From the NCBI GenBank assembly GCA_964512235.1, contig CAZEGD010000002.1:40768-104767 (forward strand): DNA of 64,000 nucleotides, in the 5' to 3' direction. The notes under the pieces were generated by a model. That model did not search any database. It was not told the DNA's origin and worked only from the letters and a program-made list of their open reading frames with translations. Source of the DNA: an uncultured archaeon. Lineage in GTDB: Archaea > Aenigmatarchaeota > Aenigmatarchaeia > CG10238-14 > SCSR01. Positions 1 through 64,000 of the stretch are shown here, in pieces. Each line of letters opens with the position of its first letter. Within the stretch, counting starts at the first letter, position 1. The position numbers were made by a program, and so were the translations under genes.

Positions 1-1124
1 CTTGGGAGTTTGCATACGTCATGGATACTGTAAAGGAAGAGCGTGCACGCGGTCTGACCATAGACATTATGCACAGGCCATTTGAAACTAAGAATTGGTA
101 TTTCACTGTTATTGATGCTCCTGGACACAGAGATTTCGTTAAAAATATGATTACTGGCGCGAGCCAGGCTGATGCTGCTATATTTGTTGTCTCAGCCAAG
201 CAAGGCGAAGGTATACAAGAGCAGACTAAGGAACATGCTTGGCTTTTGAAGGTGCTTGGTGTAAATCAAATTGTTGTTGTACTGAATAAGATGGATACTA
301 CAAAATACGATGAAAAGAGATTTAACGAAGTTAAGGAAGATGTCATCAAATTGCTCAAGATGATAGGCTACAAAGTCGATGAGATTCCATTCATACCGAT
401 ATCTGGTTATGTAGGTGACAATGTAGTTAAGAAATCTGAAAATATGGCATGGTACAAAGGGCCGACCATTATGGAAGTGCTTGACCAGTACATAAAAGAG
501 CCTGAGAAGCCTATAGACAAACCTTTGAGGTTGCCAATCCAGGGTTCCTATTCGATTACTGGAGTCGGTACAGTACCAGTGGGTCGTGTAGAGACTGGTG
601 TGCTCAAGGTGAATGATAAACTTATTTTCGAGCCTTCGGGTACGCAAGGTGAAGTGAAGAGCATTGAAGTCCATCACCAGCAAATTCAAGAAGCTAAGCC
701 AGGTGATAATGTGGGCTTCAACGTACGCGGCATAAGTAAGAATGATGTCAGGAGAGGTGATGTTGCCGGTCATGTGGACAATCCACCTACGGTTGTAAAG
801 GAGTTCACAGCGCAGATAGTCATATTACAGCATCCAACTGTGGTTACAGCAGGCTATACTCCAGTATTCCACTGCCACACATCATCAATAGCATGCACAA
901 TAAAGGAAATAACTGCAAAAATAGATCCAAAGAGTGGACAAGTTACGCAGGAAAAGCCAGATTTTATAAAGACTGGTGATGTTGCACGTGTAGTGGTCGT
1001 GCCAACTAAGCCGATGGTAATAGAGAAGCAGTCAGACTTCCCACAACTTGCAAGATTTGCTATTCGTGACATGGGAATGACAGTAGCGGCTGGCGTTTGC
1101 TTGGACTTAGTGAAAGCAAAATAA
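1..1124 (+). CDS. tuf: Translation elongation factor 1-alpha, 5'-truncated by the window edge (frame continues upstream: WEFAYVMD...)
   Basis: TIDI...[29 protein letters not shown] motifs; beta-barrel domains II and III; ORF open to position 1. Confidence 0.95.
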
Positions 1125-1384
1125 AACACGTGGACATATCAGTACTTCATCAAGTGTCATATTTCATATATGATTTAAGGTACTATACTATCTACTACAT
1201 GATACACCACTCTTTGACAAATTAATAATGGTTTGTATCAGAACATTACAATACTGAGCACATGCTCGTGCCATTTCTAAAAGTATTTAAATCAGTATTA
1301 CAATTCAAAATCTAGAAAAATCAGATTAATCAATTAAAATGTAACAACAAAAAGTTTTAAATACTTTAAATTGAGTGATGATGT

Positions 1385-1705
1385 ATGCAAACCGCGAGAA
1401 TAAAACTTTCAGGGCGAAGTCCGAAAGCGCTAAATGATATTAGCGAAGACATAAAAGACATCGCAAAGAAGTTTGGTGTAGATTATAAAGGACCAATCCC
1501 ACTTCCGACAAAAAAATTGAAAGTTGTGACTATGAAAACGCCTTGTGGTGATGGTACTGGGCACGGAAACGCAACATACGATAGATGGGAGATGAGAATC
1601 CATAAGCGATTGATTGACGTACAGGCCGACGATCGTGCATTGAGGCAAATAATGCGTATAGATATACCTGAAGGCATACATGTTAGCATACAACTTAAAG
1701 ATTGA
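1385..1705 (+). CDS. rps10: 30S ribosomal protein S10
   Basis: Typical tuf-rps10 archaeal synteny; 106 aa; IRIKLSG...KGPIPLPT S10 signature. Confidence 0.92.
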
Positions 1706-1770
1706 GATGTTTTGATAAAGAGTGAAAATAATCCTTTATAAATTTATTCGTCAAATATTTTTGTGATGAT

Positions 1771-2232
1771 ATGTTACCACTTGCGCACATGGGAATCGTA
1801 CTATTCGTCGCGTCTTTACTCTATTTGCCTCTCATAGCTGCAATGGTAGGTGGCATATTACCTGATATAGTAGACAAAACATTATTCATTACTGGCTTGG
1901 CACCTTGCGGTAGGTTCTTTGCGCACAGTATATTCTTCGGTCCGATAGTTGCAGGTATAGCTTTTCTCATTACACGACGGAAGGATTTATCATTGGCTCT
2001 TCTGTTGGGGTGTTACATACATCTCATACTAGACATGAGGTATTTCCTGCCGTGGTTCTATCCTCTTGTACAGTATACTTTCTATTGCCCGCCTATAGAG
2101 ATCAGACCAGATTTGATTGCTGTGGTATTTGAAGGTATAGGAGTTTTGTTGATTCCTATCACATTTGTGCTAAAACCTAAAATTAAACATTTAAAAAAAC
2201 TTTTAATCCGTAAACGGAAAAGAGTAGATTAA
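1771..2232 (+). CDS. Hypothetical integral membrane protein (4 TM predicted)
   Basis: Hydrophobic segments throughout; no recognisable motif. Confidence 0.5.
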   Translation: MLPLAHMGIVLFVASLLYLPLIAAMVGGILPDIVDKTLFITGLAPCGRFFAHSIFFGPIVAGIAFLITRRKDLSLALLLGCYIHLILDMRYFLPWFYPLVQYTFYCPPIEIRPDLIAVVFEGIGVLLIPITFVLKPKIKHLKKLLIRKRKRVD

Positions 2233-2871
2233 ATGAAAGATATAAAAAAACTGTTGGTATCCTACGAATCTAAAAGAGATAAGATAAGAAAAAGGTTAAA
2301 GGAGTTCGAAGTGGTGATTGAAAACCATAATGAAGAAATTTTTGCAGAACTCTCTTTCTGCATATGTACGCCGCAATCCAAAGCCAAGTTCTGTGATATT
2401 GCTGTCAAATCGATGCAGAAGAATGGCGCATTATATAGGGGAAATGCCGAAGAACTAAAGCCGTTTCTCAATGCTGTAAGGTTTAGGGATACGAAGGCCG
2501 AGAGAATTGTAGAGGCGAGAGAGCTGTTTACAAAGAATGGTAAATTAAAAATAAAGGATAGGATTTTTTCATTCAATTCACCGGATAAATTGAGAGAGTG
2601 GCTTGTTGAAAATGTCAATGGTTTGGGGATGAAAGAATCTAGCCATTTCATGCGTAATATTGGTTTGGGTACTGGATTTGCCATTTTAGATCGTCATATT
2701 CTGAAGAACTTGAAAGAGTTTGGAGTCATCAACGAAATAAAGCCGCTTACGAAGAAGAGATATATTGAAATCGAAGATTGTATGCAAAAATTTGCTGAAA
2801 AGACTGGGATACCATTGGAAGAACTAGATTTGCTGTTTTGGTCTGAAGAAACTGGCGAAGTTTTTAAGTAA
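2233..2871 (+). CDS. ogg: N-glycosylase/DNA lyase, archaeal Ogg2-type 8-oxoguanine DNA glycosylase (HhH-GPD)
   Basis: HhH motif GLGMKESSHFMRNIG with catalytic Lys, and AILDRHI Asp motif; ~210 aa as in MJ0724-type Ogg2. Confidence 0.8.
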   Translation: MKDIKKLLVSYESKRDKIRKRLKEFEVVIENHNEEIFAELSFCICTPQSKAKFCDIAVKSMQKNGALYRGNAEELKPFLNAVRFRDTKAERIVEARELFTKNGKLKIKDRIFSFNSPDKLREWLVENVNGLGMKESSHFMRNIGLGTGFAILDRHILKNLKEFGVINEIKPLTKKRYIEIEDCMQKFAEKTGIPLEELDLLFWSEETGEVFK

Positions 2872-2891
2872 ACAACTATAGATAAATAAAT

Positions 2892-2975
2892 ATGCACGGT
2901 GAAAAAAGAAAGAGACGGAGAAAAACAAAGATTCGAAGACGGAGAAGGATGAAGAGAAAATTGAAAAGAAAATAA
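2892..2975 (+). CDS. Tiny (27 aa) extremely basic peptide MHGEKRKRRRKTKIRRRRRMKRKLKRK; possibly ribosomal protein L41e-like
   Basis: Intact ATG..TAA ORF in a 413-bp intergenic gap; composition resembles eL41 (25-aa Arg/Lys peptide). Confidence 0.3.
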   Translation: MHGEKRKRRRKTKIRRRRRMKRKLKRK

Positions 2976-3082
2976 CTTGTTTTAATTGTTCAAAAATTAT
3001 TGAATTTTTTTTCGAACATAATTATTTCTAGAAAGTTATGATACATTTATATTTTGTCAAAATAAATTATTTTTAGATAAAA

Positions 3083-3187
3083 ATGGCAGCGAGAAGAAAG
3101 AAATCATCTTCGAGAAGTAAATCGAGAAGCTCATCGAGAAGTAGATCGAGATCGAAAAGCTCATCGAGAAGTAGACGCAGAAGATAA
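3083..3187 (+). CDS. Tiny (34 aa) Ser/Arg-repeat peptide MAARRKKSSSRSKSRSSSRSRSRSKSSSRSRRRR
   Basis: ATG..TAA ORF built from tandem DNA repeats (tcatcgagaagtagatcgag...); protamine/SR-like composition. Confidence 0.3.
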   Translation: MAARRKKSSSRSKSRSSSRSRSRSKSSSRSRRRR

Positions 3188-3285
3188 ATGGAAAGAACAT
3201 TGCAAATTCTTCGATTCTAATTAGTATTTTCTACATGCTTTAATAGTTTCTTGCATAAATGCTACAATAAATAATATAGAATATA

Positions 3286-4170
3286 GTGATTGTCGTGGAT
3301 GAAGAAGCTCTAAAGAATTACAAAAAAGCACAGAGTATATCGATTAGTACAATGATTTATGCGAAGACTTTAGTGAAGGAAGGCGCCAAAATTCTGGACG
3401 TTGCGGAAAAAATAGAAGACAAAATAATACAGCTTGGTGGTAAGATTGGATTTCCAGTGAACATATCAATCAATGACATAGCTGCGCACTATACTCCTGA
3501 TATAAATGATGATACAATACTTAGCGTGGGTGATCTTGTAAAGATAGATGTTGGTGTACATGTAGAAGGTTACATATGGGATAAGGCGTCTACTGTTTGC
3601 ATCGGTCAGAAAAAACATCCGCTTATAGAAGCGTCTGAAAAAGCTCTGGATGCGGCAACCAAACTGATAAAGGTTGGGACGAAAGTTTTTGAAATATCTG
3701 AAGTTGTAGAGTCGGTAGTGCAAGAACTTGGCTTCAACCCGATACGCAATCTCTGTGGGCATGGTCTGCAGCGCTATAACACTCACACCAGTCCATCTAT
3801 ACCAAACGGTAGAAATAATATAAAAGATGAAATCCAACCTGACAGCGTAATAGCTATGGAAGTCTTTACGACGGACGGTGGTGGATGGGTTAAAGAATCA
3901 AATCGGGCTCTAATATTCTCGTTTCTGCAAGACAAACCTGTACGGATGTGGGATGCCAGGCAAATATTGCAATTGTCAGTAGAAGAGTTTGAAACGCTTC
4001 CATTTGCAAAGCGGTGGCTGTCCAACAAAAAATTCAAGATGTCCGAGCTGAAGATTGACATGGCGTTGCGGCAATTGTTGGACGTTGGTGCGCTCAGACA
4101 ATATCCAATATTACGCGAAGAGAGTGGTGGTGTAGTAGCACAGACTGAGGATGATGTAATCGTAAAATAA
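3286..4170 (+). CDS. map: Methionine aminopeptidase, type 2 (archaeal)
   Basis: GTG start; pita-bread fold metal ligands (D..D..H..E..E) and archaeal MetAP2 C-terminal region; 294 aa. Confidence 0.88.
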   Translation: MIVVDEEALKNYKKAQSISISTMIYAKTLVKEGAKILDVAEKIEDKIIQLGGKIGFPVNISINDIAAHYTPDINDDTILSVGDLVKIDVGVHVEGYIWDKASTVCIGQKKHPLIEASEKALDAATKLIKVGTKVFEISEVVESVVQELGFNPIRNLCGHGLQRYNTHTSPSIPNGRNNIKDEIQPDSVIAMEVFTTDGGGWVKESNRALIFSFLQDKPVRMWDARQILQLSVEEFETLPFAKRWLSNKKFKMSELKIDMALRQLLDVGALRQYPILREESGGVVAQTEDDVIVK

Positions 4171-4188
4171 TGTTCATTTTATTTCTCG

Positions 4189-4905
4189 TTAAGAAATTAC
4201 TTCCGAATTTTCCAGCTGTTCGTCATATCCAATCGATTCGTCAGTGACTTTTACGACAGGTTTTAGCATATAGCCGTCAGCCGTACGAGATACTGACTTC
4301 TCGACATCAAAATCTATTGTAACAACAGTCGTCTTGTCTGCATCTATGGAAAACTGGTGCGCCGTCTTTAGTTCATTGCTAGGTACTATCATTGGATAGA
4401 CTTTGCCCGTATATATCCCAAATATAGTGTTCTTTACAGTTACATTCGCCTCAATTATGTACATTCTTATCTGTGTGTATTTTCCAGGTACCATCACATT
4501 TTCGCCTATTATCGCTATGATGTCTGTATATTCTAGCAATTCAATCGTATTCACATCGCTCGATACTAATATCCACTCACCTTCAGTCTCGTTTGCCTCG
4601 CTATCAGGTACGTGATGGGCTGTTATATTGCCTATTTTCATGCTTATGTTAAGCACGACATTGCCTCCAGGGAGATGATACTGCACGTCTTTGACAGCGA
4701 CTAACAATCTGCCTAGCTCTGCTTGTGTAGGCAGGACTGTAGTCGTGGTTGTGGTAGTTGTTGTAGTTGTAGCAGTCGGTTGCTGCTCGGTCGGATAAAA
4801 CAATGCGTACAATGATAGAAGTGAAAGTAGGAGAAGGGCTACTACGCTTACAATAAGTCTACTGTTCCACTTCTTCTTTGTCCTGTATTTGTATTTAAAT
4901 GCCAT
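4189..4905 (-). CDS. Secreted/membrane-anchored protein with poly-Thr (T11) linker and many N-glycosylation sequons
   Basis: N-terminal basic segment plus a hydrophobic anchor; TTTTTTTTTTT run; sequons NIS, NIT, NET, NVT. Confidence 0.6.
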   Translation of the reverse strand: MAFKYKYRTKKKWNSRLIVSVVALLLLSLLSLYALFYPTEQQPTATTTTTTTTTTTVLPTQAELGRLLVAVKDVQYHLPGGNVVLNISMKIGNITAHHVPDSEANETEGEWILVSSDVNTIELLEYTDIIAIIGENVMVPGKYTQIRMYIIEANVTVKNTIFGIYTGKVYPMIVPSNELKTAHQFSIDADKTTVVTIDFDVEKSVSRTADGYMLKPVVKVTDESIGYDEQLENSEVIS

Positions 4906-5004
4906 TCTAAGACCCTTGAAATTAATTTATCTTCCTTAGAAATAAAGCTTAAATTACCGTAAAAAAAGAGTTTAATTAAAGATTGTGAAAAGGAAAGGTG
5001 ATAA

Positions 5005-5190
5005 TTGATGGCTTATTCACATACAAACAGCAGAGGCCAGGCATACTGGCTGCATTCGAGAGAGGGGAAAGGCGGTTCAAAGCTTTTCTTCTTTAGTAAG
5101 AAGTCAGAAGATTCTGTCGATTTGCCCGAGCATCTGGAAGTCTTTGAAAATGAAAGAACGGGTCTGCCAATGGTAAGAAGAAAGAAGTGA
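5005..5190 (+). CDS. Small hypothetical protein (61 aa)
   Basis: ORF with an upstream purine-rich stretch; no recognisable domain. Confidence 0.4.
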   Translation: MMAYSHTNSRGQAYWLHSREGKGGSKLFFFSKKSEDSVDLPEHLEVFENERTGLPMVRRKK

Positions 5191-5211
5191 AATTAAACGG
5201 ATGTTAAAAAT

Positions 5212-5391
5212 ATGGCTGCAAAGAAAGTTATTTGCGAATATGAGCATAAAGGGAAAATGTTGATAATTCTCGGACTCCTTGCAATAGTGTATGGTGTTCT
5301 GCGGATTTATGGCCTAAGCATACCACAAATTGCAATTGTAGTCGGTGCTTTGCTCATGCTAAAGGGTATTATGCTCAAATATAAAAAATAA
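5212..5391 (+). CDS. Small membrane protein (59 aa, 2 TM)
   Basis: MAAKKVICEYEHKGKMLIILGLLAIVYGVLRIYGLSIPQIAIVVGALLMLKGIMLKYKK; sits below the ORF-track length cutoff. Confidence 0.35.
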   Translation: MAAKKVICEYEHKGKMLIILGLLAIVYGVLRIYGLSIPQIAIVVGALLMLKGIMLKYKK

Positions 5392-5444
5392 AAACCAGAT
5401 GCAGTACAATTTAAGTCTCGAAAAGAAAAAGTTATTTAGATTGT

Positions 5445-5627
5445 ATGCGCAAGATATGCGACTGGTGCAAGAAACCTGTGAAGAAAGTCGGGAAGCTCTT
5501 CAAAGCAGATTATCTTATGTTGTGTAAAGATTGTAGGAAGAAGTACAAGGCGAAGAAGAGTAAGAGAAAAGGAAAGTTGGTTGGAAGAATAATGTCAATA
5601 AAGAGGATATTTAAATTCAAGCGCTGA
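5445..5627 (+). CDS. Lys-rich zinc-ribbon protein (CxxC...CxxC)
   Basis: CDWCKK...LCKDCRKK followed by a basic tail; paralog-like to the 7852..8034 protein. Confidence 0.55.
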   Translation: MRKICDWCKKPVKKVGKLFKADYLMLCKDCRKKYKAKKSKRKGKLVGRIMSIKRIFKFKR

Positions 5628-5722
5628 CTGTTTTACCCTTTAATCAAGTTCTTAAGTTATATCTAACATATAATAAGTAAAAATGCGCCGACTAGTGCTA
5701 TATGTGGAGTTGAACAAAAAAA

Positions 5723-6001
5723 ATGAGAAAGGATACGGCCGAAAACATCATAAAAATCGTAAACTGCCTTAAACGGGCTGAGGGTGGATGGTTATGGATC
5801 AGGGAGATCGCCAGGCGTTGCGATCTGCACCACAAGACAGTTTCAAGGCTTGTTGGCAACCATCTATCGATGTTTGTTGAGGAGCAGAAGTTTGAGCCGT
5901 TCAATGTCCGGATGCTGAAGCTGAAGCCTGGAACTGATCAAGATAAGATATTCCATTTTTTGTCAATCAAGGAGCGTATAGACAACAAAAATAAGGGTTA
6001 A
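5723..6001 (+). CDS. Winged-helix DNA-binding protein
   Basis: 92 aa; helix-turn-helix pattern IREIARRCDLHHKTVSRLV. Confidence 0.5.
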   Translation: MRKDTAENIIKIVNCLKRAEGGWLWIREIARRCDLHHKTVSRLVGNHLSMFVEEQKFEPFNVRMLKLKPGTDQDKIFHFLSIKERIDNKNKG

Positions 6002-6039
6002 GCTTTTATTTTAGTTTACACGTATTATTGTGAGTCGAT

Positions 6040-6468
6040 ATGATTTTGTCTGTTAAACAGCGTAAAATTAAGATGCTAGAACGCCTTCTAAAGGGGGATT
6101 TGGAGAAAATAGCAGAAATAGAGCATATTCCAATTGAAGGAACGAAAGAAGATATTCTAAATAAATTAGCCAGTCGCTTGAATCTTCAAAGGACGAGAGA
6201 TTATGTAAAAAAGCTTGTTCTACGTCAAGTATTCGATGTATTCAGCCATGAATTGGTACCAAAGCATAAGGTGCTCTCAGAAAAGGAGAAAGAAATGCTT
6301 CTAGATCAATACAAGATTACAATAGGACAACTACCGAGGATAGCTATTAGAGACTCTGCTGTGCTCTCCATAGATGCAAAACCAGGCGATATCATAGAAA
6401 TAAGTAGGAAAAGCCCTATAGCAGGTGAAATAAAGTATTATAGGGTAGTTATGAGACCAAAGAAGTAA
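6040..6468 (+). CDS. rpoH: DNA-directed RNA polymerase subunit H (Rpb5 homolog) with a ~60-aa N-terminal extension
   Basis: C-terminal 75 aa ([28 protein letters not shown]...[23 protein letters not shown]) match archaeal RpoH; the N-terminal 60-65 aa are extra. Confidence 0.85.
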
Positions 6469-6514
6469 TTTGAGCCTTTTTCTATCAAGTGATTCAATCG
6501 ATTGAATCGCTTTC

Positions 6515-7249
6515 CTATGGACTTTTGTACCTTACCCAACCCTTTCCGTCCCGTCGGAATCTCTCTATCTCGTTGGTCCTCTTCATAGTGTTCGATAGAA
6601 GTCCGCGCAACGCAGAGGTAGTAATGCTTAGTCGTGTAGCCATATCCTTGTAGCTCAGTTCGCCTACAGATCTGACGACTGAAACTAGCTCCTTCATCTT
6701 TGTAGAGAGTGGTATTTGGCTTCTCATTGTCTCTATTTCCCTTAGAATATCTGTCTTTATTGGTTCAGGAGCTTTGACTGCAACCCTCTGGAGCCTATCG
6801 AGAACCGATTGAATCGATTTGAATCGGTTCTGAACGCTTACATCATGTCTTTCCACTGCTTTTCTGATATTTTCAAGATTCTCAATCAATTCTGGTGTCT
6901 GATCGTCAAATTCGGTCTTAAACCAATCTTTTGTTACCATCTGTCTTTCTATACGTGAAAGAGAGCGCTCAACCTCCTTGATACTCTTTCCGGTGTAGCC
7001 AGCAGCGAGTCCAAGTTGAAAAGAATCCTTTTCGAGAGCCGTTACTTCTGGTTTCGGGGTGGGAGCTATTCGATTCTTGGTAGTTCCCCGTCCCGTTACA
7101 ATTAACGCCTCCCGTTCAGGAAGTTCTCTATACTTCTGCCTAGCGATTGAATCGATTGAATCGCTTTCAATCGATGATTCAATCGATTGAATCGATTGAA
7201 TCGCTTTTTTCCGTCCCATTAGCCGCTTCAATCGATTAAAAATACCCAT
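6515..7249 (-). CDS. Hypothetical protein with N-terminal IQSIESSIDS repeats and a C-terminal winged helix
   Basis: Coding sequence contains GATTGAATCG-type DNA repeats; C-terminal H-T-H plus wing (SYKDMATRLSITTSALRGLL...GKGWVRYK). Confidence 0.6.
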   Translation of the reverse strand: MGIFNRLKRLMGRKKAIQSIQSIESSIESDSIDSIARQKYRELPEREALIVTGRGTTKNRIAPTPKPEVTALEKDSFQLGLAAGYTGKSIKEVERSLSRIERQMVTKDWFKTEFDDQTPELIENLENIRKAVERHDVSVQNRFKSIQSVLDRLQRVAVKAPEPIKTDILREIETMRSQIPLSTKMKELVSVVRSVGELSYKDMATRLSITTSALRGLLSNTMKRTNEIERFRRDGKGWVRYKSP

Positions 7250-7293
7250 AAAATCTATTAATTTTTTGGTTTTCCAGCTATTTATACGTTCGC

Positions 7294-7494
7294 CTCACAC
7301 GAACCCTCACGAAATTTCACATAGTCTTAAACTCACAGACTTCTGCGCAATACAATCCTCACAGGCTAATAAGCGGTCTTATGTTCACTTGCCTCTGCAA
7401 GCAGCATATCAGATCCACTGCTCTCTGAACTCTCACTTTCTCTCACTGTTTCCGGACACGCAAAGTGCACCACGCGTCATGGCTACCACTCACC
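7294..7494. repeat. Array of ~10 CTCAC / TTCAC pentamer iterons spaced 10-30 bp apart in non-coding DNA
   Basis: CTCAC at 7294, 7306, 7332, 7358, 7432, 7442, 7489; TTCAC or CCACT at 7316, 7384, 7414. Confidence 0.5.
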
Positions 7495-7580
7495 TCATCT
7501 TTTATATACTATAATATATAGTTATATCATATTATGTTATCACAATTATTTTATAACATATATTATACAGTATATCTTGT
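7495..7580. other. Extreme AT-rich tract (DUE-like) between the iteron array and the dispersed repeats
   Basis: ttttatatactataatatatagttatatcatattatgttatcacaattattttataacatatattatacag. Confidence 0.4.
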
Positions 7581-7586
7581 AGATGG

Positions 7587-7626
7587 TGTAAACTCTCACT
7601 TATGCACCATATGTGAACCGATTGGG
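7587..7626 (+). repeat. Dispersed repeat copy A (TGTAAACTCTCAC-N3-TGCACCA...GATTGG)
   Basis: Shares TGTAAACTCTCACnnnTGCnCCA..TG..GATTGG with copy C at 8333. Confidence 0.5.
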
Positions 7627-7810
7627 TAGCCCATTTGGGAGAGTCTCTTGTCGAAGAGAGCGTAAAGTATATATTGTATATATGCATAATGCACAATATT
7701 CAACATTAGAGAGTGGAAATAGACATTCTTTTATAAGAGTATGTTAAATTATATTATAGAACATATGCTTTTATACGAAAATCGTAGCAAAGCTGTGTAA
7801 AATGTTGGGG

Positions 7811-7860
7811 AACTCTCACAAGTGCACAGTCTATACATAGCACTGGCGCACTTACCTCTT
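7811..7860 (+). repeat. Dispersed repeat copy B (AACTCTCACaagTGCACAG...TGGCGCACTTaCCTCTT)
   Basis: ~50-bp element alignable with copy D; lies at the 3' end of minus-strand gene 7852..8034. Confidence 0.5.
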
Positions 7861-8034
7861 TAAAGCTTTTCTTATCTTCTTTAGACATGCTGGACAGACG
7901 ACTAAAAAGCGGTATTTGCGGTAATCTGATCTTAATCTGTAAGATTTGCCCTTTTTGAGGCAGAAATCACATGTCCCACGTGGATGACCTGCTTCAATCC
8001 TTATCTTTTTAACTCCTGAGACTCCTATGGCCAT
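7852..8034 (-). CDS. Lys/Arg-rich zinc-ribbon protein (60 aa)
   Basis: CDFCLKK...VVCPACLKKIRKALKR; flanked on both sides by repeat copies B and D. Confidence 0.5.
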   Translation of the reverse strand: MAIGVSGVKKIRIEAGHPRGTCDFCLKKGKSYRLRSDYRKYRFLVVCPACLKKIRKALKR

Positions 8035-8060
8035 ATTATTATATTGTTTTCCAGGTGTTT

Positions 8061-8110
8061 AAGTCTCACATCTGCTCAGTCCCTAGGCAGAAGTGGCGCA
8101 CTTCTCTTAG
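8061..8110 (+). repeat. Dispersed repeat copy D (AAGTCTCACatcTGCTCAG...TGGCGCACTTCTCTTAG)
   Basis: Aligns with copy B over ~50 bp; ~25 bp upstream of the start codon of 7852..8034. Confidence 0.5.
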
Positions 8111-8268
8111 TAAAATGGGTTGAAAAATTGTCTCAAAATGAGACAAAAATTATACAACTTTCCATAAATCAATAGTTTTACTCTTTCTAGAAGTCTTTGG
8201 TCAATGGGCTTGATTATTCGTTCTCTCTCTTATGTATAAAAAGTATAAAATAGAGTATATTTCCTCGT

Positions 8269-8934
8269 ATGGTAGGGTCATTCTCTATATATAGAAAGTA
8301 TAAATATATGGAAAAGAATAGAATAATTAGAAAATATGTAAACTCTCACAAATGCGCCAGTGATTGGATGAAGTTAAGAGATGGGATTGAGCTTGCTGAA
8401 AGGTACGGGGCATCAGAAAAAAGGATTGAATTTGTAAGTAATTTATTCACACAGGCTGATATTAGGTACGAATATTTTTCTGAGAGTGCTATAGTTGCCG
8501 GTTTTATAAATAATAATGCCATAGTTGTGAAGGAAGAGATTGCACCTGACTTGGAAAGTATTAAACTTGATAAAAGTGAGTTGAAATTTGTCAGACAACC
8601 ACAAAAAGACGATAAAATCGCATCAATTAGGTTACTTAAAACTCTAGGATTTGAATTCGCTGGCACAGAAATAAGATACAATGGTGGAACAGTAGATGTT
8701 TTGGGTTGTGGTAAAGGCAAAATTATTGCTGTAGAGTGCGGTCCTTGTAGAATTAACAAGGCTGTAGACTATTTAGAGAAGGAAAATACTGAATTGTGGC
8801 TGATTCCTGTTGACTTCTGGCAGAATAAGAAGTTTTTCATAGTTTCACGTGGTCCAAACTGGAAGGATTTTCATGATTTTCACAAAAAATACCAAATTAA
8901 AGTGCTAAAAACTGGAAAGGTGGTGGGAATATGA
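8269..8934 (+). CDS. Hypothetical protein, possibly restriction-endonuclease-like (PD-(D/E)xK) fold; true start may be internal (ATG 8308 or 8367)
   Basis: TVDVLGCGKGKIIAVECG resembles a D...E.K nuclease core; repeat copy C lies inside the 5' end. Confidence 0.35.
   Translation: MVGSFSIYRKYKYMEKNRIIRKYVNSHKCASDWMKLRDGIELAERYGASEKRIEFVSNLFTQADIRYEYFSESAIVAGFINNNAIVVKEEIAPDLESIKLDKSELKFVRQPQKDDKIASIRLLKTLGFEFAGTEIRYNGGTVDVLGCGKGKIIAVECGPCRINKAVDYLEKENTELWLIPVDFWQNKKFFIVSRGPNWKDFHDFHKKYQIKVLKTGKVVGI
8333..8364 (+). repeat. Dispersed repeat copy C (TGTAAACTCTCACaaaTGCGCCAGTGATTGG)
   Basis: See copy A. Confidence 0.5.
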
Positions 8935-9278
8935 AAACGACATTGCACTTACTGGTGGGTAATCATCCAAAGACGGGTAGACTGAAACAAAGAATAACCA
9001 AAATCATCAGGATTTTGAAAGAGAATAAGGGTAAAATCGAGGCAAGCGAGTTGGAAAAGAAGTTAGGGATATCACGAACAGACGATCCAAGTCTCTTCTA
9101 CAAGCCGTTAAAGTCCATGAGGGACTGGGATTTGGTACAGTCGCACCGTACAGTGGAGTTTGATAGCAAAGGTAAGAAGCATTTTAAGACTACATACGAG
9201 CTAACACCAAGCTTCTTTTACCGCTACATAGAAAAAACGCTGTTGGAAAAGGTCAGAACGGAGTTAGAAATGATCTAA
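8931..9278 (+). CDS. Winged-helix DNA-binding protein
   Basis: RILKENKGKIEASELEKKLGISRT ... wing; start overlaps the previous gene by 4 nt. Confidence 0.5.
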   Translation: MKTTLHLLVGNHPKTGRLKQRITKIIRILKENKGKIEASELEKKLGISRTDDPSLFYKPLKSMRDWDLVQSHRTVEFDSKGKKHFKTTYELTPSFFYRYIEKTLLEKVRTELEMI

Positions 9279-9414
9279 TACATCTTACGAAAAGATGAAG
9301 TCCTCTACATGCGTTTTCAGCCATACAAACTATAAAAGGAGTGTAAACTTAAGTTTCTTCTGTATACAAGTTCTTCACTCTCACATCTAGTCAGGATTCG
9401 TACCAATCATTTAA

Positions 9415-9708
9415 TCAAGGAGAACTGACGAGTTGTGGAGTTTTCTCAAGTTTTTTCTTGTAGTTTTCCACACGTTTCTTTAACTCTGGGTCCTTTTCAA
9501 TCAATATGTTATAAAGGATTACAGCATCTTCTGAAGTCTTGAAAAGTTGGCCTTCGACTTCATTTTTAACATTTAGATAAAGATCCACTGCCTCGTCAAA
9601 TGGCAATACCGCGACCAGTTCTGGAGCGCCAGGGTTCTTCTTTCTGGCATACACATGCAACTTATCGCCAACGAACTTAGTCCAAACATCTAGGTTTGGG
9701 TTCTCCAT
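9415..9708 (-). CDS. Hypothetical protein (97 aa)
   Basis: ORF only; repeat copy E (9342..9395) lies just 3' of it. Confidence 0.4.
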   Translation of the reverse strand: MENPNLDVWTKFVGDKLHVYARKKNPGAPELVAVLPFDEAVDLYLNVKNEVEGQLFKTSEDAVILYNILIEKDPELKKRVENYKKKLEKTPQLVSSP

Positions 9709-9768
9709 AAAAACTTCTGCTGATTATGTTAATTTAAGCATTGTAGTGTTGCTTAACCAGTATCGGGT

Positions 9769-10065
9769 TTAGAGATTTTCTCTATGGAGCGATTCTCTGA
9801 CTTTTTCCAAATTTTTTTCAGCGTCTTCGTATGGATTTCTTTTCATAATCTTTACAGCTTCTTTCCCTTTCTGAGTTATGTGCAAATCGCCGTCTGTACC
9901 TATCTCAACATAAGGACCTAAAAGAAGTTCATCTAAAGCCTTTTTCACCCTAGTAGGATTATTCGGAAATTCGTTGTATATCTTATCTCTTGGCATAGAT
10001 TCTTTCTCACATATTAAACGTAGGATATATCCGATGGGGCTATTTGTCATTTTTCCACCAAACAA
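9769..10065 (-). CDS. Winged-helix transcription regulator-like protein
   Basis: PIGYILRLICEKESMPRDKIYNEF...LGPYVEI..DGDLHITQKG pattern. Confidence 0.45.
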   Translation of the reverse strand: MFGGKMTNSPIGYILRLICEKESMPRDKIYNEFPNNPTRVKKALDELLLGPYVEIGTDGDLHITQKGKEAVKIMKRNPYEDAEKNLEKVRESLHRENL

Positions 10066-10115
10066 ATTATAAAAGCGAGAGATTTAAATCTCACCCTACA
10101 TATACTTCAGAACTC

Positions 10116-10607
10116 TCACTTTTCCATCAGAAGCCCGTCTACATAGTCTATTTGGTCTTCCGGTTTTTCGTGTGATCTGACTAATTCTTCATAAATTTGT
10201 CTGACCCGATGCACATTGTCGCTGTCTATCCAGTATATACGTCCTGCGCGCTCTTTTTCAACTTCTCCGTATCCAGAAGTGATAATACCCCGATCTCCTA
10301 AAACATCTAATGATGACGATATTTCATTTCTTTCAATTAAACCCTCGAAATAGTCTACAAGTCTTGTAAATGTAGCGGGTATTTTAGTCATGTTGTATTT
10401 GTAAATCTGTACGGCTATCTTCAGATAATTATCTAGACTTTCCATAGCATTTGGGTCTGCTTTTTTGAATTCTTTGTTCTGATTCTTTAATGGGAGTGGA
10501 ACTTCAGGTATGTCTGACCCAATTAAGAAAAGTTCTTTTGGTTTCGGAAGCAAAATATCACCTAGAATAAATATAGAGTTTAAACTTTTATATTCGGTAT
10601 ACGCCAC
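10116..10607 (-). CDS. Hypothetical protein (163 aa)
   Basis: ORF; its stop codon is embedded in repeat copy F (10111..10130). Confidence 0.45.
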   Translation of the reverse strand: MAYTEYKSLNSIFILGDILLPKPKELFLIGSDIPEVPLPLKNQNKEFKKADPNAMESLDNYLKIAVQIYKYNMTKIPATFTRLVDYFEGLIERNEISSSLDVLGDRGIITSGYGEVEKERAGRIYWIDSDNVHRVRQIYEELVRSHEKPEDQIDYVDGLLMEK

Positions 10608-10623
10608 ATTGGCTTATTCTAGT

Positions 10624-10920
10624 CTATCCTGCATACACTTCTTTACTCTCACTCTTCACTTCTTTTGGCAGGAAGAAAAGGCCACCATGCAATAGAATTG
10701 CATAAAGGATTATCCTCATGAAGTCTGGAGATTCCATCTTTTTTATCTTTTTTAGGTAGGTTGATACTGTATTCCTGGATATGCCAAGCATTTCCGCTAT
10801 TTCTAGGTTGTTGTAGCCTCTTGCGTTTAATATTATTATCTCTTTTAGCATTATTGGTTTGAAGCCGTATCTCTTTGCTAGTGTGTTGAATAGCTGGTTT
10901 AGGTATCTTTCTATCTTCAT
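10624..10920 (-). CDS. HTH_10 (bacterio-opsin-activator-type) helix-turn-helix protein with a C-terminal TM segment
   Basis: GYNNLEIAEMLGISRNTVSTYLKKI HTH; hydrophobic segment IILYAILLHGGLFFL. Confidence 0.5.
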   Translation of the reverse strand: MKIERYLNQLFNTLAKRYGFKPIMLKEIIILNARGYNNLEIAEMLGISRNTVSTYLKKIKKMESPDFMRIILYAILLHGGLFFLPKEVKSESKEVYAG

Positions 10921-10964
10921 GTTAAATATTGTGCATTTTGCATATATTTAAACTATTTACATAA

Positions 10965-11177
10965 TTAAAAAATAAATACATGAAGGAAAAGAAAAATAAA
11001 GATCAGTCCTATCAAAATAAGTTCAATCAATACTAGTTTCGTTAATTCTTGTATTTCCATAGTAATCTGGGGAATACCAAAAATTGCTCCGATGATTAAG
11101 AAAAATACAGTTAAGGCTCCGAAGAAAATCGCAATTTTCTGTTCTGTAGTATATTTCTCTTTTTTATTAATTTTCAT
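10965..11177 (-). CDS. Small membrane protein (70 aa)
   Basis: Two hydrophobic helices; start overlaps the upstream gene. Confidence 0.4.
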   Translation of the reverse strand: MKINKKEKYTTEQKIAIFFGALTVFFLIIGAIFGIPQITMEIQELTKLVLIELILIGLIFIFLFLHVFIF

Positions 11178-11380
11178 CGACTCAACCTCGATATTATGCC
11201 AATAATTATCGAAATTATCATCGCTACTATTACGAAGAAGAATAGTAATGAATAACCTGGTGCCAGTTCTGTTAATATTGGACCTAAAGCATAGGTAATA
11301 ATGATAATTATAAAAATTGTAAGTAGAGCTTCAAAAACAAATGAAATTATATTTTGTCCTTTATTCTTCATATTTACCAT
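11174..11380 (-). CDS. Small membrane protein (68 aa)
   Basis: Two hydrophobic helices; 4-nt overlap with the downstream gene. Confidence 0.4.
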   Translation of the reverse strand: MVNMKNKGQNIISFVFEALLTIFIIIIITYALGPILTELAPGYSLLFFFVIVAMIISIIIGIISRLSR

Positions 11381-11464
11381 CTTACTTCACAAAAATAAAT
11401 AGTTTGATAATTCCTCAATCTTTATTAATCTTCTGATTAAATTCTGTAATTAGATAGATTTTTC

Positions 11465-12433
11465 TTAACTAGAAAATGTTACATCAAAAACTTTCACTTC
11501 TATTAGAGGATTTGCAGCTGCAGCATATTCAAGATAAGTATCTTTCTTACCAACAACAATTATACCTCTAACTCCTTTACCCTCTTTCTCGGCCATATGT
11601 TTTTTTATCCAACCCATATATCTCGATATCTGGTCTATTATTGAAGAACCAGCTTTTGATTTTTTCAATTCAACAACAACATAATCTGCATTACTACATA
11701 ATAAATCGAGTCTTCCAACATCGGTAACTTTCTGCCTAGCGACTACTTTAAGATGTGGGTCTAACTTATGGATGTTTTGCTCTATGATGGTCTCTAAATT
11801 CCTTTCAAGGATTTCTGTGTAGCCTATCTGCCTACTAACTTTTTCTTTTATTATTTCTTTTTTATCGTCTTCTTTGATATCCGACTTTATCTCAACCCAC
11901 CTTCCCTCTTCGAGGTAATTCAAGAATTCGTCTATCGACCCAAATTTTTCTACCAAAGGCGTTAATCTATCTCCGCTTATTTGCATAAAGCCTTGTGGAG
12001 TATAGTTAGGTGCATAACCTACAACTTTATTGAAATCTGAAACAGGAACCGATAGTTCTCTTAGATTATCAAGAAGGTACATATATTCCCAAGTTTGTCC
12101 AGAGGAGTCCGTACTCCATAAAAATTTAGCTAATTCAAGATTATGTATTTTGTGTACGACGGTAGCAATATATTCGTAATTCCCCTTTCTATAAATCAGA
12201 ATTTTATCATTGACTTCTAGGTTGCGCCAATTTCGTATGTTTCCACTTCCAGGTGTGGCTCCCCATGCCCTTATTTTTCTATCGCGGAAATAATCTTCCA
12301 CATCTTTCAAATCATTCTCTGATAGAAATTGTTTTATTTTATTATCTAAAGTGAATCCTTCTTCTATTGTATCAATATAATGTCTGTAAGCTTCGTCTCT
12401 ACTTGCTGTAAAAACGAATAATTTGGCGGTCAT
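11465..12433 (-). CDS. Nuclease with a NucS/EndoMS-type C-terminal RecB-like PD-(D/E)xK domain fused to a ~200-aa N-terminal PUA/EVE-like beta-barrel region
   Basis: C-terminal GRLDLLCSNADYVVVELKKSKAGSSIIDQISRYMGWIKKHM...GVRGIIVVG closely parallels the NucS C-terminal domain (IDLL..D..VVIELKRG.A...VGQLLRY.GWV...VRGILVA); the N-terminus is not NucS-like. Confidence 0.6.
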   Translation of the reverse strand: MTAKLFVFTASRDEAYRHYIDTIEEGFTLDNKIKQFLSENDLKDVEDYFRDRKIRAWGATPGSGNIRNWRNLEVNDKILIYRKGNYEYIATVVHKIHNLELAKFLWSTDSSGQTWEYMYLLDNLRELSVPVSDFNKVVGYAPNYTPQGFMQISGDRLTPLVEKFGSIDEFLNYLEEGRWVEIKSDIKEDDKKEIIKEKVSRQIGYTEILERNLETIIEQNIHKLDPHLKVVARQKVTDVGRLDLLCSNADYVVVELKKSKAGSSIIDQISRYMGWIKKHMAEKEGKGVRGIIVVGKKDTYLEYAAAANPLIEVKVFDVTFSS

Positions 12434-12458
12434 AGTGTACTACTAGTTAATTGAACTC

Positions 12459-12492
12459 TCAATTTTATATTATATTCCTTTTTCTAGAGCAC
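12459..12492 (-). promoter_or_regulatory. Promoter module copy 1 (TGCTCTAGAAAAAGGAATATAA + TATA box), ~35 nt upstream of the 11465..12433 start
   Basis: Minus-strand reading tgctctagaaaaaggaatataatataaaatt; near-identical to the copy at 14623..14652. Confidence 0.55.
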
Positions 12493-12507
12493 ACTTCCGG
12501 CGAGAAT

Positions 12508-13920
12508 CTAAACTCTATAACCTCTTCCTTCTTTTACCATCTTCGTCTTCGGTGACAATCTCCTAAACATGCCCGGATGCTCAGTATGCACAGGAAATAG
12601 CATCTTCGGCTTGATCCTCTCTATCAATTCTTTCAAATCCGTACCTGACATGTGCCCGCTACAGTGGCACTGCACCTGACGCAGATCAAAATGCTCCATC
12701 CAGTTCTTCATCCTCCCAGCAGACATCTCCATCTCCTCGTTGAACGGCTCGGAAAGAGAGTGTATATACAGGCTATCTTTCGGCTTCAAATCCACGAGCA
12801 TATTGAAGTACCAGAAATTCAGCACGGTCATGTAATCATTCGGCTTCTTCTGCATGTCTTCTGCTGTGATAATGTTCGGATAATCCATCCTTTCCCTTAT
12901 GTACTTGTCCGAATAGTCCTTGTCATCATAAGTGCCTGTCATCCGCTTCGGCTTAAGCAGATAGATACCTTTACCAGTACTATCTGGCACATTCAGCGTC
13001 TTATCCATATGATAGCGCTCCAGAAAGCACGCGTGCTTGAAGCTGATCACAAGCTTCTTCTCTACCTCTTGTGAAATGCGATAGAAAGTGCGGAATCGGT
13101 CCACATCCTTGAAATTGAAGTCTACTATGGACAGTCCCCTGTTCTTCAGTATCTCCCTCTTCGAGTCAGCATACACCTTCGCCTCTGATTCATCGGTCTT
13201 TTTGATGTCAATTCTGGTGCCTTCAGTTATCATCGCTATCGGTTTCACTTCCTCCGCTCTCTTCATAAAGTCCATAGTCATCTCCGAATGAGCACCATGC
13301 ATCCGCATATCTCCAGTATAAACGACTGGACCTTTGCTTGTATGTATGATGAAACCGTACGCGCCAGGGACGCTGTGATCCACATGAATGGGTTCTATCT
13401 CCAATGACCCAATCTTGAACTTCTTGCCTGTCCTAAATGTATGAAAGGTGCGCTCTTCCGGAGGCTTCCTGTAGTCCGTGCGAAATAAAGGCCGCTTCTT
13501 GAAGTTCAGCACTTCATTCTCTATGCCCCTCTGGCTCTGCTCTTCCACTGCCTGCAATATGCGATGGCATGTCTCTCCGCAATATATCGGAATGTCCTTG
13601 TGCAAAAACGAAATATAGTTTGCATGGTCTGCATGCGCATGCGAGAGAACGACTCCGTCTATCTCCGGATCTTTCGGCTTACGTCCATAATGTTTGAGCA
13701 AATCATCGCGGTAGACACCTTCTATGTCTGGTATCAGTCCCATTGCAAGGAAGTCGCCTATGCCGTTTGCTGTTCTTGGCTTCAGGAACTCTTCGAAGAA
13801 TTGTGCACGCTTGCCAAAGCTCATTCCGAAATCTAAAAATATTTTGGTACCTTTATCTTCCAACAGTATCTTGTTACCGCCAATTTCCTTCACTCCGCCA
13901 TAGAAAGTTAGTTTGACCAT
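12508..13920 (-). CDS. rnj: Archaeal RNase J-like beta-CASP ribonuclease (metallo-beta-lactamase fold)
   Basis: HAHADH motif plus downstream D/H beta-lactamase motifs and a beta-CASP C-terminus; start chosen at MVKLTFYGG, while the ORF-track start is 13959. Confidence 0.8.
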   Translation of the reverse strand: MVKLTFYGGVKEIGGNKILLEDKGTKIFLDFGMSFGKRAQFFEEFLKPRTANGIGDFLAMGLIPDIEGVYRDDLLKHYGRKPKDPEIDGVVLSHAHADHANYISFLHKDIPIYCGETCHRILQAVEEQSQRGIENEVLNFKKRPLFRTDYRKPPEERTFHTFRTGKKFKIGSLEIEPIHVDHSVPGAYGFIIHTSKGPVVYTGDMRMHGAHSEMTMDFMKRAEEVKPIAMITEGTRIDIKKTDESEAKVYADSKREILKNRGLSIVDFNFKDVDRFRTFYRISQEVEKKLVISFKHACFLERYHMDKTLNVPDSTGKGIYLLKPKRMTGTYDDKDYSDKYIRERMDYPNIITAEDMQKKPNDYMTVLNFWYFNMLVDLKPKDSLYIHSLSEPFNEEMEMSAGRMKNWMEHFDLRQVQCHCSGHMSGTDLKELIERIKPKMLFPVHTEHPGMFRRLSPKTKMVKEGRGYRV

Positions 13921-13965
13921 ATTCTCAATTGATAATTGGTATGAAACAGATAAAAGCAATATTTT

Positions 13966-14589
13966 TCAACCATAGAAAGGATATCTTCTATGCATCATCC
14001 GCCTTAGATCAGCGTCAAGCTTTGCACTTAACTCACGTTGCTGCTTAGAGATAGATTCCAAGCCGCTAACAACATATGGGCCCTCTAGAATTGGTGGTTC
14101 TATTGCCGAAAGTTGTTGTGGCAATCGTCTGGTCGCTTTTAGTGTAGATTGCATAACCTTTTTCATAATAGCATTCACAGCTTGATTGGGTGTTTTTAAT
14201 CCTTGCTCAACTTCCGATTTCATCTCCATCGTAAACTCCATAACTTCTTTCATGTCAACATTTCTGAACCCATAAGGGATTTCTGCCCCGCGTCTAAACC
14301 CTTTTCCCACAGCTTGTGGCATCCCGGGCACCCTTGGGATTCTAATCCTTGGTGCTGATCTTTCAAAGTCAAAATCTTTTATCTCAATTCCTATAACAGT
14401 TGGTTTTGTTTTGTAGATTGTATCTTTCTTCAGTAGCCATGCAGCATCTGGTGAGTAGATTAAAGCATCGTAGAATCCGCCTGGGCTTCTGTAAGTTATA
14501 GCGCCCCATTTAAAATCTCTACCATGCGGTTTTTTGTTATACTTCTTCAGTATATCATCCCAAATTTCTTCTCCCGGCAACACGCCCAT
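13966..14589 (-). CDS. Hypothetical protein (207 aa), probably co-transcribed with RNase J
   Basis: ORF preceded by promoter module copy 2; no recognisable domain. Confidence 0.5.
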   Translation of the reverse strand: MGVLPGEEIWDDILKKYNKKPHGRDFKWGAITYRSPGGFYDALIYSPDAAWLLKKDTIYKTKPTVIGIEIKDFDFERSAPRIRIPRVPGMPQAVGKGFRRGAEIPYGFRNVDMKEVMEFTMEMKSEVEQGLKTPNQAVNAIMKKVMQSTLKATRRLPQQLSAIEPPILEGPYVVSGLESISKQQRELSAKLDADLRRMMHRRYPFYG

Positions 14590-14622
14590 AATATCTACCC
14601 CTACAAGTAGTAGATTATCTCT

Positions 14623-14652
14623 TAATTTTTATATTCCTTTTTCTAGAGCAGA
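14623..14652 (-). promoter_or_regulatory. Promoter module copy 2 (TGCTCTAGAAAAAGGAATATAAAAATT), ~35 nt upstream of the 13966..14589 start
   Basis: 21-nt exact identity (tatattcctttttctagagca) with copy 1, plus flanking similarity. Confidence 0.55.
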
Positions 14653-14720
14653 CTCCCACCAAGACTCTGTCGTTCTTGAGTAAAGATAAGAATTTATTTC
14701 TAATCGTCCAAGCATAGTCT

Positions 14721-15110
14721 ATGGGGAGTAAAACGCCTAGAGATATAATTATAGTATTAAAAAAAGGTAGGATGGTTCCTATACTTGAGAGCCTTGGTTG
14801 GGATCTTCTCCCACGTGGAGGTGAAAAACCAGACATCTTTGAAATAGCTGCTAGAAGAAATGCTCTAAAGGAAGTCTACAAAGAGTATGAACCTGTAATT
14901 GAAACCCTGCAGAAGTACGGACCCTCGACTCTGGAGCAGATTAGCGGATATACCGGAAGACCATATGGAGAAGATAAAGGATATTTAGAACTTTTGCTCA
15001 TGATTGATGTGGTGAAAAAAGAAGATGGAATATACAGATTAGCTGCAGATGTGAAAGAAGTATTATCGCTTTTTGATGTTGATGGTAGCTCCGTTATGAT
15101 ACTTCCCTAA
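14721..15110 (+). CDS. Hypothetical winged-helix protein (129 aa)
   Basis: LEQISGYTGRPYGEDKGYLELLLMIDVVKKEDGIYRL helix-wing pattern. Confidence 0.45.
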   Translation: MGSKTPRDIIIVLKKGRMVPILESLGWDLLPRGGEKPDIFEIAARRNALKEVYKEYEPVIETLQKYGPSTLEQISGYTGRPYGEDKGYLELLLMIDVVKKEDGIYRLAADVKEVLSLFDVDGSSVMILP

Positions 15111-15185
15111 AAACTAGTGTCCTAGATAATTAAAAAACTTAAATCCTTAACGAACTACCTAAAAATAGGTTTGATGTAAAGAAAC

Positions 15186-16166
15186 TTATGGCAGATCCGG
15201 CAGCTTCTCGTCAATCTTCTCGAACCCCTCCTTGAATATGTCTATTATCCTCTCCTTCTCTTTCCTGAGCTTCCTGTTGTGCGACTCGAGGCAGATGCCT
15301 GCTAACATCAGTAGCCCACCACCCATGATTGTCTCAGGCATTATCTGCTCGCCTATCACCACTGACGCTAAGACTATAGACAATATCGGTGTTATCATTA
15401 TCGCTATCAATGACCCTGTCTCCGCTTCTATTCGCTTTAGTGCCAGATTGTAAAACAGGTGAGCAAGCGCTGTGGAGACAATTCCTAGAATGACTAGATA
15501 TACTATGCTGCTTGAGATTTCACCCAATCCATAGATGAATGGGAAGGGGGACAGTAGTATCGAAGCGAAGAGAAAGAACCAAACCACGGCTCCGATGCCG
15601 TGTGTCTTGCCCTCTTTCCTCATATTGACTATTAACAACCCGTAAAAGACTGCACCCGTCAGAGCTAACATATTTCCCAAGTTGCTTTCTCCAAACTGGA
15701 ATGGGTTTATTATCAACAACCCAGCAGCTGCAATGATTAGAGTTATTATCTTTGTCAAAGTGATTTTTTCTTTTAATAAGAAATATCCAAAGACTAAAAC
15801 AAAAAATGGGTAACTATAATTCAGCAAGACTGCGTTCTGTATCGATGTGAATATGTTTGCGGCTGTATATAGTGACAGCGATATAGCGTAAATGGAACCG
15901 ATAAGGAAAAAGTCTTTTGCATCCTTCTTTGTAATTTTATACCACTTCTTGTCAAGAAATGGCACTACCGCCAGCAGAAAGAGGAGGCCGAAGAAGATTC
16001 TAAAAAAGTTTAGAGTCATTATTGGAATTGTGTCTCCAATCAGTTTGACGAGCACACCTATAGTACCCAGGCAAAGAGCAGCCAATACCATGTAAGTGTA
16101 GTTCAAACGCCTCATAGATAGAATATTTGATTGGTAGAATAAAACTCTCCAAACAAGTCTTTTCAT
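15186..16166 (-). CDS. EamA/DMT-family transporter (10 TM); true start possibly the internal Met at 16115
   Basis: Two EamA-like repeats of 5 TM each; hydropathy profile. Confidence 0.75.
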   Translation of the reverse strand: MKRLVWRVLFYQSNILSMRRLNYTYMVLAALCLGTIGVLVKLIGDTIPIMTLNFFRIFFGLLFLLAVVPFLDKKWYKITKKDAKDFFLIGSIYAISLSLYTAANIFTSIQNAVLLNYSYPFFVLVFGYFLLKEKITLTKIITLIIAAAGLLIINPFQFGESNLGNMLALTGAVFYGLLIVNMRKEGKTHGIGAVVWFFLFASILLSPFPFIYGLGEISSSIVYLVILGIVSTALAHLFYNLALKRIEAETGSLIAIMITPILSIVLASVVIGEQIMPETIMGGGLLMLAGICLESHNRKLRKEKERIIDIFKEGFEKIDEKLPDLP

Positions 16167-16177
16167 TTAAATTTTAT

Positions 16178-16396
16178 TCACACTTTGCCTTTTTCAAAGC
16201 CATTATTTTTACGATATGCGCGCTCCAAGAATGCAGTATATGGAGTTCTATCATTAAAATTCAAAACTAACCGACAATAAGTTTGATGAGCAAAATAATG
16301 AAGACTAGCATGACCTTCCAAGAAACCTTTCATCTTGTCATACGAAACAGATGGAAGGGGTCTTAATGGTTTTAACTCTGTATTAAGTATTTTCAT
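16178..16396 (-). CDS. Hypothetical protein (72 aa), last gene of a six-gene operon
   Basis: ORF, 11-nt gap to the EamA gene. Confidence 0.4.
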   Translation of the reverse strand: MKILNTELKPLRPLPSVSYDKMKGFLEGHASLHYFAHQTYCRLVLNFNDRTPYTAFLERAYRKNNGFEKGKV

Positions 16397-16459
16397 AAAA
16401 TAAACTTCTAAGAAAGAGATTTATGCTTATCGTCTTTTTACATCTTCCGTCAAGAATCT

Positions 16460-16765
16460 TTATTCTAACTTCAGAGATTTTATCAGTTCCAATCTCTCTG
16501 CAGGAATCGCGTTTCTATCCATATATATATTTGGAGGGGCAAGCAACATACCCTTACCAGCCTTAGCGAGTCTCTCTTCACAGTCCCCACCCATTTCCAC
16601 CCAGACTCTCGAAGAGAGTAAATAGACCGCTTTGACTATCGCTGGTATGTCTTTTCCAAGACTATTTCTGTAGAATATCGTATCTCCAGGATTCACGTAC
16701 GCTAAGTCTTCCTCTCCCAGAGGGATTAGATCCATTTTACTCTTTTCCATTCTAACACACTCCAT
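16460..16765 (-). CDS. Hypothetical protein (101 aa)
   Basis: ORF in the operon. Confidence 0.45.
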   Translation of the reverse strand: MECVRMEKSKMDLIPLGEEDLAYVNPGDTIFYRNSLGKDIPAIVKAVYLLSSRVWVEMGGDCEERLAKAGKGMLLAPPNIYMDRNAIPAERLELIKSLKLE

Positions 16766-16780
16766 ATAAATAGAGTTAAT

Positions 16781-17176
16781 TTATGCAAATTCTTTTGGCA
16801 ATGTCTCAGACGGGCAGTAAAATGTTTCCCTTACTTTCGAATCCACAGTCACTACTGGTTTGATTATTTCCCTTTTAGCTTTCAGCCCGCCATCGACGAG
16901 TTTCCAAGCATTGTATAAGGTTTTATAGACTTGACCGGTCTTTTCAACTACACCTACTTCAATGAGAACATTGTAAGTTTTTAATGCCTCTTCTAGATCG
17001 AACAGCTTCTTTGCCCACTTTGGAAGTTTGTCATAAATCTGTGTTATTGTCCCAGGTCCATAACTGCAAAGCATTTCATCGTAAAAAATAGCAGGCTCTT
17101 CTAAATGTATTATTTTACCATCCTTACCTTCCAATCTCAATACAATATCTTTATTCCATTTTTCCATTATCTTCAC
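16781..17176 (-). CDS. Hypothetical protein (131 aa)
   Basis: ORF; 4-nt overlap with the upstream gene. Confidence 0.5.
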   Translation of the reverse strand: MKIMEKWNKDIVLRLEGKDGKIIHLEEPAIFYDEMLCSYGPGTITQIYDKLPKWAKKLFDLEEALKTYNVLIEVGVVEKTGQVYKTLYNAWKLVDGGLKAKREIIKPVVTVDSKVRETFYCPSETLPKEFA

Positions 17177-17499
17177 CTTCCCAATTTAGAGCATAGGTTA
17201 TCATAGAGCTGTTCTATACCCTTTGGTGTCATTGGATTATCATAAGTACCCTGAGACTTAATTGTTGTGCTGTTATTCGTGTTAGAGCGTCTGTATGTAC
17301 TACAAGCTCCTACGACACCCTCAGCTTCTCCAAATTTGTCTACAAGGTCGACCGCTTCAACAAATAGATCATTAGTGATGTTAAATCTCGTCATGTCTAT
17401 TTGAAACAATTTACTAGCTAAATATATCTTAAGTTCTTCATGACCAGGAATACCTTTTGTAATCGCGGATTCTTGCATTGTGTTTTTGCTTACAGCCAT
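17173..17499 (-). CDS. Hypothetical protein (108 aa)
   Basis: ORF in the operon. Confidence 0.5.
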   Translation of the reverse strand: MAVSKNTMQESAITKGIPGHEELKIYLASKLFQIDMTRFNITNDLFVEAVDLVDKFGEAEGVVGACSTYRRSNTNNSTTIKSQGTYDNPMTPKGIEQLYDNLCSKLGR

Positions 17500-17541
17500 A
17501 CTAAAGACCTTGAAAGTTAAGGATTTAAGCCTGTCGACTTG

Positions 17542-17937
17542 CTATACAAGATATCTAGTACAGGTAGGCTCTCTAAAGTAAAAGACGTCTATGCACTTTT
17601 TGTCGCCGTTCCCTATCCCATCCTGCGTCTTCAGCAGCTTCAAAGTCCACTCGTACATTGTGCTCAACGTAGGGATCAAATAGCTTAGAAAAAATGTCTT
17701 CCCTTCTGAGGGGTTTATATATTTCTGGAGTTCAGCGTCAATTATAGAAATGCGCTCTTTGAGCCCGTCCAGATTCTTCCTGTCCTTCTCAAGCATGCTT
17801 ATTGCATCTTTTATTGTCACGTAGGAAAAGGGTATTGATACTATGTTGTCAATGGCGTTTTCGCAACATGTATGGCATTCTTTCACATCTGCGGCGATTC
17901 TTTCAAGTTCTTCTTTCTCTGAAGGCATGGTTATCAA
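17542..17937 (-). CDS. Hypothetical protein (131 aa) with a CHTCC motif
   Basis: ORF in the operon. Confidence 0.5.
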   Translation of the reverse strand: MITMPSEKEELERIAADVKECHTCCENAIDNIVSIPFSYVTIKDAISMLEKDRKNLDGLKERISIIDAELQKYINPSEGKTFFLSYLIPTLSTMYEWTLKLLKTQDGIGNGDKKCIDVFYFREPTCTRYLV

Positions 17938-18012
17938 ATATTGATGATGTTAGAGAAATTTAAGTTTGTCATTCTCTTCCTTGGTTGATATTTTCTTTCA
18001 GAATTTTCTTTT

Positions 18013-18438
18013 CTAAAGTGAATCTTTGAATATTCCTTCGTGAAAGACCAAACCCGAAGAAAGTGCAATCATTGGATTGCCTTCACTTCTTTTGACGATT
18101 GTACCTTTGCCCACTCTTCCGTAACCGGTCTTTTCCATAAGTGCCTGGTACGCGCTTCTATAGTCGGTCTCACCATTATTATCTGAAGGAACATCTTTAA
18201 CAAGATAATAAGACATTATTTTATCTTCCGTGGGAGTTATTGGTATGTAGCATACTGCTACTGTACTACCCGCAACGTAGACTAAGTGTTTATCTATAGG
18301 ATCGTCAGGCCACCAATCCCTAACCAATACTTCTTTAGAAATTTTTACACCGGAAAGTTCCTCTTTTCTAAATCCTTTGATAAATTCTAAGAATTGCACG
18401 GGTTCTATTGTAATTTCTTCGATTTCCATACTAAACAA
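18013..18438 (-). CDS. Hypothetical protein (141 aa), first gene of the operon
   Basis: ORF; likely start at MEIEEITIEP. Confidence 0.5.
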   Translation of the reverse strand: MFSMEIEEITIEPVQFLEFIKGFRKEELSGVKISKEVLVRDWWPDDPIDKHLVYVAGSTVAVCYIPITPTEDKIMSYYLVKDVPSDNNGETDYRSAYQALMEKTGYGRVGKGTIVKRSEGNPMIALSSGLVFHEGIFKDSL

Positions 18439-18572
18439 AAGAAATAATAGAAATTTATCCTTTACTGTCTGATGATTATCGGTTGCTTCTAAATCTACAA
18501 TTGGTGGGATTTGAAAGATTTAGGTCTGCCTTGAACATTGGAATTTTTAATATCCAATACTCAGAATTATTT

Positions 18573-19061
18573 AATATGGATATGAAACCTAGGAAGATTG
18601 CAAAGCTTGTTGTATTCATATTGTTGTGCGAATTTGCAGGCATAGTCGGCTCCTTTTTTACAACTCCTTCTATAGGGACATGGTATGCTACTCTGCAAAA
18701 GCCGTGGTTCACGCCTCCTAACTGGCTGTTCGGTCCTGTCTGGATTACGCTTTATTTCCTCATGGGAGTATCTCTCTATTTTGTCTGGGAGAAAGGACTG
18801 AAAAAGAAAAATGTGAAGATGTCTTTGTATATATTCGGGATGCAGCTGGCGTTGAACGCTCTCTGGTCTATTCTGTTCTTCGGGTTGCAATCTCCTCTAT
18901 ACGGATTTGTAGAAATAGTCGCCCTTTGGATTGTAATAGCAGTCATCATTTTCAAGTTCTACAAAGTTTCAAAGAAAGCCGCAATTCTGCTCATGCCATA
19001 CATAGCATGGGTAACGATTGCTACTGCTTTGAATTACTATGTGCTGATACTCAATCCATAA
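18573..19061 (+). CDS. tspO: TspO/MBR family tryptophan-rich sensory protein
   Basis: 5 TM; W-rich motifs YATLQKPWFTPPNWLFGPVW and LNALWSILFF; start taken at MDMKPRK, while the ORF-track start is 18483. Confidence 0.8.
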   Translation, partial: NMDMKPRKIAKLVVFILLCEFAGIVGSFFTTPSIGTWYATLQKPWFTPPNWLFGPVWITLYFLMGVSLYFVWEKGLKKKNVKMSLYIFGMQLALNALWSILFFGLQSPLYGFVEIVALWIVIAVIIFKFYKVSKKAAILLMPYIAWVTIATALNYYVLILNP

Positions 19062-19067
19062 TGCTGT

Positions 19068-19508
19068 CTATATAACCAAATCTGAGGACTCTTTCTTCAC
19101 AAATGGTAGATAATCTTCTGTTTCTAAGAAATGTTCGTCAAAATCTGCATTGTTTGATTCTTCCTCGCAAGTGTAGACTAAGAAGTATATCTTATCTCTC
19201 TCGTCAAAGGCAATAAGATAGCCCGAAAGTCCTATGCCATCGCTTTCGCCGGTAGAATGTGTAGAATTTTCGAATCCTAAAAACTCAAAAAATGAGGGTG
19301 TATAAGAATAGCTTAGGTTTTTGAGCATGAGGCAAAACCTGTAATAGAGATTCAATCTGTTTTTACTAACGACAAAGTTTGTATGGCCTACTTCGTATCC
19401 AATCATATTGGTTTGTCTAACGTCGTATTCATTTATAATCTTCTTGAAGAATTTTTTAGATTTCTTGATAAATTCATCGCTTGGATCTCCTGCTGTGCGT
19501 ATTTTCAT
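19068..19508 (-). CDS. Hypothetical protein (146 aa)
   Basis: ORF only. Confidence 0.45.
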   Translation of the reverse strand: MKIRTAGDPSDEFIKKSKKFFKKIINEYDVRQTNMIGYEVGHTNFVVSKNRLNLYYRFCLMLKNLSYSYTPSFFEFLGFENSTHSTGESDGIGLSGYLIAFDERDKIYFLVYTCEEESNNADFDEHFLETEDYLPFVKKESSDLVI

Positions 19509-19616
19509 AGTACATTCAATGGCCTTTAAAAATTTAAGTCTAATTCAAAGGTTGAAGATTTAAATTGAGTGGGTTGTGATTTAAATTCCTAGCAGACTTA
19601 ATTATTTGGGGGTAGC

Positions 19617-20915
19617 TTGGAAAAAGTTGTTATCGTTGGCGCTGGTCCTGCCGGTCTGTTTGCTGCAGACGAACTCATAAATCATGCTTATGATGTGACT
19701 GTCATTGATAGAATGAGCAAGGTTGGTGGTCAGGGTCTAAATATAGACGGGAAATTCAATTTCCATCCAAAAATTGGTGGCGACCTGACACAATTCCTTC
19801 CTGTCCGAGATGCCTGGAAAGTAATAAGCAAAATTGAAAAGAGATTTGAAAAGTATGGTGAGGCCGACACTTATTATGACGAGGTAAAACTGGACGAGTT
19901 AAAGCAAAGATCGATTCAGGCAGGAATAGATTTTGTAAGGATAAAACAGAAGCATATCGGCTCAGACTTATTACCGTTCATAATGGATGGGTTCAGAAGA
20001 GACCTAGAAGATGGTGGTGTAGAATTTAGATTGAAGACGAATGTCCAAGACTTGGTACAGAACAATGGATTGATAAAAAGGGTGGTTACAAATAACGGCG
20101 ACTTGAGTTGTGACTATGTAATTATTGCTTCCGGTAGATCCGGTTATCCTTGGTTGAGAGACCAGTGTAAAAAACTCGGGTTGATGGTAAAGTCGAATCC
20201 GCTGGATGTCGGTGTCAGGGTTGAAGTTAGGAACGAAGTCTTTAAAGAGATAGTTGAAGACTATAAATGCCACGACCCCAAGTTTCATATATTCACGCCC
20301 GGCTACGAAGACTTTGTAAGAACTTTTTGTGTATGTTATAACGGATTCGTCACAAAAGAGCCCTATGGTGGGTTGTACGGTGTGAATGGACATTCCCATT
20401 CGAGCCGAGGAAGTCATTCGAACAATACAAATTTCGCACTTCTAGTTACGAGAGTACTCACGGAACCTGCATCGGATACGACTGAAGTTGGTGAAAGGCT
20501 GATGCAATTGGGAAATTCGTGGGCAGGTAAAAGACCGCTCATACAAAAGCTTGGTGACATTAAAAAGCATAGGAGATCTACACTGAGTAGGATTAGGAAA
20601 AGTTATGTGACTCCGACTCTGAAAGATGCCACGCCTGGCGATATATCGTCTGCGCTAGACTATAGAACTTTCTACAATATTTTAGAAGGACTTAAGATGC
20701 TTGACAGAGTTGTCCCTGGGGTAAATTCAGATCACACATTACTGTATGCGCCGGAAATCAAATTCTACGCGAGCAAAGTGGATACTAATGGCCTGTTACA
20801 GACGAAAATAAAAAACCTCTACGTCGCTGGTGATGGTGCTGGTGTTTCCCGCGGTATAGTGGGTGCAGCCGCCACGGGCATGATTGCAGCAAAAGGAATA
20901 AAGGAACTCAACTAA
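19617..20915 (+). CDS. FAD-dependent oxidoreductase (COG2509-like)
   Basis: TTG start; N-terminal Rossmann VVIVGAGPAGLFAA; C-terminal GDGAG..RGIVGAA motif. Confidence 0.75.
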   Translation: MEKVVIVGAGPAGLFAADELINHAYDVTVIDRMSKVGGQGLNIDGKFNFHPKIGGDLTQFLPVRDAWKVISKIEKRFEKYGEADTYYDEVKLDELKQRSIQAGIDFVRIKQKHIGSDLLPFIMDGFRRDLEDGGVEFRLKTNVQDLVQNNGLIKRVVTNNGDLSCDYVIIASGRSGYPWLRDQCKKLGLMVKSNPLDVGVRVEVRNEVFKEIVEDYKCHDPKFHIFTPGYEDFVRTFCVCYNGFVTKEPYGGLYGVNGHSHSSRGSHSNNTNFALLVTRVLTEPASDTTEVGERLMQLGNSWAGKRPLIQKLGDIKKHRRSTLSRIRKSYVTPTLKDATPGDISSALDYRTFYNILEGLKMLDRVVPGVNSDHTLLYAPEIKFYASKVDTNGLLQTKIKNLYVAGDGAGVSRGIVGAAATGMIAAKGIKELN

Positions 20916-20957
20916 AGAATTAGAAATGGGAGCGTTAACTGCTCATCATTCAATTTC

Positions 20958-21389
20958 TTACCTTCTGCGCCTTCTTTTCGGCCGTTTGGCTTTTTTCATC
21001 GGCTTCTTCATTTTCGCTTTTCCCATCAAAGGCAGTTTGAAAGCTGCAAGTACTATGTAACCGACTATGGACCAAATGAAGACGTCTGCTACGAAGTTCT
21101 GCCATATCACGGACTTGACTGGGAATTGGACTACGGCTTGCCTGAGCCAAGGCAGTACATATCCCCAATAGACTGCACCGACCCACGGATGACTGATGAA
21201 TTGGACATCGGGCAATTCACCCACTATGTTCGAATTCACCCACATGCCGCTTACAGTCGTCACCACCAGCCCTATCAGGATCGAGAAGGCTATTCTTCTG
21301 TCAATCAACTTTGATATCATAGAAATAATATCGGAATTTCGGCTTAAAAGCGAGTAATCATTATACGAACTACTTATTTTCTTGCGCAC
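20958..21389 (-). CDS. Membrane protein with an Arg/Lys-rich C-terminal tail
   Basis: 3 TM; tail KKPMKKAKRPKRRRRR. Confidence 0.45.
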   Translation of the reverse strand: MRKKISSSYNDYSLLSRNSDIISMISKLIDRRIAFSILIGLVVTTVSGMWVNSNIVGELPDVQFISHPWVGAVYWGYVLPWLRQAVVQFPVKSVIWQNFVADVFIWSIVGYIVLAAFKLPLMGKAKMKKPMKKAKRPKRRRRR

Positions 21390-21400
21390 AATAATTATCT

Positions 21401-22249
21401 ATGACTTATGAAGAGAAGCCAGAAGATGATGGTATGGTAGAAGCGATGAAAAAGTTAGATACGGAGCTGAAGCTGCGCGGGTTTTCACCGCAGACAGCGA
21501 AGATGTACAACTTCTACAATGAAAAGTTTTTGAAATTTGCAAACAAGCAACCCATGCAAATAACGGAAGATGATGTGAAGTCGTTCATTGCAGACAGGCT
21601 ATCGAATGGCATATCCCCAAAGTCAGTCGTGCTCATGAGGTCTGCGCTGAAGTTCTACTACGATGAGGTATTGAACAGGGGTGTTGTGAACATAAAGACA
21701 CCGAAAGTATCGCGCAAACTGCCCATAGTGCTGACGCATGAAGAAGTGAAACTTTTGATAGATTCTGTGAAAAGAAAGAAGCACAAGCTCATGGTCATGG
21801 TGCTGTATTCTTCCGGCCTGCGCGTGAGCGAGCTTGTGAACTTGAAGATTGGAGATTTGGAGATTGACCAAAAGATTGGTTGGGTGCGCAGCGGCAAGGG
21901 TGCAAAGGATAGGATGTTCATAATTTCCGAGAAGATTGTCAACAGGTTGAAGAGTTATACAAAGGGTAGAGGCAAGGATGAATATGTCTTTGCCGGTCAT
22001 AATGGTAGACTGACTACGCGCAGCGTGCAGAAAGCAATAGCAAGCACGGCAAAGCGCGCGGGTATAGACAAAAGAGTGACACCGCATGTACTTAGGCATA
22101 CCTTTGCCACGCATATGCTAGAGTCTGGTGTGGATTTGAGAAAGATACAGATGCTTCTGGGGCATTCGCAGCTGAGTACGACTCAACTGTACTTGAGCGT
22201 ATCGAACAAGGAATTGAAAATGGTAAAGAGTCCTCTGGATGAATTATAG
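21401..22249 (+). CDS. xerA: Tyrosine recombinase XerA (XerC/D family)
   Basis: R..HxxR..Y catalytic set: LRVSEL, HVLRHTFATHML, GHSQLSTTQLYLSV. Confidence 0.88.
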   Translation: MTYEEKPEDDGMVEAMKKLDTELKLRGFSPQTAKMYNFYNEKFLKFANKQPMQITEDDVKSFIADRLSNGISPKSVVLMRSALKFYYDEVLNRGVVNIKTPKVSRKLPIVLTHEEVKLLIDSVKRKKHKLMVMVLYSSGLRVSELVNLKIGDLEIDQKIGWVRSGKGAKDRMFIISEKIVNRLKSYTKGRGKDEYVFAGHNGRLTTRSVQKAIASTAKRAGIDKRVTPHVLRHTFATHMLESGVDLRKIQMLLGHSQLSTTQLYLSVSNKELKMVKSPLDEL

Positions 22250-22254
22250 AAATC

Positions 22255-22536
22255 TTATTTTATCTTGTTGAGGCGCATCATCACTCCTTCCATGGAATGC
22301 GCCAGCTCATCGCCAGTAGCAGTGAGCTTGACTATCTTTATGCGTCCGCGTTTTTCGAATTCAACGAGTCCCATCTTTTTAAAGCTGTTCAAAAGCTTGA
22401 CTGTGTGCGAATAAGTGCAATCTATCTCCTTGGAAAGTATAGTGGCATACTTGGGTTCTTCCCTCAAACTTGTCAGTAACTTCACTGGCTTCGGCCTTAA
22501 GAACACCCTGATTGTGTATTTTTCCTTGTTGGCCAT
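22255..22536 (-). CDS. Winged-helix (ArsR/MarR-like) transcription regulator
   Basis: KYATILSKEIDCTYSHTVKLLNSFKKMGLVEF pattern. Confidence 0.55.
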   Translation of the reverse strand: MANKEKYTIRVFLRPKPVKLLTSLREEPKYATILSKEIDCTYSHTVKLLNSFKKMGLVEFEKRGRIKIVKLTATGDELAHSMEGVMMRLNKIK

Positions 22537-22763
22537 GGAAAACACCTAATAAAGTAATCACATCGGACATATTTATACCTTACAATATATTCTTTGGATA
22601 ATATGTTTTTTAAAATAGCTACTGACATATAGACATATCGATTGTCCATGCTGACTGTTGAATTGTAGATAATGTTGAATGCCAAATCGCAGGCATGAAC
22701 AGTGGAAAAACTTATTTCTTTAATCAACGATTAATTAATCGTTTGCATTCTTTAAAGTGGTGG

Positions 22764-23612
22764 ATGACTATGATTTATGTCCGAGCGCCCGTAGTGGCTG
22801 GAACGTTTTACGATTTGGAGCCTGCAAGGCTTAAGAAGCAGATAAGTGGCTGCTTTAACCATCCGCTTGGGCCAAAGAGAGAAGAATCAAAAGAAGATAT
22901 GGTTGCTGCCATAGCCCCGCACGCTGGCTACATATATTCAGGTGCTGTACAGGCATGGACATACTCGCAAATGAAAAAGGCGAATTACATAATAATAGGA
23001 CCGAACCATAGCGGGTTTGGCTCGCAGTTTGCAATCATGAAAAATGGTTTATGGAAGACGCCCCTAGGCGGGATAGCTATAGACGAGGCTTTTGCAAGCA
23101 AATTGATTGATGCATGCAAACTGATAAAGCAGGATGCTATCCCGCACCAGAGCGAGCATAGCATAGAAGTGCAGTTGCCATTCCTGCAATATAAATTTGG
23201 TGATGATTTCAAGTTCGTGCCATTGTGCATCCTAAACGATTTCCCGGACGATGGATTTTTAGAAAGCTGTAGAGTTGTTGGTGAAGCTATAGCTAAAGCT
23301 GTTAAACGCTCGAAGAAAAAATGGATTCTGATTGCAAGCTCAGACTTTTCACACTACATTCCGCAAGAGCAGGCTATGGAGACTGACAATAAAGTGATAA
23401 ACGCTATAAAGAAACTTGACGAGAGACTCTTCTTCCGAAGAGTGCAGCAGATGCAGGCAAGTGTATGCGGTTATGGGCCTATAGCGATAACGATGATTGC
23501 GGCGAAGGCTCTAGGTGCAAAGAAAGCTAAGCTGCTCAAGTATGCAACCTCAGGTGATGTGACTGGCGACATAGGGTCAGTGGTCGGCTATGCATCAGTT
23601 ACAATGTACTAA
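22764..23612 (+). CDS. MEMO1-family protein (AmmeMemoRadiSam system protein B, COG1355)
   Basis: AGTFY...HAGYIYSG...GPNHSG...HSIEVQLPFLQY...SDFSHY motifs. Confidence 0.85.
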   Translation: MTMIYVRAPVVAGTFYDLEPARLKKQISGCFNHPLGPKREESKEDMVAAIAPHAGYIYSGAVQAWTYSQMKKANYIIIGPNHSGFGSQFAIMKNGLWKTPLGGIAIDEAFASKLIDACKLIKQDAIPHQSEHSIEVQLPFLQYKFGDDFKFVPLCILNDFPDDGFLESCRVVGEAIAKAVKRSKKKWILIASSDFSHYIPQEQAMETDNKVINAIKKLDERLFFRRVQQMQASVCGYGPIAITMIAAKALGAKKAKLLKYATSGDVTGDIGSVVGYASVTMY

Positions 23613-23644
23613 ATTTATTATTCAATGACCAATTCTCTAATTGT

Positions 23645-25312
23645 ATGGAAGATACGATTTTGAAGCATACTCTGATCAATGCAGTGGAACATGGTGGAAA
23701 GGCAAGAGTAGGTGCTGTGCTGGGCAGAATAATAGCCGAGAGCTTGGGGTTCAAGTCAAAGATAGAAGAGATTACTCCAGAGATAAAGAAGGCTGTGGAT
23801 GAAGTCAATTCTTGGGATCTGAAGAAGCAGAAAGCGCAGATGAAGAAGATGAAAATAAAGATTGAGAAGAAAGTAGAAAAAGTCGGGCTACCACCATTGC
23901 CGAAAGCCAAGAAAGGCAAAGTTGTCATGCGACTAGCCCCTTATCCATCCGGCCCTCTACATATCGGCAATGCAAGAATGGTGCTGCTGAATGATGAATA
24001 CGTCAAACGCTACAAAGGGAAGCTGTTGCTGATATTTGACGATACAATTGGGTCGGAGAAAAAATTCGTCATTCCCGAAGCCTACAAACTGATTGAAGAT
24101 GGATTAAAATGGTTGGGTGTTAAGACGGGCAAGCCATTGTACAAGTCTGACAGGTTGAAGATCTTCTACAAGTATGCCAAGCAGATGCTCAAACGTGACA
24201 TAGCTTACGTGTGCACTTGTCCATCAGATGTGCTTAGGAAGAATAGGCGTGACGGCGTTGAGTGTGGTTGCCGCAGCCTGAAGCCAGAGGAGAATCTTGG
24301 CAGGTGGAGGAAGATGCTTGGAGGAAAATATAAAGAAGGTGAGGCTGTTGTCAGGTTGAAGACGGACATGAAGCATACGAACCCGGCTTTTCGTGACCGC
24401 GTGTTGTTGAGGATAGCTGACAGAAAGCATCCGCGTGTAGGCAAGAAGTACAGAGTATGGCCGATGCTTGAATTCTCATGGGCGATAGATGACCACGAGC
24501 TTGGAGTTACGCATGTGCTTAGAGGCAAAGACCTTGTTATAGAGGATATGATGGAGGATTTCATATGGGAAAAGATGGGATGGGAGAAGGCAGAATTTGT
24601 CCATTATGGGATGCTTAACATAAAGGATGTGAAACTGAGCAAGACTAAGTCAAGAATCGCAATAGAGAATGGAAAATACAGCGGATGGGACGACCCGAGG
24701 ACTTGGTCTATGCAGTCCCTAAGCAAGCGGGGGATATTACCAAAAGCGGTTAGAAACTTTATCATAGGGTTAGGTATGAGCCTGGCGGACATTGTAATGC
24801 CGACGGAGATATTGTATGCCGAGAACAGAAAGTTTATAGACGCAAAGGCCAACCGCTATTTTGCCGTGCTCGATCCAATCAATCTACCTATAAGGAATGC
24901 GCCTAAAGTCAAAAGTGCCAAAGCATTATTGCATCCGGACTTCCCGAGGCATGGCAGCAGAAGGATTCCTGTGAATAGTAGCAAAATCTATGTCGAGCGT
25001 GAAGATTTTGAAAGGTTTTATGGCAAAAACGTAGGGCTCATGAGCCTCTATACGATAAATATGAAGAGGGAGAAGGGCAAGGCTGATTTTGTTTCTAAAA
25101 AGATAAGACTAGAGGATAGAAAGGTACATTGGGTCTCAGAGCCGAATGTGAAGGTAAAAATAGTTATGCCAGACGGTGGCGTGCATAAAGCCATAGCTGA
25201 GCCTGGAATTAAGAAAGTTAAGGCTGGAGATGTCATACAGTTTGTCCGAGTAGGCTTCTGCCGTGTCGAAAAGACCAAGAAGGAAACAGTTTTATACTTT
25301 GCTCATAAATAA
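23645..25312 (+). CDS. gltX: Glutamyl-tRNA synthetase (archaeal/eukaryotic type)
   Basis: HIGH motif PSGPLHIGNAR; LNDEYVKRYKGKLLLIFDDT; KMSKS-region; 555 aa. Confidence 0.9.
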   Translation: MEDTILKHTLINAVEHGGKARVGAVLGRIIAESLGFKSKIEEITPEIKKAVDEVNSWDLKKQKAQMKKMKIKIEKKVEKVGLPPLPKAKKGKVVMRLAPYPSGPLHIGNARMVLLNDEYVKRYKGKLLLIFDDTIGSEKKFVIPEAYKLIEDGLKWLGVKTGKPLYKSDRLKIFYKYAKQMLKRDIAYVCTCPSDVLRKNRRDGVECGCRSLKPEENLGRWRKMLGGKYKEGEAVVRLKTDMKHTNPAFRDRVLLRIADRKHPRVGKKYRVWPMLEFSWAIDDHELGVTHVLRGKDLVIEDMMEDFIWEKMGWEKAEFVHYGMLNIKDVKLSKTKSRIAIENGKYSGWDDPRTWSMQSLSKRGILPKAVRNFIIGLGMSLADIVMPTEILYAENRKFIDAKANRYFAVLDPINLPIRNAPKVKSAKALLHPDFPRHGSRRIPVNSSKIYVEREDFERFYGKNVGLMSLYTINMKREKGKADFVSKKIRLEDRKVHWVSEPNVKVKIVMPDGGVHKAIAEPGIKKVKAGDVIQFVRVGFCRVEKTKKETVLYFAHK

Positions 25313-25357
25313 CTTTAAGAAGTAAGAAAGCCGATATGGAATTGCCAATGTGATGTT

Positions 25358-25720
25358 ATGGTAGATAAATTCAAAGTCCCGAAAGAGCTTGCAGATAAGG
25401 TATTGCAGCTTGTAGAGATGGCAAAGAATACAGGACAGACTAGAAAGGGGATGAATGAAGCCACCAAGTCTGTGGAGCGTGGCGAAGCCAAGTTGGTGGT
25501 GATAGCTGAAGATGTGGAACCGCCAGAGATAGTGATGCATCTACCGCCCCTCTGCAATGAAAAGAAGGTTCCATATGTATATGTGCCAAGCAAGATGGAA
25601 CTTGGAAGGGCTGCTGGGATAGATGTCCCTTCGGCTGCAATATCCGTAGCCGAAGTCGGAGAAGGAAAGAACTTAATTAAAGATGTGCTGAAGCAGATAA
25701 AGGCAGCTAAGGGAGATTGA
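25358..25720 (+). CDS. rpl7ae: 50S ribosomal protein L7Ae
   Basis: 120 aa; [26 protein letters not shown]...VPYVYVPSK signature. Confidence 0.95.
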
Positions 25721-25941
25721 AGGCGATTCTTGTGGTTGATGCTTATCCTGCCGAAGTATTACAATTACTGGGACGTACTGGCGTACGCGGTGTTGCACAA
25801 GTGCGATGCCGTGTTATCGACGGACCAGACAAGGGAAAGATACTGGTGAGAAATGTCATTGGACCAGTAAGGTTGAATGACATACTTATGCTCAGGGAGA
25901 CAGAGATGGAAAGTGCTGGAAGGATGGAAAGGAAAAAGTAG
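25717..25941 (+). CDS. rps28e: 30S ribosomal protein S28e
   Basis: TTG start overlapping the L7Ae stop; [39 protein letters not shown]. Confidence 0.9.
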
Positions 25942-25949
25942 TGTTGCGT

Positions 25950-26117
25950 ATGAAATGCTCTTTTTGTAAAAAGACTATAAACCCAGGGACTGGTAAGATG
26001 TTTGTAAAGACTGATGGTACTGTCTATTTCTGGTGTTCTTCAAAATGCGAGAAGAACTTCGAACTTGGTAGGAACCCGAAGAAAGTCAAGTGGTCCAAAA
26101 AGACTAAAAAGAAGTAA
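25950..26117 (+). CDS. rpl24e: 50S ribosomal protein L24e
   Basis: [37 protein letters not shown] zinc-binding L24e signature; 55 aa. Confidence 0.9.
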
Positions 26118-26121
26118 ATTT

Positions 26122-26931
26122 TTATTTTAGCTTCATTCTAACTTTAACAATTCCCATAACTATATTGGGATCGTCCTTTGAAAACTTCAAGACAGTACCA
26201 TCGAAGTATCCGAAAGTCGTAGTGATATTATCATAAGATATTTCATCAACTTTTCGAGCAAATTCACTATCGTCAAACTCGGCTTTTACAGATCTTAATC
26301 CCAACCTTTCTTCTAGAGTATGTACATAGTTGTCAAAATCCTTACTCGTTATTTTTCTATCTTTGCTGTCATAAACCACTCTTTCATAGAAAATGAATTC
26401 ACCATCATCATTTAGCATGACAGGAACAGAGACGGGCAACGTAAGATCAAGCGACTGCATGGGACTCTTTGTAAGCCCTTGGAAGGAAAAAAATGCCTTA
26501 TCGGCTAGGGTACCTTTCAGTGTAGTGGCTAGAAACATTGGCATTCCGGAATATGTATAATTGTCCTCTATTAGGACAACCTCATTCAAATCAATATTTG
26601 TCGGATATTGTTTTAAACCCCAATCTACAAATTCACCTTTAATAATTTCTGTAGATAGAGTGTAAAGGTAAGTAGGATAGAATCTTGATGGGATACCCCT
26701 TTTTGAAAGGTTTCTATTCGCATATTTCAATATGTCCGGACTTATGTCGGTGCCAAAGAGTATGCTTTTAGGATACCTATTGTAAAGTTCAGCCAATAGG
26801 TTTCCATTACCAGTACCCAAATCGACTATGACTCCGTCTTCTTTCTCTATTCCGGCAAAATCCACAATGTCCTTATAGACTCCCATTTCTTCAAACTGTT
26901 GGGAAACTTTAATCCAAGCTGGTTTTTTCAT
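26122..26931 (-). CDS. Class I SAM-dependent methyltransferase
   Basis: Motif I VDLGTGNGNL; 269 aa. Confidence 0.7.
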   Translation of the reverse strand: MKKPAWIKVSQQFEEMGVYKDIVDFAGIEKEDGVIVDLGTGNGNLLAELYNRYPKSILFGTDISPDILKYANRNLSKRGIPSRFYPTYLYTLSTEIIKGEFVDWGLKQYPTNIDLNEVVLIEDNYTYSGMPMFLATTLKGTLADKAFFSFQGLTKSPMQSLDLTLPVSVPVMLNDDGEFIFYERVVYDSKDRKITSKDFDNYVHTLEERLGLRSVKAEFDDSEFARKVDEISYDNITTTFGYFDGTVLKFSKDDPNIVMGIVKVRMKLK

Positions 26932-27026
26932 GAGACTAATATTAAAGTAAAAACTTTAAAAGGTTTGAATAAATTAATAGAAGTAATCAAGAGTCTTATA
27001 TTTGAAAACTTGTATTGTTTAAAGAC

Positions 27027-27098
27027 GGGCCGATAGATCAATGGCAGATCGCCACCTTGGCATGGTGGAGGCTCCGGGTTCGAGTCCCGGTCGGTCCA
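27027..27098 (+). tRNA. tRNA-Ala (anticodon GGC)
   Basis: Cloverleaf with G3:U70 alanine identity pair; anticodon loop TTGGCAT; no encoded CCA. Confidence 0.9.
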
Positions 27099-27179
27099 TA
27101 AATTGTAAGCTTTAAAATCTTTTGAATAGATTATTATAGATACTAAAAACCATATTTTAGTGAAAAGGTTGGCGAATAG

Positions 27180-27752
27180 ATGGTAGTAGGAAGAGTTAAA
27201 GACCCTGACAAAGAGAAAGTGGAAGAAGAAGCTGAAGAGAAGAAACCTAAGAAAGCGAAAGTGAAGCCAAAGACAAAAGAACTTCGCGTAGTCGTGCGAC
27301 TAGTCAATACGGACTTGGACGGAGAAAAGAAAGTGCTTTATACAATCAGAAAAATAAAGGGCATAAGCTATTCTATGGCTAAAGCTGTCTGCAATGCTGC
27401 CGGTGTAAATCCTGATGAAAAACTGGGCTCTCTTGACGATAGCTCACTTGCAAAACTCAAATCTGTAATCAAAGAACCTGCCAAGTACGGTATACCTGTG
27501 TGGATTTTGAACAGGAGAAAAGATAGGGAAAGCGGTGTTGATATGCATATGTCTGGTGTAGACATGAAAGTCTCTGAGAAGTTTGACATAAAGGCAATGA
27601 TAGACAAGAAAAGCTACAAGGGTGTGAGACATATGCTGGGACTGCCAGTACGTGGACAACGCACTAAAAGCTCTTTCAGAAAAGGGAAGACTGTTGGTGT
27701 CGTAAGAAAAAAGATGCGGGTAGTTGCAGCAAAAGCTAAAGAAAAGAAGTGA
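27180..27752 (+). CDS. rps13: 30S ribosomal protein S13 with a Lys/Glu-rich N-terminal extension
   Basis: Conserved GIPVWILNRRKDRESG...RGQRTK region. Confidence 0.92.
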   Translation: MVVGRVKDPDKEKVEEEAEEKKPKKAKVKPKTKELRVVVRLVNTDLDGEKKVLYTIRKIKGISYSMAKAVCNAAGVNPDEKLGSLDDSSLAKLKSVIKEPAKYGIPVWILNRRKDRESGVDMHMSGVDMKVSEKFDIKAMIDKKSYKGVRHMLGLPVRGQRTKSSFRKGKTVGVVRKKMRVVAAKAKEKK

Positions 27753-27756
27753 TTGA

Positions 27757-28242
27757 ATGAGAAAGATTAAGAAAAAATACAAAACTCCGGAAAAGATGTG
27801 GAGCAAAGAGAGGATTGAAACGGAAAAAGTTTTAGTAAATGATTTTGGACTTAAAAAGAAAAGGGAAATTTGGAAGGCAGAGACACTGCTTAGAAAATAC
27901 AGACGGCTTGCAAGAAATTTGGCGGCAAAGAAAGACAAAAAGATGGAAAAGGAATTGATAGGAAAGCTGTCTAGGCTCGGGATACTGGAGAAGAGTGCTG
28001 GGTTGGATGATGTACTTGGCATGACTGTAGAGGACATACTCAGCCGCCGGTTGCAGACTATTGTGCATAAACTTGGACTTGCAAACACGCCAAACCAGGC
28101 CAGGCAGCTCATAGTGCATGGCCATGTGACAATCAACAGCAGGAAAATGGCTTACCCTGGCTATCTTGTTCCAAAGGAAAGGGAGAAGGGAATAAAAGTT
28201 ATTTTAACCAAAGGTGAAAAGAAAGAAGCGGTGAGTAAATGA
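27757..28242 (+). CDS. rps4: 30S ribosomal protein S4
   Basis: S4 domain [31 protein letters not shown]. Confidence 0.92.
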
Positions 28243-28667
28243 GAGAAAGAAGGAGAAGAAGGGAAGAAAGACACGTTGATCTCAAAGGTAAATGGGGTAT
28301 TGCAAACATTTTCAGTACTTCAAACAACACAATTATACACATTACGGACATAACAGGAAGTGAAACTTTTGCAAAGTGTTCTGGAGGTATGATGACAGAG
28401 AAGGATAGAGAGCAAGGGAACCCATTCCCTGCCATGCAGGCTGCAAGGAAAGCAGCTGAGGACGCAGTCGCAAGGGGTATAATGGGCGTGCACATAAAAG
28501 TCCGTGCCCGCGGCGGTCATCATTCAAAATCACCAGGCAAAGGTGCACAGCCTGCCATAAGAGCGCTTGCACGAGCGGGATTGAGAATAGGCATTATTGA
28601 AGACGTGACACCAATCCCACACGACACAACCAGACGTAAAGGTGGTCGCAGAGGGAGAAGAGTCTAA
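28239..28667 (+). CDS. rps11: 30S ribosomal protein S11
   Basis: [18 protein letters not shown]...[24 protein letters not shown]. Confidence 0.95.
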
Positions 28668-28722
28668 GGTTAACAGATTTAAATTGTCTTCAACAAAATT
28701 AGTTAAATATGAGGAATGAAAA

Positions 28723-29526
28723 ATGAAAATAAACGTGCTGAGTGTAAATAGTTCTGAGATTAAGTTTATCGTCGAGGGGATAAAAGCGGATTTTGCAGGC
28801 GAACTCAGAAGGATAATGCTCTCCGAGCTGCCAACGATGGCAATAGAGTGGGTCGATTTTACAAAGAATGATTCTGCATTACCTGACGAAGTCGTTGCAA
28901 ACCGCCTAGGCCAGATACCATTCACTTTCGACAAGCGCGCATACAACCTGCCAAGCGAATGCAAATGTAAAGGCAAGGGCTGTAGCCGATGCCAGATTAA
29001 GATGAGTTTGAAGAAGAAAGGACCTGATATGGTATACGCGTCGGATATAAAATCAAACGCTAAAGATGTAAAACCTGTATTTGAAAGGGTGCCAATTGTA
29101 GAGATTTTCGATGGCCAAGAGTTGGAGTTCAATGCAATCGCCCAGTTGGGTAAAGGTAAAGAGCATGTAAAATGGCAGCCTGCAGTCGTAGGTTATAAAA
29201 ACGTGCCAAGTATTTCAGTAAGCGTCAAAGACAAGAAGAATGCTGAAAAACTCGCTTCAATATGTCCTAGACATGTATTCAAAGTCAGCGGTACAAGAGT
29301 TATAATCACTAATCCGATTGATTGCAATCTATGCATGCGTTGTGTTGAAAGTGTGGAAAATGGAGATGTGGATGGAGAAGTAAAGGTGAAGCCTGTGGAA
29401 GACAGTTTTGTTTTCACAGTCGAGACAGCAAGCGGGTTGAAACCTGATGAGATTGTCAGCCAAGCAGTCGAGTTATTAGAGGCGAAGCTGAAGGATTTCG
29501 CCAAATCTGTCAGAAAAATAAAATAA
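28723..29526 (+). CDS. rpoD: DNA-directed RNA polymerase subunit D (Rpb3 homolog)
   Basis: S13-S4-S11-rpoD synteny; cysteine clusters CKCKGKGCSRC and CNLCMRC. Confidence 0.9.
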   Translation: MKINVLSVNSSEIKFIVEGIKADFAGELRRIMLSELPTMAIEWVDFTKNDSALPDEVVANRLGQIPFTFDKRAYNLPSECKCKGKGCSRCQIKMSLKKKGPDMVYASDIKSNAKDVKPVFERVPIVEIFDGQELEFNAIAQLGKGKEHVKWQPAVVGYKNVPSISVSVKDKKNAEKLASICPRHVFKVSGTRVIITNPIDCNLCMRCVESVENGDVDGEVKVKPVEDSFVFTVETASGLKPDEIVSQAVELLEAKLKDFAKSVRKIK

Positions 29527-29582
29527 TCATTAATCCTTCTTGAACAATAAATTTATATACAGAGTCCAGTATGTAATTTGAC

Positions 29583-29709
29583 GCGGGGGTCGCCTAGTCT
29601 GGTCAATGGCGCGAGGCTTAAGTTTGACTACTTAAGATCTGATAAAATATGATGCAATAAGAAACCTCGTGGCTTAGTGCCTTCGTGGGTTCAAATCCCA
29701 CTCCCCGCA
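29583..29709 (+). tRNA. tRNA-Leu (anticodon UAA) with a ~41-nt intron after position 37 (approx. 29623..29663)
   Basis: Acceptor stem GCGGGGG/TCCCCGC; long variable arm GGCttagtGCC; anticodon loop CTTAAG|intron|A; intron contains ACTTAAG complementary to the loop (bulge-helix-bulge context). Confidence 0.85.
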
Positions 29710-29778
29710 TCATTTTCTAGAGATGTGTTTTCACAAGATTCCAAAAAGCTTAAATACGTTTCATTCAATAGGTTGGGT

Positions 29779-30441
29779 ATGATTACTGAAAAAATAGAAG
29801 CGTTTGAACATAGATTAAATCTGTGGATTGGAAAAACAGTACCTTTCCAGGTACGTATCTCTTCAGAGAGACATGGTTTTAAAGAAGTAGTCTATGATTT
29901 ACATAAGTACTGCAAAAGGGAGGGAGTTGCTAAACCTCCATCTAATGATGTTTATGAAGTCTCTGCCGTCGTTACAATCGATGGTAAAAACAAAGAAGCA
30001 TTGTATATAGGTCCCGGGTCTTTAAAGCGTTTGAGAGAAGTCTACCAGAAGAGATACAGACTTGGAGAAGAATTGACTGAAGGTGTGATTTCTCATGAAG
30101 ATTCGCATGCAGAAACTCCTAAACTAGAGCCAAATTTGAAAGAGAGGGTAATAAGACGGTTTAAACCAGATTATGCTCAAGATATTGTGACTATGAGAAA
30201 GAATGCTGAGGAGGGATTGGCAAATCTGAGGATGTTAAATGATTATGACGGTGACCCAGTAGATATTTTGATTATGTACACATTGTCGCAGTTCGTTTTC
30301 TGGAAAGACGGCAGGAAATATAGTAACCCAGAACTGATTGAAGATGTTGTAGCCATGTCTTTTCCGTGGCTTAGAGATGACCTTCAGCGCGAAGTGCGCT
30401 CAAAGACGTATGACTACCTTAGAGAACTGAAATATGCGTGA
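29779..30441 (+). CDS. Hypothetical protein (220 aa); the ORF-track start at 29677 overlaps the tRNA, so the internal Met is used
   Basis: ORF only; no recognised domain. Confidence 0.5.
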   Translation: MITEKIEAFEHRLNLWIGKTVPFQVRISSERHGFKEVVYDLHKYCKREGVAKPPSNDVYEVSAVVTIDGKNKEALYIGPGSLKRLREVYQKRYRLGEELTEGVISHEDSHAETPKLEPNLKERVIRRFKPDYAQDIVTMRKNAEEGLANLRMLNDYDGDPVDILIMYTLSQFVFWKDGRKYSNPELIEDVVAMSFPWLRDDLQREVRSKTYDYLRELKYA

Positions 30442-30476
30442 CTGCATGAATTTATTAAACTAAATCTTACTCTATA

Positions 30477-30668
30477 TTGGTGGTTAAAATCGCAGTCGGT
30501 GGATTGTGCCAAGCCTGTGGCCGATACTCGCCAGCACTATACACATGCAAAGCATGCGGAGCTCGTGTATGTGTAGCTTGCGTGGATACAACTACTGGTT
30601 TCTGCAGGCTCTGTGGCGGTATAAGAAGGGTAAAGAGAAAGAAGAGCATCAAAGACATACGACGTTAG
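30477..30668 (+). CDS. Zinc-ribbon protein with four CxxC pairs
   Basis: CQAC..CKAC..CVAC..CRLC. Confidence 0.55.
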   Translation: MVVKIAVGGLCQACGRYSPALYTCKACGARVCVACVDTTTGFCRLCGGIRRVKRKKSIKDIRR

Positions 30669-30727
30669 AAAAGACAAATGTTTTTAAGTTTTACTTCTGA
30701 ATTAATTTAGTAAATCGAGGTAGTGAA

Positions 30728-31435
30728 ATGAAAGATGGAGACTTTGTAACGATAGACTACGTGGCTAGAGTCAAGGGTACTGGAGAGGTATTTGACTTGA
30801 CAAGAGAGGACACTGCGAAGAAGGAGAACGTATACAATGAGAAAGTGCGGTATGGACCAGTCACATTTATAGTCGGTGCTGACTTTGTGATAAGGGGATT
30901 GGACAAAGTATTGCATGAAATGAAAGTCGGCGAGAAGAAATCTGTTGAAATATTGCCGGAGAAAGGGTTTGGCGAACATAAGGAGGAATTGGTAAAATTG
31001 GTACCAGAGGCGCAGCTCAAACAACAGAAGATAGACACTACGCCCGGAACATACATAACTGTAAACAACATCCGCGGGAAGATACTTAGCGCTGACGGTG
31101 GCAGGGTAAAGATCGACTTTAATCATCCTCTGGCCGGAAAGATATTGCAGTATGAAATAGAAGTCAAAGGTGTGGTCACGGACAAGACTGAGAAGATCAA
31201 GTCCATTGTAAAGTACTTCACAGGAAAGGAAATGGAAGTAAGAGTTGGGAAGGAAGTTGAAATAGAGGCTGTAGTTGACATGCAGAGGAGGCTCAAGGAG
31301 ATAATTGCAGGCGTTATCTCAAAATGGGTCGGGATAGATACTGTGAAATTTGTTGATATTTTTAAGAATCTGGAGGGAAAAGAACTTAAAGCGGAGGAAA
31401 AAGAGTCGTCAGAGATTAAAAGTTCAAAAAGTTAA
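30728..31435 (+). CDS. Long-type archaeal FKBP peptidyl-prolyl cis-trans isomerase (FKBP + IF domain + C-terminal domain)
   Basis: VTIDYVARVKGTGEVFD...FIVGADFVIRGLDKVLHEMKVGEKK...FNHPLAGKILQYEIEV. Confidence 0.85.
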   Translation: MKDGDFVTIDYVARVKGTGEVFDLTREDTAKKENVYNEKVRYGPVTFIVGADFVIRGLDKVLHEMKVGEKKSVEILPEKGFGEHKEELVKLVPEAQLKQQKIDTTPGTYITVNNIRGKILSADGGRVKIDFNHPLAGKILQYEIEVKGVVTDKTEKIKSIVKYFTGKEMEVRVGKEVEIEAVVDMQRRLKEIIAGVISKWVGIDTVKFVDIFKNLEGKELKAEEKESSEIKSSKS

Positions 31436-31473
31436 AATAAATATACAGTTTTGAATTAAATTATAGTGATTGT

Positions 31474-32568
31474 ATGGGTTTGAAGCAACTTGAAAGGAAG
31501 CCGTTAGGAAGGATTAAGAAAAAAGGGGAAGACGAAGCACTCGAAGAGATACTTGCAAGGAAAGAAACTCGCATAAAAGTCGTGGGTGCCGGCGGTGCAG
31601 GTAACAACACTGTGACTAGGCTCATGCAAGTCGGTATAGTCGGCGCAGAGACAATTGCGGTAAATACGGACGCGCAGGACCTTCTGTACACGGATGCAGA
31701 CGTAAAGGTCTTAATAGGAAAGGAACTCACCGGTGGGCTTGGTGCAGGTGCAAATCCTGATATTGGTATGGAAGCCGCTAAAGAAAGTAAAGATGACTTG
31801 AAGAAAGCTTTGAAAGGAGCGGACATGGTTTTCCTAACATGCGGTCTGGGTGGTGGAACTGGTACGGGAAGCCTGCCTGTGATAGGTGATATAGCAAAAA
31901 GGTTGGGCCTCCTGACTGTCGCCGTTGTTACATTGCCATTCACAATGGAGGGCAGGCAACGTATGGACAATGCTAAGATGGGGCTTGAAAACTTGGAGAA
32001 TGTTGTCGACACGTTGATAGTTATACCGAATGACAAACTACTGGAGATTGTGCCGGATGTGAGCGTGCAAACGGCCTTCAAAATCGCAGATGAAATCCTT
32101 GTAAATTCTGTGAAAGGCGTTGCTGAACTTGTGACAAAGCCCGGCCTAGTCAATCTTGATTTTGCCGATGTTCGTGCAGTTATGAAGTCTGGTGGACTTG
32201 CAATGATTGGCATAGGAGAGAGCCAGACTGAGAATAGGGCGTTTGAAGCTGTCGAGCGTGCACTGAACAATCCATTGGTCAACATAGATATAAACGGTGC
32301 CATGGGTGCGCTGATAAACGTAATTGGAGGTCCGGATGTAACAATAAGGGAAGCGCAGCAGATTGTGGAAGCTGTCTCGACGAAGCTGTCGCCTGATGCG
32401 AAAATAATATGGGGTGCGCAGGTGGATAAGAACCTTGGCGATACTGTGAAAGCGATGCTGATAGTAACTGGTGTGAAGTCATCGCAGATATTTGGTCCTG
32501 GCAAACCGTGGACTAAGTCAAAGAAAATGCATATAGAAAAGGTTCTTGGTGTTGAATTCATGGATTAA
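31474..32568 (+). CDS. ftsZ: Cell division GTPase FtsZ
   Basis: GGGTGTG tubulin signature; VGAGGAGNN; NTDAQ. Confidence 0.95.
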   Translation: MGLKQLERKPLGRIKKKGEDEALEEILARKETRIKVVGAGGAGNNTVTRLMQVGIVGAETIAVNTDAQDLLYTDADVKVLIGKELTGGLGAGANPDIGMEAAKESKDDLKKALKGADMVFLTCGLGGGTGTGSLPVIGDIAKRLGLLTVAVVTLPFTMEGRQRMDNAKMGLENLENVVDTLIVIPNDKLLEIVPDVSVQTAFKIADEILVNSVKGVAELVTKPGLVNLDFADVRAVMKSGGLAMIGIGESQTENRAFEAVERALNNPLVNIDINGAMGALINVIGGPDVTIREAQQIVEAVSTKLSPDAKIIWGAQVDKNLGDTVKAMLIVTGVKSSQIFGPGKPWTKSKKMHIEKVLGVEFMD

Positions 32569-32608
32569 ATTTTGGATAATTGTTGGCGGTAACTGTCTGG
32601 TGAAAATA

Positions 32609-32776
32609 TGAAAATTGTTGAAACTATTAGGAACTACGTAAGGGTATTGAAGATTACAAAGAAGTCTAGTTGGGGAGATTTTTCAGATACAGCTAGGATT
32701 TGCTTAATCGGTATGAGTGTTGTTGGCATTATTGGATTTTTATTGTACATATTGTTTATCTTAGTGCCTTTGTGAT
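32609..32776 (+). CDS. secE: Protein translocase subunit SecE (Sec61 gamma)
   Basis: 55 aa, single C-terminal TM; conserved position between ftsZ and spt5; below the ORF-track cutoff. Confidence 0.75.
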
Positions 32777-32780
32777 GTAA

Positions 32781-33218
32781 ATGATATACACGATAAAGAC
32801 TGTTGTAGGTAGGGAGAATATAGTAGCGAATTTTATAGCGACCAAGGCAAAGACAGAGCAATTGAATATAAAATCTCTCGTTCATCCAGAAGAAATCCGC
32901 GGCTACCTATTCATTGAAGGCGAACCTGAAGACATACAAAAGGTTGTAAGGATGGTTCCGCACGTGCGCGGTCTGATAAAGCGTGCTGTGGAGATTAAGG
33001 ACATACAACGATTTTTACAGCCGAGAAAAGTTGAAGTGGATCTGGAGAAGGCTGACTTGGTTGAAGTGATTGGTGGTCCTTTCAAAGGTGAGAAAGGCAA
33101 AGTGACTAGATATGATAAAGTAAAGCGTGAAGTGACCATAGAGCTTGTGGATGTAGCCGTGCCTATTCCTGTTACAGTAAGTGTAGAGTTTGTAAAACTA
33201 TTGAAACGAGCCAAGTAG
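32781..33218 (+). CDS. spt5: Transcription elongation factor Spt5 (NusG homolog)
   Basis: NGN domain plus KOW (GGPFKGEKGKV); secE-spt5-L11-L1-L10-L12 synteny. Confidence 0.9.
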   Translation: MIYTIKTVVGRENIVANFIATKAKTEQLNIKSLVHPEEIRGYLFIEGEPEDIQKVVRMVPHVRGLIKRAVEIKDIQRFLQPRKVEVDLEKADLVEVIGGPFKGEKGKVTRYDKVKREVTIELVDVAVPIPVTVSVEFVKLLKRAK

Positions 33219-33261
33219 ATGTGATTATCTTTTTAAGTCTGAAATATTAAGTGAGATAGAA

Positions 33262-33993
33262 GTGAAAGGTATGGGAGAAAAGGAAACGATTGAACTGTTG
33301 GTGGAGGGTGGAAAGGCCGCACCAGGTCCAGCTACAGCACCCAAACTTGGTGCATACAAGCTGAACATAGGCGAAGTCTTCCAGAAAGTGAACCAAGCCA
33401 CTGAATCCTACAAGGGTATACAAGTCCCCGTAAAATTGATTATCGACAAGGAAACGAAGGAAGTCACAGTAGAAGTAGGTACACCTCCTGTAAGTAGCCT
33501 AATAAAAAAAGAACTTGGAATAGAGAAAGCAAAGACTGCAGCGGCTGCAGCAGCAGAGAAAGCTGCGGTAGAAGCAGAGATAGCAAGAACAACAGCTGCG
33601 GCAAAACCTGAAGGTGGAGAGAAAGTAGAAGAAGCTAAAGCTGAAGAGAAACCAAAAGAAGAGGTTAAACCAGAAGAGAAGGTTGAGAAAGAGACTGAAG
33701 AGAAGGAGGGAGAGGAAGGTAAGAAAGACGAGACTGTGGCTGAAGCAAAAGGAGAGGAAGAAGAAGTTAAGAGTATTCATAGGGCAGAAGTCATAGGTAA
33801 TTTGAAGATGGAACAGGTTGTAAAAATTGCAAAGATGAAGATGGGTGACTTGCTTGCAAAAGATTTGAAAATTGCTGTTAAGATGGTTATAGGTACTGCC
33901 GTGAGTATGATGGGTATTCAAGTCGAAGGTAAATGGCCTAAAGACGTGATAAAAGACGTCAATAAAGGAAAATGGGATAGTGTGATTAAATAA
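33262..33993 (+). CDS. rpl11: 50S ribosomal protein L11 with an ~80-aa Ala/Glu/Lys-rich insertion in the inter-domain linker
   Basis: N-terminal domain (GGKAAPGPATAPKLG...VPVKLIIDKETKE) and C-terminal domain (AEVIGNLKMEQVVKIAKMK...) are intact; 243 aa versus the usual ~160. Confidence 0.9.
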   Translation: MKGMGEKETIELLVEGGKAAPGPATAPKLGAYKLNIGEVFQKVNQATESYKGIQVPVKLIIDKETKEVTVEVGTPPVSSLIKKELGIEKAKTAAAAAAEKAAVEAEIARTTAAAKPEGGEKVEEAKAEEKPKEEVKPEEKVEKETEEKEGEEGKKDETVAEAKGEEEEVKSIHRAEVIGNLKMEQVVKIAKMKMGDLLAKDLKIAVKMVIGTAVSMMGIQVEGKWPKDVIKDVNKGKWDSVIK

Positions 33994-34051
33994 ACATTTT
34001 TAAACCTTAGCATTTAAATAACTCTTAACTGCTGCGGCAGGAGGTCTTAAT

Positions 34052-34672
34052 ATGGCCGACGAAAAAATTGTAGAAGCAATAAAAAAGCTGCGTGAGAGCA
34101 GCAAGAAGCGTAAATTCTCACAGAGTTTTGACCTTATCGTGAATCTGAAGAATATCGACACTAAGAAGCCCGAAGGGAAAATTAATGAGACTGTAGCACT
34201 TCCTAACGGTCGTGGCAAGCCTGCAAAAGTTGCAATCTTTAGTGACACTATAAAGAGTGATGAGTATAGAACAATTAAAGCTGCAGAGATAGAAAAACTT
34301 GGAAAGAATAAGCGTGATGTGAAGAAACTTGCGAATTCTGTAGATTTCTTCCTTGCTGAGCCTAAGCTGATGCCAATTGTTGGTAAGAACTTGGGTGTAG
34401 TGCTCGCACCCAGAGGGAATATGCCTATTGTAATTGCTGGAAACGCTGATGATGTAATCAAAAAGTTCAAGAATAGCACACGCGTGAAAGTCAAAGATTC
34501 GCCAGTGATACAATGTATAGTCGGGGCGGAAGTGATGTCTGATGAAAAAGTTGCAGAAAATATAGAAAGTGTGATGAAATTTTTAGAGAAGAAGTTGCCG
34601 AAGGGAAGGAACAACATAAAGAATGTCGCTGTCAAGCTGACTATGAGCAAGCCTGTGAAAATCGAGGTGTAA
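34052..34672 (+). CDS. rpl1: 50S ribosomal protein L1
   Basis: 206 aa, L1 fold signature; synteny. Confidence 0.93.
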   Translation: MADEKIVEAIKKLRESSKKRKFSQSFDLIVNLKNIDTKKPEGKINETVALPNGRGKPAKVAIFSDTIKSDEYRTIKAAEIEKLGKNKRDVKKLANSVDFFLAEPKLMPIVGKNLGVVLAPRGNMPIVIAGNADDVIKKFKNSTRVKVKDSPVIQCIVGAEVMSDEKVAENIESVMKFLEKKLPKGRNNIKNVAVKLTMSKPVKIEV

Positions 34673-34675
34673 AAC

Positions 34676-35527
34676 ATGGTAAGAGATGGAAAAATCAAAG
34701 CCGTGGAAATGATGCGCAAAAAGCTTGATGAGGCCGTAGTTATAGGACTCTTAGATATGCATAAGATGCCAAGCAGTCAGCTGCAGAGTATAAGGAAGGA
34801 GCTTAGGGATAAAGCTGAGATTAAGATGGTGAAGAAATCTATTTTGATGTTTGCCATGGAAAAGTCCAAAAAGGAAGGGTTGAAGAAGATTGAAGAACTT
34901 CTGCCGACACAGCCGACTATAGTCTTCACAAATATGGAGCCATTCAAGTTTTATGCATTAGTCAGCAAGCTGAGACTGCCGGCATATGCAAAGGCAGGTG
35001 ATGTAGTCGAGCATGACGTAAAAGTAAGCGCAGGTCCTACTTCACTCATGCCTGGCCCGGTCATCAGTGAATTGCAGAAAGTTGGCATACCTGCGACTAT
35101 ACAGGACGGTAAGATAGCCATAAGAAAGGATAAAACTGTGCTCAAAACTGGAGAGGAAGTGACTGCTGGTCTTTCAAGTATCTTCCGTAAACTAAAGATA
35201 CAACCTGTGACAGTTGGATTGAAAGTAGTCGCCATGCTCAAGGACAATGAAATTTATAAAAAGGATGCTCTAGAGGTTGTGAACGAATTGTCAAGGAAGT
35301 TACCACAGGCTTCACAGAATGCTTTAAATCTCTCAGTCTTTATTTGTTATCCAACTAAGCAAAATATCAAAGTTTTGATTGCCAAAGCTGCGAACGAAGC
35401 AAATGCAATAAATGCTTTGGCACCGAAGGAAGAGAAGGAGGAACCTGCTGCAGAAAAGCCTGCAGAGGAAACTAAGGATGAAGAGAAAGAAGAGGTTAAA
35501 GAAGAAACAAAGGAGGGAGAAGAATAA
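34676..35527 (+). CDS. rpl10: 50S ribosomal protein L10 (acidic P0)
   Basis: 283 aa with a C-terminal acidic EEKEE tail; synteny. Confidence 0.93.
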
Positions 35528-35811
35528 TGGAATACGTATATTCGGCTCTCCTACTTCATTCAGCAAAGCAACCTGTAAATGAAGATAATGTGAAGAAGGT
35601 ATTGCAAAGCATCGGAGTTACGCCAGACGAAGGCAAAGTGAAGGCATTGATTGCAAGCTTGGAAGGCGTCAACATAGACGAAGCAATACAACAGGCTGCT
35701 GTTGCCGTTGCTGCACCTGCGGCAAAGGAAGAAGAAGCTGAAGAGAAGGAGGAAGAGGAAGGTAAGAAAGCTGAAACTGCAGCTGAAGGATTGAGTGCAC
35801 TGTTTGGCTGA
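35527..35811 (+). CDS. rpl12: 50S ribosomal protein L12 (P1 stalk protein)
   Basis: [14 protein letters not shown]... acidic tail ...GLSALFG. Confidence 0.95.
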
Positions 35812-35867
35812 GCACGCACGTTTATTTATTTTGCGGCTCAGAACTATGAATTAGAATTGATGGTAAA

Positions 35868-36509
35868 ATGAGAGATTTGATCGAACTTGCAAAGAAGATA
35901 AAGAATAAGGAATTGAGGGAAAAGGTAATCGATACTCTAAAGAATCCTAAGCTGTCAAGCAAGGATTTCAAAAAGTACCCAAGTGTGAAGATGGTGGATG
36001 CTCGTACGCCATTTACTGTGGGTGGTGGAATTTCGGTGGAGCGTGATGTTCTGAACCATACCATAGCTGTGGTGGATGCCTGTGAAAGAGTTGCCGATGT
36101 TTTTGAAAAGAGGTATGGCATGACTTTAAACAGGGACTATTTGCTCGCTGGTTCGATATTGCATGATATTATGAAGGTTTTTGAATGGAAGGTTGGAGCT
36201 CAAGGTGCTGAGCATAGCGGCATATTGCTTGATCATAGTATGCTGGCTGTGGCCGAGCTCTATCATCGGAATTTCCCAGAGCAGGTCATACATATAATTG
36301 CAAGCCATTTTGGAGAGAGTGGACCGACTCCACCAAGAAGCTTTGAGGCTTTGATTCTACACCATGTAGACACGCTGCTGTCGCTAGCGGAGTACCACAT
36401 GTATGCAGCCGCACAGCCTGCACAAATGCCGATTGTCCTTTTAGACGAGGAAATGATAAAAAAGATAAGTGGTGAATTACCTGAATCAGAGAAAGGAAAG
36501 TCTAAATGA
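35868..36509 (+). CDS. HD-superfamily phosphohydrolase
   Basis: H...HD...H...D pattern (SILHDIMK, HSGILLDHS). Confidence 0.65.
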   Translation: MRDLIELAKKIKNKELREKVIDTLKNPKLSSKDFKKYPSVKMVDARTPFTVGGGISVERDVLNHTIAVVDACERVADVFEKRYGMTLNRDYLLAGSILHDIMKVFEWKVGAQGAEHSGILLDHSMLAVAELYHRNFPEQVIHIIASHFGESGPTPPRSFEALILHHVDTLLSLAEYHMYAAAQPAQMPIVLLDEEMIKKISGELPESEKGKSK

Positions 36510-37518
36510 TCTTTTTGAAAAGGGGCATGAGTTTCTAAAAGATATAAAACCGGATGAAAAAGTTGCGTTGGTTCATCACACAGACCTTGACGGACTGTCC
36601 TCTGCAACTCTTATCAAGATTGGGTTGGAAAGACTCGGTGTAAAACTTTTTAGAATCGTCTCTGCAACCTACAGAAACCTAGAGGAAGTCGTCTGCAATT
36701 TGGAATGTGATAAAATTATTATAGTTGATATAGGAATGAAGGTAGAGTTCTGCGAATCTTTTACAAAACCGACATTATATATAGACCATCATCAACCTAG
36801 GGATTGTGTACAGAATGAAAAAATTCTATTCATCAATCCGGGGCTAGTGAATTTGGAGCTCTACCAGCCTGCATCTTACATAGTGTACAAATTCTTGTCA
36901 GGAATAGTTGATTTGAAAGATAAAGAATGGATATCTGTCTTGGGGATTGTGGGTGATTATGGATTTGAAGACTGTATGGATATTCTTGGGAAATGGACGG
37001 ATGCGAAGACGAGAGATGAACTGCTGGATGAGACAGACCTTGGAAAGACTTCAATCGCTATTAGCAACAGTATTTTCATCCTAGGCCTTGAAAGGATCAT
37101 GGAAATACTGCTGGATGAAAAAGATATGGAAAGTGTGGCCGCTAATATGGAGATTAAAAAAGCAAGTAATGAATATCAGAAAATGTACGATAAGGAAATG
37201 GAAAATTTTTGGAATAATCGTGAAGAAGTGGGTAAAATCCTGTTTTCTATTTTAAACCCTCCTTACGAGGGGGTGGGATCTGGAATTTCCAGTCGTGTCT
37301 CCAGAAAGAATCCGGAAAAGATAGTATTTTTATTCGAAGATATTGGAGAGAGGTACAAGATAAACACCAGGTATCAAGGTAAAGATTTGCATCTTGGTAA
37401 GTTTATGGAGAAAATATGTGGTGGTGGTGGCCACAGATGTGCTGCTGGCGGTTCCATAGACAAAGATGATTTGGATAGTTTCAAGGAAAGAGTGAAGAAA
37501 GAACTGAAAGTAAGCTAA
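36469..37518 (+). CDS. DHH/DHHA1-family phosphoesterase (NrnA-like nanoRNase/pAp phosphatase); 41-nt overlap with the upstream gene, so the true start may be downstream
   Basis: DHH motif IDHHQP; DHHA1 GGGH motif CGGGGHRCAAGGS. Confidence 0.75.
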   Translation: MVNYLNQRKESLNDLFEKGHEFLKDIKPDEKVALVHHTDLDGLSSATLIKIGLERLGVKLFRIVSATYRNLEEVVCNLECDKIIIVDIGMKVEFCESFTKPTLYIDHHQPRDCVQNEKILFINPGLVNLELYQPASYIVYKFLSGIVDLKDKEWISVLGIVGDYGFEDCMDILGKWTDAKTRDELLDETDLGKTSIAISNSIFILGLERIMEILLDEKDMESVAANMEIKKASNEYQKMYDKEMENFWNNREEVGKILFSILNPPYEGVGSGISSRVSRKNPEKIVFLFEDIGERYKINTRYQGKDLHLGKFMEKICGGGGHRCAAGGSIDKDDLDSFKERVKKELKVS

Positions 37519-37613
37519 TTTCTAACCGGAAGTCGTCGGAAGTGAACCCCCTAGAAAATGGGGTATATCCATACTACAAATTTCTATTAGGAAGTTTGAA
37601 GGTGAGTGGAAAC

Positions 37614-37808
37614 ATGAGATGCGTCCGTTGCAAGTCTTTGAATGTGCTGAAGTTTGTAGACGGTTTTGGAGAGCACAGAGTATTCTGCCGAAGGTGCGGC
37701 AGGAGTTTTCTACAGAACAATTTTATTCGCATGGGTAGCCAGAAGAACCTTATTGAGTTCGACAATAAGCTACACTACAATCCCCAAGCAGTTAGAGGTA
37801 GGTGGTAA
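37614..37808 (+). CDS. Small zinc-ribbon protein (64 aa)
   Basis: CVRCKS...CRRCG; RBS-like GGTGAGTGG 8 nt upstream; the ORF-track start at 37542 is likely too early. Confidence 0.45.
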   Translation: MRCVRCKSLNVLKFVDGFGEHRVFCRRCGRSFLQNNFIRMGSQKNLIEFDNKLHYNPQAVRGRW

Positions 37809-37960
37809 ATATCAGAGAATTGGCAAATATAGATGTGAAGCTAATAGAAGACAGAAATGTGCTGAAGTGCAGAGTGAACCTGAGAAAGAATGGTAGAATG
37901 TTTGGATTCGTGAAACCGGTAATGGATTTTTAGGATTTTTATTTTGCTTTCGTTTCCACC

Positions 37961-37997
37961 GGGCAGAGCATAGGATTATTTCTTATAAGCTCTGCCC
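37961..37997. terminator. Stem-loop between convergent genes (GGGCAGAGC - 19-nt loop - GCTCTGCCC)
   Basis: Perfect 9-bp inverted repeat flanked by T-rich sequence. Confidence 0.5.
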
Positions 37998-38009
37998 TCC
38001 CGCCTCTTT

Positions 38010-38687
38010 TTATTTCTTTAACTTCATCACTACGAACATATGTGCCTTCTCATATGGATCGAGCTCTACTTTGTCAAGAATTTCAAAGTGCTCTTCCAGC
38101 CCTTTCAAGCATCTCTTGTAGATTTCTTTGGGTTTCCTTGTGACATCGATTGACTGGGATTTTATTGCAATCATGGCAAGTCCTTGAGCTTTGAGAAACT
38201 TTCGTGCATTTCTAATCATTATTTCAATTTGGTCTGGCGATGCAACATCTTCGTAAACCAAATCTACTTTCTCTAAAATCGTACTCTCGTACTTTTCAGT
38301 AAGCCTGGCGTCTGCAAGAATCGGTACTATGTTACCCCTCTTCTCAGCGACAGACACCAATTCACGCAGTACACGATTTGATATATCCACTCCGTAGATG
38401 ATGCCATTCTTACCTATTATGTCTGAGAGGTGTGAAGCCGTAGTGCCACTTGCTATACCAAGATATAGAATAACCATGCCTTTTTTGATTGGAAATTTCT
38501 TCAGTCCTTTTTTGATTGCTGCAGCTGGTTTGCTCCTATAATGGTCCCAAATCCTATATTCTTTGCCATCAGCTTTTACAAGTTCTTCTCTATATACACG
38601 ACTGCCTGGAACGAGATTGATAGTGGCAATTTTTTTATCGATTAAAAATACGCCTTCGAATTTTTCTTTGATTTTCATAAGTCTCAT
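38010..38687 (-). CDS. flpA: Fibrillarin-like rRNA/tRNA 2'-O-methyltransferase
   Basis: SAM motif ILYLGIASGTTASHLSD; nop5-flpA pair. Confidence 0.93.
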   Translation of the reverse strand: MRLMKIKEKFEGVFLIDKKIATINLVPGSRVYREELVKADGKEYRIWDHYRSKPAAAIKKGLKKFPIKKGMVILYLGIASGTTASHLSDIIGKNGIIYGVDISNRVLRELVSVAEKRGNIVPILADARLTEKYESTILEKVDLVYEDVASPDQIEIMIRNARKFLKAQGLAMIAIKSQSIDVTRKPKEIYKRCLKGLEEHFEILDKVELDPYEKAHMFVVMKLKK

Positions 38688-39763
38688 TTTGATTTTACTA
38701 TTCTTTTAACCTTCTCTTCCAGCTCTTTCTTGAGCTTAGTAGACTGGTCCTTCTTTGAGTAGTTATCCAGCTTAGCTGCTATGCTTAGTTTGGATGCCAA
38801 CAAACGTGCGACTTTACCTTTTTTCTCCTTTGAGACATTATGCAAAAGTTTGTGCGCACTGATGACGCCATGCTTGGGTGATTTGCCATGACCATGTAGG
38901 TGTCTGAATAGTGCCTTCTCTGCACCCAGCAGCTGTATCGTGGAGGATGTCATCTTTGCTAGCTTGTCCAAGCTACCTGCATGTGCAATCAGTTTGCCTG
39001 CGATCTTAGCACCCGCCAGAGCACGGAAGTTCGGCGCCACTTCCTTGAGCAACTCGTCCAAATAATCTTCCAAATCTTTCCTCAATTTGTAAAGGTTTAG
39101 AATCTGCGTAGCCATCTTCTGTAGAGCATTCACGTCTTCCTTCTTCAATTCAATGCCCATGCTCCTTTTCACAAAATGCTTCAATTCTGGGTCTTCTATC
39201 TTTTCCCGCGAGCCAAATTCTTCAACTATTTTTGCGTATCTTTCATGATTGGAAATAATTCTATTCATCTCTGGGAAGTGTAGACTGAAAAATTCTCTAA
39301 GCCTCTCAGTCAGTATGTTTATCGACTTATCAAGCTCGTATATAGCTCCATTGACTTGAACTACTAGGCTGTCTCTACCAACAGCTTCCTTTATGTCAAC
39401 TTTTGTCAATGCTATATTCACTTTCGTTAGAAGCTGGTTGAATTCTGACTGGTCCTTTACGACTCCTTTCTCCACTGCAAGAATGCGTAACTTCTGATTT
39501 AAAGATTCTTTCTTTGATTTGTCCCAGTGGTCGATTCCCTTCTTCCTCTCAGGAAAAATAAAGTCAGAGTTTTTGAATTTTTCCATTAGTTTCTTTTCTT
39601 CTTCGATTATAGACTGTTCGGATGCTTTCATCCTTTCAGCAATCTTCCTAGGTTCTTTTGGAAAGGCAATATACCCTAATATTTTGTTGTCCTCCGATAC
39701 TGCAAAAACTCCTGCAAAAGTCGTAACTATATACACATTTTTCTTCACTTTCTTAGCCCCCAT
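38684..39763 (-). CDS. nop5: C/D box sRNP protein Nop5 (Nop56/58)
   Basis: NOSIC/Nop domain (ALFRHLHGHGKSPKHGVI...); coiled-coil; 4-nt overlap with flpA. Confidence 0.9.
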   Translation of the reverse strand: MGAKKVKKNVYIVTTFAGVFAVSEDNKILGYIAFPKEPRKIAERMKASEQSIIEEEKKLMEKFKNSDFIFPERKKGIDHWDKSKKESLNQKLRILAVEKGVVKDQSEFNQLLTKVNIALTKVDIKEAVGRDSLVVQVNGAIYELDKSINILTERLREFFSLHFPEMNRIISNHERYAKIVEEFGSREKIEDPELKHFVKRSMGIELKKEDVNALQKMATQILNLYKLRKDLEDYLDELLKEVAPNFRALAGAKIAGKLIAHAGSLDKLAKMTSSTIQLLGAEKALFRHLHGHGKSPKHGVISAHKLLHNVSKEKKGKVARLLASKLSIAAKLDNYSKKDQSTKLKKELEEKVKRIVKSK

Positions 39764-39863
39764 AGTTTTTTATTTATCTTATTAAAACTTTAAATGTGTA
39801 AATATAATGGAGTGAGAGGGGATACAACTGATATGGTTTATATTACTTGGTGTAGTAGGTGTT

Positions 39864-40388
39864 GTGGCAGTAATAGCACTGATAGCAGTATATTACATAA
39901 ACAGGATAATCGTACTCTCTAACAGAATAGGCAATGCGTGGTCGCAGATAGACGTGCAGTTGAAAAAGCGTGCAGACTTAGTGCCAAACCTGATGAACAC
40001 AGTAAAGGGCTACATGAAGCATGAGAAAAACGCAATCAGTATGGTCACAAAGGCAAGGGAGCGTATGCTTGGTGCCAAGAGCGACAAAGATCGCCTGAAG
40101 GCGGACGGGCAGTTGAGCAGAGCTTTGAAGACGATATTCGCACTTGCAGAGAACTATCCAAATCTGAAAGCTAGTGAGAATTTCAAGCTGTTGCAAGAGC
40201 AGCTTGAGGGGATAGAAAATAAAGTCGCATACAGCAGGCAGTTCTACAACGATTCAGTGCTCATCTTTAACAACATGATAACAACGATTCCAGGTAAGTG
40301 GTTTGCAGGTATTGTCGGAAGGACGAAGACAAGAGAGTACTTTGAGATAACTGCTGCAGAAAGAAAGCCTGTAAAAGTCGAATTTTAA
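39864..40388 (+). CDS. lemA: LemA family protein; the N-terminal TM appears encoded upstream of the first canonical start (frame open from 39816), so the start codon is uncertain
   Basis: AWSQIDVQLKKRADLVPNLM LemA signature; upstream in-frame LIWFILLGVVGVVAVIALIAV is hydrophobic. Confidence 0.75.
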   Translation: MAVIALIAVYYINRIIVLSNRIGNAWSQIDVQLKKRADLVPNLMNTVKGYMKHEKNAISMVTKARERMLGAKSDKDRLKADGQLSRALKTIFALAENYPNLKASENFKLLQEQLEGIENKVAYSRQFYNDSVLIFNNMITTIPGKWFAGIVGRTKTREYFEITAAERKPVKVEF

Positions 40389-40408
40389 ATTTAGACTAAA
40401 CGGCGATA

Positions 40409-41320
40409 GTGGATAGAATGGAAAAGACTAGCTTTTATGATGAAATCTCTAGAAATAAAAGAGATTCTATAATATTGTCTACTCTAGTCTTTTCTTTCCT
40501 AGTGGTTTTGGTTTATGTAATTTCTTTGATTTTCGCCCCTGGGTCTTCTGCAATCTTTCTGGTCTTTGCAGGAGTTTTCATCTTGATCTACATTTACGGG
40601 ACTTATAACTATGGTGATAGGATGGTTCTGGCTGCGACAAAAGCAAAGCTTGTCAGCGAAGATGATAGAAGGTATGCGCATCTCATAAACGTGGTTGATG
40701 GGTTGAGTATTGCGTCTGGCATACCGAGGCCGAAGGTCTATGTGATTGAAAGTGATGAGATAAATGCGTTTGCAACAGGGAAGAATCCGCAGCATGCAAG
40801 CATAGCAGTGACTACTGGTTTGCTAAAGAATTTAAAACGAGATGAGATTGAAGGTGTGATAGGCCACGAACTTTCGCATGTAAAGAATTATGATATAAGA
40901 TTCGCCATGATTGTAGCGGTGATGGTAGGTCTCATAGCGATAATAAGCTATATGTTTAGAATGTCTCTTTGGACGTCTGGCTCTAACAGGCGTGGAGGGG
41001 GTAGAGACAAAGGTGGATTGATTATAGTGATTGGGTTGGTGCTTGCTATATTCGCGCCAATAATTGTCCGGCTTGTGCAGCTTGCCATATCCAGGCGCAG
41101 GGAATTCCTTGCAGACGCTTCATCCGCCCAGTTAACCAGATATCCACAAGGATTATCATCGGCTCTGGAAAAGATTAAGAGTGTTAACAAAGGTAGAATG
41201 AAGGTGAGTGAAGCTGTATCGCATCTATTTTTCATAGACCCGAACAAGAGCCCTCTAGATTCTCTCTTTGCAACTCATCCGCCAATCGAGGAAAGGATAA
41301 AAAGATTGCGAGCTATGTAA
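40409..41320 (+). CDS. htpX: Zinc metalloprotease HtpX (M48)
   Basis: HEXXH as GHELSHV; 4 TM; lemA-htpX pair. Confidence 0.88.
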   Translation: MDRMEKTSFYDEISRNKRDSIILSTLVFSFLVVLVYVISLIFAPGSSAIFLVFAGVFILIYIYGTYNYGDRMVLAATKAKLVSEDDRRYAHLINVVDGLSIASGIPRPKVYVIESDEINAFATGKNPQHASIAVTTGLLKNLKRDEIEGVIGHELSHVKNYDIRFAMIVAVMVGLIAIISYMFRMSLWTSGSNRRGGGRDKGGLIIVIGLVLAIFAPIIVRLVQLAISRRREFLADASSAQLTRYPQGLSSALEKIKSVNKGRMKVSEAVSHLFFIDPNKSPLDSLFATHPPIEERIKRLRAM

Positions 41321-41323
41321 CTT

Positions 41324-42082
41324 TTGGGTGTCAATGTGAAGATTGGAGAACTTGCACTGCTCTTATCAAGAGAGGAGTCTTATCTAGTTGAAGTCTCTGA
41401 TAGAACTTTGCATATACAGAGCGGGATGATAGACCTTGGAAAATTGAAAAAGAAGAAGTTCGGTGGTGAGATTAAGACTCATACAGGAAAGAAGTTTTCA
41501 ATAGTCAAGCCAAATATTCGAGACATAGTAGATAAAAAGGTGAAACGATCGGCGCAGGTGATGATGCCCAAAGATATCGCACTGATTTTAGCGTATACAG
41601 GTATCGGACCGAGTGATAATGTTGTAGATGCTGGTACTGGCACTGGATATCTGTCAATACTTCTCGCGAACTATGTGAGCACTGGAAAGGTTGTAACTTA
41701 TGAAAAAGAAGGACGGTTCGTGAAAGTTGCCAAACGCAACATAAAATCTAGCGGCTTGAAAAACATCAAACTGAAAGAAAAGGACATTAACAAAGGTATT
41801 GATGAGAAGAACGTGGATGCTGTAACTCTAGATATGAAGAATCCGCAAAGAGCAATCAATCATGCATACAAATCACTTGTAGCAGGCGGTTGGCTAATTG
41901 TCTATTCTCCCACTATTGAGAGCTTGAAGGTTGCGGTAAATACTATAAAAAAGAAAGACTTTTGTGAATTGAAGACTGTTGAGAATATAGTGAGGGAGTG
42001 GAAGGTGGAGCTGACGACAAGACCAAAGACCATGGGATTGATGCATACGGGGTTCATAACATTTGCAAGGAAATTAAAATAA
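41324..42082 (+). CDS. trmI: tRNA (adenine57/58-N1)-methyltransferase TrmI (Gcd14 family)
   Basis: SAM-binding VVDAGTGTGYLS; TrmI N-terminal beta domain; TTG start. Confidence 0.8.
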   Translation: MGVNVKIGELALLLSREESYLVEVSDRTLHIQSGMIDLGKLKKKKFGGEIKTHTGKKFSIVKPNIRDIVDKKVKRSAQVMMPKDIALILAYTGIGPSDNVVDAGTGTGYLSILLANYVSTGKVVTYEKEGRFVKVAKRNIKSSGLKNIKLKEKDINKGIDEKNVDAVTLDMKNPQRAINHAYKSLVAGGWLIVYSPTIESLKVAVNTIKKKDFCELKTVENIVREWKVELTTRPKTMGLMHTGFITFARKLK

Positions 42083-42106
42083 TAACAAACATTATTAATT
42101 AGTTAG

Positions 42107-42712
42107 GTGGAAGGTATGGAGAAAGAAGAAAGTGATGAAAGAAAAAATGAGGAAGTCCCAGAGGCTACACCGGAGATCACTCCGGAAATGATACATACTA
42201 CTTTTAAATCCCTGGAAACAGAGGGTTTAATCCACTATATGAAAGGCGGCGCATATCTGCCGACTGAGGAAGGTTGGCAATTACTACGTGGGGCTATGGT
42301 AGGAAAGGATGAAATAATTGCATATGGCCATGAAAAAATTGTTGCTAGAGATGAAGACTCTTTTGAGATTACAACAAACAAAGGCCCAAAAGAAGAGGAT
42401 TGTGTAATCGCTGTTCGTGCGAACAAAGGGTGTAGGGATTTGAATAATAATTTCAAAATGGCTGTAAAAAGTGCGAATAAAGTTTTAATAACTGTAAAGG
42501 CTGGCAGCGAAGTTGAAAAAATAATAGCATATGGGTCGCCTGCACTCAAGCTTACAGATGCTAATGAAATTGTTGTAAGAAATTCTGACCTTATTGACGG
42601 CAAGACTGTGGCCATACTTGCAAATAAATCGGCAAATGACTTTAGCAAAGAAATGAAGGATAAATTGAAGGACCCGAAGACAGAAGTAAAAATAACTTTA
42701 GAAGTTAAATAA
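42107..42712 (+). CDS. Hypothetical protein with an acidic N-terminus, a winged helix and a DUF371-like C-terminal domain
   Basis: IIAYGHEKIVARDEDSFEITT recalled as DUF371-like; low certainty. Confidence 0.4.
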   Translation: MEGMEKEESDERKNEEVPEATPEITPEMIHTTFKSLETEGLIHYMKGGAYLPTEEGWQLLRGAMVGKDEIIAYGHEKIVARDEDSFEITTNKGPKEEDCVIAVRANKGCRDLNNNFKMAVKSANKVLITVKAGSEVEKIIAYGSPALKLTDANEIVVRNSDLIDGKTVAILANKSANDFSKEMKDKLKDPKTEVKITLEVK

Positions 42713-42740
42713 TTTTTCAATTCTATATTTAATTGTGCGC

Positions 42741-42815
42741 GGGGTTGTAGTATAGCTTGGTCTAGTACCTCGGACTCGGGTTCCGATGACTTGGGTTCAA
42801 ATCCCAACAACCCCA
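42741..42815 (+). tRNA. tRNA-Pro (anticodon CGG)
   Basis: Acceptor GGGGTTG/CAACCCC; anticodon stem TCGGA/TCCGA; loop CTCGGGT; T-loop TTCAAAT. Confidence 0.88.
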
Positions 42816-42934
42816 TTTGGTCATGAACGTTTATTTCTCTATGAAAATCGATTTAATAAATATCGGTGGCGTAGTGGGTTAAATGAAAAGCATGTGCTCT
42901 ATTTTTTAATAATTATAAACCCAAAAATAGATTA

Positions 42935-43753
42935 ATGTTGAAAGGTTATGGTCTTGCTGGATTAGTGACAATTGTACTTGCAGAAGTATTCCTATATTTT
43001 AGAGTCTGGCCGTTCGTATCGTTCTTCTGTCCATTAGTATGGCTGGGGTATATCCTTTTGGTAGACAGTCTAGTCTTTAACGCAAAAAAGAGTTCACTTC
43101 TGACAAGGCATCCGAAAAAAATTGTAGCGATGTTTGTTCTGTCCTTGGCATTCTGGATGCTTTTTGAATTCTACAATGAAGCCGTCCCGGGATGGGAATA
43201 CCTGAACATAGGAACTATAGAAGTTTTTTCTGGTTTGATAGCATTTGCAGCAATTCTACCGGCTATCATGGAGACTAACGATTTGCTGAGAAGCCTACAT
43301 ATCTTTGATGCGTTTAAGGTACCGAAAATGAAGGTGAATAAAAACTTATTAAGAATTTTTATAGTGATTGGAGTTGTGTCCCTTGTGTTGCCGTTCTTCA
43401 TTTCGTCTCCGTGGATGTGGGTTCTTATCTGGACTGGTTTCTTCTTTTTACTGGACCCAATAAATTACCTCAATGGACAGAAGTCCATCATTTATCATGT
43501 TAAAAGAGGCAACTGGTCTCTTCCATTATCACTCCTCTTTGCTGGGTTCATATGTGGGTTCCTTTGGGAGTTTTGGAATTATTGGGCAGTTACGAAATGG
43601 AAATACATCATTCAGATACCATTGGTGAAAATCAAAATTTTTGAAATGCCACTTATAGGCTTTCTAGGCTTCGGACCGTTTGCATGGGAACTGTACGATA
43701 TGTACTATTTTATAAAATTCCTTTTGGGTAAGGGAGAAAAAATTAAACTTTAA
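42935..43753 (+). CDS. Hypothetical polytopic membrane protein (272 aa)
   Basis: 7-8 hydrophobic helices. Confidence 0.55.
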   Translation: MLKGYGLAGLVTIVLAEVFLYFRVWPFVSFFCPLVWLGYILLVDSLVFNAKKSSLLTRHPKKIVAMFVLSLAFWMLFEFYNEAVPGWEYLNIGTIEVFSGLIAFAAILPAIMETNDLLRSLHIFDAFKVPKMKVNKNLLRIFIVIGVVSLVLPFFISSPWMWVLIWTGFFFLLDPINYLNGQKSIIYHVKRGNWSLPLSLLFAGFICGFLWEFWNYWAVTKWKYIIQIPLVKIKIFEMPLIGFLGFGPFAWELYDMYYFIKFLLGKGEKIKL

Positions 43754-43782
43754 CATCTCTATAATAGTCTTAGCTGAGCTTT

Positions 43783-44328
43783 ATGATTGATATGATACTT
43801 GTCTGGCAATTCTTTTCTATGTTTGGTAACATAGAATACTGGATAGCGCTGGTTGTCGGTTCTGTGCTGATTTATATAGCGTTACCAAGAAAGGACAAAA
43901 AACACGTTTCGTGGATAGTGTTTTCACTAATACCTGCAGCAATTTTAGCTTTCCAAACTGCCTATTTTTTGAAGCTTTGGTTTCAAGTGCCTAGACCTTG
44001 TTTAGGACTAATCGGCTGCCCAGGTTCATATTCCCTTCCCAGTAACCACGCGTCCATAATGTTTGCGGCTGCTGTTGTTATAGTGTTAAACATGAAAAAA
44101 CGTTTAGTGCAGATTGCTGCTATTGTTTTGGCTGTCCTGGTTTCGCTTTCACGTATAGCTTTGAATTACCATACTCCGTTGGACATAATAGTCGGATCTT
44201 TGATAGGTGTATTTAGTGGAGTTATAATCCAGAAAGTATATCAGAATATAACATTGTCATATTTTGAAAAAATCTCGTCTAAACGTCGCTCGTCAAAGCG
44301 TGGTCTGTCTAGACTTCTTGGGGTTTAG
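43783..44328 (+). CDS. PAP2-family (type 2 phosphatidic acid phosphatase) membrane phosphatase
   Basis: PAP2 motifs KxxxxxxRP-like VPRP, PSNHA, SRIALNYHTPLD. Confidence 0.75.
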   Translation: MIDMILVWQFFSMFGNIEYWIALVVGSVLIYIALPRKDKKHVSWIVFSLIPAAILAFQTAYFLKLWFQVPRPCLGLIGCPGSYSLPSNHASIMFAAAVVIVLNMKKRLVQIAAIVLAVLVSLSRIALNYHTPLDIIVGSLIGVFSGVIIQKVYQNITLSYFEKISSKRRSSKRGLSRLLGV

Positions 44329-46485
44329 CTTACTGTCAGTCTTTTCTCCAAGCTGGTCTTTTATCTGCACGGCTATATTCGGTCCTATTATTTTCTGGAG
44401 ACTAGATAATGGAATTTTTCTCAAGGCACTTATCGATTTTAAGTCTGCCTTATACAACCTACGCGCACGTACTCTGCCTATATTCTTTAGCTTCACCAAT
44501 GGCAGTATCTCTTTACGGACACCGTATTTTAGCCTAGTACGCACTTTTCTTATGTCTTTCAGCATCTCTTTTTTCCCAAGCAACAGGGCGAACTCTTGCA
44601 TCGCATATATCAACCAATCAGCAATGTTGAGCCTGCCACGCAACTCGCCTGGGGCAACACGAAACTTGCCTATGATATCGTCCTCGCTCATCTCGTTTGT
44701 CCAAGCTTCGAATAGTTTAGCGGTCTTCACGCTACGCAGGAAATCGTCAAATTCTAAGTCCCACTCTTCCGGAGCCTCGCAGAGAAACTCTGGTTCATGA
44801 GCCACTATGAATTCATTAAGTTCAGCAAAGTCGCCTGTGCGTACCCTGAGCATTGGCCGCATCTCCAGAGTACTGGAAATCGCATGTAGGAAGCTGAAAT
44901 GCTTCACATGTTTCTTGTCAGCTACCTCTATATTTTTGATGAAATTGTGCGCTGTCAATGGATCTATGTACAAATCTGATACTCGTTTTCCTAGTTTGGT
45001 GGGCTTCAGCTCTCCTCCTTTAGCAACTATGAATCTCCACGATTTCAGCATGTCTACCATTTCATAGAGTTTGCTCTCTATTGCAGACATGCTACCGTAT
45101 TGAAAAGCATAGAATGTTTGAGCGAAGAAGTTCATGAGTGTTTCCTCGGAGTTGACAAAGCTGCTTGCTATCAGGGCAAGTGTATGCATTCTAAGCACTG
45201 GCTCGACTGCAAGCTTTGAGTATATGTCTTCCGGCTCGCCAAGTATGAATCTTTCTACGAGGACGTCTGCCTCCTCTTCGGTTCTTGATATGATTATGGA
45301 TTCGCCAAAACTGTCAAACTGTGGCCTGCCAGCCCTACCTATGAACTGTTTGTATTCGAGTACTGGTATGTATGCTGCACCATGACCAGGATAGTAGCGT
45401 TTGGTATCTCGTATGACGACTCGGAATGCCGGCAGGTTTATACCCATCGCGAGCGTTGGTGTGGCTGTAATTATTTTTATCAAGCCTTTTCTGAAATTTT
45501 CCTCTATCAACCTTCGCTGCTTGCGGAGCAGGCCAGCATGGTGGAAAGCCATACCAGATTTTATACATGACGCCAATTTTTTACACTGTCTAGTCGGAGA
45601 TTCCAATACATTAAGTATGCTGTCTGCGGTCTTTGCAAGTTGGGACTGTTCTGCCTTTCCTATGTAAGACTTGCAAGCATGACTTAGCTTCTCAGCTAGA
45701 CTTTCTGCATTCCGCCTCGTTCCTACAAAAAATATTGCCTGCTTACGCATTTGCAAAGTCTGCTTGGCTGTCTCTATGTCCGGTTCTCCTGACGCCAATT
45801 CATAGTTGTCTTTGTTATAAAATTTTATCGAAGAGTTGTATGTTATACCTTCGTATAACTTAACCGGGCGGAATTCGCTTGTTACCAGCTCTGCCTTAAT
45901 CCAATCTGCTATGTCTTTTGCATTGCTGATGGTTGCGGAAAGGGCTATAGTTTGAGCGTCTGGCACTAGTTTTTTCAATCTTGTCAGAAGTATCTCCAGT
46001 GTTGGCCCCCGTGAAAAGTCATTCAGCAGATGGATTTCGTCCACTATCACAAGTCCTATGTCCGTCACCCAAAAGGAACCATGGCGTATGAGCGAGTCTA
46101 GCTTCTCTGTCGTGCATACTATTACATCATAATCAGCCAGCCAAGGACCTTTGGAATCCAAATTCCCAACAGATATCGCGACTTTGTACTTCTCAAAAAA
46201 CTTCTTGTAGTATGCATATTTCTCGTTTGCCAGCGCAACCAACGGTACAATATATACGCATTTCTTCCTCTTTTCCAGAGTCTTGACCATCGCCAAAGTC
46301 GCTACAAGCGTCTTCCCAGCCGCTGTAGGCACGGAAAGGACTAGGTTTTTACCATCAAGCACACCTGTCTTGATTGCATCTACTTGTGGTGGATAGAGAC
46401 TGGTTATCTTCTCTGACTTGATTCTATCTATAAAATGTTGGGGGATATTGAATTTTTCCAGATCTTGTACATTCATAACAGACAA
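44293..46485 (-). CDS. hel308: Ski2-like DNA helicase Hel308 (Hjm)
   Basis: Walker A PTAAGKT; DEIH box; ratchet and HhH C-terminal domains; 730 aa. Confidence 0.9.
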   Translation of the reverse strand: MSVMNVQDLEKFNIPQHFIDRIKSEKITSLYPPQVDAIKTGVLDGKNLVLSVPTAAGKTLVATLAMVKTLEKRKKCVYIVPLVALANEKYAYYKKFFEKYKVAISVGNLDSKGPWLADYDVIVCTTEKLDSLIRHGSFWVTDIGLVIVDEIHLLNDFSRGPTLEILLTRLKKLVPDAQTIALSATISNAKDIADWIKAELVTSEFRPVKLYEGITYNSSIKFYNKDNYELASGEPDIETAKQTLQMRKQAIFFVGTRRNAESLAEKLSHACKSYIGKAEQSQLAKTADSILNVLESPTRQCKKLASCIKSGMAFHHAGLLRKQRRLIEENFRKGLIKIITATPTLAMGINLPAFRVVIRDTKRYYPGHGAAYIPVLEYKQFIGRAGRPQFDSFGESIIISRTEEEADVLVERFILGEPEDIYSKLAVEPVLRMHTLALIASSFVNSEETLMNFFAQTFYAFQYGSMSAIESKLYEMVDMLKSWRFIVAKGGELKPTKLGKRVSDLYIDPLTAHNFIKNIEVADKKHVKHFSFLHAISSTLEMRPMLRVRTGDFAELNEFIVAHEPEFLCEAPEEWDLEFDDFLRSVKTAKLFEAWTNEMSEDDIIGKFRVAPGELRGRLNIADWLIYAMQEFALLLGKKEMLKDIRKVRTRLKYGVRKEILPLVKLKNIGRVRARRLYKADLKSISALRKIPLSSLQKIIGPNIAVQIKDQLGEKTDSKLNPKKSRQTTL

Positions 46486-46546
46486 AATTAGGATAATAAT
46501 GAATAAATAGGATTGTCGGACTGGGTGAGAAAAAGATAATTATATT

Positions 46547-46573
46547 AATCAGCGCCTATAGAGACCGCTGATT
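46547..46573. terminator. Hairpin (AATCAGCG-11 nt-CGCTGATT) just 3' of the PRC-barrel gene
   Basis: 8-bp inverted repeat. Confidence 0.35.
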
Positions 46574-46583
46574 GTAAGAAAGC

Positions 46584-46850
46584 TTAGATTAGTTCATTTT
46601 CACTGACGATTACGAAGTCGCCTATGCTCCTCACTGCACTGAATGGTATCAGTGATCTCCCCCTGTCATCTCCCTTGAGGTTAAGATCGCTTAGATGCTT
46701 CGTACTCTGCTCCACAATCAGGTTGAGGAGCTCTCCGCTCTCTGTTATGAAGTCTATGTTACTCACGACACCGAACTTTCTTCCAGTCTCTTCGCTGACT
46801 ATAGTCTTTCCAACTATGTCTGCGGCTCTTATTCTACTTTGGGCCATCAA
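46584..46850 (-). CDS. PRC-barrel domain protein
   Basis: 88 aa, PRC-barrel pattern (DIVGKTIVSEETGRKFGVVSNIDFITESGELLNLIV). Confidence 0.7.
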   Translation of the reverse strand: MMAQSRIRAADIVGKTIVSEETGRKFGVVSNIDFITESGELLNLIVEQSTKHLSDLNLKGDDRGRSLIPFSAVRSIGDFVIVSENELI

Positions 46851-46910
46851 AAATCACCTAATTATTATTCGTCTTTGATATTTTTAACCTTTATTCGTAT
46901 TAAATTAAGT

Positions 46911-47435
46911 ATGGGTCGCTGTTTTGTTGGTATAATGGTACCTGAACATATTAGAGATGTTGCTATATCTCTACAAAAGAGGCTTGCTGAGTTCGGGATG
47001 AAATGCAAGTTTGTAGAACCTAAAAATATGCATATATGCCTCTCTTTTCTTGGAGAGGTTGACGATAGGAAAATAGAAGATTTGAAGAGAGCGTTGGATG
47101 CTGTTGCTGAGCGGTATAAAAGTTTTGATATAAAAATTGGCAAGATGAAGTTCATTCCAAGCGAGAACTACATAAGGGTAATAGTTCTTAGTGTAGATGA
47201 CTTACTAGAAAGGATGAGGAAAGCTGTTGTGGAAGCCGTAGGCGGTGATTCTAAGCCACCTCATTTAACGCTTTGCCGTGTGAAGTATGTGGACGATAAG
47301 AAAAGATTTGTGAATGAGTTTGGTGAAGTTGTTTGTGGCGAGACTTTTCGTGTGGGCAGCATACAGTTGATTAAGAGCGAACTCCAAAGGAGTGGTCCAG
47401 TTTATACTGTTATACATGAGAGTAGACTATCTTGA
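46911..47435 (+). CDS. thpR: RNA 2',3'-cyclic phosphodiesterase (2H phosphoesterase, ThpR/LigT family)
   Basis: Two H-x-T/S-x motifs (MHICLSF and PHLTLCRV); start at MGRCFVGIMVP. Confidence 0.8.
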   Translation: MGRCFVGIMVPEHIRDVAISLQKRLAEFGMKCKFVEPKNMHICLSFLGEVDDRKIEDLKRALDAVAERYKSFDIKIGKMKFIPSENYIRVIVLSVDDLLERMRKAVVEAVGGDSKPPHLTLCRVKYVDDKKRFVNEFGEVVCGETFRVGSIQLIKSELQRSGPVYTVIHESRLS

Positions 47436-47852
47436 TTTCCATTTTTTCCTCTTTAAGAATCTCTTCCTATTCAATTCTTTACCATAGTGGTTGGCGTTGT
47501 TGATAAACTTAGCGACTTCCTTTAGTTCCTCTATTTTTGTTATCTTCAAGGATCTTTTGAAAAATTTACGCACTCTCCTTTCAATCTTGACATGGGAGGA
47601 ACGTAGGAGTTTTTCTAATTCTTCTGCCTTTCTTTTTCCATCTCTATCAAAGTCTGTGAGTATCACCACATTTTTTGAGTCCTCCAATTTCTCAGCAACA
47701 TTTTCCAATGATTGCCCCGAGATTGAGAATACATTCTTGATGCCTAAACCGGATAGTGCCTTTTTATCCCTCTTCCCCTCTACAACAAAAATAAAATCAT
47801 TTGTTCTCTCGACTATTCTTTCTAAAGAGTATATCTGCTTCGGTCTGAGCAT
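47427..47852 (-). CDS. Small Toprim-domain protein (COG1658-like)
   Basis: EGKRD ... LTDFDRDG Toprim acidic motifs. Confidence 0.65.
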   Translation of the reverse strand: MLRPKQIYSLERIVERTNDFIFVVEGKRDKKALSGLGIKNVFSISGQSLENVAEKLEDSKNVVILTDFDRDGKRKAEELEKLLRSSHVKIERRVRKFFKRSLKITKIEELKEVAKFINNANHYGKELNRKRFLKRKKWKSR

Positions 47853-47892
47853 TATTTCACCAATATGTTACACTTTCTGATACTGTAATGGT

Positions 47893-48684
47893 TCAGATTA
47901 TCTCTTCTAGAATATCTCTCTCTGTTATTATTCCTTCCAGTTTGTCTTCATCCACAACGAGTATGCCGCCAACATCTTTGTCTTTCATTAGTTTTAGCAC
48001 ATCCGACAAGTCCTTGTCTTTATCTATTGTATAGATATCTTTGATAATAATGGCATCCATAGATTCGTCCATTGCCTCCTGACTATACTTCTTCTCGTGT
48101 ATGTATCTTATCAAGTCTGCTACTGTTGTTATGCCTACTAGCTTGCCATCATCGACTACTGGCAATCTTCTATAACGTGTATTCACAACAGTCTTTAGGC
48201 AGTCGTATATAGAGATGTTAGATGAAATGAAAAATGGTTTTTTTGTCATACACTCCTCAATTTTTATGTTAAAGTCAATGTTTGAAAACCGCTTGACAAA
48301 ATCGCGTTCACTGATTACGCCGACAAGTTTCTCACCCTCAACAATAGGAAACCCGCCACGTCTTGAGAGTTTGAATTTTTGAAGGATAAAATCAAGCGTA
48401 TCGCCAATTTCGCAAAAAACTACATCCCTTACCATAATCGTCGATATTTTCTCTTCAAAATTAGTCTTCTTTAAAAAAGTATCAAGAATGTCAGAAGTTG
48501 TTAGGATGCCAATGAGTTTACGGGATTTAGAAGTGATTGGCATTCTTCTATAGTTTGTCTCTACAATCTTTTCAATAACTTCTGAGATTGAAAATTTTTC
48601 TTCACAGTAGATAGGATTCATATTCGCAATTTCAGATACCCTTTTAAACCTATCAAGGCCTGCATCTTCAAGTTTTATAGTCAT
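47893..48684 (-). CDS. CBS-domain protein (four CBS repeats)
   Basis: Repeated CBS pattern (..VGILT.SDIL.., ..VGVISERDF.., ..VGITTVADL.., ..EGIITERDIL). Confidence 0.8.
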   Translation of the reverse strand: MTIKLEDAGLDRFKRVSEIANMNPIYCEEKFSISEVIEKIVETNYRRMPITSKSRKLIGILTTSDILDTFLKKTNFEEKISTIMVRDVVFCEIGDTLDFILQKFKLSRRGGFPIVEGEKLVGVISERDFVKRFSNIDFNIKIEECMTKKPFFISSNISIYDCLKTVVNTRYRRLPVVDDGKLVGITTVADLIRYIHEKKYSQEAMDESMDAIIIKDIYTIDKDKDLSDVLKLMKDKDVGGILVVDEDKLEGIITERDILEEII

Positions 48685-49220
48685 TCTCCCAATTCATCTC
48701 GGCAGTGTTCACACAACCATTTACCCTGCACATTTCTCAATTCTTCAAAATAATCCCCACAAGAATCACATATTCCTGATGTGGATGGTTCGACTATTTT
48801 CGTAGTCATATCCCTCAGTTTTATTTTATACTCCAACAGGTCTACCATTTCAGGTGACGCACGAGCCACGTCAGAAAGTTCAATTATACCGATAATCTTC
48901 CCGCTTTCTATAACTAATAATCGTTTTATTCTATTCTTCTTCATCTTTCTCGCAGCTTCTAAGACATCCTCATTCGGACCGATTGTAACGATTGGTTTGG
49001 ACATGACCTTTTCGACTTTGATTGAGGATGGTTTTTTGTTTTTTGCAATCACTTGTTTAATCAAATCGCTATCTGTAATTACGCCTACAGGGTTGCCCTT
49101 TTTAGTCACTATCAGAGAATATCTTTTATTCTTTCTCATTATTCCTCCAGCTACTTTTGTGCTTTGATTAATACCAATTGTCAACGGTTTTTGCATTATT
49201 TCTTTGACTTTCAAAACCAT
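48681..49220 (-). CDS. CBS-pair protein with a C-terminal zinc ribbon
   Basis: Two CBS repeats plus CDSCGDYF...CEHC. Confidence 0.75.
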   Translation of the reverse strand: MVLKVKEIMQKPLTIGINQSTKVAGGIMRKNKRYSLIVTKKGNPVGVITDSDLIKQVIAKNKKPSSIKVEKVMSKPIVTIGPNEDVLEAARKMKKNRIKRLLVIESGKIIGIIELSDVARASPEMVDLLEYKIKLRDMTTKIVEPSTSGICDSCGDYFEELRNVQGKWLCEHCRDELGE

Positions 49221-49246
49221 TCTATCACCTTAATAATATTGAATCT

Positions 49247-49594
49247 TCATACTATAAATTTTCTCAAAAATTCTTCTAGTGGTTTCCCATTTTTAGGCGT
49301 GACTTTCTTCTTTGGAGGCAGAATGCGTATGTTCCCATAACCAAAATCTACGACAAGAAAGAAAGGGAACTTCTCTAATTTTTTCTCCATATATTCATAG
49401 TAGTAGAATGTCTTCTTTTTTGTCGACTTCACTTGCGAGAGTATGCATTTTCCTGACTTTAAACAAATTAAATCTGCTTCACCCAAACTTGCTCCTGCAC
49501 GTATGACCTTCCATCCAGCAGATTCAAACCTTTGTCTTATCTTTCTCTCAACCCTATAACCACGCATTCTGTTTTTGCCACGTCTGGAAGACAT
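49247..49594 (-). CDS. hjc: Holliday junction resolvase Hjc
   Basis: GYRVERKIRQRFESAGWKVIRAGAS..EADLICLKSGKCILSQVKST matches the Hjc catalytic core (E..D..E.K). Confidence 0.8.
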   Translation of the reverse strand: MSSRRGKNRMRGYRVERKIRQRFESAGWKVIRAGASLGEADLICLKSGKCILSQVKSTKKKTFYYYEYMEKKLEKFPFFLVVDFGYGNIRILPPKKKVTPKNGKPLEEFLRKFIV

Positions 49595-49651
49595 AAAATA
49601 AATGTATTTTAGTGAATAATTAAATATGATTTACTATAAGGTGTTGTAAAA

Positions 49652-50329
49652 GTGAAAATACTTGCAGTGTCTGACATACACAATGATGTAGAAATGCTCA
49701 TGCCTTATCTTGAGAAGGCTGCTGAATTAAATGTGGATGTTGTTGTGTGCCCAGGCGATTTCACTGATTTTAACTTACCTAAAGGGTTTACTAGAATTGA
49801 AATGGCAAAGCTCATTCTTGAAGAATTAAAAAGTCTTGGCAAACCTATAGTTGCCGTGCCGGGGAATCAAGATAAAGAAATATTGAATTTGTTGGAAAAG
49901 GATGGTGTGAGTATTCATGGCAGCGGTAAGGTTATAGATGGTGTTGGCTTCTATGGTTTTGGTGGTGCAAAGACACCATTTAACACCTCATATGAGCCCG
50001 ATGAAAGTGAAATAGATGCTGGTTTGAGGAAAGCGTATGAAGACGTAAAAAACATAAAAATAAAGGTCCAAGTGACACACAATCCTCCTGTAAACACAAA
50101 ACTCGATATACTTCCTTCCGGTGCTCATATTGGCTCGGAAGTCGTGAGAAAATTTATTGAAGATAGGGGGCCTGTGGCAGCAATCTGTGCGCATGTACAT
50201 GAGTCACGTGGTACAGATAGTATAGATAATTGTAAGGTAATAAATAGTGGACGGTTTCCAGAAGGATATTGTGGTTTGATAGAGATTAAAGATGGTTTGG
50301 CAAGTGTGAAAATAGTCAGTTTGATATAG
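49652..50329 (+). CDS. Calcineurin-like metallophosphoesterase
   Basis: DIHND...GDFTD...GNQD...H..H motifs. Confidence 0.8.
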   Translation: MKILAVSDIHNDVEMLMPYLEKAAELNVDVVVCPGDFTDFNLPKGFTRIEMAKLILEELKSLGKPIVAVPGNQDKEILNLLEKDGVSIHGSGKVIDGVGFYGFGGAKTPFNTSYEPDESEIDAGLRKAYEDVKNIKIKVQVTHNPPVNTKLDILPSGAHIGSEVVRKFIEDRGPVAAICAHVHESRGTDSIDNCKVINSGRFPEGYCGLIEIKDGLASVKIVSLI

Positions 50330-50450
50330 GTTATGAAAAACCAAAAACGTTTTTTATATCTGGGAGTCAAATAGATAATTACCTTTTGGGGTTGTTTTAG
50401 TTTTTTTTCCAAAATGTGATAATGTTGGGAATTAGTGGAAACGTAGTGGT

Positions 50451-50846
50451 TTGATGTCTGAAGCGGAAGTTAAATTCCAGATACAAGAAGAAATAAAGGA
50501 TCTGAAGTCTCTCAATGTTGGTGTTGTTTTGGAGTTGGCTGAGAGGTTAGATTTTCTAGATGTGCAAATTTTGCGCAAGTTTTATATGACAGGGAAGGAG
50601 TTCCCACACGACACACAACCATTCTGCTTTCCCATGTTGTTCCAGGAGATGAAGGTTAGCCACCACCTTAAGATAGGTATTGAGGCGTTGAGGAAGAGGT
50701 TGAATAATTTTGTGGGGATGGGGCTGCTCGAGAAAATCGAAAATAGCAACCCAACAAACTATATGCCCATAGACGGCAAAGAACAGTTAGCTCGTGGTGT
50801 GGTGGTCAAGTTCTTTCTCATACATGGTCTTACAAAATTCATATAA
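50451..50846 (+). CDS. Hypothetical protein, possible winged-helix regulator
   Basis: 131 aa; VQILRKFY...LRKRLNNFVGMGLLEKI. Confidence 0.4.
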   Translation: MMSEAEVKFQIQEEIKDLKSLNVGVVLELAERLDFLDVQILRKFYMTGKEFPHDTQPFCFPMLFQEMKVSHHLKIGIEALRKRLNNFVGMGLLEKIENSNPTNYMPIDGKEQLARGVVVKFFLIHGLTKFI

Positions 50847-50915
50847 CCCTCTATAGTGTTATGAAGATTTCGTATATGTGTTTAAAATTATCTAAATAGT
50901 TGTTCGGAAAAATAT

Positions 50916-51147
50916 TTATGGGTGTTCAGAGTATTTTTTATGGGTGTTCCAATTGTTTTGTATGATGTTTCCAACGAAAAAACAAAATGTTTCACATCAA
51001 AAACCATGTAGGTGTGTGGTGTTTGTGTTTACAGGGGTTGGTGGTGTTACAAACAACTAACAACTATAACAATGTTATAATAAATATAATATAAACAATA
51101 AAACACACCACAACAATAAAACACACACATATACAAAACCCAACAAG
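50916..51147. promoter_or_regulatory. Structured non-coding region with three blocks (see evidence)
   Basis: Direct repeat TTATGGGTGTTC x2 (50916, 50938). GT-rich block (51009..51048) followed by an AT spacer and an AC-rich block with AACAATAAAACACAC x2 (51095..51147). Strong strand-compositional asymmetry and an imperfect long inverted repeat. Confidence 0.4.
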
Positions 51148-51215
51148 AAAGATTTCAAAAAACAACTTAAGTTTATTAGCAAACGTTTATTTTTATAACT
51201 AGTCATAAAAAATAT

Positions 51216-51473
51216 ATGAAGCGAGGAAGACCAAGCACACGTAAGAAAATTACACCACTAATATTGAAACATTTAGAAAATTCGAAACTCCCATTAACAA
51301 TATCTTCACTGGCTAGAATAATATCTAAAGATGTTGGATATACAGTCAGTTGGAACACAATAGAAAAGTACCTTAGAGAGAATATAGAGACCAACAAAAT
51401 ACAAGCCATATCTCTACCACACTCTAAAAAAGAGGGAAAGAGTGGGCTTACGGTCTACGTCCTAAAGAAATAA
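51216..51473 (+). CDS. Small winged-helix DNA-binding protein (85 aa), first gene of the wHTH-DP1like-polB cluster
   Basis: ITPLILKHLENSKLPLTISSLARIISKDVGYTVSWNTIEKYL plus a wing. Confidence 0.5.
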   Translation: MKRGRPSTRKKITPLILKHLENSKLPLTISSLARIISKDVGYTVSWNTIEKYLRENIETNKIQAISLPHSKKEGKSGLTVYVLKK

Positions 51474-51491
51474 TACCAACACCGTGGTTTT

Positions 51492-52562
51492 ATGGGAAAA
51501 AACAATATAATAAAGAAATTTCTAAGCGTTGGGGTGCAATTGAGTAAGGATGCATTAGACCATTTTATAATTAACGAAAAAGACATAGATGTATTCATTG
51601 AAAGATCTGGAAAAATAAAAGAAAGGCCGAAAATAGTCACATTATCTACAGTTCAAAGAGTCCTTAGTACACCAAACGGCCTCTCCATTGGTGTGAAAGC
51701 AACCAGTTTTGTAGCCGAAGGTGAAAAGGTATCAATTAGAAGTCTTGTCAATGATTTGACAAACAAATACAACCTACTCAAACACATTCTGGAAGGTAAG
51801 AATGGGTTGAGTAAATTGATATCTATAAATAAAATTTCACCAAATACTAAAGAATTTTCTATAATATGTATGGTTAATGATGTGAATAGAAATTCAGTTA
51901 CCGTGGAAGACACAACTGGTGAACTCACACTATATTTTGATGATATAAAAGACACAATTCTACCAGACGACGTGATTGGATTGATGTGTGAACAGAAGGG
52001 GGGTAGATTTCTCATAAAGGACATAATGTGGCCTGACATTCCACTAAAGAGGGGAGTAAAGAAGTCAAAAAAGAAAATCAACTGTATTTTTCTTGGCACT
52101 GAGGTATCAGAAATATATATTGAAAACGGTGAGGCGATACTCTTTGCATTTGGCTCGCCGAGAAAGTTGAATCTAAACAATGTAAAGAGTACAGAACACA
52201 TATTCTTGGACGAAAACATGAAGGAAAAGAAAAAATCAGTCTTTAAACCACCCATCATCGTAGAACTAAATGGTATAAATGTTGTAATTCTCAGCACAAA
52301 CCTGATTCAAAAGTATAAAAAATATTGGAAGAAAGAGGAGGACATAATAAAAAATCTTTTGAAGAGGAGAGATATAGATCCCATTCAAGACATTACAGGT
52401 CAACGTTACACATCCTCTGTGCTAGAGTCACCTCCAGATATAGTTGTGGTTGCAGACGAAGGCACAAAGAGTTTAAACTATAAGGGAACTACAATACTAT
52501 CGGTCTCAAAGAATAGCGGCTATTATATAGATTTGAACACAAGAGAAGTTAAAAAGATATAA
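51492..52562 (+). CDS. DNA polymerase B-subunit-like protein (PolD small subunit DP1 / eukaryotic Pol alpha-delta-epsilon B-subunit homolog) with a degenerate, truncated phosphoesterase domain
   Basis: N-terminal helical domain parallels DP1 (IIKKFLSVGVQLSKDALDHFI... vs FVKSLLKANYLITPSAYYLL...). OB-fold block SIICMVNDVNRNSVTVEDTTGELTLYF...LPDDVIGLMCEQKGGRFLIKDIMWPDIP parallels DP1 TIIGLVNS...EIEDLTGKVKVFL...LPDAVVAFKGVYSKRGILYANKFYLPDVP. The metallophosphatase motif I (ISDIHVGS in DP1) reads INCIFLGTEV, so catalytic residues are lost, and the C-terminal part is ~130 aa shorter. Confidence 0.65.
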   Translation: MGKNNIIKKFLSVGVQLSKDALDHFIINEKDIDVFIERSGKIKERPKIVTLSTVQRVLSTPNGLSIGVKATSFVAEGEKVSIRSLVNDLTNKYNLLKHILEGKNGLSKLISINKISPNTKEFSIICMVNDVNRNSVTVEDTTGELTLYFDDIKDTILPDDVIGLMCEQKGGRFLIKDIMWPDIPLKRGVKKSKKKINCIFLGTEVSEIYIENGEAILFAFGSPRKLNLNNVKSTEHIFLDENMKEKKKSVFKPPIIVELNGINVVILSTNLIQKYKKYWKKEEDIIKNLLKRRDIDPIQDITGQRYTSSVLESPPDIVVVADEGTKSLNYKGTTILSVSKNSGYYIDLNTREVKKI

Positions 52563-52579
52563 AATAATAGATTTTATCT

Positions 52580-55270
52580 ATGGAGACTCTCTTTCAGGTT
52601 CTAGATTCAGACTATATAATGGTAAACAACAAACCTGTGATCAGGTTGTTCGGAAAAGAAAAGAGCGGGAGGACAATATGTGCTTTCCTAGAAGGTGAAC
52701 TACCATATTTCTTTATTCTCGTGAACGATGAAGAAAAAGCAATAAAATTCATCGAAAAAGAGTTTTCAAACCTCGTTGTGAAAATAGATACAGTTAAAAA
52801 ATACCTTCCAATGGGGTTTCAGAAGACCAAAACAAAGCTGCTTAAAATAATATTGAAAGAGCCATCAAAGGTACCATCAATCCGCGATGAACTTAAAAAA
52901 AAGAAATTTGTAGATCAGATATTTGAGGCAGATATACTTTTCAAATATAGGATGATGGTCGACAAGGGTATACGTGGGATGGGTTGGGTAAAAGTTAAAG
53001 GTTCAGCAGTTAACACACACACTGTTAAAACAGATTGTTGCATACAGGCGAAAACACTGAACGTTGTAGATAATGAAGACAACGCACCATTGAGATACTT
53101 GAGTATAGACATCGAGACGCATTTTAGTGATGTAATTGGACCTAGCCCGAGAAAGGACAAAATTATAATGGTGAGTCTATATTTTTCTCCATCATACAGA
53201 GGTAAAGATTCGCTCGTCCTTATTTCGAAGAACACCAAGGACAACAAAGATACAATCTGTTGTGAAAACGAGAAGAAAATGTTGCAAGAATTCCTGAAGA
53301 TTGTAGATGCGTTTGACCCAGACATAATCCTCGGGTACAATATAAACAACTTCGACTTTCCATTCATTATGGACAGACTTAGGATAAACAACTTACCAAG
53401 AACCATGGGCAGATGCAACATAAAGAATGCTGTCTCAAGGAAGTTTGGCATGAGGTTTAGAAATTCAGTCACAGGTAGAGTAATAGTAGATGTATACGAA
53501 CTCATCAAAGAATCCGCTAGCAAAGGATTCATGAGAATGAAGAGGTATGGTCTTGGGGACGTATCTAAAAATCTGATAAACGAGGAAAAAATAAAGATTG
53601 CACATAGTGAAATTGTAAAATATTGGAACGGTGATGAAAAGCATCTGGAGAAGCTGATAGAATATTCAAGAAAGGACTCATACCTAGCCATGAAGTTATT
53701 GTTGGAAAAAGAACTGTTGGATAAATTTTTCGAGCTTTCTAAGGTCTCGGGCATACTCTTGCAGGATGTATTGTCGAGTGGTGAAGCTATGCGCGTGGAA
53801 AATTTGGTTTTGGAAGAATTTAACAAGAGAGATTATGTGATACCATGCAAACCAGATAATGCAGAAATGGAGAGGAGGAGTGTCGAAAGAGAAAAGAAAG
53901 CGCTAAAAGGAGCTCTTGTACTCGAACCGGATGCAGGTCTGCATACAACACCTATAGTCTATCTTGATTTCAAGAGCATGTACCCATCTATAATTATTTC
54001 ATATAATATTTGCCCGACTACTTTCCTACAACCTAACCAGAAACCAAAATCAATCAAAACACCATACAACACTAGATTTACAGACAGGACTGTGAAAGAA
54101 GGCATACTACCCAAAATACTCACAGACTTGATAAAAACAAGGGATGTCGTAAAAAAAGAGATTAAAAGGACTAAGAGCGAAGAAAAGAAGAAAAGTTTGG
54201 ACGCTAAACAATATGCACTAAAAGTTATGGCTAATGCCTTTTATGGCTATACCGGATACGTACGTGCTAGGCTCTATGTTTTAGACATAGCAAACACTAT
54301 AACAGCATCTGGACGCTATCTTATCCAAAAGACAAGAGACATAGTTGAAGAAGGGTCAAAATACAAAGTTGTATACGGTGATACAGATTCGATAATGGTA
54401 AAGGTAGGTGTCGAAGATTTGGAGGAAGCATTCAAAATCGGTAGAGAGATTGAGAAAAAAATAAATGATGAATTGAAAGGTATAGTGGAAATGAAAATAG
54501 AGTCCGTCTTCAAGTCCTTAGTGATACTGACGAAAAAAAGATATGCAGGAATGAGCTATGAAAAATATGATGGTGAATGGAAAGAAAAAATGATGATGAA
54601 AGGTATAGAGACTGTCAGAAGGGACTGGTGCGATCTTGTCAGTGAGACATTGTTCACTGTCTTGGAAATTATACTAAAAGAACAGAACCCCAAAAAAGCC
54701 CTTAATCATGTGAAAAGTGTTATGGCCAAGTTGCAAAGGAACGAAGTCCCAGTGGAAAAGCTAGTTATAACGAAGAGCATGACAAAACCTATAAGGTCGT
54801 ACAAAGGAATACAGCCACATATAGAACTCGTTAAAAAATTGAGAAAGCGTTCTCCAACAGAAGCTCCTGGAGTGGGTGACAGAATAGGCTATGTAATAGT
54901 CCAAGGATTACAAATAATTTCTAATAGGTCAGAAGACCCCGATTATATTAAAGCGCACAATATGAAAGTAGATTCTAAATATTACATGGAAAGCCAGTTG
55001 CTACCGCCACTTGAAAGGTTGTTTGAAGTTATCGGAATTGACAAGACTGAGCTTCTGGGCAGAGGCAAGCAGCTACTGCTTGGCGATGCAATAAAAAATG
55101 GAAGAAACAAGAAAATTGTAGACTCTTTGAGCAAATCAGATGGTGTTATATGTAGCAAGTGTAATAAAACGTTTAGGCGCCCCCCACTTTCAGGTAAGTG
55201 TACAACATGTAGCGGAGAGATATTATTCTTTTCTGGAAATGTTAGGTCAAAACACTTCAGTCCATCCTAA
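52580..55270 (+). CDS. polB: Family B DNA polymerase with intact exonuclease and polymerase motifs and a C-terminal Cys4 zinc-finger module
   Basis: Exo I YLSIDIET, Exo II YNINNFDFPF, Exo III YSRKDSYLA; Pol A DFKSMYPSII, Pol B KVMANAFYGYTG, Pol C YGDTDS; C-terminal CSKCNKTFRRPPLSGKCTTCSG. Confidence 0.93.
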   Translation: METLFQVLDSDYIMVNNKPVIRLFGKEKSGRTICAFLEGELPYFFILVNDEEKAIKFIEKEFSNLVVKIDTVKKYLPMGFQKTKTKLLKIILKEPSKVPSIRDELKKKKFVDQIFEADILFKYRMMVDKGIRGMGWVKVKGSAVNTHTVKTDCCIQAKTLNVVDNEDNAPLRYLSIDIETHFSDVIGPSPRKDKIIMVSLYFSPSYRGKDSLVLISKNTKDNKDTICCENEKKMLQEFLKIVDAFDPDIILGYNINNFDFPFIMDRLRINNLPRTMGRCNIKNAVSRKFGMRFRNSVTGRVIVDVYELIKESASKGFMRMKRYGLGDVSKNLINEEKIKIAHSEIVKYWNGDEKHLEKLIEYSRKDSYLAMKLLLEKELLDKFFELSKVSGILLQDVLSSGEAMRVENLVLEEFNKRDYVIPCKPDNAEMERRSVEREKKALKGALVLEPDAGLHTTPIVYLDFKSMYPSIIISYNICPTTFLQPNQKPKSIKTPYNTRFTDRTVKEGILPKILTDLIKTRDVVKKEIKRTKSEEKKKSLDAKQYALKVMANAFYGYTGYVRARLYVLDIANTITASGRYLIQKTRDIVEEGSKYKVVYGDTDSIMVKVGVEDLEEAFKIGREIEKKINDELKGIVEMKIESVFKSLVILTKKRYAGMSYEKYDGEWKEKMMMKGIETVRRDWCDLVSETLFTVLEIILKEQNPKKALNHVKSVMAKLQRNEVPVEKLVITKSMTKPIRSYKGIQPHIELVKKLRKRSPTEAPGVGDRIGYVIVQGLQIISNRSEDPDYIKAHNMKVDSKYYMESQLLPPLERLFEVIGIDKTELLGRGKQLLLGDAIKNGRNKKIVDSLSKSDGVICSKCNKTFRRPPLSGKCTTCSGEILFFSGNVRSKHFSPS

Positions 55271-56819
55271 GGGATTTGTAGAAGGGATTCGTTAAAATAC
55301 GATTCAGTATAATACCTAATATCAATGCTATTCCCAAACCTCTCAAAGGCGTAAACAGCGTAATAAAACCAACTACAGAAGCAACTATAATTAACTTCTT
55401 CATTGTTTTTCCTTTCCTACCGCTTTTTGAAAGTGTAATCATATCAAACATACCAATTGCCAAAAACATACACACACCAATCAATGCATATGTATCAATG
55501 ACCCATGATGTAAAGTTTTGTATTATTGCAAAAATACCAAAAACATAAACGACTTCCAAAATAGTCATTACAATCATAACTACACTTACTTTCACCTTTT
55601 TCCTAGAAACGAGAATGGCTGTAAGCGACAAAAACGCTACAGCAAAAGGTACCATCCATATCAGCCACCAGTTAGTTGGTTGAGTTCTGACAGTCGTTTC
55701 TATTTCGAATTTCGATGGAAGTTCCCCAGCTATTGCAAAACCCACAGAAGTCTTCTTAGTTACAACATCATTCATACTGTTTCCAAACCCAACAATAAAA
55801 GCCGTGCTTATGTTTTGTCCAGCTTGCTCTACTAGTATTGGTATTCCAATACCGTTTATCTTCTTTCCATCAACATAATACTCCCACACACCATTCAAGA
55901 AAGTCTGCGGTCCCAATAAAACTGTACTAAGTCCATTGCTTATCTTTCCAAATTTTTCTCCAGACTCTCTATCAATTTCAACTGGGGATGTTGATCTGTA
56001 TAGATTTACTGACGGTTCGAATGATACACTGTCAGCACCCTCAATTTCACCAATTATGTTATCATTATCAAAAATTAAAGAGTTCAAAACCAATGAGGTA
56101 TTCGTACCATTTACAAAGACAAATTTTACATTTTCCAAATAGAACTCTCCACCAACTTCAATTTCACTTCCATTAACAATTATAATACCGTTCAAAAATC
56201 CTATAGAATATCTAGAACTACCTATTTTTACTTCACTATTGCCATTTCTAACTTCAAGTGTCTGCCTTATTACACCTTCTATCCTACCCTTCTTTATCAA
56301 TAGACCCAAGTTCTTGTTTGGCGATGACGATATGATAAATTTTTCATTTTCCACTTCGACTGTACCATCGATTATTCCCAGAGCCGCCATACGCGACTGT
56401 ATTATTTCTTTCGTTTCTTGCAGTTCACTCTCAGATAGCATAGTATCAGGTACAACAGTCATTTCAACTCCACCACCTATCGACCTCTCAAATCTGAGGC
56501 CAGAAGATACCATATCAGTCACACCCACCACAATATCACCATCTGATAGAGCTGTGCACCCGCCAGGACCATTATTGACGACCATCGGATAATATCTATC
56601 TCTTTCGACGCCGGATACAAAATTGTTGAACTCTTCAGCACTCTTGACTACTTTACCACCTATCTGCGTTATCACGTCACCTTCTGAAAGGTCACCACAA
56701 CCATCATTTCTGACAGAAGTAACAACTACACCACTCTTTCTAAAGGCCAAAGGAGACAAAACAAAGAAAATTGAGACAGCGAGCAGTATGAGAATAAAAT
56801 AAAATCTAAGTCCTTTCAT
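55257..56819 (-). CDS. Membrane protein with an N-terminal signal anchor, PDZ-like extracellular domains and a C-terminal multi-TM region
   Basis: GDLSEGDVITQIGGKVV and SDGDIVVGV PDZ-like segments; ~5 C-terminal TM helices. Confidence 0.55.
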   Translation of the reverse strand: MKGLRFYFILILLAVSIFFVLSPLAFRKSGVVVTSVRNDGCGDLSEGDVITQIGGKVVKSAEEFNNFVSGVERDRYYPMVVNNGPGGCTALSDGDIVVGVTDMVSSGLRFERSIGGGVEMTVVPDTMLSESELQETKEIIQSRMAALGIIDGTVEVENEKFIISSSPNKNLGLLIKKGRIEGVIRQTLEVRNGNSEVKIGSSRYSIGFLNGIIIVNGSEIEVGGEFYLENVKFVFVNGTNTSLVLNSLIFDNDNIIGEIEGADSVSFEPSVNLYRSTSPVEIDRESGEKFGKISNGLSTVLLGPQTFLNGVWEYYVDGKKINGIGIPILVEQAGQNISTAFIVGFGNSMNDVVTKKTSVGFAIAGELPSKFEIETTVRTQPTNWWLIWMVPFAVAFLSLTAILVSRKKVKVSVVMIVMTILEVVYVFGIFAIIQNFTSWVIDTYALIGVCMFLAIGMFDMITLSKSGRKGKTMKKLIIVASVVGFITLFTPLRGLGIALILGIILNRILTNPFYKSLRMD

Positions 56820-56912
56820 TAAATATCACTATCTATTTTACACTGTCGTAACATTTATAACCTTTTATTATAGTTAAAATATAAGAAAGTTACATTTTAG
56901 TAGTTTGTCTAG

Positions 56913-57809
56913 ATGATGGTGAAACAATTGAAAGTTAGCATAATTGGAAGCGGTGTTGTCGGGACGATAGCTGGGAAGGGACTGTCTGAAATAGGTAATG
57001 ATGTAGTATTCTACGATGTTAACAAGAAGAGAATAGAAGAGCTTAAAAATGAAGGATTCAATGCAACGGATAATATATCAGAATCTGTAAAATCGACAGA
57101 TATATCATTCTTATGCGTGCCATCACCGAGCCCAGAAGGCAACATCGACTTAAGTTATATAAAATCTGCATCTACGGAAATAGCTAAGGTGTTAAAAGAT
57201 AAAGATTCGTACCATCTCATCGTTGTTAAAAGCACAGTCGTGCCAGAGACAACAGAAAATTTTGTTAAACAGATTATTGAAGATGTGTCAGGGAAGAAAT
57301 GTGGAGAAGGATTCGGACTTTGTATGAACCCGGAATTCCTGACTGAAATACACAAGTCATGGACTGATGACCCATCTCTAGAAAGGGGCTTCTTTACTGA
57401 AGACAGGATTGTCATCGGCGAATTTGACAAAAAATCTGGCGACATACTTGAATCACTGTACAAGTCACTTAACATTCCAATATTTAGAACTGACTTGAAG
57501 ACTGCTGAATTGATAAAATATGCATGTAATTGTTGCTTGGCTAGTAGGATATCTTATTGGAATGAAATCTTTTACATAGCTCAAAAACTTGGCATAGATT
57601 CTGAATTTGTTGCTAAAGTGGCAGCTATGGACAAAAGAATAGGAAAATATGGATCTGTTCATGGTATGGCGTTCGGTGGTAAATGCTTTCCAAAAGACTT
57701 GCGCGCGATTATTGCTTTTTCTGAAAGTTTAGGTCACAATCCAGAATTCTTGAAAGCCGTGGAAAATATAAACGAAAGAATTAAAAAAGACAAAGGAGTT
57801 AGAGAATAA
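56913..57809 (+). CDS. Nucleotide-sugar dehydrogenase family protein (UDP-glucose/GDP-mannose dehydrogenase-like) lacking the C-terminal nucleotide-sugar-binding domain
   Basis: N-terminal Rossmann VSIIGSGVVG; NPEFLTE; catalytic GGKCFPKD; 298 aa versus ~430 typical. Confidence 0.65.
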   Translation: MMVKQLKVSIIGSGVVGTIAGKGLSEIGNDVVFYDVNKKRIEELKNEGFNATDNISESVKSTDISFLCVPSPSPEGNIDLSYIKSASTEIAKVLKDKDSYHLIVVKSTVVPETTENFVKQIIEDVSGKKCGEGFGLCMNPEFLTEIHKSWTDDPSLERGFFTEDRIVIGEFDKKSGDILESLYKSLNIPIFRTDLKTAELIKYACNCCLASRISYWNEIFYIAQKLGIDSEFVAKVAAMDKRIGKYGSVHGMAFGGKCFPKDLRAIIAFSESLGHNPEFLKAVENINERIKKDKGVRE

Positions 57810-57822
57810 AGAGGTTGATTGA

Positions 57823-58644
57823 ATGAAAGCAATAATTCTTGCAGCGGGTAAGGGTACAAGGCTCAGACCTCTAACGTATGGAATACCCAAGCCATTATTG
57901 CCAGTGAAAGGAAGGCCAATGGTTGATTGGGTTATAAGAAGTACGTTGAACGATAAAATAGATGAAATTATAGTTGCGGTATCGGGTACAGTAGGTAATG
58001 ATATGGAAGAGAGGGTACTGTCGCATATCCATGGTATATGCATAGACGCATTTTTGCGAAAATTGGATTACAATTGCAAGATAAGGACCATACCAACTCT
58101 TCAGAGAGAGACTGGTGGAGACTTAAAATACATTTTAGAAGAATCTGGTATAAAGGGAAGCGTACTAGTTGCATACGGTGATAATCTAACACTTTTTGAT
58201 TTGGATAAAATGATTGACTATCATAACAGGTGTAAAGAGAAGCTAGGCACAGTCTGCACTGTGTTGCTATTTGAAGCGCCTGAATCAGAGCTGCACAGAT
58301 TCGGTATTGCAAAATTGAAGAAAGTGGAAGGTTTTGATTTAATAGAAGAGTTTGTGGAAAAGCCAGATTTAGAAAAGGCAACGTCAAGATTTGCAAGTGG
58401 TGGATACTATATAATTGAAATAGAAGATGTGATTGACAGGTTGCCTAAAGAGAAGAAGAAAGTCGAACACTCATTATTTCCAGCGCTTGCGAAAGAAGGC
58501 AAGCTAGCTGCATTCGTCAGTAAGCTTCCATATTGGATAGACATAAGCACAATGGAATCTTATGACATGGCGAATAAGATGGCTCACGACAATCTTATAT
58601 TACCGCCACCGCTGCCGGAAAACAGTAACAATAAACAACCCTGA
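57823..58644 (+). CDS. Sugar-phosphate nucleotidyltransferase (glucose-1-phosphate thymidylyl/uridylyltransferase-like)
   Basis: ILAAGKGTRLRPLTYGIPKPLLPV signature. Confidence 0.8.
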   Translation: MKAIILAAGKGTRLRPLTYGIPKPLLPVKGRPMVDWVIRSTLNDKIDEIIVAVSGTVGNDMEERVLSHIHGICIDAFLRKLDYNCKIRTIPTLQRETGGDLKYILEESGIKGSVLVAYGDNLTLFDLDKMIDYHNRCKEKLGTVCTVLLFEAPESELHRFGIAKLKKVEGFDLIEEFVEKPDLEKATSRFASGGYYIIEIEDVIDRLPKEKKKVEHSLFPALAKEGKLAAFVSKLPYWIDISTMESYDMANKMAHDNLILPPPLPENSNNKQP

Positions 58645-58677
58645 GTCCAATAATAATTAACAAACTCACAACTAATT

Positions 58678-59448
58678 TTGAGGATTTTGATGAAAAAACT
58701 AAAAGATAGAGTTGCAATAGTTACAGGGGCAGGTCAAGGTATAGGCAAAGGAATAGTACTAGAACTTGCAAAAGAAGGTGCAAAGGTAGTCGTTTCAGAT
58801 ATAAACGAAAAGACTATGAATGAGACAGTTGAAGAGATTAAAAAATTGGGGGCAGAAGCGATTGGAGTAAAGGCAGATGTGGCAAATTCGGCAGAAGTCG
58901 AGGAAATAGTTAAAAGAACTCTGGAGCAATTTGGAAGAGTAGATATATTAGTTAATAATGCTGGTATTTGCAAAACTTCTCAAGTTACAGATATGAGTGA
59001 AGATGAGTGGGACAAAGTACTCGCAATAAATTTAAAGGGAGTCTTTTTATGTTCTAAAACGGTACTTCCAAAAATGGTAGAACAAAAATACGGGAAAATA
59101 ATTAACATCACTTCTATAGCCGGAGCTAAAATTGCTTGGCCAAAAATTGGTCACTATGTTGCATCGAAAGCCGGTATAATTGGACTAACAAGAAACTTAG
59201 CACTTGATTACAGCCGGTACGGAATTAATGTAAATGCAGTTGCGCCCGGCGCTATAGAAACAGCGATGCTAGATAGTGTGTTGAAAGACTTGGGTATGAC
59301 GAGAGAGCAGGTTATACAAGGAATTCCACTTGGCAGAATTGGGCAACCAGAGGATATAGCAAAGGTAGTTGCGTTCTTGGCATCGGATGATTCAAGCTAC
59401 ATAACAGGACAAACAATAATTACAGACGGTGGCTATACAATTCAATAG
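58678..59448 (+). CDS. Short-chain dehydrogenase/reductase (FabG-like)
   Basis: [10 protein letters not shown]; NNAG; catalytic YVASKAG. Confidence 0.8.
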
Positions 59449-59457
59449 GTAGGTCAA

Positions 59458-60453
59458 ATGAAAATTCTAGTAACAGGCGGAGCCGGATTTATGGGGTCTT
59501 GGCTAGTGGACGAACTCATCAGCCGCGGCCACAAAGTCGTTAGCGTTGACGATCTAAGCGGCGGATTCATGCGTAACGTAAGCAAAAAATGCAAATTCAT
59601 CAAAATGGATCTACGCAACACCAAGAAAGTTTTCAAAGTCACAAAAGGAGTTGATATAATATTTCACCTTGCTGCATATGCAGCAGAAGGCCAGTCTGTG
59701 TTCTCACCGATAGAAATAAACGACATAAACATAAAGCCGATGAACAATCTACTCGTAGCGGCCGTGAACAATGGTATCAAGAAGTTCATTTTCACTTCTT
59801 CCATGGCAGTCTATGGTGACCAGAAGCCACCATTCAATGAAAAGATGGCTAGAATGCCGGAAGACCCATACGGCTGCGGTAAATCATACTGTGAGCGTAT
59901 GCTTGAAATTTTTGCAGAGACATATGGATTTAATTATACTATCGTAAGGCCACACAATGTGTACGGACCAAGGCAGAATATATCAGATCCTTACAGAAAT
60001 GTGCTAGGCATATGGATAAATAGGATCATGCGAAGAAAGCCACCACTCATCTATGGCGACGGAAAACAAACTAGAGCATTTTCTTACATAGAAGATGTCA
60101 CACCACCGCTTGCAAATGTTGGGTTCTTTAGGAAGGCAAACGGCCAGATAATAAACTTGGGCAGCGATGAAGTGATGACTATAAATAAAGCATGCAGAGT
60201 CGTACTGGATAAAATGGACAGTAAATTAAAGCCAAAGCATGTAGAGTCAAGACCATGTGAAGTGAAGCACGCACATTGCACAATCAAAAAATCTCAAAAG
60301 ATTTTGGGGTACAGGACAAAGCATAAACTGAAAGATGGGATAAAGAAAATGGTAGAATGGGCTAGAAAGACCGGCCCGCAGAAGCCAACCTACAGGTTGC
60401 CATTGGAGATAACAAAAAGAGCGCCAAAAGTATGGTATAAAAAAATGATTTAA
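59458..60453 (+). CDS. NAD-dependent nucleotide-sugar epimerase/dehydratase (extended SDR)
   Basis: VTGGAGFMGSWLV; catalytic YGCGK; 331 aa. Confidence 0.8.
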   Translation: MKILVTGGAGFMGSWLVDELISRGHKVVSVDDLSGGFMRNVSKKCKFIKMDLRNTKKVFKVTKGVDIIFHLAAYAAEGQSVFSPIEINDINIKPMNNLLVAAVNNGIKKFIFTSSMAVYGDQKPPFNEKMARMPEDPYGCGKSYCERMLEIFAETYGFNYTIVRPHNVYGPRQNISDPYRNVLGIWINRIMRRKPPLIYGDGKQTRAFSYIEDVTPPLANVGFFRKANGQIINLGSDEVMTINKACRVVLDKMDSKLKPKHVESRPCEVKHAHCTIKKSQKILGYRTKHKLKDGIKKMVEWARKTGPQKPTYRLPLEITKRAPKVWYKKMI

Positions 60454-61727
60454 TTTGTTTCTTTGACTACACCGACAGCTATTGTAACGCCACTATCTCT
60501 TATGAGTATTCTTCCCAATTGTGGGGTTTCAGTCTGCTTTTCTATCACAAAAGGCTCCGTAGCGACAAACTTTACAGTACCAGCATCGTCCATAGAAAGC
60601 ACTTTTACTTTTCCTCCGGAAACCTTTCCACTTCTAGGATCCATCTTGTTGATGATTTTTTCAGCCTTACATTGCACATTAGCTGTACCACACCTTATTA
60701 TATAATCTCTACCTTCTACGACTTCACCGTCATCTTCGAGTATGAATATCTCTGCACTGAACTCTTTGGAAACATTCGGCACATCTTTACCACTACTGAA
60801 TACATAACCGCGTTTGATTTCTGATATGCCGATGACTTTGATTCCAATATTCTCACCTGCTACAGCCCGCACCTTTTCTTTATTCCACATTTGTATCGAT
60901 TCAACAGTACCACGCTCCCCAGAAGGGCTAACAACTACTTCGTCGCCAACTTCTACTTTACCCAGTTCTACCCTTCCGACTATTACTCTCTCTCCTCCAA
61001 CCTCGTAAGAGTCTTGAACAGGTATCCTTAAAGGACTGTCTGCATAATTCTTTGGCTCAATTGTAAAATTGTCTAGGGCTTCAACTAATGTCGGCCCGTC
61101 ATACCATTCCATTCTTTCAGACTTCTTTAAGACATTGTCACCTTCCATGGCCGATACTGGAACGATTTGTACATTCTCTGTAACGTATCCCATAGATTCG
61201 AGCATATCCTTTATATCGGACGAAATTATGTAAAATATTTCCTTGTCATAATCTACAGTATCCATCTTGTTGACGGCAACGACAAGCCTGTCTATACCCA
61301 TCTCTTTTGCCAGCCATGCATGTTCTTTACTCTGGCTTTGCACACCTTCGCTAAGCTTTGCGGATACTACGAACATAGAGATTTCTCCATAAGACGCGCC
61401 GCTGATCATATTCTTTATGAACTCTTTATGCCCGGGGCAATCTATGAAGTTGTACAAATACTTTTCACTTTTAAACGGGACCTGTACAGTATCTATGGTC
61501 ATCGCCTCCTCCCGCTCTTCTTGAAAGGTATCAAGGATGAATGCATATTCAAACTTTTCTTTATTGAGTTTTTTGAGCACAGATTTTATTTCTTCCAACC
61601 TGTCAGGTTTCAGCTGTCCAGAGTCGTATATAATCCTACCTATGAGCGTAGATTTTCCATGGTCTATGTGACCTATTGCAACAATGTTTACGTTTGGTAG
61701 TTTATTTTTTTCCATCACAACCACCAA
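60450..61727 (-). CDS. cysN: Sulfate adenylyltransferase subunit 1-like GTPase (CysN-like EF-1alpha/EF-Tu paralog)
   Basis: G1 GHIDHGKSTLIGRII, G3 DCPGH, G4 VVAVNKMDTVDYDKEIF (closer to the CysN consensus than to EF-1alpha); sits in an operon with cysD. Confidence 0.7.
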   Translation of the reverse strand: MVVVMEKNKLPNVNIVAIGHIDHGKSTLIGRIIYDSGQLKPDRLEEIKSVLKKLNKEKFEYAFILDTFQEEREEAMTIDTVQVPFKSEKYLYNFIDCPGHKEFIKNMISGASYGEISMFVVSAKLSEGVQSQSKEHAWLAKEMGIDRLVVAVNKMDTVDYDKEIFYIISSDIKDMLESMGYVTENVQIVPVSAMEGDNVLKKSERMEWYDGPTLVEALDNFTIEPKNYADSPLRIPVQDSYEVGGERVIVGRVELGKVEVGDEVVVSPSGERGTVESIQMWNKEKVRAVAGENIGIKVIGISEIKRGYVFSSGKDVPNVSKEFSAEIFILEDDGEVVEGRDYIIRCGTANVQCKAEKIINKMDPRSGKVSGGKVKVLSMDDAGTVKFVATEPFVIEKQTETPQLGRILIRDSGVTIAVGVVKETN

Positions 61728-62445
61728 TTTGCGGAATTACACTGTAAAAATCTGTTATTTTTGGCATGTTGCCAAAACTGACTTCTCCACTCGATGACCA
61801 AAATCCATTCATAGTATGGTCTCCGTACCTACCTTCACCTATTCTTTCCATGCCATGGTCAGACACAATCAAAATTGGACAGTCATAATCTTCTGCAACT
61901 TTCCCGACAACGCTATCCAATTCTTCATAGACTTCTCTCATCTTTTCTTCTATCCCAAAACTTAAATGACCTACAGCATCTATAAGATCGAAATAAACCA
62001 TTACAACTTCGTAGTCCTTCTCATTCCCTAAGGTATCAAAAAATTCCTTCTTTATCTTTTCATGGTTCTCCCAAACAACTTTGTCAAATTCCTCGACTGT
62101 ATTCTCTTTTTTGAAATAACCAGCTAGGTATTTCCTCTCCATGGCATGCTCATCTTGTTTGAGAGTGAAAGCGGGAACGTCTATGGCCTTGAATGAGTTG
62201 AAGAACTTGAAGAAGGTACGTTCTTTGGGTAGGGTAAAATTCCATAAATCTTCTTTTATTTCATCTTCCATATTTTTTCCATTCAGGAAAGAGGACCAGA
62301 GCACTACTGTTTTTGGCAATTCGAACTCAGATATATCAGTCTGACCGTAATTTTTCTGCATCAAATTTTTACACTTAAACTTCTCTACCATTGATTTATC
62401 AAGTGCATCAATTCCAAATATTATCATCTTCAATTTTTTCACCAC
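61702..62445 (-). CDS. Alkaline-phosphatase-superfamily protein (type I phosphodiesterase/metalloenzyme-like), 247 aa
   Basis: IIFGIDALD N-terminal motif and ILIVSDHGME...GDHT metal-site motifs. Confidence 0.55.
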   Translation of the reverse strand: MVKKLKMIIFGIDALDKSMVEKFKCKNLMQKNYGQTDISEFELPKTVVLWSSFLNGKNMEDEIKEDLWNFTLPKERTFFKFFNSFKAIDVPAFTLKQDEHAMERKYLAGYFKKENTVEEFDKVVWENHEKIKKEFFDTLGNEKDYEVVMVYFDLIDAVGHLSFGIEEKMREVYEELDSVVGKVAEDYDCPILIVSDHGMERIGEGRYGDHTMNGFWSSSGEVSFGNMPKITDFYSVIPQIGGCDGKK

Positions 62446-62448
62446 CCT

Positions 62449-63282
62449 TTACATATAACCCAAACTTCTCAGCTTCTGCATGGCATATTCTCGTTCTTTA
62501 TCTTGTGCACGTCCTGAGCGTTCTGACACTATTGTAATTTTTAATTCTTCAATTATTTCATCTATAGTACTGGCATCAGAGTCTATAGGAACTGTACACG
62601 GCTGGCAACCAAGACTGCGGAACCTTTTGTGTTTCCATCCAAACTGTTGCTCAACAAACTTCGCAGAGTAAAGCTGGTTCCATGGCATATTCTCTCGCTT
62701 GACATATCTCCAACAGTCTAACTCCGTCCAATGCAATATTGGATGTACACGTACATGTGAAGCTTCCTTGAAAGTATGTTCGAACAAATCCCAGACTTCT
62801 GTAGGCTGGTTTTTATGTTGCCAGCGAAAGTCTTTGTCTCTCGGAGAAAAATAACGCTCTTTCGCACGAATACCATGTTCGTCCCTTCTAATAGAAACTA
62901 AAATAGCATCAAATCCTCTCTCATCTATAACCTTCTTTAGCACTTCCGTCTTCAATGTTGTGCAGCAAACATCTCTTCCCTTGTCGGGACCCATTCCATT
63001 TTCCAAAGCTTCTTTATTTTTTGCAACTATCAAATCCAAATTCCATTCTTTTGCCATCTTATCTCTGAATTCGTATATCTGCGGAAACTTACAGCCTGTG
63101 TCTATATGTATGACAGGAAACGGTATCTTCCCGAAAAACGCCTTTTTGCAAAGCCATAGACATACTGTAGAATCCTTGCCGGTAGACCACATCACGGCTG
63201 GATTTTTGAATTCAGCCACAGCTTCCCGTATGACGTATATACTTCTTTCTTCAAGTTTGTTCAAGTCGTTTAATGCTTCCAT
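62449..63282 (-). CDS. cysD: Sulfate adenylyltransferase subunit 2 (CysD, PAPS-reductase-like ATP pyrophosphatase)
   Basis: PP-loop WSTGKDSTV; PFPVIHIDTG; SIRRDEHGIRAKERYFSPRD; C-terminal FRSLGCQPCT...SERSGRAQDKE matches CysD. Confidence 0.8.
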   Translation of the reverse strand: MEALNDLNKLEERSIYVIREAVAEFKNPAVMWSTGKDSTVCLWLCKKAFFGKIPFPVIHIDTGCKFPQIYEFRDKMAKEWNLDLIVAKNKEALENGMGPDKGRDVCCTTLKTEVLKKVIDERGFDAILVSIRRDEHGIRAKERYFSPRDKDFRWQHKNQPTEVWDLFEHTFKEASHVRVHPILHWTELDCWRYVKRENMPWNQLYSAKFVEQQFGWKHKRFRSLGCQPCTVPIDSDASTIDEIIEELKITIVSERSGRAQDKEREYAMQKLRSLGYM

Positions 63283-63291
63283 TTTTTCACC

Positions 63292-64000
63292 TCATATAAC
63301 CATTTTGACAAGAGTCACTATACCTAAGACAGCGATGAATAATCCCACTATAAGCAAAGCCTTCTTTTCATTCATCTTAAAAGTTGTATACGATGCCGGT
63401 AAAGTCGCTAAGAAAGCTCCAAGTATAATGGGAATTGCTATATCCCAATTGAATGGCATGACTAAGCGGTAAAATAAGATTGCACTTAGGGACATTACTC
63501 CCTCTGCAAGTGTGGTTGATCCAATAGCTTTTTTTGGGTCTATACCTGAGAGCGAGAGACCACTTGTCGCGACAGGACCAAAACCACCTCCACTTATCGC
63601 TTTATTGAAACCACATAACGATCCTATTCCAATTATCTTTGACCAAGCGAATTTTCCTTTGAATTCACCCTTGAAATATTTTCTTATCATTAAAATACCA
63701 AGAACTAGAACTAAACTTCCAATATATGTCTTCAGTAACCATTTTGGTATGGACATAGCAACTGTAACACCAAGTAGACTACCCAATACTGCAAATATGG
63801 CTATTGCTATACCAATTTTTATATTAACATTTCCAAAGCCTTTATGAAGTACACCACCAGTAAAGCCAGTTATTGTTTCTGACAAAAGAATTATAGGAAT
63901 AATTTCCAACGGTGAATATCCCATGCTCATAAACAACGGAGTCAGAATAGTACCGTAACCACCTCCCAAGGCAGAGTCTATATATTCAAAAATAAATCCA
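63292..64000 (-). CDS. TauE/SafE (DUF81) family anion permease, 5' end beyond the window
   Basis: GGGYGTILTPLF glycine-rich TM1 motif repeated in the second half (GGGFGPV); frame is open to the window end. Confidence 0.7.
   Translation of the reverse strand, partial: GFIFEYIDSALGGGYGTILTPLFMSMGYSPLEIIPIILLSETITGFTGGVLHKGFGNVNIKIGIAIAIFAVLGSLLGVTVAMSIPKWLLKTYIGSLVLVLGILMIRKYFKGEFKGKFAWSKIIGIGSLCGFNKAISGGGFGPVATSGLSLSGIDPKKAIGSTTLAEGVMSLSAILFYRLVMPFNWDIAIPIILGAFLATLPASYTTFKMNEKKALLIVGLFIAVLGIVTLVKMVI

What the first reader, a model, noticed from the sequence alone, without database searches (positions are those of the whole stretch)
12455..14660. Two genes driven by near-identical promoter modules containing a TCTAGA palindrome
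A 21-nt exact match (TATATTCCTTTTTCTAGAGCA on the plus strand, ~40 nt with flanking similarity) occurs at 12459..12492 and 14623..14652. On the minus strand each reads GCTCTAGAAAAAGG + AATATAAAA (BRE/TATA), placed ~35 nt upstream of the ATG of the NucS-like nuclease and of the 207-aa unknown respectively. The 207-aa gene is followed by RNase J. This implies the two units share one regulator, or that the promoter was recently duplicated or recombined.
Basis: seen in the sequence. Interest (0 to 1): 0.55.

Follow-up and report, generated by a model that had tools for sequence, protein, structure and literature searches.

The report
Duplicated promoter of a mobile nuclease gene
Two genes 2.2 kb apart in an uncultured archaeon carry copies of one ~70-base upstream control region that normally travels with a mobile restriction-type nuclease gene, so this is a copied promoter and not evidence of a shared TCTAGA-binding regulator.

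Summary
The repeat is real. A 22-nt exact match (minus strand TGCTCTAGAAAAAGGAATATAA) lies at 12470-12491 and 14629-14650, inside about 70 nt of homology. It is the best of 3,570 upstream-region pairs in the window, and there are only two copies.

The new result concerns copy 1. It is the native 5' region of the 322-aa nuclease gene. Homologues of that gene (84-87% amino-acid identity) on three unrelated contigs carry the same upstream region, 56-78% identical. For the nearest one (L137) this exceeds fourfold-degenerate sites (78% against 51%). Their neighbouring genes all differ.

The 322-aa protein is not a true NucS. It has a YTH-like reader domain (as in the T. gammatolerans McrB N-domain) joined to a NucS_C nuclease domain, so it looks like a type IV restriction enzyme.

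The block best conserved across homologues is TATA-like, ATAATATAAAA(G)TTAAGAG, 36-40 nt before the ATG. TCTAGA is absent from the homologues and occurs at chance frequency in the window.

Copy 2 sits before an uncharacterised 207-aa gene. The pattern is mosaic: the upstream flank of copy 1 groups with its homologue, while the core groups with copy 2 (P=0.015). That suggests recombination or gene conversion.

Promoter activity is inferred, not shown. This is an ordinary kind of event, and the evidence documents it well.

The parts
12438..12510 (-). Module copy 1 (W1). It fills the whole 74-nt gap between the RNase J stop codon (12508-12510) and the ATG of the 322-aa nuclease gene (12433). It is the native 5' control region of the nuclease cassette.
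   Evidence: Alignments. nhmmer E=9e-17. Homologous to the upstream regions of L137, L130 and L136.
12470..12491 (-). 22-nt exact core in W1: TGCTCTAGAAAAAGGAATATAA. It comprises an upstream 7 nt that overlaps TCTAGA, a purine-rich BRE-like GAAAAAGG, and the start of the TATA-like element.
   Evidence: Identical to the W2 core, but only 73% identical to L137 and 68% to L130.
12463..12473 (-). TATA-like element ATAATATAAAA of W1, at -40 to -30 from the ATG. It is the start of ATAATATAAAA(G)TTAAGAG, the block best conserved across all nuclease-gene homologues.
   Evidence: Alignment A2. The geometry is read from the sequence. Promoter function is inferred.
14591..14671 (-). Module copy 2 (W2). 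It lies in the 131-nt divergent gap between the 207-aa gene (ATG 14589, minus strand) and the 129-aa gene (ATG 14721, plus strand).
   Evidence: nhmmer E=2e-12. Present at 100% identity in contigs L001/L140, L141 and L142.
14629..14650 (-). 22-nt exact core in W2.
14626..14635 (-). TATA-like AATATAAAAA of W2, at -46 to -37 from the ATG. W2 lacks 4-5 nt here relative to all the nuclease-gene copies.
14597..14601 (-). GGGGT, a possible Shine-Dalgarno-like sequence. It lies within an 8-nt stretch present only in W2, at -12 to -8 from the ATG of the 207-aa gene.
   Evidence: Alignment. The ribosome-binding role is inferred and not tested.
11465..12433 (-). 322-aa gene encoding a YTH-like reader domain (residues ~1-200) joined to a NucS_C-type PD-(D/E)XK nuclease domain (~209-315). 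It is a probable modification-dependent (type IV) restriction-like nuclease and appears horizontally mobile.
   Evidence: Pfam NucS_C E=7e-11. It falls far below the NucS equivalog cut-offs. PADLOC PDC-S02 and PDC-S11 match. AF2 model pLDDT 90.6. Foldseek hits 6P0F, the TgMcrB N-domain, at E=2.5e-8, and EndoMS/NucS. Homologues reach 81-87% identity in other contexts and 52-56% in CPR bacteria.
11421..11455 (-). Conserved 3' flank of the nuclease gene, ATCTAATTACAGAATTTAATCAGAAGATTAATAAA, including the hairpin TTAATC-AGAA-GATTAA. It is shared with L137 and is the probable 3' end of the transferred unit.
12508..13920 (-). Archaeal RNase J-type beta-CASP ribonuclease, 470 aa from the ATG at 13920. 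It lies between the two module copies.
   Evidence: Pfam Lactamase_B_2 and RMMBL. TIGR00649 RNase J family, below its cut-off. 65-76% identical homologues in 80 MAG loci, with no shared neighbours.
13949..13956 (-). CTTTTATC, a TATA-like element at -36 to -29 from the RNase J ATG. It suggests RNase J has its own promoter, at the distance usual in this genome.
   Evidence: Sequence. The genome's promoter words peak at -32 to -28 from the ATG. Function is inferred.
13966..14589 (-). 207-aa gene (u207). It is a member of an uncharacterised family of ~165-210-aa proteins.
   Evidence: One homologue at 38% identity in the word-indexed search. 115 representative clusters in the exhaustive profile search. 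No Pfam match. AF2 pLDDT 86.9 with no PDB or BFVD match.
14721..15110 (+). 129-aa orphan gene, divergent from u207. It shares the intergenic region that holds W2.

Best explanation
The two sequences are paralogous copies of one ~70-nt 5' control region. That region belongs natively to a horizontally mobile single-gene cassette encoding a restriction-type nuclease, which has a YTH-like reader domain and a NucS_C PD-(D/E)XK nuclease domain.

Shown:
- The same upstream region accompanies close homologues of the nuclease gene on three other contigs whose neighbouring genes are all different.
- For the nearest homologue (L137) it is better conserved than fourfold-degenerate coding sites.
- Its best conserved block is an A/T-rich TATA-like element, ATAATATAAAA(G)TTAAGAG, preceded by a purine-rich stretch and lying 36-40 nt before the ATG.

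Inferred:
- The region is an archaeal BRE/TATA promoter plus a short leader, and it lets the nuclease gene be expressed wherever it lands.
- In this genome a second copy came to lie in front of an unrelated 207-aa gene, 2,159 bp upstream on the same strand, with RNase J in between. It now most likely drives that gene.
- An 8-nt insertion in the second copy supplies a GGGGT ribosome-binding-like site for a leadered mRNA.
- The 22-nt identity is best explained by a short recombination or gene-conversion tract between the two in-genome copies. Less likely, it reflects host-specific selection on the BRE/TATA-proximal part.
- TCTAGA is an incidental feature of this lineage's version of the sequence, not a conserved operator.
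For: - The repeat is real and exceptional: only 2 copies, the top pair of 3,570 upstream-region pairs, with flanks similar beyond the core.
- Close full-length homologues of the 322-aa protein exist at 81-87% identity. The 70-80 nt upstream of those on L137, L130 and L136 align with W1 at 78%, 74% and 56%. nhmmer gives E from 1e-12 to 1e-17. Their neighbours differ: a 199-aa gene, a Cas4-like gene with Vsr, Dcm and HATPase genes, and ParA.
- W1 against L137 is 78% identical upstream but only 51% at fourfold-degenerate sites. For L130 the figures are 74% and 62%.
- A conserved 3' flank is shared by W1 and L137.
- The conserved TATA-like block lies 36-40 nt before the ATG. That is close to the -28 to -32 peak of promoter words in this genome.
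- Mosaic pattern: in the upstream 15 nt, W1-L137 is 14/15 while W1-W2 is 9/15. In the core, W1-W2 is 100% while W1-L137 is 73%. The runs test gives P=0.015. A 21-22-nt perfect run given the 14 differences has P=0.046.
- The module does not accompany u207's only close homologue. u207-family genes are not found near RNase J in 80 relatives.
- There is no stable or shared RNA fold and no Rfam hit.
Against: - No transcription start data exist, so promoter activity, leader lengths and the role of GGGGT are all inferred.
- Only three homologous upstream regions were available. Four other close homologues (L131, L134, L138, L139; 81-82% identity) have a different upstream region, so the module is not universal for the gene.
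- For L136 the upstream identity (56%) is no higher than the fourfold-site identity (61%), so the conservation argument rests mainly on L137 and L130.
- The mosaic and run-length statistics rest on about 15 informative sites (P of 0.015 to 0.05).
- The W1/W2 upstream-flank homology is marginal (p=0.05). W2 may therefore be a shorter copy that starts at the core.
- The TATA-like words differ from the host's usual TTTAAAT type.
- The rest of the genome could not be searched, so further copies, and hence a regulon, cannot be excluded.
- The RNase J/W1 junction is seen only in the window's own contig. JGI contig L128 starts 2 nt inside the core.
Confidence: 0.6

Rival explanations
1. Shared regulon. 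The 22-nt core holds an operator, with TCTAGA as dyad half-sites overlapping BRE/TATA. One transcription factor binds it and co-regulates the nuclease gene and the 207-aa gene (with or without RNase J). Selection for that site keeps the core identical.
For: - The core is perfectly conserved while the flanks have diverged (P=0.046).
- The core lies exactly over and just upstream of the BRE/TATA-like part, where archaeal regulators commonly act. This last point is general knowledge and was not tested here.
- Several small HTH proteins are encoded nearby, for example 10624-10920.
- W1 and W2 share core states that differ from those of the homologues. Adaptation to a host-specific factor could explain this.
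Against: - TCTAGA is not conserved in the homologous promoters of L137, L130 or L136.
- TCTAGA is at chance frequency in the window. A 6-bp palindrome somewhere within a 22-mer is expected about one time in four by chance.
- No symmetry extends beyond the 6 bp.
- There are only two sites in 64 kb. The core 18- to 21-mers had no non-chance match in the genome, metagenome or viral collections, and the 5-sequence profile found no further copy in the fetched loci.
- Homology extends about 25-30 nt on the downstream side of the core, which an operator does not require.
Confidence: 0.17
2. Recombination scars. The two direct repeats are attL/attR-like or target-duplication sites flanking a 2.16-kb inserted or excisable segment (u207 plus RNase J). 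Alternatively, they are docking sequences by which cassettes with a common 5' module exchange cargo genes.
For: - The repeats are direct and bracket a discrete two-gene segment.
- RNase J is out of its usual neighbourhood. In 43 relatives it lies next to an HD-domain gene that sits 22 kb away here.
- GC content shifts at copy 1.
- JGI contig L128 ends 2 nt inside the core, while L142 from the same sample crosses W2. This is compatible with population heterogeneity at this junction.
- A weak possible second copy exists in L137 at 300-341.
Against: - There is no recombinase or transposase between or beside the repeats. The only tyrosine recombinase, at 21401-22249, is XerA-like and 7 kb away.
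- The flanks of the repeats have diverged, unlike fresh att sites or target-site duplications.
- The module has no terminal inverted repeats.
- The segment carries a core housekeeping gene.
- The second copy in L137 is not significant: E=0.04 to 0.36, and a chance hit in coding sequence scores better.
- Copy 1 is fully explained as the nuclease gene's own upstream region.
Confidence: 0.1
3. Artefact or chance. The match is either a chance low-complexity A/T-rich coincidence between two promoters, or a product of metagenome misassembly at a shared k-mer.
For: - The 18-mer GCTCTAGAAAAAGGAATA occurs 45 times by chance in public metagenomes, mostly as coding sequence for ALEKGI.
- The RNase J/W1 junction is supported only by the window contig, and L128 breaks inside the core.
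Against: - 0.01 matches are expected in the window, and no shuffle reached 2.
- The flanks are similar but not identical. A chimera joined at the core would not give that result.
- W1's upstream flank matches L137's nuclease-gene upstream at 14/15, so it belongs with the nuclease gene.
- W2 is reproduced at 100% identity in three other contigs.
Confidence: 0.03
4. Transcribed RNA element. The module encodes a structured 5' UTR, a small RNA or a terminator, not a promoter.
For: - Copy 1 follows the RNase J stop codon directly, where a 3' UTR or terminator could lie.
- Conservation extends downstream of the TATA-like box to within 10-20 nt of the ATG.
Against: - The predicted folds are weak (z from -0.4 to -1.5) and differ between the copies on both strands.
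- There is no Rfam family hit.
- There is no oligo-T run on the coding strand.
- Copy 2 has no upstream co-directional gene to terminate.
Confidence: 0.03

Closest known systems
Archaeal BRE/TATA core promoter with a short or absent leader
   Same: It has an A/T-rich TATA-like octamer preceded by a purine-rich stretch. The distance to the ATG is 36-46 nt, which fits a start site 0-16 nt before the ATG if TATA is centred about 26-28 nt upstream of the start (the TATA position is as stated in PMC8553660). For the nearest homologue the element is better conserved than neutral sites.
   Different: The TATA words (ATAATATAAAA, AATATAAAAA) are not the host's prevailing TTTAAAT type. The start site was not mapped. 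A further ~30 nt upstream of BRE are also conserved between W1 and L137, with no known role.
Self-contained mobile defence genes (single-gene type IV restriction enzymes in defence islands) that carry their own expression signals
   Same: The nuclease gene, its ~75-nt 5' region and, in L137, a ~35-nt 3' flank occur together in unrelated genomic contexts. In L130 the context includes Dcm, Vsr and Cas4-like genes. Homologues at 52-56% identity occur in CPR bacteria. The domain architecture is a modified-base reader plus a nuclease.
   Different: No mobility mechanism was identified: no integrase, no inverted repeats and no clear target duplication. Defence activity is untested. Four other close homologues have a different upstream region.
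Promoter duplication or capture, with concerted evolution (gene conversion) of dispersed short repeats
   Same: One promoter-bearing segment occurs in front of two unrelated genes. The mosaic identity pattern has an identical central tract and diverged flanks.
   Different: The tract is very short (22 nt) and the evidence is statistical (P of 0.015 to 0.05). The direction and mechanism of copying are unknown.
Archaeal regulon promoters that share a palindromic operator near BRE/TATA
   Same: A conserved sequence overlaps or abuts BRE/TATA in two promoters of one genome.
   Different: The palindrome is only 6 bp and occurs at chance frequency. It is not conserved in the homologous promoters, and only two sites are known.
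NucS/EndoMS mismatch endonuclease
   Same: The C-terminal PD-(D/E)XK domain matches Pfam NucS_C and the structures 2VLD and 5GKE.
   Different: The N-terminal domain is YTH-like, as in the T. gammatolerans McrB N-domain (6P0F), not the NucS N-domain. Scores are far below the NucS equivalog cut-offs: 45.7 bits against 216.

Membership tests
Archaeal BRE/TATA promoter | A/T-rich TATA box with a purine-rich BRE immediately upstream | tested here: met
   W1 reads GAAAAAGGA + ATAATATAAAA. W2 reads GAAAAAGG + AATATAAAAA. The TATA-like block is the best conserved part across five sequences.
Archaeal BRE/TATA promoter | Position compatible with a start site just upstream of the gene (TATA about 26-28 nt before the TSS) | tested here: met
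   TATA-like elements start at -40 (W1), -46 (W2), -36 (L137, L130) and -40 (L136) from the ATG. The genome's promoter words peak at -32 to -28.
Archaeal BRE/TATA promoter | Transcription actually starts downstream of the element | not testable with these tools
   No transcriptome or TSS data are available for this uncultured organism.
Archaeal BRE/TATA promoter | Purifying selection relative to neutral sites | tested here: met
   W1-L137 is 78% identical upstream against 51% at fourfold sites. W1-L130 is 74% against 62%. The sample is small, and L136 does not show the excess (56% against 61%).
Regulon operator (palindromic transcription-factor site shared by co-regulated promoters) | Dyad symmetry conserved in orthologous promoters | tested here: not met
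   TCTAGA is replaced by CTTGAA, TCTATA and CTCCAG in L137, L130 and L136. No symmetry extends beyond 6 bp.
Regulon operator (palindromic transcription-factor site shared by co-regulated promoters) | Site over-represented, or present at further promoters in the genome | tested here: inconclusive
   There are only 2 copies in 64 kb, and TCTAGA is at chance frequency.
Regulon operator (palindromic transcription-factor site shared by co-regulated promoters) | A cognate DNA-binding protein binds the site | not testable with these tools
   HTH genes are nearby, but binding cannot be computed.
att sites / integrated mobile element | Direct repeats flank a segment that carries or adjoins a recombinase | tested here: not met
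   The segment 12492-14628 holds only RNase J and u207. The nearest tyrosine recombinase, at 21401-22249, lies outside it and is XerA-like.
att sites / integrated mobile element | Repeats identical over their length, or overlapping a tRNA gene | tested here: not met
   Only 22 nt are identical and the flanks are 60-81% identical. No tRNA gene is present here.
NucS/EndoMS | C-terminal PD-(D/E)XK NucS_C domain | tested here: met
   PF01939 E=6.8e-11. Foldseek hits 5GKE and 2VLD.
NucS/EndoMS | NucS N-terminal domain and full-length equivalog score | tested here: not met
   NF003270 scores 45.7 bits against a cut-off of 216. The N-domain matches the YTH-like 6P0F instead.
Type IV (modification-dependent) restriction endonuclease | Modified-base reader domain fused to a nuclease domain | tested here: met
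   The AF2 model (pLDDT 90.6) matches the TgMcrB N-domain at E=2.5e-8 and TM 0.69. That domain is YTH-like and binds N6mA DNA according to PMC7544203. The same N-domain is fused to a McrB-like AAA domain and to HNH in other proteins.
Type IV (modification-dependent) restriction endonuclease | Cleaves modified DNA and protects against viruses | not testable with these tools
   This needs biochemistry. The only further support is PADLOC candidate families PDC-S02 and PDC-S11.
Archaeal RNase J | Metallo-beta-lactamase plus beta-CASP/RMMBL domains, about 450-470 aa | tested here: met
   Lactamase_B_2 and RMMBL match. The TIGR00649 family hit is below its cut-off. 80 homologous loci at 63-76% identity.

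The most novel reading that the evidence does not exclude
The ~70-nt module is more than a promoter. On this reading it is a portable homology block shared by small defence or accessory gene cassettes in this archaeal lineage. Recombination between copies, witnessed by the 22-nt identical tract and the mosaic flanks, would swap cargo genes behind a ready-made promoter. It could also loop out or amplify the intervening u207-RNase J segment. That would make it a recombinase-independent, promoter-mediated system for shuffling cassettes.
Probability: 0.08. Interest if true: 0.55.

Novelty: new member of a known kind. Interest (0 to 1): 0.25.

Why it matters
The result changes what the repeat means. 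It is not a clue to a regulon and its regulator. It is a footprint of how a mobile restriction-type gene brings its own promoter along, and of how such a promoter can be re-used by an unrelated gene.

In practical terms, conserved upstream blocks in uncultured archaea can be tested against homologues in other genomic contexts before an operator is inferred. The work also gives a candidate compact promoter (about 70 nt) for an uncultured archaeal lineage. It identifies the nuclease as a YTH-like-reader/NucS_C fusion and not a mismatch-repair NucS. If the mosaic pattern is confirmed with more sequences, it would be a small documented case of gene conversion between dispersed promoters in an archaeal genome.

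Tried and rejected
- **Genome-wide search for the core.** The 21-mer has 0 matches in genome contigs. The 18-mer has 45 matches in metagenome contigs, all single matches that do not extend past the 18-mer and mostly lie in coding sequence for ALEKGI. The 20-mer has 0 matches in viral contigs. A degenerate TATA-block pattern gave 32 viral hits, none extending beyond the pattern. The source genome is not in these collections, and its 169,862-bp NCBI contig could not be retrieved.
- **Coding relic.** The core reads ...ALEKGI* in one frame, and the gene upstream of u207's homologue in L002 ends in AELEKD*. Neither copy has an open frame there, and the L002 upstream region is not homologous to the module. 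Rejected.
- **Structured RNA.** The folds are weak and discordant, and there is no Rfam hit.
- **The module as RNase J's ancestral promoter or 3' region.** Nothing similar lies near RNase J in 80 relatives.
- **A conserved u207-RNase J operon.** No u207-family member is near RNase J in 80 relatives.
- **A second module copy in L137 (300-341).** E is 0.04 to 0.36, worse than a chance hit in coding sequence, so it is not accepted.
- **Reconstructing the ancestral arrangement from relatives.** EamA homologues at 67-69% identity have no shared neighbours.
- **GC anomaly as evidence that RNase J is foreign.** Its GC3 of 0.57 is the highest in the window but not an outlier (other genes reach about 0.5). 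The low-GC stretch is instead 8-12.4 kb, which includes the nuclease gene.
- **Function of u207.** No Pfam, PADLOC, PDB or BFVD match.
- **Sigma-70 and intrinsic-terminator scan.** Not informative for an archaeon.


Full report
**Observation.** Allowing 3 mismatches adds nothing, and shuffles predict 0.01 matches. The exact match is 22 nt. On the minus strand it reads TGCTCTAGAAAAAGGAATATAA, at 12470-12491 and 14629-14650. Ungapped similarity runs for 40 nt at 85%. Gapped alignment gives about 72 columns with 55 identities, 12438-12510 against 14591-14671.

As an empirical control I aligned the 80 nt upstream of 85 putative genes in the window, all against all. This pair scores 36, the next best of 3,570 pairs scores 21, and the mean is 9.2 with sd 2.3. 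With the core removed, the downstream flanks are still similar (p=0.005 against shuffles and against real upstream regions). The upstream flanks are marginal (p=0.05). A profile of the two copies finds no third copy in the 64 kb. The TCTAGA hexamer occurs 22 times in the window against 22.3 expected.

**Anatomy.** All the genes concerned are on the minus strand.
- Copy 1 (W1) fills the whole 74-nt gap between the stop codon of an RNase J-type gene (12508-13920; the real start is the ATG at 13920, giving 470 aa) and the ATG of a 322-aa gene (11465-12433).
- Copy 2 (W2) lies in the 131-nt divergent gap between a 207-aa gene (u207, 13966-14589) and a 129-aa orphan on the plus strand (14721-15110).
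- RNase J starts 45 nt after u207 and has its own TATA-like CTTTTATC at -36 to -29.
- The window is archaeal chromosome. It encodes GluRS, PolB, Hel308 and aEF1-alpha and an intron-containing tRNA.
- The exact lineage is unclear. The closest RNase J homologues (72-76% identity) are in MAGs labelled Thermoplasmatales, Bathyarchaeia and Aenigmatarchaeota.

**Is it an assembly artefact?** Three other contigs (L001/L140, L141, L142) are 100% identical to the window across W2. L128 is 100% identical from inside the W1 core through the nuclease gene. The flanks of the two copies are similar but not identical, which a chimera joined at the core would not produce. The RNase J/W1 junction itself is seen only in the window contig. 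L128 begins 2 nt inside the core, which I record as unexplained.

**Key result: the module belongs to the nuclease gene.** The 322-aa protein has close full-length homologues at 81-87% identity, and 52-56% homologues in CPR bacteria. I fetched the contigs of seven close homologues. In three of them (L137, L130, L136) the 70-80 nt upstream of the gene align with W1 at 78%, 74% and 56% identity. nhmmer gives E from 1e-12 to 1e-17.

The neighbouring genes are all different. L137 has a 199-aa gene. L130 has a Cas4-like gene together with Vsr, Dcm and a HATPase gene. L136 has ParA. The window has RNase J. W1 and L137 also share a 35-nt block just after the stop codon, at 11421-11455.

Between W1 and L137 the upstream region is 78% identical, while fourfold-degenerate sites of the gene are 51% identical. 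For L130 the figures are 74% and 62%. For L136 there is no such excess (56% against 61%). For its nearest homologues the 5' region is therefore conserved beyond neutral expectation, and it moves with the gene. Four other homologues (81-82% identity) have a different upstream region, so the association is not universal. The module profile finds nothing else in the roughly 1.5 Mb of fetched loci.

**What is conserved.** Across W1, W2, L137, L130 and L136 the best conserved block is ATAATATAAAA(G)TTAAGAG, preceded by a purine-rich stretch. It starts 36-40 nt before the ATG in the nuclease genes and 46 nt before it in W2. W2 has a 4-5-nt deletion in the A/T block. It also has an extra 8 nt near the ATG that contain GGGGT.

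In this genome the promoter words (TTTAAAT type) peak 28-32 nt before start codons, which implies mostly leaderless mRNAs. Taking TATA as centred about 26-28 nt before the start site (as stated in PMC8553660), the nuclease genes would have very short leaders. u207 would have a leader of about 16 nt with a possible ribosome-binding site. These steps are inferred, because no start-site data exist.

TCTAGA is not conserved in the homologues. L137 has GGCTTGAAAAAAGG, L130 has GGTCTATAGGAAAAC and L136 has CTCTCCAGAAAAG.

**Relationship between the two copies.** The pattern is mosaic.

| Segment | W1-L137 | W1-W2 |
|---|---|---|
| 15 nt upstream of the core | 14/15 | 9/15 |
| Core | 73% | 100% |
| Downstream of the core | 75% | 81% |

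Taking L137 as the third sequence, I classed each informative site by which two sequences agree. The two classes of site cluster along the sequence: 4 runs among 15 sites, P=0.015. A perfect run of 21-22 nt, given the 14 differences, has P=0.046.

The simplest reading is that W2 is an old paralogue of the nuclease-type 5' region, or a copy that begins at the core. Its central tract was later made identical to W1 by recombination or gene conversion. Host-specific selection on the BRE/TATA-proximal part is the alternative. The numbers are small, and I treat this as suggestive.

**The genes.**
- The 322-aa protein matches NucS only in its C-terminal PD-(D/E)XK domain and falls far below the NucS equivalog cut-offs.
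- A confident model (pLDDT 90.6) places its N-terminal 200 residues with the N-domain of Thermococcus gammatolerans McrB (6P0F, E=2.5e-8). That domain is YTH-like and prefers N6mA DNA according to PMC7544203.
- Relatives of this N-domain are fused to McrB-type AAA and HNH modules. The C-terminal domain matches PADLOC candidate defence families.
- The protein is therefore best described as a probable modification-dependent (type IV) restriction-like nuclease, and a mobile one.
- u207 belongs to an uncharacterised family of 115 representative clusters. It has no Pfam match. Its confident model has no PDB or BFVD match.
- Neither the module nor RNase J accompanies u207-family genes elsewhere.
- RNase J here is not in the neighbourhood seen in 43 relatives.

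**Alternatives.**
- A shared operator remains possible (0.17), but it lacks the expected support: conserved symmetry, extra sites and over-representation.
- An att-like or cargo-exchange role for the repeats (0.10) has circumstantial hints. These are the direct orientation, the displaced RNase J and the contig break in the core. There is no recombinase, and the repeats have diverged.
- Artefact or chance (0.03) and an RNA element (0.03) are poorly supported.

**Verdict.** The evidence points to a promoter that belongs to a mobile restriction-type gene and has been re-used in front of another gene. It does not point to a TCTAGA-based regulon. This is a modest, well-understood kind of event, so the interest score is low. 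The open points are transcription start sites, further copies in the rest of the genome, and whether recombination between the copies is ongoing.

Noticed in passing
window 7669-7706 (+) and 10919-10956 (-): A 38-nt inverted repeat, 84% complementary. One arm is the region directly upstream of the small HTH gene 10624-10920(-). The other arm has no ORF behind it. This may be a second pair of shared promoter-like modules in the low-GC stretch 7.5-12.4 kb.
   Followed up: partly
window 6480-6514 and 7134-7208: The perfect 18-nt palindrome GATTCAATCGATTGAATC occurs once just downstream of the 244-aa ORF 6515-7249(-) and about three times, overlapping, within its 5' end. It looks like operator sites (D4, I4-I6, I17).
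   Followed up: no
window 7587-7609, 7811-7830, 8337-8359, 10107-10129: A recurrent motif, AACTCTCAC..(A/T)TGCAC, lies in and around an apparently non-coding stretch at 7500-8250 (D8).
   Followed up: no
window 11421-11455 (-): A 35-nt block after the nuclease gene's stop codon is conserved with contig L137. It includes the hairpin TTAATC-AGAA-GATTAA and probably marks the 3' end of the transferred unit.
   Followed up: partly
window 13966-14589 (-): u207 looked like an orphan in the word-indexed search (2 hits). The exhaustive profile search shows it belongs to a family of 115 representative clusters. Its confident predicted structure (pLDDT 86.9) has no match in PDB or BFVD, so the fold may be undescribed.
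   Followed up: partly
window 12489 (start of JGI contig L128): A contig from JGI sample 3300031551 starts 2 nt inside the 22-nt core of copy 1. Another contig from the same sample (L142) crosses copy 2 unbroken. The cause could be a k-mer branch or real population heterogeneity at the RNase J/nuclease junction.
   Followed up: partly
window 12508-13920 vs 35868-36509: In 43 of the 80 related RNase J loci, a homologue of the HD-domain gene at window 35868-36509 lies within the fetched locus, just downstream of RNase J in the examples inspected. Here the two genes are 22 kb apart, so RNase J has been relocated in this lineage.
   Followed up: partly
window 8000-12400: A low-GC stretch (33-36% against 39.5% for the window) made of small orphan and HTH genes ends at copy 1. 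The nuclease gene has GC3 of 0.27 against 0.57 for RNase J. It is probably foreign DNA, but its boundaries were not determined.
   Followed up: partly
window 21401-22249 (+): A 282-aa tyrosine recombinase (Phage_integrase plus an N-terminal SAM-like domain). Its size and architecture resemble XerA. It is 44% identical to a fragment near the EamA homologue in L175.
   Followed up: no
window 29583-29709 (+): A tRNA gene detected only by Rfam (40 bits) and spanning 127 nt, which implies an intron. ARAGORN missed it.
   Followed up: no
window 15186-16166 (-): The EamA transporter ORF is probably annotated too long at its 5' end. Homologues are 278-292 aa and cover only 85-88% of the 326-aa ORF.
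   Followed up: no

Follow-up and report, generated by a model that had tools for sequence, protein, structure and literature searches.

What is the function of the long AT-rich spacer that stands ahead of the replicative polymerase genes in a Candidatus Aenigmatarchaeota (DPANN) archaeon? The original prediction described it as a structured repeat region which could be either a "replication-associated control region" or the operator of the small winged-helix (wHTH) protein encoded next to it. The window (the whole stretch of DNA that was analysed, 64 kb in length) contains the following features at this locus:

49652–50329, + strand: stand-alone calcineurin-like metallophosphoesterase, 225 aa (Pfam Metallophos, E 1.5e-17), the first gene of the conserved block
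50454–50846, + strand: MarR/RosR-like winged-helix protein of 130–131 aa, referred to as wH-A, directly upstream of the spacer
50847–51215: the spacer, 369 bases, between the 131-aa gene and the 85-aa gene, ahead of the replicative polymerase genes
51216–51473, + strand: 85-aa winged-helix protein, referred to as wH-B, the first gene of the polymerase operon
51492–52562, + strand: DP1-like B-subunit, residues 3–201 of which match the NCBIfam PolD small subunit (E 3.5e-18)
52580–55270, + strand: PolB with a DP2-like C-terminal Zn finger (Pfam DNA_pol_B, E 1.8e-119)

The position of the spacer is kept in all 35 related genomes examined, and both the gene order and a long AT-rich spacer (220–1183 bp) are kept at each of the 35 loci. 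The conserved block consists, in order, of the phosphoesterase gene, the 131-aa gene, the spacer, the 85-aa gene, the DP1-like gene and PolB; the phosphoesterase is 54–65% identical and syntenic in nearly all relatives with enough upstream sequence. Genes for Hel308, Toprim and Hjc are found in the surroundings of the spacer. The start of the 131-aa gene is likely the ATG at 50454; the list of open reading frames starts it at the TTG at 50451.

The expectation that the 85-aa gene is followed by a DP1-like gene and then by PolB proved correct, the two gaps being 18 and 17 nt, respectively. Residues 855–883 of PolB match positions 1041–1069 of the PolD large subunit (E 1e-5), and the C-terminal part of the DP1-like protein has only a faint DNA_pol_E_B match (E 0.13). 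In the passages covered here, Kazlauskas et al. 2020 (PMC7544198) describe an Aenigmarchaeota PolB group, B6-aenigma1, whose C-terminal domain is a DP2-like Zn finger and whose DP1 is inactivated. The genes at 51492–55270 (a PolB whose C-terminus carries one DP2-like Zn-binding domain, beside a DP1-like B-subunit) fit this description, and the DP1-like/PolB cluster is already published. The same passages mention neither the two winged-helix genes nor the repeat-bearing spacer, and they leave the provenance of the pair, possibly a mobile element, as an open question. Among archaeal polymerases, this pair comes closest to the eukaryotic ones composed of a catalytic subunit and a B-subunit.

The 85-aa ORF is, as was proposed, a real small wHTH gene: it is represented by 42 clusters at 48–100% identity and has a predicted winged-helix fold. 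Its AlphaFold2 model (pLDDT 89) contains helices at residues 6–22, 29–40 and 46–58 and strands at 62–68 and 76–83; the top Foldseek matches are PadR-like/TA0346, Phr, RTP and AbfR2 (TM 0.77 to 3elk), and we are confident that the model represents a canonical winged helix. The N-terminus reads MKRGRP; among 42 sequences K2, R3, G4 and R5 never vary and M1 and P6 hardly do. With its GRP core, basic flanks and flexible segment it is a putative AT-hook; the pLDDT drops to 71 over the first ten residues. The recognition helix SWNT(V/I)(Q/E)KY is also invariant. The family is narrow, with 82 representatives among 1.84 billion proteins, it has no Pfam family, and a profile search at E <= 10 gives no sequence match to a solved structure.

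The 131-aa protein has 303 homologues (those listed are 56–94% identical), and its model (pLDDT 80) likewise predicts a winged helix, here with extra N- and C-terminal helices of the MarR type. The top Foldseek matches are ST1710/MarR, RosR and TubR; the best match among the sequences of solved structures is insignificant (E 0.57). Neither protein belongs to a Pfam or NCBIfam family at E <= 0.01; relaxing the threshold to E <= 10 adds nothing but noise.

The spacer carries three conserved elements: iterons, a 13-bp palindrome, and a promoter-side group of a box, a TATA element and a 30-mer. They are arranged as follows, together with low-complexity tracts:

50873–50997, + strand: array of six units in an exact 22-bp register (unit starts 50873, 50895, 50917, 50939, 50961, 50983)
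51007–51048, + strand: GT-rich low-complexity block, specific to the clade of the window
51052–51066, + strand: AACAACT x2 microsatellite abutting the palindrome (Tandem Repeats Finder; alignment of relatives)
51065–51079, no strand: palindrome TATAACAATGTTATA, with the core ATAAC-N3-GTTAT at 51066–51078, 150 bp 5' of the ATG of the 85-aa gene
51076–51102, + strand: AT-only tract (TATAATAAA)x3 directly 3' of the palindrome (Tandem Repeats Finder)
51094–51136, + strand: AC-rich 18-bp repeat, AACAATAAAACACAC x2, lineage-specific; beyond L040 the composition alone is kept
51147–51162, + strand: iteron-like box GAAAGATTTCAAAAAA, inverted relative to the array and located between the palindrome and the promoter (matrix and alignment)
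51186–51215, + strand: promoter core, with the TATA box TTTATTTTTATAA at 51186–51198 and then TAGTCATAAAAAATAT at 51200–51215, up to the ATG

The original prediction listed a 12-nt direct repeat, TTATGGGTGTTC, in two copies; both are present (50916–50927 and 50938–50949) and are spaced 22 bp apart. The six-unit register around these 12-mers had been missed. The family consensus is TATGAAnnTTC(C)nnA, and the copies at 50917, 50939 and 50961 are the strongest position-weight-matrix matches. The period of 22 is called by Tandem Repeats Finder and confirmed by the autocorrelation at lag 22 (z = 6.8); over the related spacers, 48 phased site pairs are found versus 0 in shuffles. The array conforms to what is understood by iterons, i.e., at least three direct repeats of ~17–22 bp with ~22-bp phasing. 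In the hot-spring clade the iteron is altered to ATGTTTGCAC, and the 131-aa protein falls there to 35–40% identity; we take this co-variation of site and protein as an argument for a binding platform.

The palindrome is the most conserved element; it sits in what had been described merely as an "AT spacer" and was overlooked. Its copy ATAACAATGTTAT at 51066–51078 is the sole ATAAC-N3-GTTAT in the 64-kb window, where 0.07 are expected. It occurs in 18 of the 35 genomes, in exactly one copy per locus and always within the spacer; across these 18 genomes the arms are invariant and the centre is variable, and a 20-mer containing the palindrome is identical in genomes spanning 37–56% GC. The distance from the palindrome to the first ATG is 125–170 bp. 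In two relatives (L047 and L048) an extra ORF precedes the 85-aa gene, and the palindrome is still ~130 bp from the first ATG after the promoter, which indicates that it is tied to the promoter. We found no obvious residues in the winged-helix proteins that separate palindrome-bearing from palindrome-less genomes: the recognition helices are invariant, that of wH-B even in the clades that have no palindrome. A Xer/dif site was considered and rejected: such sites have two ~11-bp inverted arms and a centre of 6–8 bp (11-6-11 in the Thermococcales dif), and here the symmetry centre is a single base, with arms of 5–7 bp around a centre of 1–3 bp. A C/D-box reading of ATGATGT was rejected by eye, no D box being found at a suitable distance.

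On both sides the palindrome is flanked by strand-asymmetric microsatellites. Relatives have (ACTAA)n or (AATTAATAA)n at the position of the AACAACT repeat, and equivalent AATATAATATAA tracts in place of the AT-only tract, the genomes of 49–56% GC included. The GT-rich block (~51007–51048), the AT-rich spacer and the AC-rich block of the original prediction are all present, as is AACAATAAAACACAC in two copies (51094–51108 and 51112–51126). The repeats are thus real, though those that had been stressed are the least conserved ones. Among relatives, the 12-mers persist as a family; the clade of the window alone has the AACAATAAAACACAC repeat and the GT/AC blocks. The GT-rich block is partly kept only in the closest relatives, L040 and L042, and distant relatives have other strand-asymmetric tracts. 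The reported strand asymmetry is also real (GC skew +0.36 to the left versus −0.88 to the right of the centre), and the skew flips across the palindrome in 15 of 19 loci, which can be counted in favour of a replication origin.

The blocks do not, however, form the "imperfect long inverted repeat" that had been claimed. The DNA fold of 51000–51145 gives z = 0.35, with 125 of 200 shuffles equal or better, and the whole spacer has no excess folding as RNA (z = 0.25); we rejected a GT/AC hairpin or long inverted repeat. The best left/right match around the centre is no better than in shuffles (p ~0.24), and in most loci the flanks show no complementarity above shuffles. The apparent complementarity arises because GT-rich and AC-rich low-complexity tracts pair by composition alone.

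On the promoter side, the counterpart of the box in most relatives is GAAAnTTCATAAAAA, an inverted match to the iteron matrix at −31 to −61, and AAGAA..T.TCAAAAA is invariant among close relatives. The 30-mer at 51186–51215 runs up to the start codon of the 85-aa gene and shows 100% identity between the window and L040, L042 and L044, where the protein is just 71–76% identical; the transcript of the 85-aa gene is probably leaderless. An iteron half-site, TCATAAAAA in the window, lies within TAGTCATAAAAAATAT, between the TATA box and the ATG. In relatives of the L006/L019 type the TATA box is inside an inverted repeat, TTCATAAAAAT/TTATTTCTATGAA. Similar A/T-rich TATA-like stretches are found ~25–35 nt upstream at other promoters of the window. 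Iteron half-sites that bracket a TATA box are the layout expected of an operator. Judged by sequence alone, inverted partial iterons cover the promoter of the adjacent gene, as expected of autoregulation in iteron replicons.

The same gene pair and sites recur in a distant lineage. In contigs of 60–62% GC from this unrelated lineage, homologues of wH-A (hhalign probability 98.9%, E 2.8e-17) and of wH-B are adjacent or overlapping, and MKRGRP is kept in most of the GC-rich relatives retrieved. The next spacer at these loci contains ATAAC-N3-GTTAT, of which ~0.005 are expected per 20 kb from base composition alone, and, just 5' of a promoter, three iterons with a spacing of exactly 22 bp. The gene pair, the palindrome and the 22-bp iterons thus constitute a module in which two proteins and their sites are inherited together. 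We consider the pair a new family of DNA-binding proteins whose predicted sites can be stated precisely (ATAAC-N3-GTTAT and the iterons in 22-bp register). An Orc1/Cdc6-like gene lies 0.6–0.9 kb from the cis module of the GC-rich lineage, where the locus comprises the gene pair, the spacer, an HTH gene and this cdc6-like gene, and the islands that carry the module look like mobile elements. This is concrete and testable support for a mobile-element origin, and the module probably entered the Aenigmatarchaeota chromosome from such an element, perhaps along with the polymerase genes. Homologues of wH-A and wH-B are absent from IMG/VR, and the wH-A family (the 131-aa protein being the query) has no homologues in PLSDB or among GenBank phages. 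Twenty-one viral matches to an 18-mer were rejected as chance ones, since they fall in AT-rich contigs without synteny.

We believe that the spacer is most likely a docking region that switches the polymerase operon on and off. It would be the platform and promoter of the co-inherited module, i.e., of the 131-aa and 85-aa winged-helix proteins and their DNA sites, by which the polymerase operon autoregulates itself; we hold this reading about as strongly as we doubt it. The two proteins would occupy the iterons (50873–50997), the palindrome (51066–51078) and the half-sites bracketing the TATA box (51147–51162 and 51200–51215). Occupation of the promoter-proximal sites would block or tune the access of TBP, TFB and RNA polymerase, and would thereby feed back on the transcription of the 85-aa gene, the DP1-like gene and PolB. 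The upstream array, together with the easily bent AT-rich/microsatellite core, could form a higher-order and possibly looped nucleoprotein complex, in which the N-terminal RGRP arm of wH-B may insert into the minor groove of the AT-rich DNA next to the palindrome. The polymerase operon would then be headed by a deeply conserved cis-regulatory platform.

Besides the conservation, the palindrome tied to the promoter, the half-sites at the TATA box and the co-inheritance, two points are counted in favour of this operator. The iteron core GAAnnTTC and the 13-mer palindrome are both dyad-symmetric and fit dimeric winged-helix regulators, which require dyad symmetry; and the products of both flanking genes are confidently predicted winged helices of the transcription-factor type. 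The fold class is that of the autoregulated archaeal regulators ST1710 (MarR-type), RosR, Phr and Lrs14/AbfR, whose operators are at the BRE/TATA region; the sites here are likewise dyad-symmetric and adjoin or overlap the TATA element of an operon that encodes one of the proteins. Unlike these regulators, the two proteins are outside Pfam and NCBIfam families and are always paired, the DNA has, more than 100 bp upstream, both a long phased array and a palindrome apart from it, and the genes that would be regulated are those of the replicative polymerase. Two observations speak against the operator: the palindrome is ~110 bp upstream of the TATA box, too distant for direct occlusion, and the recognition helix of wH-B stays invariant in clades that have no palindrome. 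As to the two alternatives initially offered, a replication-associated control region or a wHTH operator, the sequence supports a functional spacer tied to the winged-helix gene, with half-sites bracketing the TATA box; the Pyrococcus analogy and the mini-ORB arrangement did not hold, and the weak skew has the polarity of a terminus.

It is tempting to propose that the spacer is a replication origin, chromosomal or captured from a mobile element, and we regard this as possible but incline against it. The iterons on one side and their inverted copy on the other would flank an AT-rich unwinding element with a conserved central motif; the winged-helix pair, or Orc1/Cdc6 encoded elsewhere, or both, would be the origin-binding factor, and the overlap with the promoter would provide autoregulation as in iteron plasmids. 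Arrays of 3–6 phased sites reaching 300 bp upstream and an AT-only island of ~90 bp, kept even at 56% GC, indeed go beyond the needs of an ordinary archaeal operator and resemble an origin; the island persists throughout the range of 49–56% GC. Repeats in both orientations around an AT-rich core (array 50873–50997, core 51050–51105, inverted box 51147–51162) are the architecture of archaeal origins, and the layout is common to relatives: in the hot-spring clade an inverted GTGCAAACAT is ~170 bp from three ATGTTTGCAC copies. That the spacer heads a replicative polymerase operon and has Hel308, Toprim and Hjc genes around it points the same way, as does the Orc1/Cdc6-like gene near the cis module of the GC-rich lineage. 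A comparable central motif is known from Sulfolobus oriC1, where the short essential ucm in the unwinding element between ORBs is bound by a small protein, UBP (PMC12141716).

Nevertheless, the analogy with the Pyrococcus oriC-cdc6-DP1-DP2 layout, on which the original prediction relied, fails on its defining point: neither the 64-kb window nor the 6-kb surroundings in ~45 related loci contain an Orc1/Cdc6 gene. No member of the Cdc6/AAA family was found among the scanned ORFs of the window, the one Walker-A ORF of at least 150 aa there is EF1A-like, and none of 78 ORFs of 300–480 aa from the ~45 related loci has a Walker A motif. In the GC-rich loci it is the 3' end of the cdc6-like gene, not its 5' end, that points at the module. 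The search for ORB-like elements gave GAA-N2-TTCC for the iteron, and not the mini-ORB arrangement TTCC-N4-GAA (described with "TTCCAGTGGAACT" and core motifs in PMC1904270): GAA precedes TTCC, with a 2-nt gap. Neither winged-helix protein is closer to the winged-helix domains of Rep or Orc proteins than to generic regulators, and no Rep proteins are among the listed Foldseek matches of wH-A and wH-B. The AT-richest stretches of the window are elsewhere than in the spacer.

The skew is of little help in deciding on an origin. The cumulative coding-corrected GC3 skew has a broad peak at 48–51 kb of the 64-kb window, and the four-fold-site skew of the relatives (12-kb loci, pooled over 33 loci) has a weak sign change from +0.027 to −0.024, seen in 11 of 19 loci. 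Both signals are weak and confounded by gene identity, and the polarity is that of a bacterial terminus (G-rich toward the site), opposite to what origins usually show. Compared with the archaeal oriC of Pyrococcus and with Sulfolobus oriC1, the spacer is alike in its repeats of two orientations, AT-rich core, short central motif, neighbouring replication genes and small basic DNA-binding proteins; there, however, orc1/cdc6 adjoins the origin, and UBP is not a winged-helix protein. A literature search on Aenigmarchaeota origins or Orc1 gave nothing usable, and the spacer provides a marker position for testing replication initiation in an uncultured DPANN phylum.

A more specific version would make the spacer an Orc1-independent origin of the plasmid style. 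Its initiator would be split into two single winged-helix proteins, one per half-site of each 22-bp iteron; the origin, the initiator/regulator pair and the eukaryote-like PolB–B-subunit polymerase would have been captured together from a mobile element and then fixed as essential in Aenigmatarchaeota chromosomes. We consider it doubtful. The comparison is with the iteron replicons (pPS10 RepA, F RepE, R6K pi), in which 22-bp iterons and an AT-rich region are accompanied by an operator of inverted half-iterons at the rep promoter. The module resembles them in its 3–6 direct repeats at 22 bp, the adjacent AT-rich tract, the inverted half-sites over the downstream promoter, the winged-helix proteins encoded alongside and the mobile-element-like setting of its relative; the 22-bp phasing and the half-iteron inverted repeats also count for an origin in general. 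It differs in the archaeal host, in a chromosomal site kept across the phylum and in the additional 13-bp palindrome; and in place of one two-domain Rep, two separate single-domain winged-helix proteins flank the array.

The 85-aa protein might be a polymerase accessory subunit instead of a regulator. If its main role were that of a third PolB/DP1-like polymerase subunit, in the manner of the winged-helix N-terminal domain by which the third subunit of eukaryotic Pol delta binds the B-subunit, the spacer would be an ordinary promoter plus lineage-specific low-complexity DNA. We find this quite improbable. The gene is in the polymerase operon, with gaps of 17–18 nt, at every Aenigmatarchaeota locus, and its residues in the helix and wing do not vary even between loci with different DNA motifs; but the homologue of the GC-rich lineage has no polymerase gene and is paired with the wH-A homologue and the same DNA motifs, the conservation of the spacer is far above that of a plain promoter, and no Pol32/p66-like match is among the fold matches of the 85-aa protein.

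Phased direct-repeat arrays beside a small winged-helix gene are a hallmark of the centromeres of TubR/tubC, ParR/parC and AspA on pNOB8. A centromere-like or architectural site, at which the phased repeats nucleate a cooperative winged-helix filament that serves to segregate the DNA or to organise the local chromatin and autoregulates only incidentally, is nevertheless quite improbable here. TubR is indeed among the structural neighbours of the 131-aa protein, and the related module is in mobile-element-like islands; however, the Foldseek matches are generic for winged helices, none of the contexts seen has a neighbouring motor gene of the ParA, TubZ or ParM type, and the operon to which the module is joined encodes a polymerase and not a partition system.

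Finally, a structured non-coding RNA in the spacer, or repeats that are chance low-complexity sequence, is extremely improbable: the spacer is long for a compact genome and its GT and AC blocks could pair, but there is no Rfam match at the gathering threshold or at E <= 1, the folding energy is the same as in shuffles, the palindrome arms never co-vary and form a stem of just 5 bp, and chance comes nowhere near explaining the phasing or the conservation between lineages.

The spacer stands between two small genes at the head of a polymerase operon, in the following arrangement.

50451/50454-50846, + strand, 131-aa ORF, 5' of the spacer
50847-51215, spacer of 369 bp, flanked by the 131-aa ORF and the 85-aa ORF
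51186-51198, TATA box
51216-51473, + strand, 85-aa ORF, 3' of the spacer
51492-52562, gene of the DP1-like protein, 18 nt after the 85-aa gene
52580-55270, PolB gene, 17 nt after the DP1-like gene

The DP1-like B-subunit and PolB (51492-55270) present a eukaryote-like layout, i.e., a catalytic subunit plus a B-subunit, and in PolB a stretch at residues 855-883 matches the C-terminal end of the PolD large subunit (a DP2-like Zn finger). The passages of PMC7544198 on the polymerase pair place it in PolB group B6-aenigma1, its DP1 being inactivated and DP2 absent from the lineage; the polymerase gene cluster is therefore not new, and the same passages make no mention of the spacer and the two small genes. 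The relatives of the locus belong to Candidatus Aenigmatarchaeota (a DPANN phylum). The window is archaeal: it encodes fibrillarin, Nop5 and EF1A and has an intron-containing tRNA gene. Within contig limits, the gene order (phosphoesterase, 131-aa gene, long spacer, 85-aa gene, DP1-like gene, PolB) is constant across the loci, and in many of them a secD-like gene follows PolB on the opposite strand. The spacers compared come from 35 genome loci, 4 closer metagenome loci and 8 loci found by DNA pattern; they measure at least 220 bp in every locus, with an A+T content of 73-83% in most. The phosphoesterase (49652-50329, two genes 5' of the DP1-like gene) is a stand-alone calcineurin-like protein; the phosphoesterase domain of the DP1-like protein itself is degenerate. 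Among relatives whose contigs reach far enough upstream, nearly all have the stand-alone protein in synteny, at 54-65% identity, and its best match among solved-structure sequences is only aq_1956 (E 1.4e-5).

The original prediction reported a 12-mer, TTATGGGTGTTC, in two copies, which are indeed present at 50916 and 50938; they belong to an array of six units that keeps a strict 22-bp register (50873-50997). The periodicity is seen by autocorrelation (z 6.8 at lag 22) and by Tandem Repeats Finder (period 22). The relatives yield a matrix with the consensus TATGAAnnTTC(C)nnA, whose dyad core is GAAnnTTC; the density of matrix sites is about 15 times higher in spacers than in the flanking 10 kb. 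The spacers contain 92 sites and their shuffled versions 5.6 +/- 2.3, a comparison with some circularity, since these spacers also served to train the matrix. The site spacing is a signal independent of this training: distances of 21-23 or 43-45 bp separate 48 site pairs, versus none in 100 shuffles.

The second element is a palindrome, ATAAC-N3-GTTAT (51066-51078; extended, TATAACAATGTTATA), present once in the 64-kb window against an expectation of 0.07. Exactly one copy per locus of about 12 kb, always inside the spacer, occurs in 18 of the 35 genomes; its arms are invariant and its centre is free. It lies 125-170 bp 5' of the first ATG in 17 of these 18, the exception being L035 (789 bp), a locus with an inserted ORF. 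The 20-mer ACTATAACAATGTTATAATA was found again in 10 metagenome contigs, eight of which share the synteny; genomes with a GC content of 49-56% are among these. An 18-bp site within three mismatches of the sequence around the palindrome, TATGACAATGTTATATTC (44244-44261, minus strand), falls at the end of a PAP2 gene and overlaps the start of the Hel308-like helicase gene; the likeness is probably due to chance.

The palindrome is flanked by short strand-asymmetric microsatellites, which depend on the lineage: AACAACT, ACTAA, TATAATAAA, (GAA)n, GT- and AC-rich tracts. The GT-rich and AC-rich blocks noticed earlier and the two copies of AACAATAAAACACAC (51094 and 51112) do exist; the long imperfect inverted repeat that they were thought to form does not stand. 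Folded as DNA, 51000-51145 is no better than dinucleotide-preserving shuffles (z 0.35), and the best complementary match between the flanks is ordinary against shuffles (p ~0.24). We rejected the GT/AC symmetry as a structure; any GT-rich tract set against an AC-rich one looks so. As to conservation of the repeats in relatives, it extends to the 12-mer iteron family and fails for the GT/AC blocks and the 18-bp AC repeat beyond the closest relatives. The latter are the local version of the lineage-variable microsatellites.

In most relatives an inverted iteron copy precedes the ATG by 31-61 bp. The window has at this position an iteron-like box, GAAAGATTTCAAAAAA (51147-51162), which is absent from the matrix hits. 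The 16 nt between the TATA box and the ATG contain the half-site TCATAAAAA; the TATA box and these 16 nt are 100% identical among relatives with a protein identity of only 71-76%. In other clades iteron half-sites form an inverted repeat, TTCATAAAAAT/TTATTTCTATGAA, that encloses the TATA box.

The 85-aa protein is a winged helix, as was predicted: its AlphaFold2 model has pLDDT 89 and the order H-H-H-strand-strand, and the best Foldseek matches are PadR-like TA0346, Phr, RTP and AbfR2. No match was found in Pfam, NCBIfam or solved-structure sequences. The family is narrow (82 representatives among 1.84 billion, E <= 0.001), with invariant N-terminal MKRGRP, which looks AT-hook-like, helix SWNT(V/I)(Q/E)KY and wing LPHSK...G.TVY. 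The 131-aa protein is conserved even better (303 homologues, at least 56% identity among the matches listed); its model is a winged helix with additional N- and C-terminal helices, nearest to MarR-type ST1710 and RosR. Neither protein has homologues in IMG/VR, and the 131-aa family has none among the annotated plasmids of PLSDB and the GenBank phages. In several loci (L008, L010, L018, L031, L035, L045, L047/L048) an extra ORF of about 200-220 aa, e.g., L047 13352-14002, separates the control region from the 85-aa gene. No Pfam family matches it; at its N-terminus the motif IDF..G(I/V)E(A/V)KG looks by eye like a PD-(D/E)xK nuclease, and at its C-terminus there is a winged helix related to the 131-aa protein (L035 ORF: hhalign 89.6%, E 1.9e-6).

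Distant members of the 85-aa family (MKRGRPA.R..., GW.T..KY) occur in contigs of about 60% GC, directly 3' of a gene of about 130 aa with overlapping stop and start codons. The product of this gene is homologous to the window's 131-aa protein (hhalign 98.9%, E 2.8e-17); therefore, the two genes are an ancestral pair. The same palindrome lies in the spacer just 3' of the pair: ATAACAGTGTTAT in L078, ATAACACTGTTAT in L083, the same 13-mer in L084 (the only copy in 20 kb of 62% GC DNA), and one mismatch in L085 and L086. This spacer also has three iterons at exactly 22 bp, then a typical archaeal TATA box, and past it a sigma70-region-4-like HTH gene (in L084, a 160-aa ORF without family). Orc1/Cdc6-like genes with a Cdc6_lid domain, and WHD_Cdc6 in L085, are convergent to the pair (L078 7245-8408, L084 11807-12697, L085 2034-2849). 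The stretches retrieved hold no polymerase gene; they carry small hypothetical ORFs and restriction-modification, DUF4007/PAPS-reductase and ThiF/ThiS-like genes, and are probably integrated mobile or defence elements of a GC-rich archaeon. Also in this lineage, a conserved TTTTAAG(C/T)C followed by the direct repeat CGTGCC-N3-CGTGCC lies 5' of the pair:

L078 5330-5611, TTTTAAG(C/T)C/CGTGCC element
L081 1-436, the same element
L083 660-941, the same element
L084 9598-10000, the same element
L085 1-377, the same element

The Aenigmatarchaeota have the cis region placed between the two genes, with the 85-aa gene first in the polymerase operon. A hot-spring clade of this phylum has a 131-aa protein only 35-40% identical, and its iteron is changed to ATGTTTGCAC (three direct copies and one inverted). 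It also has, 5' of the 85-aa gene, an additional paralogue of 75-77 aa (MPRKPFG..., SWHT(V/I)(N/Q)KY; L025 604-837, L031 5121-5348, also L034 and L036). The genes and the sites move together and change together, which argues strongly for binding of these sites by the two proteins.

Operator arrays, iterons and archaeal origins are all familiar types of element. The novelty lies in a family of two winged-helix proteins, both unannotated, that always come with ATAAC-N3-GTTAT and 22-bp iterons; no description of it was found in the literature searched. Across a whole phylum it stands at the front of the eukaryote-like polymerase operon, and elsewhere it occurs in mobile-element-like islands beside Cdc6-like genes.

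We favour the reading of the spacer as an operator/promoter platform and give it about an even chance. The analysis shows the anatomy, the folds and the co-inheritance; the steps of the mechanism we infer. The pair would bind the phased iterons, the palindrome and the half-sites bracketing the TATA box and so control transcription of the operon (85-aa gene, DP1-like gene, PolB); the control would be autoregulatory, since one regulator is encoded within the operon. The palindrome-ATG distance of 125-170 bp is kept in L047/L048 despite a 216-aa ORF inserted into the operon, and this constancy links the promoter with the elements 5' of it. Both the array and the flexible AT/microsatellite core suggest a cooperative, possibly looped complex, in which the RGRP arm could engage the minor groove of the AT-rich DNA.

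It is tempting to regard the spacer as a replication origin, and we hold this as a tentative second reading. The architecture fits equally well: repeats in both orientations surround an AT-only core, kept even in 56% GC genomes, the conserved central motif can be compared with the Sulfolobus ucm (PMC12141716), 22-bp phasing and promoter half-iterons recall iteron plasmids, and replication genes lie alongside in both lineages. However, no orc1/cdc6 gene is within reach, and as to the ORB-like elements proposed for a search, the repeat lacks the mini-ORB arrangement. The skew is weak evidence throughout: the coding-corrected GC3 cumulative skew of the window has a broad peak at 48-51 kb, the pooled four-fold-site skew changes sign only slightly (+0.027 to -0.024, 11 of 19 loci agreeing), and 15 of 19 loci show an inversion of the local GC skew at the palindrome. 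In all three measures the G-rich strand points towards the site, which in bacteria is the pattern of a terminus. The operator and origin readings are not exclusive: iteron replicons use one set of sites for both.

That the 85-aa protein is mainly a polymerase subunit seems to us very improbable, and so does a centromere-like site. An RNA gene or mere chance is hardly credible; the whole spacer as RNA folds no better than dinucleotide-preserving shuffles (z 0.25). Elsewhere in the window, Rfam identifies a tRNA gene with an apparent intron (29583-29709, 127 nt), which ARAGORN in bacterial mode does not detect.

Four mechanically called minus-strand ORFs (19068-19508, 27444-28136, 31461-32561, 34000-34719) have a coding-strand GC3 skew of -0.25 to -0.47, in contrast to about +0.14 in real genes of the window. 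Possibly these are spurious antisense calls; from 19 to 35 kb the corrected skew curve is inflated by them. Just 5' of the locus there is a minus-strand cluster of replication and repair genes (44293-49594):

44293-46485, - strand, Hel308-like helicase
47427-47852, - strand, small Toprim protein
49247-49594, - strand, Hjc
within 44293-49594, - strand, two CBS-domain proteins

Farther off are a NucS-like gene (11465-12433) and a DHH/DHHA1 gene (36469-37518).

Follow-up and report, generated by a model that had tools for sequence, protein, structure and literature searches.

A group of family-B DNA polymerases (PolBs), B6-aenigma1, was defined by Kazlauskas et al. 2020 (PMC7544198) with a C-terminal domain (CTD) that resembles zinc finger III (zfIII) of DP2. 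The same work described a clade of inactive DP1 proteins in Aenigmarchaeota, where DP2 is absent, took the narrow distribution of the B4/B6 PolB groups to suggest that these came from viruses or mobile elements, and pointed to zinc ribbons of similar type in RpoP, TFIIE, and other proteins. A 2025 study in Nat Ecol Evol (PMC12680538) reported an interaction between Aenigmatarchaeota DP1 and PolB-DP2CTD by yeast two-hybrid and AlphaFold3. In the two-hybrid experiments, DP1 bound the CTD-bearing PolB but not the CTD-less PolBs of Aenigmatarchaeota. Only Aenigmatarchaeota and Baldrarchaeia were found to lack DP2 and yet keep DP1, and the Aenigmatarchaeal CTD was termed a "degenerate DP2CTD", the predicted structure of which differs.

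The stretch of DNA analysed here (64 kb; the window) holds one more example of this already known PolB/inactive-DP1 system and is a rediscovery of it. With a probability of roughly 0.88, we read the window as part of the chromosome of a DPANN archaeon of the Aenigmatarchaeota type, which encodes a replicative PolB with a DP2 zfIII tail, next to the only, catalytically dead DP1 of the lineage. What the locus adds is strict gene linkage, a conserved block of replication and repair genes, an additional small gene for a DNA-binding protein, and phosphoesterase decay that is graded across the lineage, details that could help to pick proteins for biochemical reconstitution. The main texts of PMC7544198 and PMC12680538 mention neither the strict adjacency of the DP1 and PolB genes nor the upstream gene for an 85-aa protein. 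The features, in window coordinates, are:

51216..51473, + strand, gene for an 85-aa AT-hook-like and winged-helix protein (ORF, homologues, AF2 model)
51492..52562, + strand, gene for a DP1/B-subunit homologue of 356 aa, catalytically inactivated by motif loss (ORF)
51492..51671, + strand, N-terminal helical domain of the DP1-like protein, aa 1-60 (NF003118 alignment, model)
51852..52052, + strand, OB fold, aa 121-179, and WPDIPLKR junction, aa 180-187 (model, DP1 alignment)
52077..52559, + strand, shortened phosphoesterase-fold remnant, aa 196-356 (motif table, profile, Foldseek)
52580..55270, + strand, gene for a family-B DNA polymerase of 896 aa with all catalytic motifs intact (ORF, Pfam)
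52916..53518, + strand, 3'-5' exonuclease domain of PolB, aa 113-313 (Pfam, motifs)
53759..55033, + strand, polymerase domain of PolB, aa 394-818 (Pfam, motifs)
55064..55267, + strand, short C-terminal domain of PolB with a single Cys4 zinc ribbon, aa 829-896 (conservation)
55151..55210, + strand, zinc ribbon C858-x2-C861-x12-C874-x2-C877, homologue of DP2 zinc finger III (profile matches)

The three genes form an apparent operon. The 85-aa gene, preceded at about 20 nt by a TATA-like TTTATTTTTATAA, is the probable first gene and ends 18 nt before the DP1-like gene, which is separated from PolB by 17 nt; the preliminary description had put this second gap at 18 nt.

PolB matches the Pfam families DNA_pol_B (1.8e-119) and exo1 (7e-37), and its best match among solved structures is human Pol delta (5e-113), with Thermococcales PolB almost equal (2e-110); it is a candidate for placement in group B6, the Delta-like clade. 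The exonuclease motifs are intact (ExoI SIDIET at aa 175 and ExoII YNINNFDFPF at aa 253, with ExoIII YSRKDSYL at aa 362, just past the annotated exonuclease stretch), as are the polymerase motifs A (DFKSMYPS, 463), B (KVMANAFYG, 548), C (YGDTDS, 599), and KKRY (652). Judged by these motifs, the enzyme looks catalytically competent, as had been proposed, and it is a complete PolB with exonuclease and polymerase motifs like those of B6-aenigma1. Inteins are present in some homologues.

The last 68 aa of PolB contain four cysteines only, forming one module, and the eukaryotic CTD layout, in which CysA and CysB flank a helical linker, is absent from them. The zinc ribbon CSKCNKTFRRPPLSGKCTTCSGEI aligns with P. 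abyssi DP2 1122-1148 (E = 3.7e-5), and positions 1041-1069 of the 1,125-position NCBIfam DP2 profile match it as well (E = 1e-5); among solved structures, DP2 Zn-III gave the only significant matches. The ribbon is conserved in the window and 24 loci. The Cys4 module at the C-terminus had been recognised beforehand, and it holds up, although the spacing is CSKC-x12-CTTC and not the CSKCNK-x13-CTTCSG first given. At about 68 aa the CTD as a whole is minimal, and the helical bundle found after Zn-III in DP2 is absent from it.

The 356-aa product is a true homologue of DP1 and the polymerase B-subunits, as had been suspected from an alignment by eye. Single-sequence searches were too weak to establish this (Pfam DNA_pol_E_B, E = 0.13; phmmer against the PDB, E = 0.4); the homology emerged with NCBIfam, a family profile, and structure comparison. 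The NCBIfam profile of the PolD small subunit (NF003118) matches aa 3-201 with E = 3.5e-18. A profile of the family matches solved DP1 with E = 1.4e-34 over two stretches (the OB and phosphoesterase domains), against E = 0.23 for Pol epsilon subunit 2. An AF2 model (pLDDT 89.3) has P. abyssi DP1 as its top Foldseek match (E = 6.6e-18), followed by the B-subunits of Pol epsilon, delta, and alpha (E = 1e-14 to 1e-8), and whole-chain comparison with DP1 and with p50, p59, and p70 gave TMq values of 0.5-0.63.

The domains of the DP1/eukaryotic B-subunit superfamily are present: an N-terminal helical domain, an OB fold after it, and a C-terminal calcineurin-like phosphoesterase fold. The N-terminal domain, where the NF003118 alignment begins at aa 3 (profile position 5), is modelled with helices at 3-12, 19-27, 31-39, and 51-58, and its F10 and G14 are invariant among 46 aligned members. 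The OB fold is modelled as five strands (E121-E179) and aligns with the OB domain of DP1; it also gave isolated OB-fold matches (RPA, Stn1/Ten1) in Foldseek. The junction to the phosphoesterase-fold domain, noticed earlier as a PDIP motif, is WPDIPLKR and aligns with LPDVP of DP1.

All five metallophosphoesterase motifs (DxH, GD, GNHD, H, and GHxH) that mark a catalytically active DP1, the proofreading subunit of PolD, are replaced. Motif I (S-D-x-H) has become G202-T203-E204-V205, motif II (GD) G221-S222, motif III (GNHD) E241-N242-M243-K244, the His of motif IV S268, and motif V (GHxH) A321-D322-E323. The remnant still has NYKGTTI, PD, and R293/R351, all of them invariant positions. From motif I to the C-terminus it spans about 160 aa, compared with about 260 aa in P. 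abyssi DP1, as estimated from profile-alignment coordinates. The proposed inactivation of the domain is thereby borne out, while the shortening is about 100 aa by this estimate instead of the approximately 130 aa initially stated.

Loss of every catalytic motif and a shortened domain would also be seen if the ORF were a decaying duplicate of DP1 beside a normal DP1-DP2 PolD, its adjacency to PolB being meaningless; the DP1-like gene is moreover the fastest-evolving of its block (about 30% identity, compared with 55-65% for its neighbours), and the genome is seen only within the 64-kb window. We consider this extremely improbable, since the ORF is intact, its family comprises at least 120 full-length proteins with maintained invariant residues (46 aligned members), and the model is folded with confidence. 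Furthermore, despite the low identity, the gene lies directly upstream of and on the same strand as a CTD-bearing PolB in all 30 retrieved loci and also in L033, which establishes the conservation of the pair in relatives. There is no DP2-sized or DP2-like ORF within the window, and Aenigmatarchaeota have been described as lacking DP2 and possessing this DP1 only (PMC7544198, PMC12680538), which contradicts the DP1-DP2 locus that the duplicate would have to accompany. The combination of invariant residues and fast evolution fits a structural role that was retained after catalysis was lost.

The pair sits inside a conserved block of about 11 genes that is common to more than 20 divergent genomes and includes Hel308, two CBS proteins, a Hjc-like protein, a phosphoesterase, two small ORFs, the DP1-like protein, PolB, and a SecD-like protein. 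All 30 loci are from MAGs of Aenigmatarchaeota or of an "uncultured archaeon", and every locus with a named phylum is from Aenigmarchaeota/Aenigmatarchaeota. Our taxonomic assignment is based on named homologues and shared synteny: nearly all DP1-like, PolB, and 85-aa homologues with a named source come from Aenigmarchaeota/Aenigmatarchaeota MAGs with the same gene order, and other labels are found on P0064, P0076, and P0109 (DP1-like search), P0231 (PolB search), and P0281 (85-aa search). The conserved block and the absence of integrase and terminal-protein genes nearby argue against the pair being part of an integrated virus or mobile element instead of a host replicase, as does its GC content of 0.35-0.37, low within the window range (0.33-0.45) and in keeping with the immediate neighbours. 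The viral or mobile origin proposed for B4/B6 PolBs (PMC7544198) and the inteins of some homologues would fit such an element, to which we nonetheless assign a very small probability. The present locus behaves as core chromosomal and may yet derive from an ancient mobile element.

On the reading as a host replicase, we propose that a PolB capable of proofreading gained zinc finger III from the C-terminus of DP2, and that the resulting tail docks onto the 356-aa protein to yield a two-subunit holoenzyme. Docking would follow the model of the DP2 CTD on DP1 in PolD and of the CysB-containing CTDs on the B-subunits of Pol alpha, delta, and epsilon. PolB alone would perform both synthesis and proofreading, the DP1-like protein would be a structural and adaptor subunit only, and the two would be co-transcribed, probably together with the 85-aa winged-helix gene. 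Published evidence of the physical interaction (PMC12680538) and of the absence of DP2 (PMC7544198, PMC12680538) concerns the lineage and proteins other than the window pair. The DP1-like protein might instead act independently of PolB, for example as an OB-fold ssDNA binder or an adaptor of another enzyme, with the zinc ribbon serving a different purpose (binding of DNA or PCNA, for instance). The minimal CTD without the DP2 helical bundle leaves room for this, as do the similar ribbons of RpoP, TFIIE, and other proteins (PMC7544198), and for the window pair the interaction is a prediction. It is nevertheless a quite unlikely explanation: the best and only significant solved matches of the ribbon are to the very element of DP2 that docks onto DP1, the linkage of the genes is strict, and two-hybrid binding in the lineage is restricted to the CTD-bearing PolB (PMC12680538).

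The 85-aa gene lies directly 5' of the DP1-like gene in 21 of the 30 loci and in L033. Its product has 42 homologues, nearly all of exactly 85 aa, with an invariant, AT-hook-like KRGRP; it has no sequence matches among solved structures, and AF2 models it as a generic winged helix of the PadR/MarR/Fur type (pLDDT 88.8). The protein may be a third, lineage-specific component of the holoenzyme that could tether DNA or bind the B-subunit, a function like that of the winged-helix N-terminus in Pol32/p66. Identification as a Pol32/p66N-like third subunit was unsupported, as the fold is generic and 3e0j chain B is absent from the top 50 Foldseek matches of the model.

Retention of the phosphoesterase motifs varies across the family: among the 120 listed DP1-like members, 66 have none, 18 have four, and two have all five. 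The window protein falls into a subclade (P0001-P0008, 341-361 aa) whose proteins have lost every motif and are further shortened, by a deletion of some 35-45 aa, when set against members of about 390 aa. By contrast, four or all five motifs occur in a minority of the DP1s paired with a CTD-bearing PolB, among them P0080 and P0085, which have GDHD in motif III. DP1 inactivation across Aenigmatarchaeota may be graded and not uniform, and the motif-bearing minority may be intermediates that survive today, each with two nucleases that could proofread, a transition from PolD to a eukaryote-like enzyme in progress. Taken together, these two proposals, the 85-aa protein as a third holoenzyme component and a graded inactivation with living intermediates, go further than the main texts of PMC7544198 and PMC12680538 and seem rather unlikely to us. 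The upstream phosphoesterase (49652..50329) was considered as a stand-in, acting in trans, for the nuclease that DP1 has lost, an idea for which no specific support was found: it is a generic phosphodiesterase of the YfcE/aq_1956 type without DP1-specific similarity, and it is syntenic in 24 of the 30 loci, but the whole neighbourhood of about 11 genes is equally conserved.

Compared with the described Aenigmatarchaeal system (PMC7544198, PMC12680538), nothing essential is different in the window pair: exonuclease and polymerase are intact, the single Cys4 motif is most like DP2 zfIII, a DP1 with an inactive phosphoesterase co-occurs, the relatives are Aenigmatarchaeal, and no DP2 was seen in the 64 kb. 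With archaeal PolD (P. abyssi 6T8H, T. kodakarensis 6KNB), the locus shares a small subunit homologous over the N-terminal, OB, and phosphoesterase domains and the docking zinc finger III of DP2, the sequence of which recurs almost verbatim; PolB, however, replaces the double-psi beta-barrel core of DP2, the proofreading nuclease of DP1 is dead, and the CTD is without the helical part present in DP2. Eukaryotic Pol delta, alpha, and epsilon (p125-p50, p180-p70, p261-p59) likewise combine a PolB and a C-terminal zinc module with a B-subunit of OB fold and inactive phosphoesterase, and likewise proofread in PolB; the B-subunit folds match, and of the solved structures Pol delta matches PolB best. 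Unlike these enzymes, the window PolB has one Cys4 motif, no CysA module, and no sign of an Fe-S cluster, the B-subunit is far closer in sequence to DP1 than to its eukaryotic counterparts, and no p66/Pol32-like or p12-like subunits were identified here. Baldrarchaeia (Asgard) also lack DP2, keep DP1, and have a DP1-binding, DP2-derived CTD on a PolB (PolB3-DP2CTD; PMC12680538), but that CTD, formerly "B6-aenigma2", is longer, eukaryote/DP2-like, and has two motifs, whereas the window CTD is short and has one.

The arrangement bears on the origin of the eukaryotic replicative polymerases. It would show that a design consisting of PolB and a zinc-tethered, inactivated DP1-type B-subunit can arise inside archaea, the route being a swap of the DP2 core of PolD for PolB; the argument is not new, and parts of it have been tested (PMC7544198, PMC12680538). 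The preliminary description had offered either a eukaryote-like PolB holoenzyme or a PolB/PolD hybrid. Our results support this view, and "hybrid" is the more accurate wording because the DP1-like protein resembles DP1 much more than it does the B-subunits of eukaryotes and the CTD has one Cys4 motif.

No rRNA was found in the 64-kb window with Rfam. Two ORFs on the opposite strand (51653..52297 and 52915..53826, both -) were regarded as shadow ORFs opposite the coding strand.

The DP1-like and PolB genes are co-directional ORFs separated by 17 nt; the preliminary description had given 18 nt and was right about the adjacency, and its account of the gene pair holds apart from trivial miscounts. 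A gene for an 85-aa protein ends 18 nt 5' of the DP1-like gene, a TATA-like element (TTTATTTTTATAA) is located ~20 nt 5' of the ATG of this small ORF, and the three genes form an apparent operon behind it:

51216..51473, +, ORF for the 85-aa protein
51492..52562, +, ORF for the DP1-like protein (356 aa)
52580..55270, +, ORF for PolB (896 aa)

From homology, linkage, and experiments at the level of the lineage, we consider it very probable (roughly nine in ten) that the DP1-like protein and PolB of this pair constitute a two-subunit holoenzyme. PolB and a SecD-like gene (55257..56819, -) converge, and their 3' ends share 14 nt (window 55257..55270).

Searches with the single sequence of the DP1-like protein returned marginal matches to Pfam DNA_pol_E_B (E=0.13) and, in the PDB, to the DP1 of 6knb (E=0.4), and the NCBIfam model of the PolD small subunit covers aa 3-201 with E=3.5e-18. 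A homologue search recovered 122 proteins of 314-406 aa, the majority of those with a taxonomic name coming from Aenigmarchaeota MAGs, and several carry the JGI annotation 'DNA polymerase II small subunit/DNA polymerase delta subunit B'. With a family profile built from 46 members, solved DP1 chains matched at E=1.4e-34 to 5e-29 in two stretches, the OB fold and the phosphoesterase domain, and human Pol epsilon subunit 2 reached E=0.23 at best. AlphaFold2 models the protein with confidence (pLDDT 89.3, pTM 0.77), and the model's top Foldseek match is Pyrococcus abyssi DP1 (E=6.6e-18), followed by all eukaryotic B-subunits (Pol epsilon p59, Pol delta p50, Pol zeta/Pol31, and Pol alpha p70; E=1e-14 to 1e-8). 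These matches place the protein firmly in the DP1/B-subunit superfamily, as had been proposed, and its sequence is closest to DP1.

The five metallophosphoesterase motifs of active DP1 are replaced in the window protein, in a register set by motif-keeping family members and solved DP1:

Motif I (S-D-x-H): G202-T203-E204-V205
Motif II (G-D): G221-S222
Motif III (G-N-H-D): E241-N242-M243-K244
Motif IV (His): S268
Motif V (G-H-x-H): A321-D322-E323

By profile-alignment coordinates, an estimated 160 aa or so separate motif I from the C-terminus, where P. abyssi DP1 has about 260 aa, which shortens the phosphoesterase domain by some 100 aa; the earlier view of an inactivated, truncated domain stands, with this figure in place of ~130 aa. 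The AlphaFold2 model still predicts a beta-sandwich core in the shortened domain. Positions F10, G14, S111-I112, D140, G143, R293, P315-D316, N329-Y330-K331-G332, and R351 are invariant in the 46-member alignment, and their persistence across the family argues for purifying selection on what would be a non-catalytic role.

Classification of 120 family members, window protein included, revealed that 66 keep none of the five motifs, 18 keep motifs I/II/IV/V, and two (the database homologues P0080 and P0085) keep all five, with GDHD as motif III. The DxH, H, and GHxH of P0080 align exactly with the catalytic residues of DP1, and its gene is located in the same conserved block, 5' of a gene for an 896-aa PolB. 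With P0080 and P0085, 7001..8170 of the retrieved locus L033 exemplifies the motif-keeping DP1s that accompany PolBs with the zinc-ribbon C-terminal tail (CTD). Since a minority of DP1s paired with CTD-bearing PolBs retain four or five motifs, inactivation of DP1 in Aenigmatarchaeota looks graded rather than uniform, judging from the alignments.

PolB has strong Pfam matches to DNA_pol_B (1.8e-119) and the exonuclease domain (7e-37), and its catalytic motifs are all intact, in keeping with the earlier impression of an active enzyme:

Exonuclease motifs: ExoI SIDIET, ExoII YNINNFDFPF, ExoIII YSRKD
Polymerase motifs: motif A DFKSMYPS, motif B KVMANAFYG, motif C YGDTDS, plus KKRY

Among solved structures, human Pol delta ranks first (5e-113) and Thermococcales PolBs are nearly level (2e-110), so this ranking alone leaves the PolB group unsettled. 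The last ~68 aa contain one zinc ribbon, C858-x2-C861-x12-C874-x2-C877; the Cys4 module described earlier is thus present, with a spacing of x12 and not x13. All its significant solved matches are to zinc finger III of DP2: the ribbon CSKCNKTFRRPPLSGKCTTCSGEI aligns with P. abyssi DP2 1122-1148 (E=3.7e-5), and positions 1041-1069 of the 1125-position NCBIfam DP2 model also match the tail (E=1e-5). Zinc finger III is the DP1-docking element in PolD (PMC7544198).

Between the PolB thumb and the zinc ribbon lies a PIP-box-like stretch, Q831-x-x-L834-x-x-A837-I838 (aa 831-838, window 55070..55093), aligned with QTLLKEIF, QLVLSEAF, and similar forms in other loci, which is a possible PCNA-binding motif. 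Some close PolB homologues, e.g., P0174 (1335 aa) and P0208 (1251 aa), bear intein/homing-endonuclease domains (PF14528, PF14890); the window PolB has none.

Scanning a single genome per species yielded 30 loci, every one of them in a MAG assigned to Aenigmatarchaeota or labelled 'uncultured archaeon'. The DP1-like gene precedes PolB on the same strand in 30/30, with a gap of roughly 20-90 nt, and the CTD is present wherever the PolB 3' end falls inside the locus. The pair belongs to a conserved aenigmatarchaeal block of ~11 genes (window 44293..56819) with a replication/repair flavour:

First part: Hel308 helicase (-), 246-aa gene, two CBS-domain genes (-), Hjc-like resolvase (-)
Second part: 225-aa metallophosphoesterase (+), 131-aa ORF (+), 85-aa ORF (+), DP1-like (+), PolB (+), SecD-like (-)

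None of the other block proteins comes close to the divergence of the DP1-like protein (about 30% identity), with PolB, the Hjc-like protein, the phosphoesterase, and the 131-aa ORF at 55-65%. A few homologues carry off-phylum NCBI labels: the bacterial MAG labels Planctomycetota, Omnitrophica, or WOR-3 for three DP1-like proteins (P0064, P0076, P0109), Bathyarchaeota for a PolB (P0231), and Methanomethylicia for an 85-aa protein (P0281). These probably reflect binning contamination by aenigmatarchaeal contigs.

The preliminary description read the pair as a eukaryote-like PolB holoenzyme or a PolB/PolD hybrid. This interpretation is correct and the system already known, as two publications describe it. 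PolB group B6 was described in Aenigmarchaeota, where an inactive DP1 clade ('Aenigma_GB_GCA_002789635-like') co-occurs with B6 PolBs, most Aenigmarchaeota lack DP2, and replacement of DP2 by the B6 PolB was proposed (Kazlauskas et al. 2020, PMC7544198). Only two archaeal lineages, Aenigmatarchaeota and Baldrarchaeia, reportedly have DP1 but no DP2, and in both DP1 binds a PolB-DP2CTD fusion by yeast two-hybrid and AlphaFold3; the aenigmatarchaeal CTD was termed 'degenerate', and 'B6-aenigma2' was reassigned to Baldrarchaeia contamination (2025 Nat Ecol Evol, PMC12680538). The main texts of both papers make no mention of gene adjacency, operon, or synteny of the pair. No DP2 was found in the 64-kb window, whose only ORFs of at least 480 aa encode a metallo-beta-lactamase/RMMBL protein, GluRS, Hel308, PolB, and the SecD-like protein.

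The 85-aa protein has 42 homologues, nearly all of exactly 85 aa, with an invariant, AT-hook-like N-terminal KRGRP. It is modelled with confidence (pLDDT 88.8) as a generic winged helix, for which the top Foldseek matches are PadR/MarR/Fur-type regulators and replication terminator protein (E~1e-3); Pol delta p66N is absent among the top 50. The protein could act in regulation or as a DNA-binding accessory factor, and gene order is its sole specific tie to the polymerase. The upstream phosphoesterase (49652..50329, +, 225 aa; Pfam Metallophos 1.5e-17, motifs apparently all intact) has weak YfcE/aq_1956-type matches and is apparently an active enzyme of that type. In 24/30 loci it lies on the DP1-like gene's strand, 1-2.5 kb 5' of it, with an identity of 34-62%, mostly 54-62%, and so diverges far less than the DP1-like protein does. 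The entire neighbourhood is equally syntenic, so this gives no support for a specific tie to the inactivated DP1 nuclease.

The window is ordinary archaeal chromosome, with genes for aEF-1alpha-type GTPases, Nop5, FtsZ, GluRS, a NucS-like protein, a DHH/DHHA1 protein, and Hel308, and further features as follows:

27027..27098 and 42741..42815, ordinary tRNAs
29583..29709, +, 127-nt tRNA match with an apparent intron, consistent with an intron-containing archaeal tRNA
21..1124 (+) and 60450..61727 (-), two EF-1alpha/EF-Tu-family GTPase genes

The Pfam GTP_EFTU profile aligns to ORF 21..1124 only from its position 44 onward, so the start of this ORF may have been called too far downstream. Of the two GTPases, one could be a paralogue (aRF3/Hbs1-like or SelB-like, for instance).
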